A stretch of 64,000 nucleotides of DNA. It comes from Antedon mediterranea. Lineage: Eukaryota; Animalia; Echinodermata. The notes beneath the pieces are model-generated. The model searched no databases and was not told the DNA's origin. It saw only the letters and a program-made list of their open reading frames with translations. This document shows positions 1-64,000 of this stretch, one piece after another (position 1 is the stretch's first letter; the number at the start of each line of letters is the position of its first letter). The translations under genes and the position numbers were made by a program. The DNA lies in NCBI RefSeq assembly GCF_964355755.1, contig NC_092671.1, forward strand, positions 38,946,304 to 39,010,303. Reading direction: 5' to 3'.

Positions 1-114
1 GTGGATTAAGGGATGAGATTATATGATCTATACTGTAATTCTGAAATACTAAGTGAAAAGCATATTTTTATGATTCAATCATGAAAAATATACATAAATA
101 AAAGCTATTCAGCA

Positions 115-252
115 AGCTCTGTCTACACTATCAAACTAGTTTGACAAAAAGAGTGTGATATGCCCAAATATGGTAGTGATATTCCCAACTACAGGTAGTA
201 CTATGACATCTTCACATTTTGTCACGTCAAATTTGATAGTGTAGACAGAGCT
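115..252. mobile_element. MITE family A copy (DYNC2I1 intron)
   Basis: Both TIRs present: AGCTCTGTCTACACTATCAAA...TTTGATAGTGTAGACAGAGCT. Confidence 0.85.
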
Positions 253-276
253 TTAGACAATGCATTGTACACTTAC

Positions 277-3200
277 CAGATTTAGTGTGATGTAGACGAA
301 TGCATCCATCTCTACACCCAACCTTAAAACAACATTAACATTTACTATTACTAGTAAAAAAGAAAAGGGACAACACAACAAAATATCCAATTCTCATATA
401 ATATCTTTCATTGAATATTTAAAATTATAACTTACCAGGAAAAAGGGTAAACCAAACGGATGAAAATCCACTGCCAGGATATCTACTGGAAAATCTGAAA
501 TAAGAAGATCCATTTTTCAGTGAATAAAATCAAAGATGACAAAATGTTTCTTAAAGTTTCTCTAGTTTCAGTTGGGTTTTATCTGCTTTAGACAAATAGA
601 ATTAGCATCATTAAAAATGTTTGTTTTATTGTATGAGAATAACCATGAGAATCGTATTGTCACATCATTTAAAGTAAATTATATGTATAAATTACCTATT
701 TGTGTATGGTATAACCTGGGCATATCAGCTGTGCCATTGCGTGTACAGTGCATAATGTATCCCTGTAAAAATGAAGAGAGAAAACACATTAAGTTTAACG
801 ATATTATGCGATTCCAAAATATGACTTATACAATACGGTATTCTATTTATTTAGTCAACTTTGTTTTACAAAAGGGTAGCTCTAACAGCTGTACTACAAC
901 AGTACGCGTAATTTTTTTTTCCAGGACGAACGTGGGCAGAAATCATGAATAATTCATGAATAATTATGACATAATAGGGAACATTATAGAGGGCGCTATA
1001 TAAGCATGCAGAGAGATTAAATAATTAGTGTAAACAGCGTTTGCCAACCGAAATGTTTAGTCTAGTGGTAAAGGCTTTAACCTATTACACTGGAGCTCTC
1101 GGTTCGAGGTCTTTCATGAACATGTTTTTTTTTTATAGTTGAGAGAGATTATTTAGAGGGTTAGGTTTAGTATATTTAGGGAGTAGATCAGCTATCTCGC
1201 AATTCTTTATAATAGAAAATAATTAAGGTAATGAATTATTCATGATTTCTGCCCACGTTCGTCCTGGAAAAAAAAAACACGCCAACAGTACAGCTGACTT
1301 GAAGAGGCCCTCTAAATCTATTTATCTTATTACAAAAAGCTTTTTGTATTGATACAATTAAAATAAATTTATATATTCGAACATTTATAATAATATGACA
1401 ATATAAATAATACAAAATGATAAGTAACTCACTGCATCGGTGGCAACATAAAAATGATTAGCGTCTGTTTGAGAGAAATGTAAATGACGTACAGAAAGAT
1501 GGCTCACATCTCTAAAGGTTAAAAAAAAGGCAGTTTTTTTAAATTTTTATTTTATTTGATTGACATGCAGTAGCTATTTAATGTCAGATAAAATAAATTA
1601 TCTTACCTGCGTGGGTCTTTGAGACATATAGATGAGCTCTTCATTAATTTGATTTTACCTCCTGGAACTAGGCCTAAGAAACAGAGATATAATATGTTAT
1701 TTTCATTTCTGTGATTTTTATATATTTTTTGTTTCTTTTGTCCGTTTTGTTAGGGCGTCCCTGACACAAGCGTTTGCTTTCTTGGTGACGCCACCATTAT
1801 TTGGAAATAAATGTTATTTTGATTTGATATGTACTGTATTATTTTTATCAGAAAAATGAAACGCATACAAAAATTATAATTCTAGAATTCTAATTCAATA
1901 AGTGAATTTCACAAACCGACCTAGATCAGATTGAGATCCTGCAATGTCCACTTTGTCTACCTCAATCACAACCTACAAAAAATCAAATGTAGAACATGTA
2001 CTAATTCAGAATCGTTTATTTGTTCTACTTTGGGACTTTCCTGTGAAATAAACGAGGGGAATATAATATGTTTAAAATTCAATTCAAATAATCTTTAAAA
2101 GCTCTGTCTACACTATCAAACTTTATATTACAAAAAAATGTGATGTGCCCATAATATGAACATGATGATGTCATATCACTACCATATTTGGGCATATCAC
2201 TACAATATTTGGGCTCATCAATAGCATATTTGGGCACATCAAACTAGTTTGATAGTGTAGAATTGAGCTTAACACTACTGCACATATTATTAAGTGGACT
2301 ATTTGTCCTAAAAGTGCCCCCTTAATAGGGGTTTCAACTGTAGTATAAATGTACAGTTTATTCACCCAGAAAACAACTTGTCCCCTCTGTTCCATGGAGG
2401 CTAGCTGGAATGCTACACCTTCATCCTTAGTAGACTGAACGCTGTCTGTTATGGAGACTACTGGCTGGATTGAGACTACTGTACTATGATGATTATCTTC
2501 ATTAGATATTCCATCTGTGCTGTATGTTGGTGGCTGAATATCAACAATACTTGCTTTTGTACTAAGATGGAATGTTGAGTGCATTGTGGAAGGTTCCCTC
2601 AAATCCCATGCAACTACTGAGCCATCAACCTGAAGAAAATACATGTTTTTTTCTTTGAAAGCCTACTAAATCATTGACATTGACAAAGTTTTGCATATCA
2701 AGAAGATTAAAGACTCTTACAACCAAACACCCTTAAGCTCTGTCTACACTATCAAACTTTATGTGATATGCCCATATACGGATATGATGATGTCATTATC
2801 ACTACCATATTTGGTCATATCACTACTATACTTGGGCACATCACATAATTGTTGTCAAACTAGTTTGATAGTGTAGACAGAGCTTTAGACTGGCTTAATA
2901 ATCTGCTTTTCTAGAAAGGCTGGCATTTCTTTTGGATCTCAAGAAAAACCTGGTCTCTTGGAGAGTTTTTAGTTATATACAAATAATACAAATTGACTCA
3001 CTGTTCCAGCAAACACAGAAGACGTTTTAGTCGGGCTAAAACAGCAGCAAGTAATTGATGATTGACATGAAAGCACTCTGAAAATAGGATATAATATATA
3101 TACAATACTTGATTTTCATTAGATCTATAATCGTAGTCAATAGTAACTATGATTTAAATATAAGAATGTTACAAAATAAAAACCAAAATGATCTCATACC

Positions 3201-6200
3201 TTTGGGGTTTATTTGGTATATTCAGATTCCATAAACATATAAGACCAGCTCCATTAAGGTTATGTTTTAAATTTGACTACAAAAAAAAAATTTAAAAAAT
3301 TGATGATTTCACTATATTGTTATATAGTAATGCTAATAAACAATAATAATTAAAACACAGCAAAAATACAATTTTAAGAGCGAAAAATGTAAAATTAAAA
3401 GATTACTGCTTTAAAGGTAGCCTGTTTAGCAAGTCTATATAATAAGCACAAGGTTAAAGACAATATTGATTAGAATATCAATAAAACATCAAATATAACT
3501 GAAAAAAAACAACAATTGAAATTCAATATTATTAATATACTATAAAGCAGCAAGCACTAGACATACACAATGTTAAAATGGGTTTTATGAGCATCAATTT
3601 ACAGTATTTATAACACTTTGGATAATATTACACTATTACAATATATGCAGTATATATTAATTAAATTCAACAGTGTACCTTTTTTAATTTGTTATCCTCC
3701 TCCTTCAAAATTAAACAGAGGTTTCACAGAGGGTTAAAAATGATTAAAATCACATGAGGAAATTGATTGTAACAAAGAATAGAGCGTGTTTATATAAATA
3801 TTATTGTCATCATTTTGATTTATTATTATTATTATTTTATTGTATATTGTTGTACTATTGCTCTCATTTTAAGTTTTACTTACAAGTCTAGGTAAAGTAT
3901 GAGCTGTCAGCAATAGACTGGTTTGTACTGGATGAAACTGCACTTGTAACACATCACGACCTAAACAATTACACAAAAACGATAAGAAAATTACAAAAGC
4001 ACTTTAAAAACTTGCATGTGACAAGCAAAGATGGACAATGTTTTTAATTTTAATAATACAAGGGAATATACATATTCTGTGCCTGTGATGTTTATATAGA
4101 GAACTATATATTGATATGTAAAAATGTGTACAGCAAAATGAAACAAAAGTGGGACGACCCCATAGAAGACACAACCAGAAACCCTTTCAAAATGTAATTT
4201 TTTCTTCTTCTGCAGGCGAGATGCTATGGATTTGGATACCACACAATTGAGCTGAGGTCTATTTCTCGATCATTAACACTTCATAGTGTAAATGGAACTG
4301 TAAGTATGAATTCTGTTCATTCATCAGAAGTTGATTTATTTAACTATTTTTTAGCACTTCCCTTCATATATTATCTTTTATATATGTTACAATGTTTATA
4401 TTTGTGGGTAAATAAAAGAAAAGAAGTGAGTAATTTATGGATTTGTTCTATGCTCCCAAGATAACCTTTAACCTACCCATACCTTCAAGAAAAGGATGTT
4501 GCATATTTAAATGAGTGAATCCCTGACTGAAGCAGAAGTTACTTGACTGCAGGCTACTAAGGTGATTGGCTGCTTCTTCCTCCTCCAAGAGTGTACACAC
4601 TACACGTGATGCTTTCTCTAAGAAGTGTGCGAGGCGCATGGAATCTTCTCCTTTAAATATCGACCTCTCATCTTCATTTAACGTCTCTCCTAAAATATAT
4701 TTTTCATACATGTTTGATTGACAACAAAAAGATTAAAACAAGATTTCACACATTAACAAATTTATCATCTAAAGCTCTGTCTACACTAGCAAACTTTATG
4801 TGACATAAAAATGTGATGTGCCCATATATGGACATGATGATGGCACATCACTACAATATTTGGGCATATGACACTTTTTTGTCAAACTAGTTTGATGGTG
4901 TAGACATGATAGAGGTTAATAATCTAGAAATAAGACTTCCAATTTTTTAGTTTAAAGTCAATCATATTCAACAAAACAAAGTTGCTTATTTTACCGCCAC
5001 AGCCCTTTGAATCATTGGCAGGATGCTGCGTCCATTTTGTTTCCATTTCAATGTCATCAGTCTGGATTTCACGTTCTAAATTATCTTCGTTACATTGTGC
5101 ATAAGCCTAAAAAAATAGTATAACAAATATTTAAATATATTTCAGAGTGTTACATAATTCAATTCCAATTCTTTATTCATCCTGTGTGGGGAAATCACAC
5201 ATCTTAAATCTATAAGATCCATATTCAACCTTTACATAATTCATAATATGGCCTTTGAAAAAAATTTATTTTGAACTTTTATTTAACAGTTTAATACTAG
5301 TTGCAACACAAGAATTTAGTTTTAGAAAATGTAAAGAAAATAATTAATTAACAAATTATAAAACAAAACCATTATCTTAATATCTGTATATGAATTATGA
5401 ATTAAATTTCTATTTCAATTTAACATAAAGTTGCACTACTTTCTCTGACACTGACAACAACATATTATCTTATTGGACTACCCAGCACTTACCTGTTTTG
5501 TATTGGACTGTCCAAAGCTTCTAATATAAAGATCATACTCATTGACCGGTGCCATGTCCAGTACATCAAAGCCAACTGCATCTAGGTCAAGCAAAGCCAT
5601 AAGCTCCTGACCACGTTTACGAGTTTTCTGAGAAACTTTATCGCTAATCTGACGTTGTTTTGCAGCAACAAAATTAACAAATGTACGACCAGATGATCTA
5701 GATGTTGTAGGTCGTGCTTTAAAAAGTGAATTTAATAAAAATTATTTAAAATTGTGAATTTTGTGTTGTTAGTACCATCAACAAAACACAACTTGACAAC
5801 CAAGAGATTATTAAGCAACAACTTATTTCAAACTTAACTTACATGATGGTGATGATGATACCGATGGCTCCTAAAAGAAATAATTTCATTATGTAAAATT
5901 AATTTAAGATCTAAAAATCGATAAATAGCATCTAGCTCTTTGAATAATATACACTGTCTGTCTACACTATCAAACTAGTTTGACAAGAAAAGTGTTTAGT
6001 GCCCAAATATGGTAGTGATATAACATCATCGTGTCCATATATGGGCACATAACATTTTTTTGTCACATAAAATTTGATAGTGTAGACAGAGCTTTATGTC
6101 GGCTGAAATCATCTACAAGAGCTCTTTACAGTCCTGATCATCATACATTTAAAAGCTTACTATATTATTTTACTGCAATTTATAACTTACCAGGCTCCTT

Positions 6201-7656
6201 CTAAGTGATGCTTCATTTTCTTCAGCTATTGCTCTACGTAGATCATCATACTCAGAGCTCTGAAAGAATAAATAACAAATATATTATCAAAAAGCTAAAA
6301 ATATTTGAGCACCACCTCTCAGTACTTGAAAACAAAATAGATACTCTTAAGTCTTAAGTCCTGTCTACACTATCAAACTTTTGTGAGAAAAAAAGGGGTT
6401 GTGCCCATATAATATATTAAGAACTTAGGTGGTCTGTGTTGGCTTATTTAAATTACTTACTGTAGCTGTAGTTTTTTCAGAATCATCATTATCCTCATCT
6501 TCAAAATCATCATCATCATAATCCTGAAAAATGACAACAAATATGATAAATCATAATTTGATAAAAGAAATTATAGCAAGATGTGTCATCCTATAATTTA
6601 AAATTAATCTATGAAAACAATTAAAATTACCTCAAAATCATCATCCTCATAATTATCTTTATCTACATGATTATTTGTTGCTTTTGAATTTTCAGTTTTC
6701 TTTTCAGTTTCTTTCTCAACTTTGATATCATCCTAGTTACGCAAAAAGTGAAAATAAATTAATTCAACAATGGAGAGTGAAACAACTTTGACATCACTCA
6801 ATCACCTCAACAAATAAGTGGAGAGTTACCAAGTACCTTTAAAAGACACCCAATCACCTCAACAAATGAATGTGAGTTTATAAAACAACTTTGACATCAC
6901 TCAATCACCTCAACAAATAAGTGGAGAGTTACCAAGTACCTTTAAAAGACACCCAATCACCTCAACAAATGAATGTGAGTTTATAAAAGATCACCTCCCA
7001 AGTGAGCGTAACTCGGTTATCTATCAAACAAACCTTTTAAATAGCACCCAATCACCTTATTGCATTAGTATTATAATTGAGGAAAAATAAAGAAAACTGT
7101 TTATTGGCAAGTTCCAAATTTGATAAATTAAGATGATTTGATGATGTGAAAATTGGAGAATGTAAGGTAAAAAGAGGAGAAGGTAAACTTTGGAAAAACA
7201 GGACAATTTAATTGTCTGTATCAAAAAATATAGCTGGCATAAATAGAATATTTTTCTCATGAACAACAATAGCATATTGACATAAGAAAAACAATATTTT
7301 TAGTTATATACATGTACATAGAAGCAAAGCTAATTATTTCATGATTTTGCTTAAGAAAAACAAACAGAAATCAAACAAAATAAAGCAAATTTTACGGGGG
7401 ATTGCTGAATGATGAATGTTTGTCCAAAGATCTCATGGTCATCGGAATTCTCGCCTATTCTGCTAACTTCCTTACATTCAATATTCTGTTTCAAATTTGA
7501 TAATAAAAAAATAAATTATATATTTTTTTTAAAGTGGATTTCTCATTTATTTTGGTATAATTTTAATCCATTCAGAACTACATCAACTGCGAAAAAGAAT
7601 ATGTAAACACTGGTCACAGGTAAACATGTGTAAATAATTATGTTTTATGTGTACAC

Positions 7657-7693
<37 letters not shown>

Positions 7694-10426
7694 AAAATGT
7701 TTTAGATTTTGTTAAAGATGTTGTCACTCAATTCCCAGATGTTTACCTCTTTTCTTTTCCTATTTGTATCCGAATGTTCTCTTTCTTCTTTATTTTTCTT
7801 ACGTTCTTTATCATCTTCATGTTCTCTCCGTCTATGTTTTTCATCTCGTTTTCTTTCATCTCGTTCTCTACTACCGTTCTCACCGATGTCTTTCTCCTTC
7901 CTCTCATATCTTCTCCTATCTTTATTTTTGTCTTTGTCTTCTTTATTTTTACTAGGTTCTCTATCATCCTCATTCTCTTTAAGCCTTCTATGCTTTTCAT
8001 CAGTGTTTTCATGTTTTTCTTGTTCATCTTTACGTTTTCTTTCATCTCGCTTTCTTTCTTCTCGATCCCTGCTACTGCCCTCCTCATGATTTTTATTCCG
8101 TCTCTCAGATCTTCTTTTACCTTTATCACTGCTACCATTTTCTACAGCTTCCTGTGTATACATATGACATATTCACAAGCATAAGCACAAAAATAACAAC
8201 AAAAACATTGCAATAATAGCTCTATAAACCTCTGTCCCAGCAATGTACTTCAGAAATATCATTAACAATGTTCTGAGCCTCAGCAGGGAATAATCTCCAT
8301 CACCATGTTTAGTATGGCTTTCAGCGATTTCACTTAGAACAATCACATAATTTTAAAGCATAATATTTAAAATCTGATATTAAAGTACACAAGTACAGTA
8401 AACATAATCCATCTGACATTTAAACAGCCTAAGCATTACTTACCCTATCTCTATGCCTCTTTTCACGCTCTTTTTCTTTTCGCTTTCTTCTTTCTTCCTC
8501 AGTCTGTAAATAAATTATAGTACGTTTATTTAAATAAACATTTTTATTGGATAATTTAAATATCTGCTGTTCATGACAGTTAGATGATAGCCCTGATTCC
8601 ATAAAATTTAATTAGACACAATAAGGCCATTTTACCCCACTGTGAATTTAACCAGACTACTGTAGGTCAGGCCCATGGGACAAAGTCTGGCAAGCAAAAT
8701 CACATACTTCATCACGATGCCTTCTTTCTTTTTTCCTGTCCGAAGTCCCTACTTCATCCTCATTATCTGCATGTTTTGATCTTTCTTTATCTTCTTTTTT
8801 CTTCCTATCATCAGAAGGATTTCCTGATTTTGTTCGTTCTTCTTCCTTTCTCCTTTCATTCCGTCGTCTTCGTTCTTCATCATCGTCATCTTTAGGTTTT
8901 CTTCGGTCTTTAATATCCTAAAAAATCATAGAATATTGTATTTAAAAATATGCTATCATGTACACAGTAACAGTAAACTTTATTTCTCGGGAAATATGAA
9001 TAAACACAGCATGGGACAATCTCTTCTATACAAAACATGGCATGGAAAAACAGCCATAATACTACCACCATACACAAGTAATATTCATACAAGAGTGTTA
9101 CGAAACTCCAATAATTTTAACTTGTCAAATGCGAGATATTCAATAGACAAATACAAATATTCTTTTTTTCCGCGTACTGTAAGAGCATGGAATGTACTTC
9201 CAGAATGCATTAAACAAGCATCATCACTACAAACCTTTAAATCAACACTTTGGACAAACTTAGATGATTGTACAATCACTATTGCACCACTTGATAGCAT
9301 GTACTGCCAAGTCATGGGCTTCAATTTAATGCAGCAATCGATTTATGTATATTAATGTATGGATGTTGGTTTGTTTGTTTTTTTGTCATTGTTTGGTCAG
9401 TTTTGTGAAGTTAATAAATTTTAAAAAAATAAAAAATTATAAAACAAATTCAGTTAAGTATGATGTTTGCACACCGAGAGACCAGCCCCCTGGCGCATAT
9501 ACCCATGTGGTCCTTTGTCAGTATTCATCCAGATCCAGATGGGAATTACTGTATTTATTATTTATCGCTTACTCTTTCCTTTCCACTGTGCTCTCTTCTA
9601 TTCTCATTATCTCTTGTCGTCTCATGTCTGTCTTTTCCTCTACTTCCACCCTTTTCGTCTCTTCTTTTTCGCCTGTCATGGTCATCTCTTTCACCATCTT
9701 GTTTACTTCTCGACTCTTTAGATCTTTCTTTTCTGGTCTCTTTCATAGAATTCTTTAACTCATCTTCTCCCCATGTATCTACCAGTTTTTTACGCTGAAA
9801 GAATAGAATTTTGTTTAATGCTATATAGTAAATAATATATACAATATGAATACAAATTTGAAAAACTATTATATATCAGTTTTGTTTGTAGCGTAAGGAA
9901 ATTCAAACAATCAAAATCTTTGATTTTCTGTTTAGTACCTGAAACACATCAATATATTATTATTATGATTATTAATTACATATTTAATATTATTACAAAT
10001 ATTAATTATTATTCAGTTTTAACATAATAAAATGTAGCAAATTCAAAATTATTATATAGGCTAGGATAATATGTATATTATTATTACTATTAGCCTAGTA
10101 ATCAAACATTTGTACTAGCCTAGCTAGGCCCAACCCTAGTTACTCTGTCATCTGCTAGGGGTAACCGTTCCTGATGGCCTGGCCTCCTCTCTGCTCTCTC
10201 CAGCCCGTCCGTGTGGCAGGCAGGCCTACTTTACTAATATTATACTACTACTACTACTAGGCCTTTAGTTAGGCTAGTAGTAGTAGTAGCCTAGCCCTAG
10301 CTAGAGCCAGCCTGGCTTACTCTAAACTACGTCCGGCCTAGCTAGCTAAAGTCCATCATTATTAATATTAAACACTTGTGAGTAACAATATAATGTATGA
10401 AATGAACTAACCCTTTCAGAAGGCAT
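277..10426 (-). CDS. DYNC2I1: Dynein-2 intermediate chain 1 (WDR60), multi-exon; 3' end lies beyond the left edge of the window
   Basis: Phase-consistent GT-AG exons, 5'->3': 10412-10426, 9573-9794, 8708-8917, 8444-8503, 7747-8151, 6631-6732, 6461-6523, 6191-6259, 5843-5870, 5493-5716, 4995-5106, 4483-4689, 3884-3960, 3200-3276, 3002-3077, 2366-2629, 1921-1972, 1607-1673, 1433-1511, 696-762, 436-494, 277-322. The N-terminus MPSERRKKLVDTWGEDELK is followed by a long K/E/R/D-rich tract. WDR60-like motifs follow: [56 protein letters not shown], and DIAGSQSDLGLVPGGKIKL. Confidence 0.92.
891..1291. mobile_element. Non-autonomous TIR element with an internal tRNA-like segment, inserted in an older repeat
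   Basis: Perfect 46-bp inverted repeats at 912-957 and 1231-1276. AGCT is duplicated at the ends. An uninterrupted copy of the flanking repeat is at about 16975-17037 on the minus strand. Confidence 0.75.
2736..2884. mobile_element. MITE family A copy (DYNC2I1 intron)
   Basis: Both TIRs present, with TTA on each side. Confidence 0.85.
6781..6987. repeat. Tandem duplication, 103-bp period, 2 copies
   Basis: AACAACTTTGACATCACTCAATCACCTC... starts at 6781 and 6884, with internal CAATCACCTCAACAAAT subrepeats. Confidence 0.9.
8936..9440 (+). mobile_element. Non-LTR retrotransposon (CR1/L2-group) 3' fragment in a DYNC2I1 intron
   Basis: Translation YKYSFFPRTVRAWNVLPECIKQASSLQTFKSTL is typical of the ORF2 C-terminus; an A-rich tail follows. 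Confidence 0.75.
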
Positions 10427-10429
10427 AGT

Positions 10430-11319
10430 TTTTAACCAAACGTAGGTTTTAAATCAACTTAAATCATCATGTTTACGCCGATGTTTATTTTCATGGACGG
10501 TGGAATGAGTGATCTGCGCATGCGATTGTATATTGGATACCGATCCTCGATCAGGAATTTGTAATATATGAATGGCCGAGAATATTCAATATCGAGTGTG
10601 ATCGCAATTTATTTATTTAAAGTTTATGACAGAGCCTACTCATAGCCTTTGACATTATGCAGGAATTACCAATGTTTTGATTGTGGTTTGTATGGATCTG
10701 GTGTTTAAAATAATTATCTTAGTACTTTATTGTATGGGACAACGTAAGAATTATCAAGAAAACAGACATTTGTAACAAAAAAGTATAGATTTATAAGGTT
10801 GGTTAGTAATTAAACAAATTAGGCGACTTTATAATATACAATTAAAAAATATATTTCACGTACATGTTCATAGAAGGACTTTTCCTTTCTTGTTGCCGAC
10901 GATCCGATCTAAATTTGTATAATAAAAGGTTGTGGCAAATGCAGGTATATGATGACTGTGTGTAGCCTTGGCCCCCTTGAAGTAGGTTCCTATTTGACAC
11001 ACCTAGTCTAGACATTACATAAAAAATAGAACTTTGTGGCCTACAATCTGTAAAATGACACCTCTTCTTAATCTTGATAAGATTTCTCATTTCAGCAAAA
11101 AAATCATTAATAAATGTTTTTGTTTATTCATTGTTCATTATAATTTACATATTTTAATTTTGAAGGAAATTAGTCATGAGTACAGTGTATGCTTTTAGAT
11201 TGAAACTAGATGATTCAAAGATTTAGAATTAAAAACTTATTTAATCTTCTCAGCTCCTATGATTAATTATTTAAATTTGCATAAATGATTTCAGTTGCTT
11301 TGTATTTTTTCTTTCATAG
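10430..11319. promoter_or_regulatory. Probable bidirectional promoter region between DYNC2I1 and ATXN7L3, with an NRF1-like site
   Basis: Divergent start codons at 10426 (-) and 11438 (+). TGCGCATGCG at 10515-10524 resembles the NRF1/P3A2 consensus and lies in a locally CpG-richer patch. Confidence 0.5.
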
Positions 11320-11437
11320 ATTTCAACATGCGTACGATGTGATGACAAGATCTATTTTTAGTGGGATTTGCTAAATAATTAAAGTAGAGCTGGAAGGGTT
11401 ACTAGTAACTTCAGCGTGCTTCTCAACCCAGTCTCTG

Positions 11438-14400
11438 ATGGAAGGCCTGCTCACTGCTGTTTCCGTCGATGGTAGTGAAAGCATAGAAAACCCATTCCTT
11501 GTAAGAATACTGGTCGACATAAACATTTTGTAAAAATAAAACATAATCAATTCAATACCGTTCTGTTTTTTTTTGTAGGCATTACTGGAACAAAAATCAA
11601 GATTAAATATGGATTCTGCCTTCCATTCATTTATTAAATTTTCAACTTTTTCGACTAAAGCTCTGTCTACACTATGATCAAACTAGTTTGACAAAAAAAA
11701 TGTGATGTGCCCATGACATGACATCATCATTTCCATATATAGGCACATCACACCAAGTTTGATAGTGTGGACAGAGCTTAACTGTCCATATCAAATTCTT
11801 CTTTGCTCTTTTTAAACATTTCCGTTTGAACATAAATATATCTTTGAATAGAAATAGAAAATATATCTCACTCACCATTGGACCATCATGGTGTTTGGCT
11901 GGGCCACTGTACCCTTTAATGGAAAATATTTCAACCATTACAAAAAATATATAGACATGATGACCACCATATATGGGCACATCACACTTTCGTGTCAAAC
12001 TCGTTTGATAGTGTAAATAGAGCTTAAGTCTACACAGACTTCTTTAATAAAAGTGTTTGAATTGTCACCTACTATATAGACTAATGTTTGTTATTTGTCG
12101 TTTTTACAGCCATACACTGAAGATGTGTTCAATGAAGTGCTTGATGAGGTAACACTTGGCTTGTGTTTTGAAATTCACCGATCATGCAAAATAGGAACAT
12201 TCTTCTTAGACGAGGTTGATGAGGAGTAAGAAATCTTTTATCTTTTTTATTATTAACCTTTTTACGTTTAAATATTAAGTATTGTGACCTAGCTTATCAT
12301 GTTCTGTCCTTAATCTTACTATAATTAATCAAATCTGTCCGGGTTTATTCAACGACTAGGTGTCACGCGGTCTTCAAACTTCAAACAAAGGGGAATAATA
12401 ATGCACATATACAATATAATTCAGAACTAAACTTTTTTATAGCCTTGTACATCAAACCTATGATAATAATTATTTTTATTTTAATTAATTTTTGCAGCTC
12501 GCAGAAAGATTATGGTAAGTATGACAGAATCTATAATATGTGTGTCAATAATAAATTGTTAATGTCAATAATAGTGTCCCTGAGGTCTTTAATAATAGTG
12601 TCCCTTCTTTTTAAGCTCTGTCTACACTATCAAACTTATGTGTCGAAAAAATGTGATTTGCCCATATATGGTGAAAAATGATGTCATATCACTACCATAT
12701 TTTGTCAAACTCATATTCAAATCTTAGCAATTTCACAGAAATTCCACACTATCGCCAGAAAAAAACTACTAAAACAAGCGGCACAAGGATTTTTTAAAAT
12801 AATTGTTTTTTAAATTTGTTTAGCCATTGCTTATTTTTCATTATCAGAAATAGTACAACAAGAGGGTTTGGATGTATTTGGAAACCCTCCACAAAAGAAA
12901 CAGTTGGAATGTGTTTGTCCTAACTGTGACCGTAACTTAGCTGCGTCAAGATTTGCACCACATCTAGAAAAATGTCTTGGAATGGGCAGAAACAGTAGTC
13001 GTATAGCTAGTAGAAGGTAATTTAAATATCTCAACTTTTATTTCAATTATTATATAGTTCCCAGTAGAGACACAACACATCGACGTCACGCAAAGTAAGG
13101 GATTTGATCAATCACAAGCGATGAATTATTCGTACTGCCGCTTGTCATTGGTCAACTCGCTTGCATTGCATCTATTTCCTTGCGCTGCCTCCTAGTGGGC
13201 GCCAAACTTTAGCAAGAAGCTATAAGTATATTGTCAGTTGATTGCTTCATAATCATAAGACTAATTTGCATAACCAGGGCAACATATACTGTATGCTAAT
13301 TCTCACTGAATAGTTAGTAACCTATGCAATATTGACTCTGTGTTATATTATGCATGCAGTGTATTGTCTGTATTATAACATTAAATTTTGCAAAAGCTTC
13401 TGTTCACATGACCAGCAAAGCATTGGTTTTTTATTTTCTTAATTAGCATGTATGCTAAATCTTTGCTAACTAAACACTAGATTCAGTTGCTGTTTGCATT
13501 AAACCACCATAACATTGTTTGACACAGATGTTTCATGTGGAAATGATTTGTAATGAAAGCAATAATCATTGTAATTTCTTACCCTTTTTACTTATTATAT
13601 TTTATGAATTATTTTCTAGAATTGCAAATAAAGTTGAAAGTGATAATGAAGATGATGAATCAACTGATCTATCATACAATCCAGACAGACGTAGTAAGTG
13701 TTTACAACTAAACCTTCCCAGGGCTACTCACCCTTACATATTATGTCAGCACTTGATCCAGGATTTTGAAATCGGGGCTCAGGGCCTAACAATAAGGTTT
13801 ATAGCAAATAGCGTGCGCTAAGCATGGTGGAAAGGATTTGGAAGCAAGCGTCACACTGCGTACGTACGTGATTTTTTGTTTGTATGTACGCGTTGTGATG
13901 TTTGCGCCCAAACTCTTCCCATCATGCATTGTGCAATGACGTTCCTCGCAAGGAGTCAAGCTATTTGCGATAAACCTTATTGTAAAATGATGTGCTGAAC
14001 TTAACTTAATGTCCTATCTTTTACGTTGAATCTGCCTATGTTTATTAACCTTCCGTCCACACCACAATTACACAGTAAACGCATTATTGTAAAAATGTTA
14101 ACATAACAAACTAATAAAATAATAGTTTACACACCACCTGGTTATTAGAATTCTTTTCATTGGCTTTTCCTATCAACTATTCAACAGTAAACTAAAGGTT
14201 GTTTATTTTTTTTAACAGATACAAAAAAGAAACGGGAAAAGCTAAGCAATAATTCTCCACGTCTAAAATCTAAGTTTTCAAAAAATAGTAGAAATGGTGA
14301 GTATAATGAATGAGCAGTAAGATTCTTGTGTCAACATTTGTGTATTGCATATATGGACATGATGATGTCATATCACTACCATATTTGGGCATATTACTAC

Positions 14401-17400
14401 CATATTTGGGCACATCACACTTTTTTTGTCAAAATATTAGACAGAGCTTTAGACTTGAAATTTCTTTTACATTGAAACGCTTTATTTATTATTTTCTTTT
14501 CACTTGAAAACACATAGATGACAAAATTTGCTTTATAAATTCACACTACAGTTTTTTCATTTCAAATATTAATTTAAACATATGTCTACAGTCCTGATTA
14601 ACCCTAAACCTCTGTCTACACTATCAAACTTTATTTGACAAAAATATGTGACGTGCCCATATATGGGCATAATGGTGTCATATCACTACCATATTTGGGT
14701 ATATTAATACCATATTTGGGCACATTCAATTTTTTTGTCAAACTCGTTTGACAGGGTAGACAGATCTTTACACACATCAACCAATCATCACTGAAATAAT
14801 ACACATTAAAATACCAACAATTGTATTATATTTAACAATATTTATTTATTCGTATAGTGTATCATTATTACAACTCTTTACTTGTTTTATATTTATATTT
14901 ATTTTACTTATATAAAATTTGTATGTTATCATAAATGTTATGTGAGCGATTGTGCCTGACATGAATTTACGCAAGGATCAAATAAATCTGAATCTTAATT
15001 ACAGGGCATAATAATGAGATGTCTAGTGGTATAGATGCTGCTGGTGTCATAGCATACAAGGGGTCAAATTCTTACCGGCTAGAAACAATGACTCTTGAGG
15101 AGCGTAAGCAGTTACTCATGTCTACGTGCGGAGTCATCTCAGAACACACAAAAAAAATGTGCACAAAGTAAGAAATATACATAATATTATACTGCTATGA
15201 CTTTATCCAAATTCCCTCACTTGCACTGATGAAGGGCTAGTGTTGCCCGAAAGCTCTGCTAACTTTTCTGGCTATTTACTTTATCGTTTTGATTTAGCTT
15301 TTCGCCTTTTTTTTTTGTATCTCCATTGAGATCCAGCCACTGATACCCACAGCATTGTCATTTTTTTCAGTAATTTGCCTTTGGATTAATATTATACTGT
15401 ATATACATATATTAATTTATATGTTTCTCTTGTCCGTCCCCATCTTGAATACTGTAGTGTTGTGTCTAATTCGTTTTCGTCTGTTCATAGTACCCGTCTT
15501 CAAAGAGTCCAAGATCGTTTTGTTCGTTTTGTGTATTCTACTTGTCACTGTCCTCCTTTGTCTGTCTCTCTTCCTTCGCTTGTCTCTCGTCGTTCTATGT
15601 TCAATCTTCAGTTTTTGTATAAATGTATGAATTCCCGTTTCAATTGTAATTTTATCTCCTTGTTTTCCTTTCATGTTCAGTAAGGGCCTTGATAAAACAT
15701 ACAAATACATACATATAAAATATATAATATGCACAACGATGAGTGGGTGGTTAACAGCAATTTTAGACAAAGATTTACCATATTTCGTAAAAAATGTATA
15801 ATTTAGAAAATTGTCTTCTTTGGCAAAATAAGATATTAAAATTCATTGAGAATACTATAAAAGTTACAAACAATATTGCAACATTTAAAAAAGAATAGAA
15901 GATCTGTAAGTGGAATTATATAAAATTAAATATTTGTTTATTTCAACAATATTTAACGATGGTGGTCCATCCATTTATAGAATTTTTATTTGTACGGTAA
16001 CATTTAGATCAAATCTTCCTTCTTTCCACACAGGTCACTAAGATGTCCCCAGCATACAGATGAACAGAGGAGGGGGGTTCGCAAACAGTTATTGACCCCC
16101 GATACTGATGCTAGAACAAGATTTGAAGGGTATGTTCACATTAGTAAATTTATTAATTTGTTTTGTATTGAAAAGTATTTATAGTTCAATGTAAAAACTG
16201 TCATTATACGTTCTAAAGATTTAATTTAATTATTATTTGGTTTGATGCATGTTGATATAAAGTTTGCAGTACATCACGTATATTTAGTTCTGAAAAGAAC
16301 TGTTGAGTTTCTCGACGTTTCGATCAATATACTTTGATTGTCTTCAGATGTGTGGTTTGGTACAGTTATTTTAAATTAGTGTTGAATAAAGGTCTTAATT
16401 ATATTTCCAGAAAGATTATTAATTACAATTGCATATTTAAACAAGAATATTTCTTACAAAAAACGCTGCTCGCTTATTGTTATTGCTAAGGTCAAGTCTG
16501 GGGGTCACTTCATCACGCCTAGATACTTCAAGTATCCTATTACAAACAAAAACTTCAATGGACTGTTTTGATAATAATTCAATGATTATCTGACAGCGAA
16601 TTATATCATGGGACTCATAAATACCAGAATGCTTTGGGATTTGTCGTTAGACTCTTTTCTCAGCCGTTTTTGGATTCAACAGGTGGTACCAATAAATTAT
16701 AGTGGAGTTTCCATTTTAACAAAAATGTCAAAGTGTAGTACTATAAAGCTGCTTGATTTCATCTAATGAATGAGTCATCTCGTGTGACGTAGCGGGCTAG
16801 AGCAGCAGCGTGAAAATGCAAAATTAAAAAACTAGAATTTTAACATTTTTCTAATTTATTGTACATGTATGAATTTTAACTTTTTTTAAATCTGTTTGAG
16901 ATTTAAAACTGTTTATAATCTTCTTTATTCATCTTTATGTTTGAATGTTGTTTGTATATTTTTGTATTGTTTTTAAGAGGGGCTCTTCACGTCAGCTGTT
17001 AGAGCTACCTTTGTAGACAAAGTTGAATAAATGAATATTATTACGTTGTAGTCTTTATCTTGCTTGCTTACCAATGTCTTTGGTTCAAATCCTGCCTTTG
17101 TCACGCTAGGATTTTCTCATAACAAAAATTCTGGCACAACACTTTATTATCAAGTAACTGCTATTTAATGATCTGTATTGAAGTTAAAAGCTATTAAAAA
17201 TTGTTTTGCAGAGGAACAGGAGAAGGGGATGAAATACAAGTTGACATAGATAGTTATGAAGATGGTGACGGACAAGCACTACGGGATACGTTGAGTAGAT
17301 TACAGTATGAGGCTGCCCCCACTGGCTCCACAAACCCTTCTCCCGCGGACTCAACTTCTACAATACGTAAGTCTGATGATTTCAAAATAGTGGATTATAG

Positions 17401-17937
17401 TATTTACTGTTACTGTTCTTGTAGCCGTCGTCTTCTGACAACAAATGGCCATCATTGATGGATACTTAGTATCAGTTGACTTCACTGCTGGTGAACTCGA
17501 GATTCACATTTATACCGTGCTATACACTTTATTTCATTTTAATTATTGAGAATAAGAGCTACGTTACTTATCAAAATATTTAAATTGTACTGGTGAACTG
17601 GGGACCCTGACAGGTACTTTCCCCTCAGGTCAGGGGATCCCGGAGCTCATCAGGGGCAGGGATGCTCAAATCCCTGAATGGTGCATCCACAGCCTAATGC
17701 TATGAGTGCTTACTGATTATCCATATATTAATCAGTGTAATATTTATATTCTGTTGACAGTGAATTTGTTGCAGCTTGTAGTTTTGTTTTAATAATTTCT
17801 CCACAGATTCAAATGACGGTGGTGGTTCAAAGAAACGTAAAAAGTCATCGAAATTAACCCAACGAAAAAAAACTAAATCCAAAACACCTCTTCATATACA
17901 AATTCCATCGCAGCAAGGGTATGATGCATTAGACTGA
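11438..17937 (+). CDS. ATXN7L3: Ataxin-7-like protein 3 / SGF11 (SAGA deubiquitination module), about 353 aa, 10 coding exons
   Basis: Exons 11438-11500, 12110-12225, 12498-12514 (17-nt micro-exon), 12848-13016, 13620-13693, 14219-14296, 15005-15167, 16034-16129, 17212-17366 and 17807-17937 join in frame. Motifs: [14 protein letters not shown], Sgf11 zinc finger [34 protein letters not shown], and SCA7 domain [27 protein letters not shown]. Confidence 0.95.
15218..15390 (+). mobile_element. Penelope-like terminal-repeat fragment with a minimal hammerhead motif (family P1)
   Basis: Near-identical copy at 55613-55782; reverse partial copies at about 49420-49550 and 33123-33190. Contains CTGATGA-AGGGC..GCCC-GAAAGCTC. 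Confidence 0.7.
15418..15683 (+). mobile_element. CR1-like LINE ORF2 fragment
   Basis: Frame reads [40 protein letters not shown]. Confidence 0.8.
16250..16355 (-). mobile_element. Penelope-like terminal-repeat fragment with a hammerhead motif (family P2); second copy at 48370-48458
   Basis: Shared GTTGATATAAAGTTTGC.GTACA.CACGTATA flank and a minus-strand CTGAAGA..TCAA/TTGA..CGAAACGTC motif. Confidence 0.65.
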
Positions 17938-18117
17938 GGGAACACGACCATTGAATGAGGTGGTGGTTCGGTAATGCTTATACTTGCCTCAAAAAGAAAG
18001 ACTAATATTGGTAATGGCATGACGTACTATATGAACAAGTTGTACAAAAACTAAACATTGTACTTCTTGTAAATGTTGCAGGACTTTTTGTATTTCGTGG
18101 CCATATATCTATTAGCA

Positions 18118-19106
18118 GCAGGTTATATTTAACATGGCAGTGCATTATATACCTTAAACTCAACAGATAAACAGTTTGAGGCAGGTTATATTTTACATGG
18201 CAGTGCATTATATACCTTAAACTCAACAGATAAACAGTTTGCGGCAGGTTATATTTTACATGGCAGTGCATTATATACCTTAAACTCAACAGATAAACAG
18301 TTTGCGGCAGGTTATATTTTACATGGCAGTGCATTATATACCTTAAACTCAACAGATAAACAGTTTGCGGCAGGTTATATTTTACATGGCAGTGCATTAT
18401 ATACCTTAAACTCAACAGATAAACAGTTTGAGGCAGGTTATATTTTACATGGCAGTGCATTATATACCTTAAACTCAACAGATAAACAGTTTGAGGCAAG
18501 TTATATTTTACATGGCAGTGAATTATATACCTTAAACTCAACAGATAAACAGTTTGCGGCAGGTTATATTTTACATGGCAGTGCATTATATACCTTAAAC
18601 TCAACAGATAAACAGTTTGAGGCAAGTTATATTTTACATGGCAGTGAATTATATACCTTAAACTCAACAGATAAACAGTTTGCGGCAGGTTATATTTTAC
18701 ATGGCAGTGCATTATATACCTTAAACTCAACAGATAAACAGTTTGAGGCAGGCTATATTTTACATGGCAGTGCATTATATACCTTAAACTCAACAGATAA
18801 ACAGTTTGAGGCAGGTTATATTTTACATGGCAGTGCATTATATACCTTAAACTCAACAGATAAACAGTTTGAGGCAGGTTATATTTTACATGGCAGTGCA
18901 TTATATACCTTAAACTCAACAGATAAACAGTTTGAGGCAGGTTATATTTTACATGGCAGTGAATTATATACCTTAAACTCAACAGATAAACAGTTTGCGG
19001 CAGGTTATATTTTACATGGCAGTGAATTATATACCTTAAACTCAACAGATAAACAGTTTGAGGCAGGTTATATTTTACATGGCAGTGAATTATATACCTT
19101 AAACTC
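18118..19106. repeat. 63-bp minisatellite, about 15.7 near-identical copies, just downstream of the ATXN7L3 stop codon
   Basis: Unit GCAGGTTATATTTTACATGGCAGTGCATTATATACCTTAAACTCAACAGATAAACAGTTTGAG repeats head-to-tail with a few variable positions. Confidence 0.97.
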
Positions 19107-20235
19107 GAAAGAAAGCAGTTTTTTAAACACTCTACATCAAGACAACTATTTCAATCGATTTCATAGTCACATTATGATTGTTTGATGATGTAATTTAAAT
19201 GTGAACAATGTAATGAATTCTATGTTGGAATGTTAACCAATGAATTAAAACATTTCAAGCAAATATATTTATGATATCATGTGTTGTGTATATGTTGGAT
19301 TTTAGTATCAATTATGTGATTTGAAGAGGTAAAAAAAGAACACAATTCAAAGTGTGTATGTTTTTACAATTTTTTTATTTCTACAATGTTTTACGAGGGT
19401 TGTACATCCAGGGAGGTATACAAATAATTGTTTTTATACCTCCCTGGTCCATCCAGCCGAAGCTGATCATTAGGGACCCTCACAAATATACAATATGACA
19501 TAAACATGTAACAATTGAAATTAAATTAAAATAAATATAATCTAAATAAACAATATAAAATAATGGTCAAAAATTTTTTATTTATTTATTTTTTTCAATT
19601 TTGAAATATACTTTTTCATTTTGTTCACTTCATGAGCATTTGAAGATTTGTTAATAATATAAAGAAGAAATACATATTGGCTATATGTAAAAGAAAGTAG
19701 ATGGTGGAACACTGCCCTAAAAAAAGAGGTCATAATAGTCATCTACCGGATAACATAAACTTAAAATAAAATGAAATAATTTCCTTTAACCTTTATTACA
19801 TGCATGTACGATGATTAAAAATCGAAACTTTGCTCTAAGAAAAACAAAGTATGTTATTGAACCAGGGAGTAGCATTATTATCAACTCCCTGATTGAACAT
19901 TTTAAAAGGGCAAATTGGTATTTCAAAGTGCATTACTTGTGTACCATGACTAAGCAACAACAAAAGAGTTATTGTTTTAAAAAGGAAATAAATTTCTGGC
20001 AACAATTTACTTTTACATAAAATGAAAAACATTATGAACACTTCCCTGGGAAGACGTCATAAGTACCCAACTACCGGATATAAGAAGATTACCTTGTTCA
20101 TGCCCTGGATGGTATCTGTGTTTTCCAAAAAGTTAAAATTAAAGACTACTTATATAATAGTAGGCTTTATAGCTCTCACGTAATGAAATGTGATCTTGTT
20201 TCGGACACAACCCAGATCAGTAAAGAAGAATAAAG

Positions 20236-22939
20236 ATGTCTGTTTCGACAACCTCATCGCAAGATTCACAGAATGCAACGAATGCAGTACCACTACCAGC
20301 TGCACAACAAGAGACATGTGCCGAATGTATAGGCCTAGACGATGTTGTATCTAAAGAACGTCGACTATTTAGCAGCTCCGATCATAAACCGATTAGTTGT
20401 GTGGAACATCAAGAAAATATGATATCTAAAAGGTGTGAGAAAATGTACACTAAGTGGAAACGAAGCAGTCGACCCCTTGTATCTTCGAACGACCCGCTTT
20501 CAGAAATAAGTACAGATGGTAAGTTTACCATTGGACTCATTGGTAAAGAAGGTGGTCATCTTGAGATAAGAAATGGAGACATTCAGCTTTATATTCCGCC
20601 AGGATCATTGTCAGACGTTGACGAAGAATATGTATTTATGTATGCAGACTCAGTCCATCATAACTTGGTTAAATATGATGTTATCATTTGCGGCCCTCCT
20701 GGTCTGCAATTTAATAACTCAGTTTTGTTAAGATTCCCAAACCCAAAATCACAAGATGATGAAAGAAGCTTAGTGAAACTCAGTGTTCAGGAACTTGGCA
20801 AACCTTTGGAGTGGAGGTCGCTTGACACGACAACCGATGGTTATTTCTTTTTGGAAGATGGCAAAATAATGCTGCATATGAACCACTTTACCGGAATCAA
20901 AGTTAATGCTGTAGTACCCGCAATTCAGCAGACAGTGGAAGAAAAATGCAAAGCCGTCTACGTTACCGCGTTTTTAGAACAGCAAGACCAACACTACTTT
21001 TTGTTTCGAGTATTCTGCAGTACATATTGTGCTTTAAAGGTAAATAATACTTTATGCTATCTACAGGCCATCCAACTTCTGCATCCATAAAATAGTCCTC
21101 ATTTAGGCTAAAGTAATGTTTGAGGAAACAGACAACTCAATCTTTGCTCTATTTTCAAAATTTAAAGTTTAAATTTAATTAACAAATGTATAAATCTTAT
21201 AAAATTATTTCAGCTTGTGAATACAGAAGAATCCGAACGTGGATCTCGAAAAATGGGAAACCCAGTTAAAATGGGGTTGTTTCAACCACAAGACGAGGTC
21301 ACTTTACAAATGTTTGGTTGTGTGGGCTGCCTAGCGGAACCAACTCACTATGTAATTACACATTTTTGTTATATAACTATTAGATAGTCCTACTTTTCCT
21401 AAGTTTATGGAGATCGTGGTAGATTTGTGACTTTTTGTCCCTAAGTACCGCGTATATCAGTAGATAGATAGTCTATGGGTGATAGACCTACACATTTCAT
21501 TTATTTGTTTTTTCTGTACATTGAAAACTATAAAGACAACTGCAAAGATAACCAAACATTTTTATAATCATTTATGTTCTTTTTTAAGAGCATCTGTGTC
21601 GATGACGTCTTGTCTGATTTGGGATATATCCATCGCCAATTTGTGTTGGAAAGTTTAAGTACTACAGCTTGCCTTAAGTTCCAAGTTGATGTTGGTAGCA
21701 AGACTATTCATATTGAACGAGTTAAACTAGCTTTCACTAAGGCACATAACACACCCAGTAAAACGTTTTATAAGGTACGTTATGTATTTAATTACACTAT
21801 AAATATGCTTACTCGCCATATCTTAAATGTAAGACCTATTTTTATTTTATTGGTTTCGGAGATTTATTTCGATGATATTTCGATACGGTACATGCCTAAA
21901 TAATTATTATCGTTTTATATTTATTATATTCTTGTTTCGCTTTTAATTATCATAAAATTATACCAGTTATTATTCAATTTTTTTCTTCCTTTTTAAAAAT
22001 TTCATACGCATCCAACAGCGAGTAAATCGGCAATTAGGCCCTACAGGACGGATAAACTCATTTATCGTGCTTATAAACTTAGTCTCGTTTGAGTCTTATG
22101 GAGTTGAGTTTAAAGTGTCCGTTACAACCCTGGCACTAGGTCCGGACTGAATCCTGGGCCTTGGGATTGGAAGGCAAGCAAACTACCAAGCTAGCAGCTC
22201 AAATATTTAGGATATTGAATGAGCCTGGTGTGTGACTTGTAGCAATGGCACAGAGTAGGCCCTTATTATTATTCTTACCATTCAATAGTCGAGTGACTCA
22301 TGGTGTTATAAATTAGTTTATACCTCCACGAGTGGCCTACCACAACAACATACAACAATATACCTCCATGATACAAGCAAGTAAATGTTGTTGACTCTGA
22401 TACAAATAGCAATTAAACATTATATTTTAGTATTCGTACGTGTATTATGTTTACAATAGATTGAAGTACCTGATCACCGTATTTACCAGGAACCCGAATT
22501 TACATGTTCACCGCTGAAAACACACATTCTATCACCTGAAATGCGTAGGGAACTGTCAATGGAACTTGATGTTTTAACAATAGTTCAGAGAAAAGGAGAG
22601 CCTAAACCGAGGCCTTGTGACTATCGAGGCTTGGCAGAATTAATGGGAATGTCCGCAAGATATATAAATTGGCTTGAAGCTCCTAAAAATTGTCGAACAA
22701 GTAGTAGTCCGACAATTCTGCTGCTAAACACGTGGGAAATCGAGTGTAGCAAGAGGCAATTATTGGTACCGAATGCTTTAAAAGAGCTGGAAATACTGCT
22801 AATTAAACTTGGGAAAAACGCCTGTATTGAAATTGCCCAAAGGGGCAAAATTGCAAGAATGAGACAGTTCAAACATCGCCCTAGGGTCTATTCTGCACCA
22901 CCCAGTATGTGCGTGAACCCTTACAAAGATGTTCTTTAA
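20236..22939 (+). CDS. ZU5-UPA-death domain protein (UNC5CL/PIDD-like), copy 1, about 535 aa
   Basis: Exons 20236-21039, 21214-21351, 21589-21774 and 22460-22939, all phase 0. ZU5: GLIGKEGGHL..IQLYIPPG..VIICGPPGLQF..LHMNHFT. Death domain: RRELSMELD..DYRGLAELMGM..SPTILLLNTWE. The UPA assignment is positional (beta-rich region between ZU5 and the death domain). Confidence 0.85.
22138..22200 (-). mobile_element. Degenerate tRNA-derived SINE head; relatives at about 52696-52745 and 62697-62750
   Basis: The minus strand shows A/B-box-like segments around CCTTCCAATCCCAAGG. It is too degenerate to be a true tRNA. Confidence 0.5.
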
Positions 22940-24683
22940 AATTCTGTGACAATCCGAATGTCTAACCTCTGTAAGATTTCCTGTAGAGTTTTGTTTTGTA
23001 GATTCTCTATAGGCCTCTAGCAAATATAAAATTGTAGGCCATACAATCATTTTAGATTAGTACTATATTATCTATGAAATTCATAGAAATTGCCATACTT
23101 TAAAAAAAAATTCTTTAAACATTAAGCACTAACTGTTCCTTATATGCTAGGATACATTGATGTTTTGTATAAGTATAGGCATATCTCAATTGTGTTCAAA
23201 TACTTATCCTACTGTGAATTAATATTAATAATTGCTGATTTGTTTACAGATACAGATACAGATAACTTTTATTGTCCAAATAAACTGGAAATTGCATTTG
23301 CTCACTTATCACATTTTTTTTGATAAGTCAAAAAGATATCAACCGATTACTATGTCGAATATCTATGGTTGCATAGGTATTAATTAGACCTAATAATTGG
23401 GGAGTTTGTTGATTAGTAGGTTGTTATAATAATAAAATAGTTTGAACCACCAGGAACATTGGAATATAGGCCTACTTTGAATGTAGGCTAAATGTAATTT
23501 TGATTGAATCAACCGTTTTATAAAACATTTTCAATTCGACTTAACACGTAAAATATAAATTTAAAAAAAGAATGTACAGTGAATGTAAATATTGTACAAT
23601 ACTGTAGAGCTAGGATAGACCGATAATTAGTATCTTTAACTGGCGCACGTTTTGTAGCATAAAAAGACAATAAACATAATACGATATTTGACATTAAGTT
23701 TACGAAGATGTTTTACTTTCCCACTAATGTGCTTTACTCATTCGTAATATTACATAATTTGTGATCGTGTGATTTTATCTGCGACCGAACTAATAACTAA
23801 CTGAAGCGTGAACATGTTTTTGTGCTTTCAACCAAGGCAATCTAACCACAACAGGACAATGGAAGAACTCGTAACATTCCTTATTAGATATTTTTATGAT
23901 ATTCAGCATCCTGTTGTTAAATTGCTTGGAGTTGGAGTTATAAATAGTTAAATGCTACTAATAATCTTTAGTTAGTATTGTTTGTATAACAAATGGTGTT
24001 ATAGTAGGCATACGTTATTAAACTTTGCTCTCAGCGTCCAATCTTTCCCCCTTTCGATTGTTGCATTGATGTCTGTTGTAGTATTCTGCAGTACAAAAGG
24101 AAAGATCAGTAAACAGGAGAGAAAGGAGGTAAAGTGTGGGGGGGGGGGGGGCCGCTTTGGAATCAGAATAGCAATGAATAGGAAGATATATTGATATAGT
24201 GTCCTTTGAGTACGAGTAGTGGTGAACACCACAAAAGAGAAAAAAAAAACAGGAGAAACTCGATGAGAGTAAAGTTTAATAACATGGGCCTACTGTAACA
24301 CCATTGTTATACCATAGAGGCAATAAGTGTTATTTCCTCCATGCTCATACTAATGGTTGAGTGAATCATAAGTAAACATTGATACAAATAATGCTATCTA
24401 TAGTAGCATTAAACTATACAATTATTTATAGCACAATATTGTACTTTCCAAAAAGTAAAAAATCAACTAAAAATAATAAGTGGTCATTGCTGTTCAAATA
24501 AAGTAATACTTGTTCTTTTCACCTCGGTGGCTCTATTATGTTTGTCTTCATTGTTGTTAGTTCACAGAATTATTGTTGTTTTGGAAAGGAAACAGCATCA
24601 TATTCTGTGTTTTCTCAGTGAAGTTAAAATTAAGTTTCAATATAACGACATTTACAGGGATTTAAACTCAGATCATAAGCAAT

Positions 24684-27600
24684 ATGTTTGTTTCGACAAC
24701 CGCGTCGCAAGTTTCCAAAAATACATTGAATGAAGAAGTAGCTGCACAACAGAAAACATGTACAGAAGAACGACTATTTAGTAGATATTGTGATGAAAAA
24801 CGACTCAAGTATGAGGGTATAAAGTATCAAGAGAATATGATAGCTAAAAATTGTGAGAAAATCTACACAAAATGGAAACGCATGTCTTCAAGCGGTAAAT
24901 CGTTTTCAGATTTAAGTAGAGATGGAAAGTTTACAATTGGATACATTGGTAAAGAAGGTGGTCATCTGAAGCTAAGAAATGGAGACATTCAGCTTTATAT
25001 TCCGCCAGGAGCAATGGCAGACGTCGCCGAAGGTTATGTATTTATGTATGCAGACTCAGTCCATTATAACTTGGTTAAATATGATGTTATCATTTGCGGC
25101 CCTCCTGGTCTGCAATTTAATAACTCAGTTTTACTAAGATTTCCAAACCCAAAATCACAAGATGATGCGTTGCCTGAAAGACCCTCAGTGAAACTCAGTG
25201 TCCAGGAACTTGGCAAACCTTTGGAATGGCGGTCTCTTGACACGACAACCGATGGTTCCTTCTTTTTGGAAGATGGTAACATATTGTTGCATTTGAACCA
25301 TTTCACTGGAATCAAAGTTGACGTAGGAGTACAAGCTGAGCAAATCCCAACAACGGCCCCAGATCAAGGAAACCTTATCTTCCTTTCTACTTTTTTGGAA
25401 CATGAAGATGGACGCTACTTTTCATTTAGAGTACACTGTAGTACCTATTCTGCTTTGGAGGTAAATATGGCGTAACAGCAAAACGATAATAACTATACAA
25501 AACAGTATTATAGCATATAATATAACAATTGCATAAACAGTAACTTTCTATTAATCTACAATGTTGTTATTTTCAGGATGTGAACAAAGATGAATTAGGT
25601 TCAAAACAAATTGGGAAGCCAGTTAAAATGGGTTCTTTTCGAAAACAAGATGAAATTACCATTACAATCATGAATTGTGTAGACTGTAAAGTGGAACCAT
25701 CTGACTATGTAATTATACATTTGTATACTTATTAAAAGATTATGTTTTTGGACATGAACTTCCACTTTGATTAGCATTTTATTCATTATATGGGTACATT
25801 CACAACGTTGGTTAATATTAATATAGGTCTTTCCCGCCGATCATTGTGTTTGGAATTTCATTATAATACTGCATAGGACTACTCCAAAATTGTTTGCACT
25901 AAAATCTTTCCAATATAGAATCTCTCATCTCTATATTTTTTATTTTATCCATGGTATACATTTCCTATTTATTTTAGCAACAATTAGTAGTATAACATAG
26001 TATTCAGTTGAATAAATCTGACTTAATATTTTATTTTGTGTTAAGAAACATGAGCTATGATTTTTTTTTCGTAATATAGGTTTCGTTTATAATGGTTTCT
26101 TCTCTATTTGTTATGGGTGTGGTTACGTTTTTGTCTGTTTCTTGGAACTTAAACTAAATAAAATAATTAACCGTACTCTATTAAATTTTAAGAGCATCTG
26201 TGTCAGTGAGGTCGTGTCAGATGTTGATAATCATATCCACCGTCAATTTGTGCTGGAATGTTCAAGTAACTTAGCTTTCCTGAAGTTTCAAGTTAATGTT
26301 GGTGGCAAGACTGTTCATATGGCACGAGTGAAAGTTGAACCTGATAAAGCACCAACGGCTGTTAACAAGTTGTACTTACAGGTCAGTTTGAAGTAGATTG
26401 TGTCCGTGATCTACATCGTCTTGCCAATGTTTATATACGAACCATCAACCTATTTTAACAATTACCGTATATGGCCTACATTGGACAGATTATCACCTTG
26501 TTCTCTGATAGTTTATTTGCTCTTATCGACGTATTCGCAGTTCATAATTATGCATTTATTAACTAAAAGAGAACATTTATTAAAATAATCCTTTTTCAAT
26601 TTTCAAACTTGCAAAGAACAAGTCATTACATCGGGGAAAAACGTTAGACAATGACTAAACATAAAAGAATTGTGTTTCATAAAATGATTTTTAAATTCTC
26701 AAATTTTTTAAAAATGAGTAGTAATTAATGATCATGTATAAGGAAATTAAATATTTTATAACGATGTTTGGAAACAAAAGGTTATTTAGACCAAACGTCT
26801 TTGTATTAGCTTTGTAAACTTCTTTTGTAAGTGTATTATAGAAAAATATAAGAAGATTAATGAAAAAAGGAGGTAATACGGAATACAAAGTGAATTTACA
26901 AGATTAAAAAAAAGTTAATGATGAAGTTTATCAAATTGTAATGACATTTGAAATTAACATTATTATTTTATGTTTTTGCCGAAATGAATAAAAAAAATTT
27001 AAAATAAAATAAAATAACAAAAATAAATAATAAATAATATTATTTTATGTGATTACATGTAAGATGATATTAATGTGAATAAAAGTGGTGTTTAGGCCAA
27101 ATAAGAGAGAGAAAAAAAGTAGTAATAAATATATATATATTTATATAAGAAAATAATAAATATTTGAGTTACAATTTTGATTGTATTCGTAATACCGTTG
27201 TATCCAAATCATCATACTAAAATACAAAACTGAAAGCAAATTCGGTAAGAATTAAATATTTTGATTGTTTAATATCTTTAGGATGAAGTCGAAGAATTTC
27301 ACGATGAGTATCAAGAATCAGAATTCACACCTTCACCCCTGAGTCGACCAATTCTAACAACAAAGATGCGTCGGGAACTGTCAATGCAACTTGACATGCC
27401 GAGAATAGTACAGTGGAAAGGAGAATCTAATGCCAGGTATTGTGACTATCGAGGCCTTGCAGAGTTGATGGGAATGTCAAAAGAATTCATAGACTGGATT
27501 AGAGCTCCAAAAAATTGTCTAAAAAGTAGTAGTCCGACAATTCTGTTGCTAAACAAGTGGGAAATCGAGTGTAGCAAGAGGCAATTGGTGACATCTGATG

Positions 27601-27770
27601 CTTTGAATGAACTAAAACAATATCTTATTAAACTTGGACAACATTTCTGTATTGAGATAATAGAAGGTAACATTCCAGGAAATAAGTATAACTTTCGGCC
27701 ATCGAAAAGACGCAAGGAGATTGTTGCTGATAATAATCCACCCCAACGTCGGTGGTCGGCAGTGCTGTAG
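24684..27770 (+). CDS. ZU5-UPA-death domain protein, copy 2, about 528 aa
   Basis: Exons 24684-25460, 25577-25708, 26193-26381 and 27282-27770. Same intron positions and motifs as copy 1; reading frame intact. Confidence 0.85.
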
Positions 27771-28325
27771 GTCCACTGGAATGGTGATTTGCTCAAATTT
27801 AAACATATTTAAATAGGCAGCTAAAAAACGTTTTTGCTCCAAACAGGGTATGCCATACAAGTCAAGACAGTCTAACAACATTGCCTTACAAATAAAAGTT
27901 TATCTATGAACTGAATTTGTTTAATAAAGTAGCAATTAAAACAAAATTAACTCACAGTCAAATGTAGTAATCATGTTTACTTATTAAATAAAATATTGTA
28001 TAATAAATGATTTAATACCACAATGAGTACAGTAGTATCTAGCTTTTTATTGACTAGGTAAGACAATATTAGTATAAGTTACCGTTCTTTTATTATTAGT
28101 TTTATGACAATTTTCTATTCTAACTGTGTCAATAAAACACTGCAGTATTAATCACAATTGTACGTCATTCAGATCTATACGTCTATTGGCAACATTCAGG
28201 ATTTTACATCATGTGATTTATTTTACTTCATTTATTGGATCTAAATATTCACATGGTTTTGCACACGTGAATTGATTTAATGCCACGTTCTTGAAGTGTA
28301 TTATGAAATTGTTGATTGCCATTGC

Positions 28326-28395
28326 ATGCGCCTTGAGCACTCTTGAGTGGTATGTGCGCTATAAAAATCCTGTAATATTATTGTTATTATTATTG
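28326..28395 (+). repeat. L2-type LINE/SINE 3' tail; reverse copies at about 35855-35920 and 41732-41787
   Basis: GCGCCTTGAGCACTCTTGAGTGGTATGTGCGCTATAAAAATC followed by (TTA)n. Confidence 0.65.
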
Positions 28396-28980
28396 CATTA
28401 CCATTGTAATTGTATTATGCCTATTGCTGCATGTGGAGCTAAGGGCTAAATATTTACCACCAAACTTAATTCTAAAATACCCTATACTTTACTCATGTTA
28501 CCGGTAGGCCTAGTATATTTTTAACCTTGACTGATTTATTTAATAAACTATCCTTAATACTCTTAATTCTTATTTCTATCAATTATACTATTGTTAATAA
28601 CTGTGTAGATTTCGTATTTATTTGGCACTACATTTTCTGTAAATAATTATATTAGTAATAATTACTGTCTAGATCTCGGCGGAATTCTTTACGATTGAAC
28701 AAGAGGATCGAATCGAAAATCGAAGAATGTACTCAGAATATATATGTCTGGAACATTTTGTCATTATTGTATGAAATCTAATTTACTAACAATTTAATTA
28801 AATTTCAGTTGAACCATTTATTGGTTCCTTACTGTGAGTTTGTACGGTTATTTTGATAGGTCTCTCAGATGCAGCTTGTATAAATTATAATGACGTAGGT
28901 GAAACACTTAATATACACCGTATTAAAGGAAATGGTGTGATTGTTAAAATACGACCACACACATCCTCAGTTTTCAAATA

Positions 28981-29503
28981 GTGGACAACCACATTTATTT
29001 AAGACAATGCCTAAATAGAAAGTTTGGAAAATGTTCTACTACGACTAAATGTTATCTATTTAAGAGTTACTGTGTCAGCATGTACTGTTCAACATTATGG
29101 GGTAGGTATAATAAGAGCACTCTGAGATCACTGATAGTATTTTATAACAATGCATTACGTTTGTTGCTGAAGCAGCCTAGAAAGTGTAGTGCAAGCATGA
29201 TGTTTGTCTTAAATGACGTCCCATCCTTTGATGAATTCATTAGAAAATCTGTTTTTAGTTTTAATAATCGTGTGAACGCGCGCAAGTGGTAATTCCTTGA
29301 TCATGGCCATCAATCGCCACTTTCTTAATGTGTCAAGAATGCACATACAATGGATTGCCTTGTTGCATTGACTTTATATATTTATATATTTTTGTTTTTT
29401 GCTATGAGCTCTTAGATTAAGATTTGTTTTTCTTTCTTTTGCTATGGATATGTTATGTCACCGTGATATTCCGAAATAAAAAAAGATGAATGAATGAATG
29501 AAT
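28981..29503 (+). mobile_element. 5'-truncated non-LTR retrotransposon (L2-group-like) between ZU5-DD copies 2 and 3
   Basis: LFKSYCVSMYCSTLW..YNNALRLLLKQPRKCSASMMFVLNDVPSF is an ORF2 C-terminal signature. It ends in AATAAA followed by (TGAA)n. Confidence 0.75.
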
Positions 29504-30319
29504 GCCAAGCGATGTCCAAGTAAAATTAAAATATTGATTTTCTGTTTATTTGATTTACTCTATTCTTTCGGCAAGGATTACTTGATATACAGGTCTTTTT
29601 TTTTTTTAAATATAATATTTGTATCCCGTTACTATTAACCACTTGAAGTATTCACCTTATAATACTCAATAAGATAATGGTTTTTCTCATGGTGCAGCTT
29701 CAAATGTCTCAAGATTTAGGAATATAACTAAACATGCAAGTAATGTATTTTGATTCATTTTTATTGAATCAACCATTAGGCCTATATACCTTATTAGCCT
29801 ATAGTTACAAACATGAGTGTACAACGAAAAAAAAGTACAGTGAATTTAAATGTAGAAAAGGTTCAATTTCAATTCAATTCATCGACATTTTTATTCCATA
29901 ATCAAAATAAAAACTCATGTATTTTAATCAATCATTGGACCTAAACCATTCTTATTATTCTTGATGGCCTACGTGAGCACTGGGGAAAGGAACGAACAAT
30001 AGGAATGAAGAAAGTTGGTAGTATAAAGTCCAATCACATGATGGGCGGTATACAGTACCATTGTTATGATAATATTCGGTACGTAGTTTGAATAAATATT
30101 TGGGTTATTGTTGGGTATTGGGTTTACACATAATGCTATTTATACTAAATATGTATTTTCCCAAGGCAAAATATGAACTAATAATAAGTGGTATAAATGC
30201 TGTTTGTGTCAAAACATGCAGAGATACAACACATCAAACTGTATGTTTCCGATTCAACATCGCAGGTTTCTAATGATTTGAATTTCAAATTACCGTAGCA
30301 GCATAGTTATCAACACAAT

Positions 30320-32872
30320 ATGGAAACACATGGGGTATCAAAAGAACGAAGGTTTATAAGAAACTCGAATAGATATGTTAAGTGCAACAATGCAGAATAT
30401 CAAGAAAATATCATTTCCAATAGATGTGAGAAAATGTACAAAAAGTGGAGACCCAAAATGAGAAATCGGCTGCTTGACCAATCGTTTTCGGAGATTAGTA
30501 GAGATGGAAAGTTTACAATTGGATTTATTGGCAAAGAAGGTGGTCACCTGAAGCTAAGAAATGGAGACATTCAGCTTTATATTCCGCCAGGAGCAATGCC
30601 AGACGTCGCCGAAGGTTATGTATTTATATATGCAGACTCAGTCCATCATAACTTGGTTAAATATGATGTTATTATTTGTGGTCCTCCTGGTCTAAAATTT
30701 AATAACTCAGTTTTACTAAGATTTCCAAACCCAAAATCACAGGATGATGCGTTGCCTGAAAGACGCTCAGTGAAACTCAGTGTCCAGGAACTTGGCAAAC
30801 CTTTGGAGTGGAGGTCTCTTGATACCACAACCGATGGTTCCTTCTTTTTGGAAGATGGTAACATATTGTTGCATTTGAACCATTTCACTGGAATCAAAGT
30901 TGACGTAGGAGTACAAGCTGAGCAAATTCCAACAACGGCCCCAGATCAAGGAAACCTTATCTTTCTTTCTGCTTTTTTGGAACATGAAGAAGAACGCTAC
31001 TTTTCATTTAGAGTACACTGTAGTACCTACTATGCTTTGGAGGTAAATATAGCGTACAGCAAGACAATCCTATCAGTTTACTAGGCATATAATAAGCAAA
31101 CAGTGTAATGTAAAAAGTTTTAAAAAATGCAAGTTTAAATTGTGCCTTTGTTATTTTCAGGATGTGAACAAAGATGAATTAGGTTCAAAACAAATTGGGA
31201 AGCCAGTTAAAATGGGTTCTTTTCGAAAACAAGACGAAATTACAATTACAATCATGAATTGTTTAGACTGTAAAGTGGAACCACCTGACTATGTAATTAT
31301 TATTACTGTTGGACTTTTTGACATATTTTTTTTTAGCAGGATAAACTCTTAATGCTAAAGTGAAATCTAGGCCAATAAATTCTCCCTTTAATTTATTATG
31401 TAGGTCTACTTTCAACATCAGTTGAAACAATTGCTGTATGCATTCAGAGCGTTGGGTTTTATCAATTATAGATTCATTTTCAATTCATCGTGAAATTGGG
31501 AATACTAGCAACCCTACCGCTTTAATACTTCAAACCCTACCGTATCCTATGAACATTTAATCTCGTGTGTCTGTATTTCATTTTATCCATGAGCATACAA
31601 ACTTCTATAATTCTAACAGAGTTAAAAACAATTGTTTTTGATCAATGGATTAAACTTATTATTTTATAGCGAGGATTTTCAATATAGTTTAACATTTTCT
31701 TCTCTATCTGTGTGTATGGTTGAGGTCTGTTTTGTTTCATGGGACTCAGAAATAAATAAGAAAACCCATGTCTTTAAATACCGTATGTCTTTACACTTTA
31801 AGAGCATCTGTGTCAGTGACGTCGTGTCTTTTAATGATCATATCCACCGTCAATTTGTGCTGGAATGTTCAAGTAAAAGTAACTTAGCTTTTCTGAAGTT
31901 TCAAGTTAATGTTGGTGACAAGGCTGTTCATATGGCACGAGTCAAAGTTGAATCTAATAAAGCACAGACTGCTGTAAATAACAGACTGTACTTAAAGGTC
32001 AGTTTGAAATATCAACCTGTTTAGTTTGCTTTTAAACTTATTTTAGGTCCATAATTATGCCATTTTAATAATAATTAATACATAATACAACATGTAGGCC
32101 TACTGGTAATGCGCGCTACATAAATATAATAGTCCTTTTTAAAGAAAAAATCTACATAATGTCAAGCGTAAAGTGTTTCACCATGGAAGTATAAACCTCC
32201 ATTGGTTTCATAAAGTTTTAAAAACTACACGATCTTAGATAACAACGATCAATGTTTATTGTAGTCTTATCATCCTGATTTCATCTATATCATACACAAT
32301 CACAAACTGAATGTAAATTAAATATAAGAATCAAATTTTATTCAATTTGTGCTTAATATACTTAGGATAAAATAGACGAATGTCACGAAGAGTATCAAGA
32401 AGCTGAATTCACACGTTCACCTCTGAGTCGACCAATTCTAACAACAAAAATGCGTCGGGAACTTTCGATGCAACTTGACATGCCGAGAATAGTACAGTGG
32501 AAAGGAGAATCTAATGCCAGATGTTGTGACTATCGAGGCCTTGCAGAGTTGATGGGAATGTCAACAAAATTCATAGACTGGATTGGAGCTCCAAAGAATT
32601 GTCAAAAAAGTAGTAGTCCAACAATTCTGCTGCTAAACAATTGGGAAATCAAGTGTAGGAAGAAGCAAATGGTGAAATCTGATGCTTTGGAAGAATTAAA
32701 AAAATATCTTATTCAACTTGGACACAGTGCCTGCATTGAGATAACAAGTCATATTGTGGAAAAGAAAACGTACATGCCATCAGTGAAGATGCGTGAGAAG
32801 ATTAGTCCTGAGAAGAGAGACAAACGTCGTTGGACATATTCAGCACCATCTTCAGTGAAGCTTTTGCTGTAG
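30320..32872 (+). CDS. ZU5-UPA-death domain protein, copy 3, about 518 aa, N-terminally shortened
   Basis: Exons 30320-31042, 31161-31292, 31803-31997 and 32366-32872. The ancestral start position reads CTG (30239), with an in-frame TAG at 30296. The next in-frame ATG is at 30320. Confidence 0.78.
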
Positions 32873-34233
32873 GCCTACTACTACTGGAAAGTTGAGTTGT
32901 GGTAAGGCTTAATGTAAAACAAAAACATTACTAGACTATATGCAAATTTTGCTCCAGAAATAATATCTTGTCCATGGGAGCTAAAACCGATGATAGCAAA
33001 CATTAATGATTTTACCGTACACAGGCGAAAGTTTTTCCAGTTGTGACTACAATCGAACATGGATATTATTCTTGTAATTGTATTTTACCTCTTTATTTTT
33101 TATGTATATATATTTGTTTATAAATCCAAATGCGAATTACAGAAAAAATGCTGTGGGTATCAGTGGTTGGAGTCTCAATTAAGATAAAACAATTATAAGC
33201 AACTACTAATTGATTGAAATGATTGGACTACTTTCACAAGGCCGATCAGGCCTCGTTAAACAAAATATAAATATATGCCTAGTAGCTTTTATTAAGCTCT
33301 TTCTAATGTAAATTATCAAACTTTATGTGACAAAAAACGTGATTTGGCCATATATGGACATGATGATGTCACATCACTCACTCATATTTAGTCACATCAC
33401 ACTTTTTTGTCAAACTAGTTTGATAGTGCATGGTGTAGAGCTTTAAGTTAGGTATTTGTCTCTAATAGTATTATCATGGTGTTTCTGTGATCATTACAAT
33501 TAGTTATCTTGTCGGAAAATATAAATAAATGTATTTTACCTAAAATATATACATGACTTGGTGTTCAGTCAGATTACAGCCTGAAGATCATAGTCAATAT
33601 TGACTATGCTGGCTAATCAGCTAATCATGGCTTTTTTAGTATACATTATGACTAATTTTTGACCGGACCATATTTTTGCGGCCAAAACAGTCCTACTGCC
33701 CGGACCGATTTTATCCATTTTGTTGACATTGTCATTGTGTACCATTGGACTATACAATTATTTATAGCTCCATAAATGTACTTTCCAAACAGTCAAAAGT
33801 CACTAAAAATAGTCCTCTATAATATTTTTCACTAAATAAGGTAATATCAAGTTATTTTGGTGGTTCTATTATGTGAATGGTCTTCATGAATTCAAAAGAA
33901 GTATTGTTGTTTTTGGAAAGAGAATCATACAACCGTGGAAAACGTCATAAGCTACTGTAGCATCAGAAAAGCTAAGTCATACGCTGTGTTTTCCCAGTGA
34001 AGTTAAACATAAGCTGCAACAGTACAGTTTCGTTCCTCCAACTGATGCCAGTCGCATCCAAGAGGCAGTCTTCTCTAGCATCCAAATATATGCTGGGTCC
34101 GACTGTTAAAGGGCTTCCTTGACTGGGTTAGCTTCTTTGCTTGACTAGGATCGCACTGAAGGAGATTGCTTAGATTGCAATATATAGTTCACTTCAAAGA
34201 TTCAGACAACTCGAATCGTAAGCACTATTTAAG

Positions 34234-36548
34234 ATGTCTGTTTCGGCAAGTTCACAGGTTTCCAGCAATACCACCTCGAACTCGAACGGAGAAGTAGGCC
34301 CAGCTGCACAGCAGGAGACATGTGACGAAGAACGACTATTTAGCAGATATTGTGATGAATAACAATTTAATTGTGAAGGTGTAGAGTATCAAGAAAATAT
34401 GATATCTAAACGTTGTGAGGAAATCTACATGAAATGGAAACGGGGCAGCCGGCCATGTGTGTCTTTAAGCGAACAATCATTTTCAGATTTAAGGGGAGAT
34501 GGAAAGTTTACAATTGGACTTATTGGTAAAGAAGGTGGTCATCTAGAACTGAGAAATGGAGACATTCAACTTTATATTCCTCCAGGAGCAATGCCAGACG
34601 TCGCCGAAGGTTATGTATTTATGTATGCAGACTCAGTCCATCATAACTTGGTTAAATATGATGTTATCATTTGCGGCCCTCCTGGTCTGCAATCTAATAA
34701 CTCAGTTTTGTTAAGATTCCCAAATCCAAAATCACAAGATGATGAAAGCAGCTCAGTAAAACTCAGTGTTCAGAAACTTGGCAAACCGTTGGAATGGAGG
34801 TCTCTAGACACCCCAAACGATGGTTTCTTCTTTAAAGACGATGGTAACATAATGTTGCATTTGAATCATTTCACCGGAATCAAAGTAGGAATACAAGCTA
34901 ACGCTCTACAGGCTAAGGCTATTCAGGCAGAGACCGCCGATAAAAGAAAAACTATCTTTGTTTCTACTTTTTTGGAACAGCAAACCCAACGTTACTTTTC
35001 GCTGAGGGTATACTGCAGTACACATTCTGCTTTAAAGGTAAATAAACCATATAATATAGAAAGATAATATAATATAAATCGATTTATATTATAGATTGGT
35101 AGAATTCTGAAGTATAACGGGAAGAAGGATGCTGGATCCGTACTAACAACAGGCCCTTTCTATTTCTCCATTATATTTTAGGATTTGAGCAAAATTGAAA
35201 TCAGATCTAAACAAATTGAGAATCCCGTTAAAATTGGTTCATTTCGAACACAAGAAGACGAGGTTACTTTAAGAATCAAAGATTGTGAAGGTTGTCAAGC
35301 GGACCCATCTGATTATGTAATAATATACATTTAGGCCTATTGTTATTGTTTTTGATTGTAAATTCCTATTGTGTACAATGTATTAACTGTCACACTTTAA
35401 ATGTAGAATTCTAATTCAAGTAAGATATAGGCCCACCTCTTCACGATAACAAGTCGTGTTTTGTGAGAAAAGCAATGAATACATAATGTTTTAAAAATAT
35501 TGTATTTTAAAAGTTTCTGTGTCGGTGACGTCGTGGCAGATGTTGAACATATTCACCGCCAATTTGTTTTGGAACTTTCAAATAACGTCGAGGCATTTCT
35601 GAAGTGTCAAATTAATGTTAGTGACAAGAATGTTCATATGGCAGGGGTGAAAGTTACAAAGAAGTTGCAATTATTCTCAGAGGTCAGTATAATACTAATA
35701 GTATGACTGATTTCTACTACCCAATCTAGTATCTCCGTATATCCGTAATCCATAAATTCCTAGTAATTATAACAGGGTCACCTATACAATTAATATTAAA
35801 CAGGATTATTACCAGCCGCTTTAAGAATGTTCGATTTGCGGTTCATCGACTATTTATTATAATAATAATAATAATAAGATTTTTATAGCGCACATACCAC
35901 TCCAGAGTGCTCAAGGCGCATTAAAAAAATAATATGTTTTTGAAAAATGTATAATACACTATACAACATGTTAAACAATAACATTGTATTGCAAATTAAA
36001 TAAGAATTTTAAATGAATTTAACAATTTTGTATATTTATAGAATGAAGATGAATTGTATGATGAGTCTCAAGAACTCAAAGAATTCACACGTTCACCCCT
36101 GAGCCGACCAATTCTAACTATAGAAATGCGTCGGGAACTTTCAATTCTACTTGACGTGCTGACAGTAGTACAGTGGAAAGGAGAATCTAAACCCAGATGT
36201 TGTGACTATCGAGGCCTTGCAGAGTTGATGGGAATGTCAGCAAAATTCATTGAATGGATTGGAGCTCCAAAAAATTGTCAAAAAAGTAGTAGTCCGACAA
36301 TTCTGCTGCTAGACGATTGGGAAATTAAGTGTAGAAAGGAGCAATCTGATGCTTTGAAAGAACTGAAACAATATCTTATTAAACTTGGACACAATGCCTG
36401 TATTAAGATGATAACAAGTCATATTGCAAAAAAGAACACAAACATTTCATCAGTGAAGAGACGTGATAAGAAGATGAGTCTTGATAATAAGAAAGGCCAA
36501 CGGCGTTGGACATATGCAGCACCCCCTTCAGTGAAACATTTGCTGTAG
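34234..36548 (+). pseudogene. ZU5-UPA-death domain gene copy 4, probably decaying
   Basis: Exon-homologous segments 34234-35037, 35182-35316, 35512-35682 and 36042-36548. In-frame TAA at 34360-34362 where copy 2 has AAA. The exon-3 acceptor is AA instead of AG (35510-35511), and the conserved GLQF reads GLQS. An ORF from ATG 34399 remains possible. Confidence 0.65.
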
Positions 36549-36986
36549 CCCTATACTGGAATGTTGATTGGGTAAAATGTCAACAGACTTGATTAGGCCA
36601 TGGATAAAATCCATAATTAGGCAGATAAAAAAACATGTACTAGGCCTATCAGTTTTTGCACAAACCGAGTATGACGTATACATTGCATTATTGCATTTAG
36701 GATAATGGTAGCAAATGATTGTCAGACAGGCCTAAAGCTCTGTCTACACTATCAAACTAGTTTAAAGAACAAAAAAAACCTGATTGCCTAAATATGGTAG
36801 TCATGTGCTCAAAATATGGTAGTGATATGACATCGTCATGTCCATATATGAGCACGTCACATTTTTTTGTCACATAAAGTTAGGATATCGCACGCGCGTA
36901 AAGGAGTTTGAGTCCGATGACTAAAATCGAATACAGAGTAGTGAATATCCGTGAATAAGTGCATTTTGTAGGATTTTCCTAGATAC

Positions 36987-37192
36987 TAAATAAATCATTT
37001 TATTTGACAAATCCAGTAAAGAATTTACTCGCATTCTTTAGCTTTTAGCATTCACCTAGAAACAATTACAACAGATTTCCAGGAAGTCGCAGTGGACCGG
37101 ATCAATTGTGATCAAGCCATCAGCCAAGATGGCGAAAGCTAAGAATGTGAGTAAATTCTTTACTGGATTTGTCAAACAAAATGTTTTATTTA
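36987..37192. repeat. Inverted repeat of about 60 bp enclosing a promoter-like spacer
   Basis: 36987-37045 is the near-perfect reverse complement of 37135-37192. Confidence 0.9.
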
Positions 37193-37863
37193 CAGTAGTG
37201 AATAATTGCTATATCAAATATGCAAGCAAATTATTATTAATTTTTCATTCATTAAATCTAATCTGACATATATGAAATATTGATTGAACTAGTATTTTGA
37301 CCAGGCCTGTTATCAGGACTATAATTTTAGTTATAGAAACAAGTTTATCCATGGAGGTATACACATAGGTTTAATTAATTTAACTCCATGGTTTATCCAT
37401 CAAGTGAAGGGACTTTTTTTTTTTTGGAAATGAATCGTATCATAAATAAAATAACAGTAGGCCTATGTTCATTATTAAATTGAAGTACCTATTTAAATAG
37501 ATTACTGTAGGCTATAGTTACCTTTATTAATTGGCGTTGAGTTTCATATTGAACAAATACGTACAAAGACAAAAGTAGCTTATTTTTTTTCTTTTATTAC
37601 TAAAATATATTCATTTCATAATGACATTTCATAATCTTGATATCTTAGCATATTCATTACATGTTCATGCGTATTCATTTTTCTCTTAACGTATTCTTTC
37701 TCAACACATTCATTTTCTTAACATATAGGTCATAATTAATTTGCAAATTCATTTCTTAACCTAATCATATTTATGTAAAATATAAAAGTATACGCTTATA
37801 CTATATTGTGTGTATTGTATGTTATAGTTTTGTGAGTAGGCCTATAATTGTTTACTTTTCTAA

Positions 37864-38031
37864 AGCTCCGCCTACACTATCAAACTTTATGTGACAAAAA
37901 AAAATGTGATGTGGCCATTTTATGGACACGATGATGTCATAATCACTACCATATTTGGGCATATAATCACTACCATATTTGGGCATATCACACATTTTTT
38001 GTCAAACTAGTTTGATAGTGTAGACAGAGCT
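37864..38031. mobile_element. MITE family A copy (upstream of EPG5)
   Basis: Both TIRs present, with TAA flanks. Confidence 0.85.
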
Positions 38032-38798
38032 TAACTGTGTCTCTAAATCAATATTAATAAATGTGTGTGATCAAAATTTATGTTGTTGTTATTTTACGTA
38101 ATTTATATTGGTAATATTCACGTGATTATTATTGCATTCATCATCGGCCGGAACTTAATATACACCCATGATTTTAAATGTTGCACACGTGAATTTATTT
38201 AAATTGCAATAAAACTACTGAACCGTTAACATGCTATTATCTGACAACAAAAGAGAAGTTCTGCAATGTAGTCACTGTAGAAAAAATAGTATACTGACGT
38301 AGTATGGGTAGGCCCTGATGGGCATATGAAATTTGTTTTGTATTGTGAAATCAGGAAGTTGTTCTTTATTTACTAAATAAATTGTTGATTATTTTATTGC
38401 AATTATTGTAATTTATTAATTGAGGTACATATTTATCTATTATATTAATTTACCTGCCTTAAATCATGTGGTTTGTCCATGGAGGTAAAATTATAGGCCT
38501 ACCTCCATGGTTTGTCTATTCGTACTATCAAATTTACTAATGTTACCGGTATTTAACTTGTTGATTTATTTAATAAACTAAATGTTTTTTGAAAACTTAG
38601 TGTAATTTGAAAAATAAAAATAATCTTCAATATAAATCATACAAATATAACTTTTGTAAATTAGTTCCGACATTTTCGTTTTTTATTTAACGAAACAATA
38701 AGCATACAAATTAAAGTTAAAAATTGAGATGTTTTACGCCCTCAACAAGAGAGTGTAGAATAGATTGCAAAAACAAACAAGTTTTCATCGCAATTATC

Positions 38799-41700
38799 AT
38801 GGCAGAGGCAGTAAGGCCCCGACGAAAAACTAAAAAAAAGGTATTTTTGCTAAAAATTAGTCTTTATGTTAGATATGGTGAATTAGCTATTTTCTTATTT
38901 ATTGTTTGTTATTTTAAGAAATAAGCATAAGCAACAAAATAAGCATCATCGGTGTATCTAGGCCTAGGCCTACTTTCCGAAGGATGAGAGGTCAGCTGAC
39001 TGTTCCGTGGTGATCGGCTGCTGCTTTTGGGATTTTCCCTCAACATATTGTGTAACACCACTGATGACAGCCTAGACCTAGAGCCTAGGTCACATGCATT
39101 GATTAATATATATTTGTATTGCTGGGTGTACGACTAGCCTAGCCTAAGCCGCCTAAGCTAGTTGATATCTTGTATAAGGTGTGAAATCAATGAATTATAA
39201 TTAATAAATAATTGACATTTCATATGGCCTAGCTAGGCTAGCTATAGATAGGCCTATCTAGTAGGACTATTAAGGGTATATATTTTGTGGAATGTGTCTT
39301 TGAGGAAATGCAGCCTTCCCTTGGCCTTCTGTACATGCCCAGATTTTGGTGTGCTATAGCCTAAAATCCGGATTTAAAATGGTTAATGATGATAGCGGTT
39401 GTTGAAATATTTTCAGTGTGTTCACATTTTATTTTGGACCGATTTCAATGCAACTGATTTCAGGGTGATTTGTCTTGTCACCCTAAAGCACTTACTGAAT
39501 GCGTGTCCTTTGGTTTGGACATGCTCAGTAGGACCAATGCATAATTGCTATCCAATCTACTTGTTTGTATACAAAAAATAATAAATTAATTCTTATATTT
39601 TTAATAATATATAATGTATGTTGCGATAAAATTCTGAATATTATTATAATTGATCTAGTGAAAATTGTTGGAAGAAACAAAGTGTTTAAATTCTCTTTTG
39701 CCTTCTTTTTTTAGAAAAAAGAAGTTGTTAAAGATGTCGAGGAGGAAGATAAACAAGAGAATCTTTCAGAAGAAGCTGACAACTTAGAAGAATTACAAGA
39801 AGGGACTAGCCAAACACCTGAGGGGGTTACACAATCAAATGAAGGAACTAGCCAAATACCTGAAGGAGCTACACATTCAAATAAAGATATCGGTAAAGAG
39901 GAACTAGATCATAAAAGAGATAAAGAGATTGCGGAGAATGAAAACGAAATGATTGAACCAGACAAATTGAAAGAAAATGTTGCTATCCCATCAGAAACAT
40001 TAAAAGTAGATAGCGTAGAAAATGTACCTGAAACAACTGCCACAGCTCCTCCTGTATCAATAGAGACTGATCTTGTAGTACTGGATGAGCTGGTGCCCTC
40101 TGCTCCACCAGTTAGCTTTGAGAAAGAGGTTACCCCAGAGACTGATAATAATACTGTACTGAGTACTACTAATTGTTTAGACATTAGAAATAGTGAGGAT
40201 GTTGAACATCCAGTAGAAGTCATCAGAGAACCTTCAGTTGAAATCTCACATCCAGTTGAAGAGATCTTGGATCCTTTACCAGAAGTTACAGATCCAGTTG
40301 TAATGGATCCTCCTGCAACAGTCTCAAATCCTACAGTTGAAAGTGTTAGAACATCCGAGCAGATTAGAGTTATTGCGCAAGAAAGGAATGACGAAGTGAG
40401 GGCATCCAGCCGGTTGTATCCTGCTCTGGTGAGGCAACGGAGCCTAACCATGATGCCATTCACTGATGACGAACTAACAAAGTATTATTTTAACCCCATG
40501 CTGCAGCATCACGATGTCTATGTTGACAGTTTTGTTAAGGTAAAGATTTTTTGTTTGTCATGTCTGTGAATAACCATTCATTTACTGTATAAGTGTTTTA
40601 AATAGTAAAGCGTGGTTCCCACTAGCGACGCAACGCAAGGACGTAACGCAACGCAAGTGAATTTACCAATCACAAGCGATGGCTTATTCGGTTTTGATTG
40701 CCAACTGTCTATAACTTCGCTTGTCATTGGTTAAAACGCTTGCGTTGCGTTTACGTCCTTGCGTTACGTTCTAGTGGGAACCAAGCTTAAGGCTGTAAGT
40801 CCTGGTGGTCCCAAAACAAAAAGAACTAGAAAGCCACTCCGAGAGTGCATACCTCCACCTACTGTAAAATTCTATTTCTCCCGTAAAAAAAAATATATAT
40901 ATATATTTGTGTGTGTCTTAATGCTGTTTGTGATTTTTTAATAATATTAATAATAATAATTTCACTGCAAGCATGTGCATGCGAGTTTGGTATAATGGTT
41001 ATGTAACAAGCCTTTCCATTAACAATAGCTTCAGTTGACTAACATTAACAATAGAACAGCAACGTGAAAATCAAACGATTGAATTTGAAAAGAAAATAGG
41101 TTTTTTAAACTACTGGCATCAAAATACGTGCACATTAAATCAAATTATGTTTTAAAATTACAAATCACAAATTATAACTCTTGCCTCTTGTACAAAAATG
41201 AAGTTTTTTGGACAAGTAGTTCTCGAGAAAATGCAATTTCAGTATACTTGTTACTTTAAGACTGCTCGCCGGCTTTTGAAAAATTCTGTCCTATCTTTTA
41301 ACACTAGCAGGTCTGAAAAGTATACTAAAAAGTGGTCCAGAATTGGGACAATGGTCCCAAAATTAAATGGAATGGTCCTTGACCACATATCTATCTGTAT
41401 ATTCATTTTGGTAAAGATCTTGTAATTACTTTTTGAGTAATCCTGCTAACAAACCAACAAACGAACACGCGCTACCGATTACACATACCTCCTTGACGGA
41501 GGTAAATAATTGCTGAATTTACTACAAATTTATTTGTGAAAGTTTCAATTTTGACGCTGCCCTAATCAATATCACCTATTGTGTTTATTATACTATCTAC
41601 CTTAAAAGCAATACATATTGAAAATATATAAAAAAACAAATAAATAAACAAAAATTGCTAAATGAAAACAGCCATAAGAGAAGTGATAAACTGTGGAAAA

Positions 41701-44700
41701 CACCATTTATTGAAATTCTTTAAATTTGTAATTAATAATAATAATAACAGGATTTTTATAGCGCACATACCACTCAAGAGTGCTCAATTGTACATTTTGT
41801 AATAATTTCTTTTATGTCAATGTATTGTATGTTGTCATGTTCTTTGTTTTTGCTTAAAGAGATTAATAATGACAATTTTATTGAAATCATATGACCATGT
41901 AAGGATCTTGCAGTACCAGCATTTTCAACAATTATATAGGAATTCAAAGGTTAAATTTCCTTTCACACTGACAAAATACAAAGTTCAAACAATTTTAATC
42001 TTCTGATTGTTTTCACAAAGATGTAAATAAACCCTACATAAACATTTAGCTTTACACTATATACATGCATAATAATAAATTTGGACTTTTAAGCGCATAA
42101 TCCCAATAGCCTCCATATGCTTCACATAACAATAAAAGTAATGCATGAAATAAGTAAAATAAAAAAGAGCAATTAAAAATGAGGGTGACAGGCCATAAAA
42201 TAAATAGATCACAACTGAATTTATATGGTTAAATCGAGGGTGAAAATATTTGTTGAAAAGATGAGTGTTTAAAACACTTAAATACATAAAGGCAATAACC
42301 ATTGTTTTTAACATATATAAACACTATTTAAAGCCCATATGGTTACTATTTGATAGTGATATTGTGAAATATTGGTAAATTATTACAAAACAAGTTTATT
42401 TTAGACAGTGACACATTTTTGTTTTAGACTTTTAGATCCTTGTTGTATTTTATTGTTTATTTTACAATTACTGTACAGCACACAGGAATTTGTATACATC
42501 TGATAATGATTACAGTAGTATTTAAAGTAATATAAATATTATTATTAAATATGATTATTATTGTCCTCAATAGCAAACTAATTTATTAAAGGGTCTTTCA
42601 CACCTTCTCCGGTACGGTTCCGGTCCGGCGACGGCAAATCCAATCAAACGTCAATGTTTTGTTTTTATGCGGCTACGCGCATATCAATTGGTGCTTGGCC
42701 GCGTGGAGCGTTGTGAAAACGAAACATTGGCGTTCGATTCGCCGGACCGGAACCGTGCCGGAACAGGTGTGAAAGGCCCTTTAGTCATATAACTCATCAT
42801 ACTGTCAAATTATAGAAGCAGTGCTCATATTCCGAACATGATCTTATATAATCGCATAGCTCATTGGCGAAAGACCGTAGTCATGAACTATATGAATTGT
42901 TATTAAACTTGTTGTTAAATTATAGAAACAGTGCTCATATTCCGAACATGATCTTATAATCGCATAGCTCATTGGCGAAAGACCGTAGTCATGAACTATA
43001 TGAATTGTTATTAAACTTCTTGTCTTCCATAGCAAACTAACGTATCTAGTCATGAACTATATGAATTGTTATTAAACTTCTTGTCTTTCATAGCAAACTA
43101 ACGTATCTAGTCATGAACTATATGAATTGTTGTTAAACTTCTTCAAATCAAGAACAAACCTTCTTGCTGTTGTTGCGGATATTGAAAGTGTCAGAAAGGA
43201 CTACAAGAAGTTTGTTGCTGAAATGTGGATAACGGAAGAAAAACACATTACTGCACAGGTAAATTATCTATAAATAAAAGACAAGGTAATACCTTTCAAT
43301 ATTAACATCGGCAAGGGTGCGAGCCTCACTCGCTCCATGGTTCTGGTGGTAGAACGAGAACGATAAACCATAGGTCCAGTGTACAAATCTAGCTCGTGTG
43401 CACTTTAAAGAACCTAGTATAGTACATCTTTCGAGATGAGTAGGGGGTTACCTCAGTGTACTAGTATACACACAGCCACTTTCACACACAGACACTTAAC
43501 ATAACTCATCAAGAGGGCCCCTTGATTGTCAGCATAAACTGTTTAGGGTCACCCTCTATAAATAAGGTGAAATAAATATTTAAAAAATCATGCTCTACAC
43601 ACATCTTGTTAAACCTCTTACCCATTAACCCACTTTCTATCTCCCAATACACCAATTACTTAATAATAATAATAATGTTTAACTTTTAAATTACAGGGTA
43701 AATGTGCAGATAGATTTAAAGTTTCCGAAACATTCTCGTATTCCACGGTAGAATTTAATCCTGCCAAGCTGCGCGAGGTAGAGAGGACGTTGAAACTGAT
43801 ACGTTCATTCGCTCACGACACACTCTCGCTGTGCCTGTACACCTCTCAACTATCTCAGCTGCAGATTGAGTCTTATTTGTATTTGTTGATTAAAAAGAAT
43901 CCAACGTTACAGAGTGTTACTAAATACTCTCCTGTTACAGGTTGGTTTGTTTGTTATTGTTTCTCTGCACACACACACACACATTTACAATGAAAAAAAA
44001 ACAGTTACACTAGTGAGAAAAAAAGGTGGAGAAGGAGGCCAAATAAAAAAAAAGTGTGCAGAAGGAGGCCAAAATAAGTTTGAAAACAAACTTTAAGTCA
44101 TGGCCACCAGATTCAAATAATAAATAAATAAAATATTAAAGGCAGGTAATACTGTAGTTGGTTGAATATTGTTAAATTTACTTTAAAAACGTCGACGTAA
44201 TAATTATCAAGTAATAATCAGCTCACATCTTTTAGTATCAACATCTTTTAGTATCATCACATTGCCTCATCGTATATCATCAATGTCATCATCGTCATTG
44301 TAATGCAATTGTCAACATTAAAAAAAAAATTATGTTATTGTTGTTTTTGAAAGCTCACCTGATTGGTCAAATGAGTTCGGAAGATCAACGACAGATTGAG
44401 CAACTTCGTCAATGTATATCCGTTTTATTTTCATTCCAACGACGACCTACTCAGGACAAGGTGTTCATTGACGTAACCAGAGGCTGGCTAAAGAGACTAG
44501 TGAGTCTACATTTACATTCCTTAAACTAGTTTGATGTGCCCAAATATGGTAGTGATATGCCCAAATATGGTAGTGATATGACATCATGTCTATATGGCCA
44601 CATCACATTTTTTTTGTCACATACAGTTTGATAGTGTCGACAGAGCTTTTAATACTCAACATAACAGTGTATTATATCTGGTAGTTTATTAGTTCACACC

Positions 44701-47700
44701 ACATTCAATATACAAATTGCATGTATTAAAGATAAGTAAAGTTTGGACCTCCAAAAAAACATATACTGTACTGTATAAAGCTCTGTCTACACTATAAACT
44801 TTATGTGACAAAAAAAATGTGATGTGCCCATATATGGACATGATGATGTCATATCACTACCATATTTGGAGAATATCACTACCATATTTGGGCACATCAT
44901 ACCTTTTTGTCAAACTAGTTTGATAGTGTAGACAGAGCTTTATATTTTGTTAAATTAATTTGATAAGTAAAATAGTTGATGATCAACTTTCCATTTGTGT
45001 TGGTAGGTTGCAATATTGCTACGACTTGCTAGCATACCTGACCATCTGTTCATATTAAATCATCTTCTACGATGTCCAGCTGGACTTGACCAGTGGGCAA
45101 CCAGTTTCCTACAAGTGCATCCACCACCCCAGGGATACATTAGTGAAAGAGGTGCAACATGGGGTAGCCCCATACTTGATCATTTTGTAGATATGTTAGA
45201 CTATCTCATGACACCTGTTAAGTAAGTATATTTTTTATTATTTAAAAAAATCATTATTATTATTTAATATCATATATATAATGGTACAAGAAACAATAAC
45301 ATACTTTTATGTAGAAAAGCATTATTTTACTGGCCCTCCCTAATAATGTTATAATGTTATATATATGTATATTATTATGTTCATAATCAGTGTACCATGT
45401 CCAATATAACTGGCTCAGCTTATATATTGTGCCAGTTCTGCGTTACATTTCATTTCAAAACCTGAGCTGCACTGATGAGATCTAATAAGATTGAATAAGT
45501 ACTGTCTGCAGATTGGATATTAATTATATTTAAAAAAAAATTGACCTCTATGTAATTCTATAATGCTTTATAAATTTGTTTTTCTGTGCAGACATCGTGA
45601 AGAGTTTTTATCACGGTTGAAAGTTGTATTTACGCCAGATACAAGCAAAGCAAATGAAACCAATCCATTTGCCTGGACCATTCTAGATGAAGACGGTGAA
45701 GAGGTGAGTAAATGGAACAATAAACAATGATGTTTGATCCTACACAAACATTTATACCAACACATATACTGTACAGTCAACTTTCCCAATATAAGACTCC
45801 CTGAACCGGAACCGGAAACTCTCCCAAAACCAGACTTTTCTTGACGTTCAAAATATTCCAAATTCAGTTTTACCATTAGAATCACATTCTGAATACTAGA
45901 CTTGTTGTAAAACCAGACATATTAGGCCAGCCCAAAGAGAGAGTTGACTGTATTACCATTGTACCATAGATGGTGTAGAATCATTTATTAATTTAATTTT
46001 TTTAGTCTGATACTTCTCAGAATATATTTATTTATGTTATGTATTATAGTATGTTCTCTCTCTATAGATATTTATCTGAAATTAAAGAATGAATGAATGA
46101 ATTACAAAACAGTTTTAATCATACCACCAGCAACAATGAAACCCTACAAAATCTGACCCCCTAATAATGTTTTAATTGTTTGCATTCGAATAAAGCACAG
46201 GAGATAATTTCTACTTTTTAATTAAAAAATTGTCCGTCCTTGCTTTAAGCCCTGTCTACACTATAACTAGTTTAACAAAAAAGTATGATGTGCCCAATTA
46301 TGGTAGTGATACGCCCAAATATGGTATTGCTATGACATCAGCATGTCCATATATGGGCACATCACATTTTTTGTCACAACTCTCTATGGCACACAAAGTT
46401 ACCTTCATCACATATCCAAATGAATCATGTCGTTGTTGTTTTAATTTAGGATGAAGATGCTGATAGTCACTGGTTGTTGCTGAATGAGAATGACTTGGTT
46501 GGTTTACTTGCTCAGTTTCCATTTGACAAATGTTTTAGGCATGTTCTTGTCATGGATAACACAGGTAAATTATTCAGAATAGTCGCAAACATACTTTGTC
46601 TCAAAGTTCAGCCAACGATAAAATATTCCTGAGGGAGTGGCCGAGCGGTTAAGACAATGGAACCATAATTACATAGGCATAACATCGGCAAGGGTTTGAT
46701 GCTCACTCACTTCATGGTTCTGTTGGAACGAGTCTTCTCGGATAGGTCTATAAACCATAGGTCCAGTGTACAAATCTAGCTCATGTGCACTTTAAAGAAC
46801 CTATTACATCTTTCGAGACAGGTAGGGGGTTACACACTGCCACTGATCATAACTGGGCCCTCTAGGAGACCAATCTTTGACTGAAGAGGTCGCCCAGTAA
46901 AAATACTAATAAAAATACTTCTACTACTAATTTAAAAAAAACATAAAACAACCATACTGACATTGAGAGTACTATATGAAACAATAAGGCTGTTTTACAT
47001 GTAACTAGACTTAGATTTTATATTATAACCAAAGGTTATATACATAACTAGAGAGTAACTTCCAATACAACCACATACAGCCTCAATTTGGTGGCTAGTC
47101 TCCTCATAAACCTTCATTTAAATATTTAAACGACTTTAATGTTACCTGCCTTCATTGTCTGTTTCTATTTCTGTCAGATGAGTATGCCATAGAGCGTGTT
47201 AGCAGCCAACACATAATGAAGTTGATATCATTTGCTACGTGTACTATTAACATATTGAAGAAGGGTCTGGCCACATTCAACAAATCAAGGTATAGGCAGT
47301 TTGTGAAAAGAATTGGCCGAATGATCAGGTATGTGTTTTAATTATGACTATGGAAGGCCATCCAGGCCAAAAATGTATGAAATATGCAACCTATATCCCT
47401 AAAAAATTAGCAGAGCAATGAACAACTGTTTTGTATTTTGTGAGAATTGCTGTAAAAAAAGATTAACATCTTTTTGTAGTATCATCTAAGAAAATAACTT
47501 TTTAATTAATTTAATTCCTTTTATTGTAGACATACTGTACAATACGTTTCGGATCATTGGTTGAACTACCGTGATTGGCGGCTGTCTTGCGGTGATACGG
47601 AGGACACAATTCCTTCTCTCGTTTCAATTGATGAGCAGTTCTCTTTGAAGCGTTTGCAGTTAGAACTTGATCAGTTTTATTACCGAGCCACATCAAGTAT

Positions 47701-50700
47701 TTTATCAGCTAAAAGGTACATTTGGGACAGTTTTACTTTGAATACTATAGATTGTAACATGGGATCAAGGATGTAGCCAATCAGACATGCTGAAATGAGT
47801 CATGTGTGCGCTCTTTATATTTTCACTATCATGCATGGGAGTGCAAAAAGTGTGCAACAAAAAAAAGCATGGCAGCATTCATTATAAAATAATAGTAACA
47901 CTGTATGTTATTATTTCAGACTGGGAACTTGGCAGTTTATGGCTGAAATGCCATATAACAGCATATCAATACTAATGATGTGGAAGTTACTATGGTTACT
48001 GCATAACAGTGGCACAGGTCTAAACAGTGAGCAAGCGGTTCTACATGGAGCAGGTATTGATGCCTACAAGTGGAGACTCTCTGGTGAGATCAACATAAAC
48101 TTGTACAGCTGTGCCCTCACAACAACATGTCTTCACTATCACACTTATGTGACAAAAAAATGTGATGTGCTCATATATGGACATGATGATGTCATATTAT
48201 TACCATATTTGGGCACATCATACTTTTTTTTGTCAAACTAGTTTGATATTGTAGACAGAACTTATATATACAGTGCTGTGATAAAAAATCCAAATACAGC
48301 ACTTGTAAAATGACTGAATTATTCTTTTGATGAATGAAGAAAGTAATTGTGTGTTGAAAAGCTTTAGGCTGTTGATATAAAGTTTGCGGTACACCACGTA
48401 TATTAGTTTTTCTCGACGTTTCGATCAATATGCTTTGAACATCTTCAGGCGTGAGAATTTTCACATGATAATAATGTTCTCCACTAAACACAGATAGGCA
48501 TCAATTAATATTTTTTATATGCACGCTCTCTGCTTGTCTTTTGTAGACCCTGGTAATCGTGGCGCATTTGATGACAAACTGGCTGAGATGTCTATGCAGG
48601 AGCTGATCTACCTCTTGTCCACGTTTAACAGTATGGCACGCAGTCGACCAGCTTCAGACGTTGTGTTTATTAACTTCATTACCACTGAGATCTTTGAGGT
48701 TTTTATTTATATTTTTATTTTGTAAAGCTCTGTCTACACTATCAAACTTTATGTGATGTGATGTTCCCATATATGGACATGTGATGATGTCATATCACTA
48801 CCATATTTGGTCACAACACACTAGTTTGATAGTGTAGACAGAGTTTTTCAAAGGTTTTATTACAGAATATGAATATGTAAGAGCAGATTCTTTCTAGTTA
48901 TAATCAAGGCAATCTAACAACAGTACACTAAGCTTGTCTTGCCAAGATGGGAACTCATAACAGTCCTTTGATCTTATGTCTGGCTGCGACAAATACCAAC
49001 AGTACTGCACTATGTACACATTCTCTGCGGCGAACGGTGTCTGTACTTGATGTGGAACTGATCGTGTCACAGCCACAGATAAACCCTTTGATCTCCGGAG
49101 CTCAGCATCATGTTGTTGGATTGCCTTGTTTTCGAATTCAATATTAGGATAAAGCAAAATTGTCTATCTCTTTTCAGCTTTCATATGTTAGGGATCATAC
49201 CAAGACATTTTGCTGTAAAATTGGACGAGAATTACTGTCTAGCCTGGCAACCACTCATCCATTTATTATGTCTTCATTGTTGTGTCAGGTAAAAGACGTT
49301 TTCCCGGCGATTGGCACGGTAACTATCACAAGCATGCTTCTAACATTTCCATGTTTTACGCAAGAAAAAAATTGCTCTATTAAAAAAATGTAAATATATT
49401 TCTAATAAATTGTTTTTAAATCCAAAGGCAAATTACTGAAAAATGACAATGATGTGGGTATCAATGGCTGGATCTCAATTGAGATACAAAATAAAATAAG
49501 CAAAAAGCTTAATCAAAACAATGAAGTATAACAGCCAGAAAATTTAGTAATAGTAATAATAAATAATTTCATTCAAAATCCAAAATTTAATTTCAAATTG
49601 TTTGATATATAAACATCGTTTTAAGAGCAATTTTTTTCTTGGACCCTGCTAGCAGAGTACCATTTGTGATAATTGTGTTTTATTGTTTTTTCCACATGAA
49701 GGTATTTAATGTTAGACTAGACCTGAAGGTAGAGTACTCTGTACTTTTACATTTTTTTTTCTTGTTGGTTTTTTTTGTATTAAACTCTGTCTACACTATC
49801 AAACTAGTTTGACAAAAAAAGTGTGATGTGCTCAAATATGGTAGTGATATACCCAAATATGGTAGTGATATACCCAAATATGGTAGTAATATGATATATC
49901 ATTATGTCCATTAAATGGGTACATCATATTTTTTTGTCACATAAAGTTTGATAGTGTAGAAAGAACTTAATGTAATGTGTAACTACAGTATTTTGTATTT
50001 GTGGTTTTACCCTAACATTCTTGTACTGTGTGTCCACACCTAAAAATATTTCCTCTTTGTTCTTTACAATAACCTACTAATTGTTAAAATTCTGTCAATT
50101 CCTCTGGGTATAGAATCTATGGTAGTACAGTAATTTATCTCTTTTGTGATGTCATATTGAATTTAGAAACATTTTTTATTACAGTCACCGCTAACAGATG
50201 AAGTTTTTAAAAATCAGGGTGGTTTTAACTTGTTTAAGGTAGTTTTCAAGCACGTTTTCAGATAGCACATATGTAACAAAAAGCATATAGGAGACATTTA
50301 AAAATTATTCACACAACTTAAAGTCATTCAAATTATTTGAAGGTTTAAATATATGGGTATCTTAGCATGAATTTTATTAACTAGGAATTGACTACCATGT
50401 ATTGTTTAATAAGTGAACTTTTTTCTTTTTTTTTGGTTTTTGGTGCTATTTCAAACATTTGTTCAATACATATTTTTCACCATTAGATCCACTTTTTCAA
50501 GCAATAGAAATATCATTTTACAATTTTTGGATGTCAGATGAAGCCATTTTTAGATTTATTGGGTGTTCTAATATTTTTAATAATATTTCATCTACAAGTT
50601 AATTTATTTTTAGCATTTTTGTCTCATTTTGTTGGAACGAGAGCAGCTTTTGGAATGTTGGCATTTGATCTTTATCAGCACATTCACAATTGTCATGTTT

Positions 50701-53700
50701 TATTGTCATTGTCATAACAAAGTGACATTACCAACATCATTGTCATCAATATTGTCATCATCTTTTACTTTTTTAAAACAAAGCTAAAATTCTAACAACT
50801 TTAGTGGATTGTTGTCTTGGGCTATGTAAAAAATAATTATTATGGATGAAATCATTAGTTCATTTAAAGTATATCAACAAATAAGTTTGTACTTTGTGGT
50901 TTTAGTATTGCTTGTATTATGTGGAATAAGTTCATTATTTAATTAATCTTAAATCAATAGATACAAACTAGTACAGTCTTTTTATTTAGATATATTTTTA
51001 TCAAAAGTTGGGTTTAATAAAGTTAGGAAAATATAAAAATAAATAAAATAAATAAATAATAAAATGTTTAAAAAAGTTGGGTTCTTTCTTTGTCAAATTA
51101 GTAGTGATGGATAAAAAAATACAGTAATTATAATAATATAATATAGATATGCATCCTTAACACTTTAGTTTTAACCTTTAACCTTTGATTTGTTTTTACA
51201 TATCTATATTTTTTTTCAGATGTCCATGTACCTGTTTAGAGAGCTTCCCTTGCATCTATGGCAACCAACATCAGATGACATGGTGCTGGTTCGTCATTGG
51301 TTGGTTGACTTTGCACCAAGCAGTGTGGAAAACCAATTGGCACGCTTGATTTTGAATCATTTAAATTGGGGTTACAATGATCAGGTAAACTAAATAATAT
51401 AGGCCTATATTATGATAATCTTGAGCTCTGTCTACACTATCAAACTAGTTTTATAATGTTGACAAAGCTTTACAATGTTTATAATTTATATGTCAGGATA
51501 ATCTTATTAATAAAGGAATAATTCACAAGGTTAGAGATCTGTGTACACTATCAAACTAGTTTGACAAAAAATAGTGTGATGTGCCTCAATTGTGGTAGTT
51601 AAGCCCAAATATAGTAGTGATATGACAAAGCTTAATAACTGAATAAATTTCTATAAAAATATCATAGAATTTCATGTGTCCTTGTAACACTGTCACCTGA
51701 ATAACTCTAAAATAATTAAATTTTTTAGAAAAATGCTCTTGCTTTGAACATCAAGTTGCATCGCGATGTTGCCATCCTTATTATTGATGCACACTGTAAA
51801 CACATTGCTACGACAGCAACTGACGGTCTTATAGCGGGAGGTATATTGAAGGTAAATAAATAGCTATGAAATTCCTATCATTTTTGTATTGAATATTGTT
51901 ATTATAATAATTATTATTTTGTGTTTAGTTTATTGTTTCACACAATATAAATTTTTAAAAAATATACAGAACATTTGATAAATTAATAAATATTTGAAAT
52001 TAATAAAAAAACATTTTTTACAATATTTTCTGACAATAACCATTTAAAATTAATACTTTGTTGTCAAGGTATCGCAGCTAGCTTCCAATATTCGTTCCAT
52101 GTTAACGACGGAGCAATCATTTGACGTGTGGGCGTGGGAAGTTCTCATGAAGCTTCACCTTCACGTTAACAATCAACCACGACAAGCTTTGCTGCCATCG
52201 GCAAGTGACACCGGTCCTCGTGACGGATTTGGAGATTATCCAGATATCCATTTGGATCCAGCTTTGTACGCCATTCAAAAGGGAGTAAAGAATAACACAC
52301 CAATAGCTTGTTATGTTGCTATAGCGATGACAAAGATAGGTCATGTGTAAGTTATATGAATATTAATTTCATCCTTTTTACGGTATATATTGTTTTGGAT
52401 GTGAATATTTATTGTTTTATAATTTTTTCGAATGATAGTTTGTAAAATAAAGTTTTTTCGTTTTAGGATAATACATTTATCGTTAAATTGAATTGCTTGT
52501 TCTTTTTGTTTTGTTAATATATTTTGGCAAATTGCCAAGGATAACCATAAGCGAATTCATTCACTATCCTTCTTAAAGGTGGCAATCCTCTTCACAAGAC
52601 AAACATATACACAAGATGCTCTACATAAACAACGTCTTATTACATATCTTTGGAAGTGGAGTTGTAAATTGTCATTAGAAAAAATCCTGACATGAGAGGA
52701 CTTGAACCCAGGACCCTTGGATTGGTAGCCAAGCGTCATAACCATCATCCATCCAGTCTGTGTCCATGTGACTTACATACAGTTTGATTATTTCTTTAGT
52801 GTTGAGGAGTTCATAACGCATGGTCTTAAGTACATGCAAGTGTTAATAGATGCCAGTGACCAAAAGATGTGTATTCCACTGCTGGAAATGGTGGTGAAGA
52901 CATTCCTTAAGGAGAATAAGCAGAGGTTCTTAGTTACTAATGATAAGTAAGAATTTCACCTAACTTTTTCTTTTTTTTAGCATATTAAAGCTTGGTTCCC
53001 ACTAGCGAAGCAACGTAAAAAATCTTGTTTTCCCCCGCCTGCGTGAAATCAACCTGCGATGTTTGCAGCACTGTTGCTTCGTCGGTTCCCACTTGTGATT
53101 ACGCAATACAGCACCTTGCTTCGATACGTCACTACGTTGCTTTCTAGTGGGAACCACACTTTAATGTATATTTGATGGACTATATTATCGAGATTATCTG
53201 GCATTGCCACTTTTTTCTGTTATGCCATTGAACCAGTTGTTTAACATCCTTCAGCTATATTTGAGAGCCCCTTGATTGTCAGCATATGCTGTTTAGGGTC
53301 ACCCTCACTAAATAAGGTTTAATAAAATAAATAAATAAAAATATATTGTCACTGTTGCAATGGATGTTAATCAATTTTATTACATAGCCTATGCAAATAT
53401 GTGAACACAATTGGTTGAAACTGCATCACATGACTACCGCTGCGAGGATCGTAAATCATATATATGTCCTCGAGTACAATGACTTCGTAATTTTCTTATT
53501 CACATTTTGTGTTTTGTTGTCAGGTTTCTTCAAATCATTCAGTCCATCTTGCACGCAGACGCCAACAATGCTAGAATCACTCAGAGGTTCTTTCACACTT
53601 CGTTTCCAGGAGAGACTACCAAATGTTTTTCCAGTATGATCATTGTAAGAGCTTTGTTTAATTTATTTGTTACTTACCAACATTAAGTTAAGTTTATTAA

Positions 53701-56700
53701 TGAAGATTCAGATGAATATTAGTATAAAAAAGTATTATATATATAATAATTATTATAATAGTATTAAGAATAAAAATATTGAATTAATTTCTTTGAAGAA
53801 ACTTCTCCAAGATTTCCAAACGTCAGAGCAGCAACCGGATGTGATAGTTGCTTTTTGGTTGAATGTGTTGACACATAACAAGGATTGGCACGAGGACTTG
53901 GACACGCAGTATGTTATGAATGCTCTGCTTCAAGTTGCTTTCAGGATTAAAGATGGCATCAAGGTGGCAGTGGATCTCATCTTTGCCCTTTACAAGGTTT
54001 GTTTGCCTGCTGTTATATTATGTAATAAAAACATTTAAAAAGCAAATTTATGATAGATTTTAAAGCTCTGTCTACACTATCAAATTTCATGTGACAAAAT
54101 AATGTGATGTGCCCATATATGGACATGATGATGTCATATCACCACCGTGTTTGGGTATATCACTACCATATTTGGGCGAACTAGTTTTACAGTGTAGACA
54201 GAGCTTTATAATCTATATTAAATTGACTCTTTTGATTACATTTATACATATGGATACATGTGCCTGTGAGTTATGTAGGCTATAAATTGTTTTAAAATTT
54301 GTACATCAATTTACACTGAAGCCAGAATCTTAATTCAGTGCAATGCTGTTTTTGATTAACAATAATAATTTTAAATTTTATTTTATAATAAAAGTCTCCT
54401 GATAGCCCAAATAGCCACATACACATTAAGGCTAGTGGCTAAATAATAATAATATTAATAATATAAATGAAATAATATATAAAAATAATACTGTTTTGTT
54501 TTCATAATTTCTAGTCATCGTTGATTAATTCCAAGAATCAAGGTTTATTTTCATCGGTGTTAAGTTACGTGACAACAAGCGTCCCTCAGCCAACATTCCT
54601 GTACGCTCAGAGCAGTCAGTACGTGTGGCTAACTTACGCAATCTTGTTGGCAGAACGTAGATACTTGGAAGATCTTCAACTGCATCAGTTTGTTTATAAA
54701 GAGCTTAATGACAATTCTAAATCAAACCCAGAAGCTGCTCTTAAGGTATCAATTTAGTTGGATTAAACTTGTTTTTAGTCAATTTATAGAATTCAACTAT
54801 CTTCTCCTAATTCTCCGTCTACCATAACTATACAGTTATTTAAAACAACTACTACTTCTAAAGCTCTGTCAACAACAAAAATATGTGACAAACAAAGTGT
54901 GATGTGCCCAAATATGGTAGTGATATACCCAAATATGGTAGTGTTATGACATCAGCATGTCCATATATGGACACATCACATTTTTTTGTCACATATAATT
55001 TAAAAGTGTAGAAAGAACTTAATAAATTAATATTTATTTGATTTTCTATAATTTTGAATTATTAATAATTTTGTTAAATTTAAAATGTTTACAGAAAGGT
55101 GCTAATAAGTTGAAGGTAGGCTTCTCCCCAGCCATTCAGCGGTTACCAATTTACAGATGGGCTTCACAGGTACTTGACATGGACATGAACCACCCATTAC
55201 TACCAATCATGTGGCAACGATTCTTTGGCTTGTACCTAATGAGGCTAGAAGCGCAGCCTGGGTAAGTATGGATCGTTGGATTGAGTTTCAATAGAAACAA
55301 GAAGTTAGGAATGTTGTGGTTTCAGTTACTGGACACAATTTATACCTTAGTTGTCAGAACTTCCATTCAACTTCAATTTATGTAATGGAACTTATTATAC
55401 AAATACTTCTTTGATACTTTTTGTGGGTAGTGGTTTGTGATAGCAAGTTCATAAGATCTCTTTAGATTCTCTTAGTAAAGCAACCAACCAAATTTCATTT
55501 TTACCTTGTTGATAAAATGACAATAAATAAATTATAGTATTGTGAAACTTTTTCTTTATTCTTAATGCTGTGGAATTAATTTTATCTATAAATTAATATA
55601 TTAATATAATTGCACTTGCACTGATGAAGCGCTAGTGTTGCCCGAAAGCTCTGCTAACTTTTCTGGCTGTTTACTTTATCGTTTTGATTTAGCTTTTCGC
55701 TTTTATTTTTGTATCTCCATTGAGATCCAGCCACTGATACCCACAGCATTGTCATTTTTTTCAGTATTTTGCCTTTGGATTTAATATAATATATATAATT
55801 AATTTTGTTATTTTCGTTTCGTTTATTTTCCACTTTTCAAATAACAGTTTTAGTTATATTGTATACAGTGTATATAATATGGGTGGATAGAGGTCACAGT
55901 AAGTTCATTAAACTTTAAGTCGGGCAATTAATAATTACATTTCAATTCGTATCTAGGCTTCCAGCCCGTGGTAGCATTGGACAGCAATTTTTTGCCAGTC
56001 TCATGAATGTGTCATTGCTTAAACGATTAAAGAAACATCTAACAGCCACTGCAGACTACCACCATAACCTGAGTAATCGCATGAGTATGTCAAATCGTAA
56101 CGGTGACGAAGACGGGAGTGGGACCCCACCAGAGCTGACAGAAGAGTACAAGTCAGAAGCGCAGTTTCATAAAAAACTTGTCACGTAAGTTGGAATAAAG
56201 TTTATAAATGTAAAATACTGGAGAATGGCAAGAATAGGCAAATAAAAATACATTTATTCATAAATCACAATAATAAGATATTATTTACTATGTACAATGT
56301 TTTAAGAAAATGATGAAATGGGGTGTCAAGAAACCCACAAGGTTTGTATGATAGAGATCCCAGATTACTCTACAAGAAAATTTATTTATTTATTTGTTGT
56401 TTGTTCCATACAAATTGTGAAATATACTGTAAAGTGGAGAATGTTTAAGGTGGAGAATGTTTAAGGTGGAGAATGTTTAAGGTGGAGAATGTTTAAGGTG
56501 GAGAATGTTTAAGGTGGAGAATGTTTAAGGTGGAGAATGTTTAAGGTGGAGAATGTTTAAGGTGGAGAATGTTTAAGAGATGAATAAGCAGTTTGATGTT
56601 ATTTATTTATTTTATTCGTTTTTTTTACTAGATTGCATTTTCAGTAACGTAATACTGCTTTTCAAAATTGTCAAGTTACAAGTTAAAACATGCATATACA

Positions 56701-59700
56701 GTCATGTTTGTTTTTAAATAATTTATACGTAATTTTACTTTCCATGGACCAGAGAAATTTCGAAATAAACGACTGAATGAATGATTCAATAACATATTGC
56801 TGTAGATAACTACCATAATACAGATACATTTTTTTCTCTAACTTTTATTTTACTTTCTCTGGACGCCCCTTCATTCAAGAAGAGCGCCACTGTTTCAAAA
56901 GTGTAGCTTCCAAATAAATTATTATATTATTGACTGCTTTCTGTCTTTCTTTACAGCCTTTACCAGACCTTTGCTTTATGGATAGAAGAGCCATTATTAC
57001 ATGACCCACAGATGTACCTTCCATCTCTACCAGAACAATACAATGCTGATCATTTAAGACTTTTATTCACAAACGATCAGCAGCCATGGTTAGAATACGT
57101 AGATACAGGTCGAATTGACTTTGAAATCCTTGATCAGGTCAAGTTCTGGCTGAAGCTGTCCAGTTCTGACGTGCCTGATATTGGCAATGCATCAATCAAC
57201 AACCACAATGAAACGGGTTAGTTTGTTTTTTTTTTTCAAAAGGTATTAGTTTCAAATTTTACAATTTTTCAATTGACAAAATGTCAGTGTGTAGCCTGTA
57301 GTACTATGTCTGTATATAAGATAAAATCAAACAAGATAAAATAGACATTATTTGTCCAATTATATGCTCTTAAGAGTATGAAGGCATGCATTTCAATGAA
57401 ATAAAAAATGAGTGTTTAAAATGCACTTATTCTGGAGAAACTTACTCAAAATGTATATAATTATAAGTTTTTCAAGAGACAAAAAAATACATACATAAAT
57501 AAAAAAAATAAAAGAATAAAAAGAAAAAAATGTTATTTTGTTGATGAACATCAGCTAGAATATAGAATAGACAACAAGAAAAATAATAAATAAATACATA
57601 ATGAAAAAAACAAATAAAAGAAGAAAAAAAATTAATTTTGTCTACCTTCAGCTACCAATAGGATCTTGAACCACCTTGAAAGTTACGACAAATCTCAGGG
57701 CCCACCAGAAGTGACGTCAGCAGAAGCGCCAGTCCCAGAAGTAAAACGTGAAATGTTAACGTCAGAAAATGAACTCGTAGCGAGTTTACATCAACATTTT
57801 GTATTACTAGTAGAATATGCAAGGTAAGTTAATCAAGATAATGGGGTTTTAACTATAAAGCTCTGTCTACACTATCAAACTAGTTTGACAAAAAAAAGTG
57901 TGATGTGCCCAAATATGGCAGTGATATGGTCAAATATGGTAGTGATATGACATCATCATGTCCATATATAAGCACATCACATTTGTTATCACATAAAGTT
58001 TGATAGTGTAGTAGACGGTGCTTTAGAGGCTAAGATAATGAAACTAGTGTAGTACACTTTATTTGGAAATGTTCTTTTTTTCAAACTAATAATTAGTAAG
58101 CTAACCTTGACAGTTTCGCTGTCCTGTTCGGACAGCTTCTTCAGAAATAATGACTTCTTTGTGACTTATTAAGAGGACACTTTCCCATGAAACAAGGTAA
58201 TACACTGTATGTTTTAAAAATTATCCCTTAGTATGTGTTCTACTCTACAGTGTTTTAGAGCAATTTAAGTATTTATTCAGAATTTTAATATATTTTTTTC
58301 AGCTGCTTTACCAAAAGAGAAACTATTCATGTTAGTTTAGATTGTACTTATGCAGAGCTGTCTCCAAAACTACAATACAACGAAACTACTGAGGTTAGTG
58401 CATTTTTTTTTAAACATCATTATACTTTAAGCTCTGTCTACTTTATGCGACAAAAAACTGTGATGTGCCCATATATGGACATGATGATGTCATATCACTA
58501 CCATATTTGGGCATATCACTACCATACCAATACCATATTTGTCCAACTAGTTTGATAGTGTAGACAGAGATTTAGTCTGTTACACTAAACACCGGCGTGA
58601 CTTTCTGTCACACATTTTTATCCATGTTCGACTTCTAATACCTCGCTGTGTACTTCTCTTATTGTCTAAGGGTTCTTTGAATATTACAGATATCTTGTAT
58701 GTAGTTTTACTTCTTTTTTTTTGTTAGAAACGACTACGCATTCCATGTTCTAGTGCCTTTAATCCAGCACATCGTTGTGATGGCCCAGCAGTCATCACTG
58801 TAACAGTAAGTTTGCATTTATATCAATACAGAATTTTCAGAAAAAAAAATTTAATTTTAGGAAAAGGTGTAAAACTGTTAAAAATTTTGTCTTTTTTTAA
58901 ATAAAATTAATGTCCATGTATATCAATAGTACAATATTTAGACCGATTTAGATAGCTCACATTGTATTAATGTCCAATTACTCAAAGTACACCAGATAAA
59001 TTTAGAGTTATTGTTAGATAATACATTTATTTGATGCTTACAGTACCAAGAGAAAAAAGTAAACAACACTGTATTCAGCAAGTTGGAAGAAAACCGAAAT
59101 GAATTCCAGCGTTTATTAGAAGAATCACAGACACCGCCGGCGGATGATATCGTAACAGCAGCGGTATTTGTTGAAAACACAATCACGTATGTTATTGTTT
59201 TTAATGCTTGGTTTCTACTAGAGATGCAACACAAGCATGTTGACCAATCACAAGCGATTATTTGAATATTCCATCGCTTGTGATTGGTCAAATCACTTAT
59301 TTTGCGTTCTGTCTCAAGTGGGAAACAAGCTTTAGTAACCAGGCAGTGATCTTTCCTGTGTTCAATACTTTCTAATTTTATTGACACTTCTGAGAAATTT
59401 TAAATTTACTTAACAAACAATGAAATAACAAATAAAATGAGCATTTAACAAAAAAATAGCATTTAACCGATTCCACTTTTTAAATTTACTGATAATTATC
59501 TCATTATAATCAAATAATTATTGGATAAATACAGTAATTTACCGATAATTTTGTTTGGCTGCGGAAACACGGCCCTAGTAATTTGATCATTATTACTTTT
59601 TAGTGATTTGATAAACTTCAACCGTACAGCAGAAGGAGAGGATTATGAGAAAAGCAAGAAGACCGGCATTGATTTGTTCTACTATTTTGCTAATCGCACG

Positions 59701-62700
59701 ACTGAAGATGTTCGCCACTACCCTCCTACACGACAGTTCTTCTCATCTTGTATAGAAATATTGGGACAGGTCAGCAAATTTCTTATTGTAATTCTCCTGA
59801 ATTCATATGAATTATTAATTTATATATAATTCAATTTAAAGAGGATCCCTGAATATTAGTTAACTTACTGGGCTAAACTGGATGGGTTACAGCTTGAACG
59901 ATGGTTGAAATAAAAAAAGAAAATAAAATATTTAAAATGTTACGAAAAGAATGTATTCCATTGCCTAGATGTGTAATATGAAATTGGAATTATAAAAGAA
60001 AATATTTGTCCTGTAAAGACTATATATAAAACACAAAAACATTACTAGTGTAATACTCTTCATCTAACATGTTTAGTTTAAACCATTAACAATATAACCT
60101 TGTTTCCTTTAGGAATTTATACGCAACACCCCAGACCAAGCTGTGCCTCTGCTGGACCTCATCATCAGTAACCTAGCCCTCGCTAACCTTCTATCCCCTA
60201 ACTTTAGGCCTAGTGCTTGTGCTGAGGAGTTTGTATCCATGTATTCTAAGGTTGTCAGTGTAACTATCAATGGTAGTCAGGACCTTGCAGTTATGCTGCT
60301 AACAAAGGTACAGTAAAACAACCTGCATAGTAATTCTTACCTTAGTAAAGTGAAGAGGTGCCTCTCATAAAAATTGTTTTTTTATAATGTAGAATATAAT
60401 TTGAATTTAATGTATCATAAATATGTATTAAAAGACGTTTACTATATAATTTCAATGCACAATTCAATGACGAAAAAATGTTTCGGGGAAACATTTTAAC
60501 ATTTTAACATTTTAAAGATTAAGTAAATAATAAAAAGTTCATATGTATTCCTGCATCAAGTCCCAAATTCATTTGTACCATTAAAAACACATTTCAAATA
60601 CCAGACTTTCCAGAAAACCAGACATATAGGCCAAGCCAAAGGTGTTTATTGTACAAATCAATCATTAAGAGCCAATGCTAAAAACCATATGCATAAAAAA
60701 TAATAACATTTTTCATTGTTTCTTTTAGTTTGACATTAATATGTGGTTGAGAAAATGTTCTCCTGACCGCAACAAGTGTCACCATCTCATTGAGATCATC
60801 GGTGAAGCTTTGAGTCTGTGTAAACAAGAGATCGACTCCAAACTACTGACTCAGTTTGAGATGTATCGCTCACATCTTCAAGTCTTGTTAACTCACCAAT
60901 TTCCCGAAAATTTTAACAGTGTTTTACAATTACTACTCAAAGGTAATTTTATGAATTTTAATTGATATGACTGAGAATAATTGCTTTGTTACTTCGACAT
61001 GTGGTTTAACTTATTTTTTATTATTTATTAGTTACAAATGTCTTTGATCTCCTGACTACAGGGTATACTAGTATGTATCAGCATAAAGGTGTTCTCCATA
61101 TTTGAACCATGCCCCTCAACCCAGTAAATGGTTGACCATGCCCAGTCAATGATTGACCATGTCCAGTCAATGATTGACCATGTCCAGTCAATGATTGACC
61201 ATGTCCAGTCAATGGTTGACCATGTCCAGCCAATGATTGACCATGTCCAGTCAATGATTGATCATGTCCAGTCAATGATTGACCATGTCCAGTCAATGAT
61301 TGACCATGTCCAGTCAATGATTGACCATGTCCAGTCAATCATTGATCATGTCCAGTCAATGATTGACCATGTCCAGTCAATCATTGACCATGTCCAGTCA
61401 ATCATTGATCATGTCCAGTCAATGATTGTATACTGTTTTATTTATTTATTATTTTGTCTGAAATGTATGGTTTTTATCTGATGTCAGCAAAGTATTCAAT
61501 TTCTAATTGTAACCATGTGACCACTGTCACACTAGCACAAAAAATACTAACTGATAATGAAAGAATGAAGTAAACATTCAAATAAATCTGTTTTTTTAGG
61601 TAGCCAAGCAGAAACGTTGCATCCTAATATTTGGTATGACTTTTTAAACACCATTGGATGCCCTGTGAGTCACCTTGATGAATCCCTTAGCAACGTTGAC
61701 TTCACTCAGGTTGTCATGCAAACCTCATCCTCCCTTACATTAGTTCATGTAAGTGCACTATTACTGCTATTTGATATTCTTTTATTAGGTTATATGCATT
61801 ATCATGCAATATAACCTTATTGATTTTGTCAGAATCTTTATTTATTCTTTCGTTGTTTATGACATAAACGCGGAGGGATCTTTGATTGGGTTGTTTTGTT
61901 CAAGTGTATAATGGCTTGATATGCTATTGTATTTGCGTTACCAAGATCGTATCTTTCATATTATAAATAATTAATATAATAATCTGACAAAATCAATAAA
62001 TAAATATTATTTTTATTTGAATCAATGTATAACCTATAATCTAGTTAATATGTTATGATTTTTTTATGTGTACATTTTGATTGATAGATGAATTAAGGCT
62101 ATGTTTATTATATTTGTCATCTCATTTTCCATCAAACCAGAAAATATTGTGAAGTATAGTAGATTGACCTGTGTCTATTTCTGGTATCTAAAGCTCTGTC
62201 TACACTATCAAACATTATGTAACAAAAAAAAAAGTGTGGTACCCATATATGGTCATATCACTACCATATTTGGGCACATCGCTACTATATTTGGTCATAT
62301 AATTACCATATTTGGACACATCATTTTGTTGGGAGCTGAATGCAATCCCTTTATTATTTTGTTAACTTCAGGTACAAGAAACAATAGCATGGTTGAGTAC
62401 ATTTTTCAGCAAGTTAAGGAACACTAACCCAGACCTAGCTAAGTTTGGACTCTACTCACAGTGGAAAGTGTACATCCAACCGTTAGCAAACCTATTCAGG
62501 TTTCTTATCACAGTGTACATTGTGCATGAATCTGCTAGAATAGTTGAACTTCAACAAAATCTTGAACAAGGTAATAGAGTCGTATTGTTTTCATTTGAAT
62601 TATCAAACAAACTCGCCAATTACAGGATGGATAAATTATTTTATAATTTAACGTGCTTATAAATTGTTTAGGCTTAAAGAATAGAGTTGAAAGAAGGCCG

Positions 62701-63467
62701 GACCTTGGGATTGGAAAGCAAGCACATTAACCTACAAGCTACAGCTCCACTACAACGCTTGTGATTATTATAATTATCCGTTCACACAGATAGATAACAA
62801 TCGGTTTTTATTTTCTTTCCAGGCATCCAAAGTCAGTGGATGGTAATATGTGGACTTTTTGCTCCATGGATCGACACGGTTCCAGTACCGTCTCCATCTG
62901 AGTAAGGATTATTTATGACTACATTGTGATCTAAAGATGTCATGTCTCTTGTCACACATCCGTTTATACTTAGTTCACTTACTTTATTTATTATTATTTA
63001 AAGTTTTTATTTATTTCAGCCCATCAAAAACAATTTTTCTGCCTGCGTGGGTTGAGGTAGACTGGCCATTAGGAGCTATTCTAGTGGCTATATTTGCTGA
63101 GGCGGTTAGGAGTTTGACAATACAGTTTCAACGTAAGTTATTGTTAAAAGATAAAAGAGAAATTATGCAGTGGAATTATGCTAATTACAATCATAAATAT
63201 GATTATCAACAGATTATTATTATTATTATTGTATGCTATATGTATTTCTTTTCAACATGTTAAATATATAAATAAATTTTTAACCTTCTAGCGTATCTGG
63301 CAGCCTCTGGCAAAGATGCAATGTCTCTTTTGTTGTTTTATTACGCAAACTCGCTAGCAAAGAAGGATGTCACAGAGGACGCTCTTCAAATTTACAACCG
63401 ACGATTTCAGGCATTACCATGGCATCAATATCATCCAGATATTCATTGTATGGACCTCATGTTAAAG
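38799..63467 (+). CDS. EPG5: Ectopic P granules protein 5 (autophagosome-lysosome tether), at least 35 exons; continues beyond the window
   Basis: Starts [14 protein letters not shown]. Motifs: [42 protein letters not shown], tandem LIR-like [26 protein letters not shown], and [13 protein letters not shown]. Exons: 38799-38840, 39715-40539, 43094-43258, 43697-43940, 44354-44499, 45007-45221, 45592-45703, 46450-46564, 47178-47328, 47530-47715, 47920-48083, 48547-48698, 49178-49318, 51220-51384, 51729-51851, 52069-52346, 52800-52946, 53524-53644, 53799-53996, 54515-54745, 55095-55261, 55957-56184, 56957-57216, 57652-57823, 58303-58393, 58728-58805, 59044-59186, 59604-59769, 60113-60307, 60729-60942, 61600-61748, 62372-62570, 62823-62901, 63020-63132, 63292-63467. 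Confidence 0.93.
40609..40788. mobile_element. Harbinger-type MITE family B (palindromic); relatives at about 13055-13210, 52989-53160 and 59204-59331
   Basis: TIR AGC(G/T)TGGTTCCCACTAG with TAA/TTA flanks, internal ACGCA repeats and a CCAATCACAAGCGAT core. Confidence 0.8.
40824..41504. mobile_element. Helentron/DINE-like non-autonomous element
   Basis: Starts AACTAGA..CACTCCGAGAGTG-CATACCTCC, has an (ACAA)-type microsatellite, and ends in the hairpin ACCTCCttgacGGAGGT. Confidence 0.65.
42590..42780. mobile_element. Harbinger-type MITE family C
   Basis: TIR AGGG(T/C)CTTTCACACC with TAA/TTA flanks and a long internal palindrome. Confidence 0.8.
42805..43142 (+). repeat. Local tandem duplications that include the acceptor and start of EPG5 exon 3
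   Basis: A unit of about 110 bp occurs twice and a 61-bp unit occurs twice. TAGTCATGAACTATATGAATTGTT occurs four times. Confidence 0.9.
44779..44939. mobile_element. PIF/Harbinger-type MITE family A (about 160 bp), best-preserved copy; about 27 full or partial copies in the window
   Basis: TIR AGCTCTGTCTACACTATCAAACT, flanked by TAA/TTA, with an internal 21-bp subrepeat GCCCAAATATGGTAGTGATAT. Other copies near 115, 2100, 2736, 4773, 5956, 6355, 11659, 11960, 12614, 14330, 14607, 33295, 36736, 37864, 44524, 46248, 48128, 48726, 49783, 51424, 51536, 54064, 54862, 57858, 58430 and 62192. Confidence 0.88.
45467..45511 (+). ncRNA. Type I hammerhead ribozyme-like motif (partly degenerate)
   Basis: CTGCA-CTGATGA-GATCT(aata)AGATT-GAAtaAGTACT-GTC-TGCAG. 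Helices I and II pair, but the GAAA box and helix III are mutated. Confidence 0.65.
46630..46900 (+). mobile_element. tRNA-derived SINE with a Deu/Nin-like central domain; second, 5'-truncated copy at about 43302-43575
   Basis: A box GTGGCCGAGCGG and a degenerate B box, then TCGGAT..TAAACC..AGGTCC..CACTTTAAAGAACC..TCTTTCGAGA..GTAGGGGGTTAC, resembling the DeuSINE core. Confidence 0.7.
56431..56577. repeat. 17-bp minisatellite, about 8.5 copies
   Basis: Unit AAGGTGGAGAATGTTTA. Confidence 0.95.
58109..58144 (-). ncRNA. Minimal hammerhead ribozyme-like motif
   Basis: Minus strand CTGAAGA-A-GCTGTCC(gaaca)GGACAGC-GAAAC-T-GTC: intact core boxes and a perfect 7-bp helix II, but weak helix I. Confidence 0.65.
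61127..61427. repeat. 21-bp minisatellite, about 14 copies
   Basis: Unit ATGATTGACCATGTCCAGTCA. Confidence 0.95.
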
Positions 63468-63556
63468 GTAACTTAAACATTTTAAGAATATTAATGTTAA
63501 TGAGTTAATTAAAAAATCTGATTAAAAAGTTATTATTAAAAAGTTTGGTTTTTTGG

Positions 63557-64000
63557 GGCACCTGTATGTTGATAATGTGCACCTGTATGTTGATAATGTG
63601 CACCTGTATGCTGATAATGTACACCTGTATGTTGATTATAATGTACACCTGTGTGTTGATAATGTACACCTGTGTGTTGATAACGTACACCTGTGTGTTG
63701 ATTATAACGTACACCTGTGTGTTGATTATAACGTACACCTGTGTGTTGATTATAATGTACACCTGTATGTTGATAATGTGCACCTGTATGTTGATTATAA
63801 TGTGCACCTGTATGTTGATTATAATGTACACCTGTGTGTTGATTATAATGTACACCTGTGTGTTGATAATGTACACCTGTATGTTGATTATAATGTACAC
63901 CTGTATGTTGATAATGTACACCTGTATGTTGATAATGTACACCTGTATGCTGATAATGTGCACCTGTATGCTGATAATGTACACCTGTGTGTTGATTATA
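63557..64000. repeat. 21/24-bp minisatellite running off the window end
   Basis: Unit ACACCTGTATGTTGAT(TAT)AATGT. Confidence 0.95.

What the first reader, a model, noticed from the sequence alone, without database searches (positions are those of the whole stretch)
20236..36548. Tandem array of four cytoplasmic ZU5-UPA-death-domain genes: a candidate lineage-specific immune or cell-death signalling system
Seen: four same-strand paralogues with identical 4-exon, all-phase-0 structure, lying between two conserved housekeeping genes. Each encodes a variable Cys-containing N-terminus, ZU5, a UPA-like region and a death domain resembling those of UNC5/MyD88. No signal peptide, transmembrane segment, LRR or ankyrin region is visible. 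Known: ZU5-UPA-DD is the signalling module of UNC5, ankyrin, PIDD1 and UNC5CL. Inference: a birth-and-death array of stand-alone modules like this fits diversifying intracellular sensors or adaptors acting through death-domain assembly.
Basis: partly seen in the sequence, partly recalled or inferred. Interest (0 to 1): 0.85.

Follow-up and report, generated by a model that had tools for sequence, protein, structure and literature searches.

The report
Feather-star self-cleaving death-domain gene cluster
Three intact genes and one probably broken copy, side by side in a feather-star genome, encode soluble proteins with the signalling module of UNC5 receptors plus a conserved motif predicted to make them cut themselves, so they likely act as switches that release a death domain for immune or cell-death signalling, a design shared with many unstudied proteins of echinoderms, acorn worms and amphioxus.

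Summary
The array is real but holds three intact genes, not four. g1-g3 splice to RefSeq proteins of the crinoid Antedon mediterranea (535, 528, 518 aa). g4 has an in-frame stop at codon 43 and has lost its exon-3 acceptor. ZU5, UPA and death domain are confirmed by Pfam, AlphaFold2 (pLDDT 80) and fold matches to UNC5B (Z 19.3) and CARD8 UPA (Z 10.8). No membrane segment is present. In relatives the third residue is T, C or S in 123 of 124 HF rows; true UNC5 receptors lack it. Best reading: self-cleaving, CARD8-like switches that release a UPA-death-domain fragment. Cleavage, trigger and partner are untested. One run shows splicing of two introns. Anneissia has one annotated copy on the scaffold carrying the same neighbour gene. 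The copies are mosaic, with no sign of positive selection (dN/dS 0.37-0.59). Stand-alone ZU5-UPA-DD proteins are common in invertebrate deuterostomes. The scan had no look-alike by sequence, but noted other ZU5-UPA-death-fold genes in other genomes.

The parts
20236..22939 (+). g1, intact gene, exons 20236-21039, 21214-21351, 21589-21774, 22460-22939; 535 aa (RefSeq XP_071943522.1); HF|T codons 20884-20892
24684..27770 (+). g2, intact gene, exons 24684-25460, 25577-25708, 26193-26381, 27282-27770; 528 aa (RefSeq XP_071941603.1)
   Evidence: the exon 2-3 joint is on a contig of run X1 that carries g2 letters by depth arithmetic
24684..24893 (+). g2 N-terminus: disordered residues 1-33, then helix 38-70 with the crinoid motif QENxIxxxCExxYxxW
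   Evidence: model; alignment
24930..25322 (+). g2 ZU5 domain (residues 83-213)
   Evidence: Pfam PF00791; model strands; ankyrin ZU5 Z 12.6, rmsd 2.9, 133 aligned
25299..25307 (+). His206-Phe207|Thr208, predicted self-cleavage site before the last ZU5 strand
   Evidence: invariant in 7 of 7 crinoid database proteins and in g4; between strands 199-206 and 209-213; aligned to QLG of UNC5B
25371..26336 (+). g2 UPA domain (residues 230-351; end of exon 1, exon 2, most of exon 3)
   Evidence: beta-sandwich in model; CARD8 chain 7jn7_C Z 10.8, rmsd 2.7, 117 aligned; NLRP1 chain 7crw_B Z 11.3, rmsd 4.6, 123 aligned
27360..27665 (+). g2 death domain (residues 393-494), followed by a disordered tail
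   Evidence: Pfam PF00531 E 4.7e-5, above cut-off; helical bundle in the model
30320..32872 (+). g3, intact but N-terminally shortened gene, exons 30320-31042, 31161-31292, 31803-31997, 32366-32872; 518 aa (RefSeq XP_071943524.1); the homologous ATG at 30243 is out of frame; HF|T codons 30881-30889
   Evidence: the spliced X1 contig across intron 1 carries g3-type letters at 3 of 3 listed places
34234..36548 (+). g4, probable pseudogene: exon homologues 34234-35037, 35182-35316, 35512-35682, 36042-36548; TAA at 34360; exon-3 acceptor reads AA at 35510-35511; HF|T codons 34867-34875
   Evidence: no g4 protein among the 7 hits of 262-968 aa or the 6 hits of 455-2000 aa
24403..24641 (+). non-coding element upstream of g2, homologous to 33739-34020 upstream of g4 and weakly to 30124-30205 upstream of g3; likely promoter or 5' UTR
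   Evidence: local score 177 against a shuffled maximum of 44; many indels that are not multiples of 3
11438..17934 (+). ATXN7L3 (SGF11) coding span, upstream neighbour and synteny anchor

Best explanation
The three intact genes encode soluble ZU5-UPA-death-domain proteins that are predicted to cut themselves at HF|T and likely work as held-shut switches that release a UPA-death-domain fragment for immune or cell-death signalling. Steps: (1) Shown: architecture of short disordered N-terminus, helix, ZU5, UPA, linker, death domain and tail, with no membrane segment. (2) Strongly inferred: Thr208 attacks the Phe207 peptide bond (N-O acyl shift, as described for PIDD1, Nup98, CARD8 and NLRP1), leaving two fragments held together by the last ZU5 strand. 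(3) Inferred by analogy with CARD8, NLRP1 and UNC5B: the N fragment keeps the C fragment quiet until it is degraded or displaced. (4) Inferred: freed UPA-DD oligomerises and recruits a death-domain partner (IRAK/MyD88 type towards NF-kB, as reported for UNC5CL, or RAIDD/FADD type towards caspases). The trigger is unknown. The locus likely expanded from one gene by tandem duplication with gene conversion after the Antedon and Anneissia lines split, and g4 is likely decaying.
For: Architecture: (UNC5B cytoplasmic domain: Foldseek E 4.9e-16; VIA Z 19.3, 336 aligned, rmsd 8.2). Motif: NHFTG in 7 of 7 crinoid database proteins. In the 132 stretches of other proteins that cover the site, 126 have HF, and the next residue is T (90), C (19) or S (14) in 123 of the 124 where it is present. 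These are the three nucleophiles named in PMC3210808 (passages read). The two hits with a true UNC5 ectodomain read QL at this site, as does UNC5B. The site lies before the last ZU5 strand, where PMC3210808 places the CARD8 cut. The model also aligns to self-cleaving GAIN domains over residues 41-217 (CD97 Z 10.0, rmsd 3.7, 150 aligned). ZU5 is the most constrained folded domain (dN/dS 0.14-0.30 in 6 of 6 pairs). Expression: two GT-AG joints at the predicted introns occur in run X1 and not in runs X2 or X3. Duplication history.
Against: No step of the mechanism was observed. The search profile contains NHFTG, which favours hits with the motif. The death domain is divergent: 2 of 4 pass Pfam's cut-off as exons, 0 of 6 as whole proteins. 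The model does not superpose as one rigid body on the closed UNC5B structure (rmsd 8.2-9.9), so autoinhibition is not shown. There is no excess of amino-acid change at the N-terminus (dN/dS 0.19-0.95), where a pathogen bait would be expected to show it. No NF-kB-type site was found in 19200-37000 (0 of 2 strict and 0 of 6 loose matches in the window). X1 is only guessed to be RNA and also covers non-coding DNA.
Confidence: 0.55

Rival explanations
1. The proteins self-cleave, but serve developmental or housekeeping signalling (a soluble modulator or decoy of UNC5/p75-type death-domain signalling, for example in nerve growth, arm loss or regeneration) and not pathogen sensing.
For: The best structural match is UNC5B, and the best death-domain hit of the family profile is that of UNC5B (E 1.2e-16), ahead of MyD88 (5.8e-13) and FADD (9.1e-10) (profile of 44 proteins, not of the crinoid domain alone). 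Purifying selection throughout. Few copies: 4 loci here, one close paralogue elsewhere in Antedon, two genes in Anneissia.
Against: Copy turnover, mosaicism and a broken copy, and a long branch to all other families. Relatives swap N-termini freely (Ig, furin-like, galaxin-like, RhoGEF-SH3, none), a pattern that PMC8195603 (passages read) ties to immunity in marine invertebrates.
Confidence: 0.22
2. The array is mostly redundant duplication: one copy keeps the ancestral job, and the others drift under relaxed selection and gene conversion without distinct roles.
For: g4 is broken and g3 has lost its original start. Death-domain dN/dS among g2, g3 and g4 is 0.64-0.97. Exact tracts of 44-101 nt are shared between copies. 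Anneissia has one annotated copy on the syntenic scaffold.
Against: g1-g3 keep open frames at 61-78% amino-acid identity with whole-gene dN/dS 0.37-0.57. Spliced contigs point to both g2 and g3. This rival concerns copy number and is compatible with the best mechanism for the ancestral gene.
Confidence: 0.15
3. The genes are membrane-anchored UNC5CL-type proteins whose transmembrane exon lies upstream and was missed.
For: 27 of 85 full-tail relatives have a hydrophobic N-terminal window. A hydrophobic frame lies at 24503, upstream of g2, and an AG lies 12 nt before the g2 ATG in frame (-11 sequence, 89).
Against: All 7 crinoid database proteins, from two separately annotated genomes, lack such a segment (highest hydropathy 0.88-1.25). 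In-frame stops lie 15 and 21 nt before the g1 and g2 ATGs. The hydrophobic frame sits in DNA whose g4 homologue differs by frame-breaking indels, and such windows occur at 0-2.9 per kb in the seven non-coding stretches scanned. An X1 contig runs unspliced from 24540 through the g2 ATG (it could be DNA).
Confidence: 0.08

Closest known systems
UNC5CL (vertebrate UNC5C-like protein)
   Same: One ZU5, UPA and death domain without the UNC5 ectodomain, and self-cleaving according to PMC10084454 and PMC7883297 (passages read). Its IRAK-activating role is known here only from the title of Heinz et al. 2012 in reference lists (paper not held).
   Different: UNC5CL keeps a transmembrane helix (PMC10084454); these proteins have none.
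CARD8 (and the FIIND of NLRP1)
   Same: Disordered N-terminus, ZU5-UPA that cleaves before the last ZU5 strand, C-terminal death fold, no LRR or NACHT (PMC10359095 and PMC3210808, passages read). UPA fold match Z 10.8.
   Different: Death domain instead of CARD, HF|T instead of SF|S, and no Pfam FIIND match. The variable N-terminus is short. DPP9 control and protease sensing are untested.
UNC5A-D cytoplasmic supramodule (UNC5B, PDB 3g5b)
   Same: Same three domains in the same order; best sequence and structure match.
   Different: No Ig, TSP1 or membrane part. UNC5B reads QLG at the HF|T site, and canonical UNC5 is not seen to self-cleave (PMC10084454).
PIDD1
   Same: HF|S cleavage at the end of ZU5 that frees a UPA-DD fragment (PMC3210808, PMC7883297, passages read).
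   Different: No LRRs and one ZU5 instead of two.
Invertebrate deuterostome 'UNC5C-like' proteins in RefSeq/UniRef (Ptychodera, Saccoglossus, Glandiceps, Branchiostoma, Patiria, Asterias, Acanthaster, other crinoid genes)
   Same: ZU5 with HF[T/C/S], UPA and death domain. 21 of 85 full-tail hits start with Met, have at most 150 residues before ZU5 and no hydrophobic window (2 of the 21 look truncated, and one named hit is a short isoform).
   Different: The crinoid subfamily is a separate long-branch clade (support 99, quick tree) at about 16-23% identity, with its own N-terminal motif. I found no paper describing these proteins.

Membership tests
ZU5-UPA-DD supramodule proteins | ZU5 domain | tested here: met
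   Pfam PF00791 above cut-off in 4 of 4 loci; ankyrin ZU5 Z 12.6
ZU5-UPA-DD supramodule proteins | UPA domain after ZU5 | tested here: met
   No Pfam UPA hit, but model residues 230-351 match CARD8 and NLRP1 UPA chains at Z 10.8-11.3, and the family profile aligns to UNC5B across UPA
ZU5-UPA-DD supramodule proteins | C-terminal death domain | tested here: met
   Pfam PF00531 E 4.7e-5 to 8.2e-4, 2 of 4 above cut-off; helical bundle aligned to the UNC5B death domain
ZU5-UPA-DD supramodule proteins | closed ZU5-DD contact (autoinhibition) | tested here: inconclusive
   whole-model rmsd to 3g5b 8.2-9.9; model coordinates could not be inspected
UNC5 netrin receptors | Ig-Ig-TSP1 ectodomain and transmembrane helix | tested here: not met
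   no such Pfam hit in 6 of 6 proteins; hydropathy at most 1.25; the two true UNC5 hits branch apart
UNC5CL | N-terminal transmembrane helix | tested here: not met
   transcript 5' ends not mapped
UNC5CL | self-cleavage in ZU5 | not testable with these tools
   motif HF|T present at the right position; the cut itself needs an experiment
UNC5CL | orthology with vertebrate UNC5CL | not tested
   no vertebrate UNC5CL sequence was available to the tree
UNC5CL | IRAK / NF-kB activation by the C fragment | not testable with these tools
   needs a reporter assay
CARD8 / NLRP1 FIIND sensors | disordered N-terminus before ZU5 | tested here: met
   pLDDT under 50 for residues 1-33 of g2
CARD8 / NLRP1 FIIND sensors | SF|S motif and Pfam FIIND | tested here: not met
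   HF|T; no PF13553 hit
CARD8 / NLRP1 FIIND sensors | C-terminal CARD that recruits caspase-1 | tested here: not met
   death domain, not CARD
CARD8 / NLRP1 FIIND sensors | activation by degradation of the N fragment; DPP9 restraint | not testable with these tools
   analogy only (PMC10359095)
PIDD1 | LRRs and two ZU5 domains | tested here: not met
   one ZU5 stretch, no LRR
MyD88 | TIR domain | tested here: not met
   no TIR hit; only the death domain of the family profile resembles MyD88

The most novel reading that the evidence does not exclude
These genes belong to a large undescribed class of invertebrate-deuterostome CARD8-like tripwire sensors that signal through a death domain: pathogen proteases or protein-turnover stress destroy the N fragment, and the freed UPA-DD nucleates a Myddosome- or PIDDosome-type complex. 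Functional degradation sensing would then not be limited to vertebrate inflammasomes and could feed NF-kB or apoptosis.
Probability: 0.25. Interest if true: 0.8.

Novelty: new variant of a known kind. Interest (0 to 1): 0.45.

Why it matters
The four-copy array is an ordinary tandem duplication. The wider point is that sea stars, crinoids, acorn worms and amphioxus carry many ZU5-UPA-death-domain proteins that are auto-labelled 'UNC5C-like' or 'netrin receptor' yet keep a self-cleavage motif that true UNC5 receptors lack. The anchor-free crinoid proteins are minimal versions of this module. They allow a direct test of whether cleave-and-release signalling of the CARD8/NLRP1/PIDD1 type works through death domains in invertebrate immunity.

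Tried and rejected
No whole genome was held, so copy number and synteny rest on database rows. Anneissia ATXN7L3 and the Anneissia paralogue LOC117103200 both list a longest contig of 1,594,789 bp, which suggests one scaffold but does not show adjacency. A first fold with 6 sequences was poor (pLDDT 44.6), though it still hit UNC5B; it was replaced by a 44-sequence model. Complex prediction of ZU5 with the death domain gave no answer (score 0.00; the alignment was not used). No RNA holder was listed; X1 is a guess. X1 gave no joint and patchy cover for g1, which is no evidence of silence. g2 exon 4, g3 and g4 were not examined with reads in their own coordinates, so the g4 lesions were not checked in other individuals. 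An X1 contig matches g4 letters at 8 of 8 places in exon 1, but it is unspliced and could be DNA. Rescue of g4: from ATG 34399, skipping exon 3 or using the AG at 35591 keeps the frame (426 and 456 aa) but removes part of UPA; the 6 other AGs tried give early stops. Positive selection: rejected at gene level; single regional values above 1 (linker, tail) rest on 28-38 codons in poorly aligned parts. Cys-rich N-terminus: rejected. Upstream membrane exon: not supported. The tree is the quick version, not the finished careful one; support for the four copies as one group is only 72, and it used 42 rows chosen from about 150 hits. The EPG5 name was not confirmed. Heinz 2012 and Liao 2014 were not held. 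Supplements of Kaur 2021 and Zhang 2012 were not read and may list these proteins.
Full report
Observation. The window holds four paralogous loci on the + strand between 20236 and 36548, and tblastn finds no fifth. Exon bounds were set from splice landmarks. g1 (20236-22939) and g2 (24684-27770) have four coding exons with GT-AG phase-0 introns and open frames of 535 and 528 codons. In g3 the ATG that matches its sisters (30243) is out of frame; the frame opens at ATG 30320 and gives 518 residues. These three products equal RefSeq proteins of Antedon mediterranea letter for letter, all named 'uncharacterized'. g4 has an in-frame TAA at 34360 and AA in place of the exon-3 acceptor. Its frame-keeping alternatives lose part of UPA, and no g4 protein came back from two database searches. 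The array is therefore three intact genes and a probable pseudogene.

Domains. Pfam finds ZU5 in 4 of 4 first exons and Death in 4 of 4 last exons, 2 of them above the cut-off; it finds no UPA. An AlphaFold2 model of g2 from 44 sequences has mean pLDDT 79.7 and pTM 0.68. It shows disorder at 1-33, a helix at 38-70, ZU5 at 83-213, a beta-sandwich at 230-351, a disordered linker, a death domain at 393-494 and a disordered tail. Foldseek ranks the UNC5B cytoplasmic domain first (E 4.9e-16), then ankyrin ZU5-ZU5-UPA-DD and NLRP1 FIIND. VIA-align gives UNC5B Z 19.3 (336 aligned, rmsd 8.2), CARD8 UPA Z 10.8 (117 aligned, rmsd 2.7) and GAIN domains up to Z 10.0 over residues 41-217. The family profile aligns to UNC5B over all three domains (E 2.7e-68). 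Hydropathy never exceeds 0.96 in g1-g3 or 1.25 in the other crinoid proteins. The N-termini are not Cys-rich.

The cleavage motif. All 7 crinoid database proteins and g4 read NHF|TG at the end of ZU5, between strands 199-206 and 209-213 of the model. PMC3210808 (passages read) places the CARD8 SF|S and PIDD1 HF|S cuts at this position, names Ser, Thr and Cys as the usable nucleophiles, and reports that the fragments stay associated. The HMMER search of 1.84 billion representatives gave 181 hits, 150 listed. Of the 147 non-crinoid-subfamily proteins then held, 130 had a stretch over the site (132 stretches; 17 proteins had none and were dropped). These read HFT 90, HFC 19, HFS 14, HFA 1, HF at a cut end 2, other 6. 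Two of the six have the full UNC5 ectodomain and read QL, as does UNC5B. The profile favours HFT, but exchange almost only among the three nucleophiles suggests selection for the chemistry. Cleavage itself was not observed.

Distribution and history. Close relatives are crinoid only: one more Antedon gene on another contig and two Anneissia genes. They form one long-branch clade (support 99), with the two Anneissia genes as sisters (99) and the four array copies on one side of a weak branch (72) in a quick tree of 42 rows. Informative sites switch from a g2+g3 grouping in ZU5 and UPA to g3+g4 at the C-terminus (79 sites, permutation p 0.0006), so the copies are mosaic. Whole-gene dN/dS is 0.37-0.59 in 6 of 6 pairs, lowest in ZU5 (0.14-0.30) among the folded domains: purifying or relaxed, not diversifying. 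Distant relatives (16-23% identity) come from acorn worms, amphioxus, sea stars and other crinoid loci (20 named). They put Ig, furin-like, galaxin-like, RhoGEF-SH3 or nothing in front of the same module. Of 85 with a full tail, 27 have a hydrophobic N-terminal window and 21 look stand-alone. The ESM Atlas lists a 493-aa ZU5-UPA-Death cluster first (score 0.95), then DTHD1-named and FIIND-Death clusters. The architecture is thus not lineage-specific; the subfamily is.

Expression. No run on record as RNA was listed. On 19600-26990, run X1 (guessed RNA) shows GT-AG joints at intron 1 and intron 2 of g2 coordinates, absent from X2 and X3. The intron-1 contig carries g3 letters at 3 of 3 listed places; the intron-2 contig carries g2 letters by depth arithmetic. 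This supports splicing of g2 and g3 in one sample. No joint to upstream exons was listed.

Mechanism. Shown: architecture, motif position and conservation, some splicing. Inferred: self-cleavage at Phe207|Thr208; restraint of the C fragment by the N fragment; release by degradation or displacement as for CARD8 (PMC10359095, passages); oligomerisation of UPA plus death fold as for NLRP1 and CARD8 (bioRxiv 10.1101/2020.06.17.156307, abstract); recruitment of a death-domain partner as for PIDD1 (PMC7883297, passages) or UNC5CL (PMC10084454, passages; the primary paper was not held). Confidence 0.55. Against it: no N-terminal positive selection, no NF-kB-type site near the genes, and a whole-model rmsd of 8-10 to the closed UNC5B form. 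Rivals are a developmental modulator (0.22), redundant duplicates (0.15) and a missed membrane exon (0.08).

Comparison and novelty. The proteins work most plausibly like CARD8 or UNC5CL but are members of neither by the features tested: no CARD or SF|S, no membrane helix. They are not UNC5, PIDD1 or MyD88. PMC8195603 (passages) notes ZU5/UPA fusions in marine invertebrate immune expansions and predicts their self-cleavage; PMC3482391 (passages) notes a ZU5 expansion in sponges. My searches found no paper on these crinoid genes or on stand-alone HF|T ZU5-UPA-DD proteins of invertebrate deuterostomes; the library lacks most subscription papers, and supplements were not read. The scan's own notes had no look-alike by sequence or place, but list other ZU5-UPA-death-fold genes in other genomes.

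Noticed in passing
window 37078-37155 (+): A CAGGAAGT box followed by ATG, six codons (MAKAKN) and a strong donor GTGAGT, 1.65 kb before the next gene's ATG. It looks like an orphan first exon; no matching second exon was found. It recalls the start of ribosomal protein L29 (from memory only).
   Followed up: partly
window 38800-64000 (+): Large multi-exon gene starting MAEAVRP at 38800, read as EPG5 from recalled motifs; not confirmed.
   Followed up: partly
window about 2171-9900 (-): WDR60 / dynein-2 intermediate chain 1 gene; the exon at 2171-2662 hits human WDR60 (E 1.5e-7). It lies head to head with ATXN7L3.
   Followed up: partly
window 18118-19121: 16 copies of a 63-bp repeat, 97% alike, just after ATXN7L3, giving spurious open frames on both strands.
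   Followed up: no
window 61121-61428, 63559-63996, 56430-56577: Further minisatellites (21-bp and 16-bp units) in introns of the downstream gene.
   Followed up: no
window e.g. 2175-2241, 14369-14418, 37939-37988, 44532-44580, 49833-49892, 54899-54947: A dispersed element with an internal 21-bp repeat occurs many times in both orientations; probably a MITE-like mobile element (sequence).
   Followed up: no
window 28948-29292, 15390-15683, 8828-9355 (+): Short frames that resemble the 3' ends of LINE-type ORF2 (recalled resemblance; no Pfam hit). The first lies between g2 and g3.
   Followed up: partly
window 21990-22200: High-copy repeat inside g1 intron 3 (very high contig depth in 3 of 3 runs).
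   Followed up: no
g2 residues 38-70 (window 24795-24893): The helix before ZU5 aligns with the helical part of GAIN domains, and many distant relatives seem to have an amphipathic segment at the same place (read by eye), so the cleaving unit may be a small GAIN-like helix-plus-sandwich.
   Followed up: partly
P0018, P0020, P0080, P0030 (one search hits): Relatives fuse the same module to furin-like/growth-factor-receptor repeats with a hydrophobic segment, to galaxin-like repeats, or to RhoGEF-SH3: candidate self-cleaving death receptors of acorn worms and other invertebrates.
   Followed up: no
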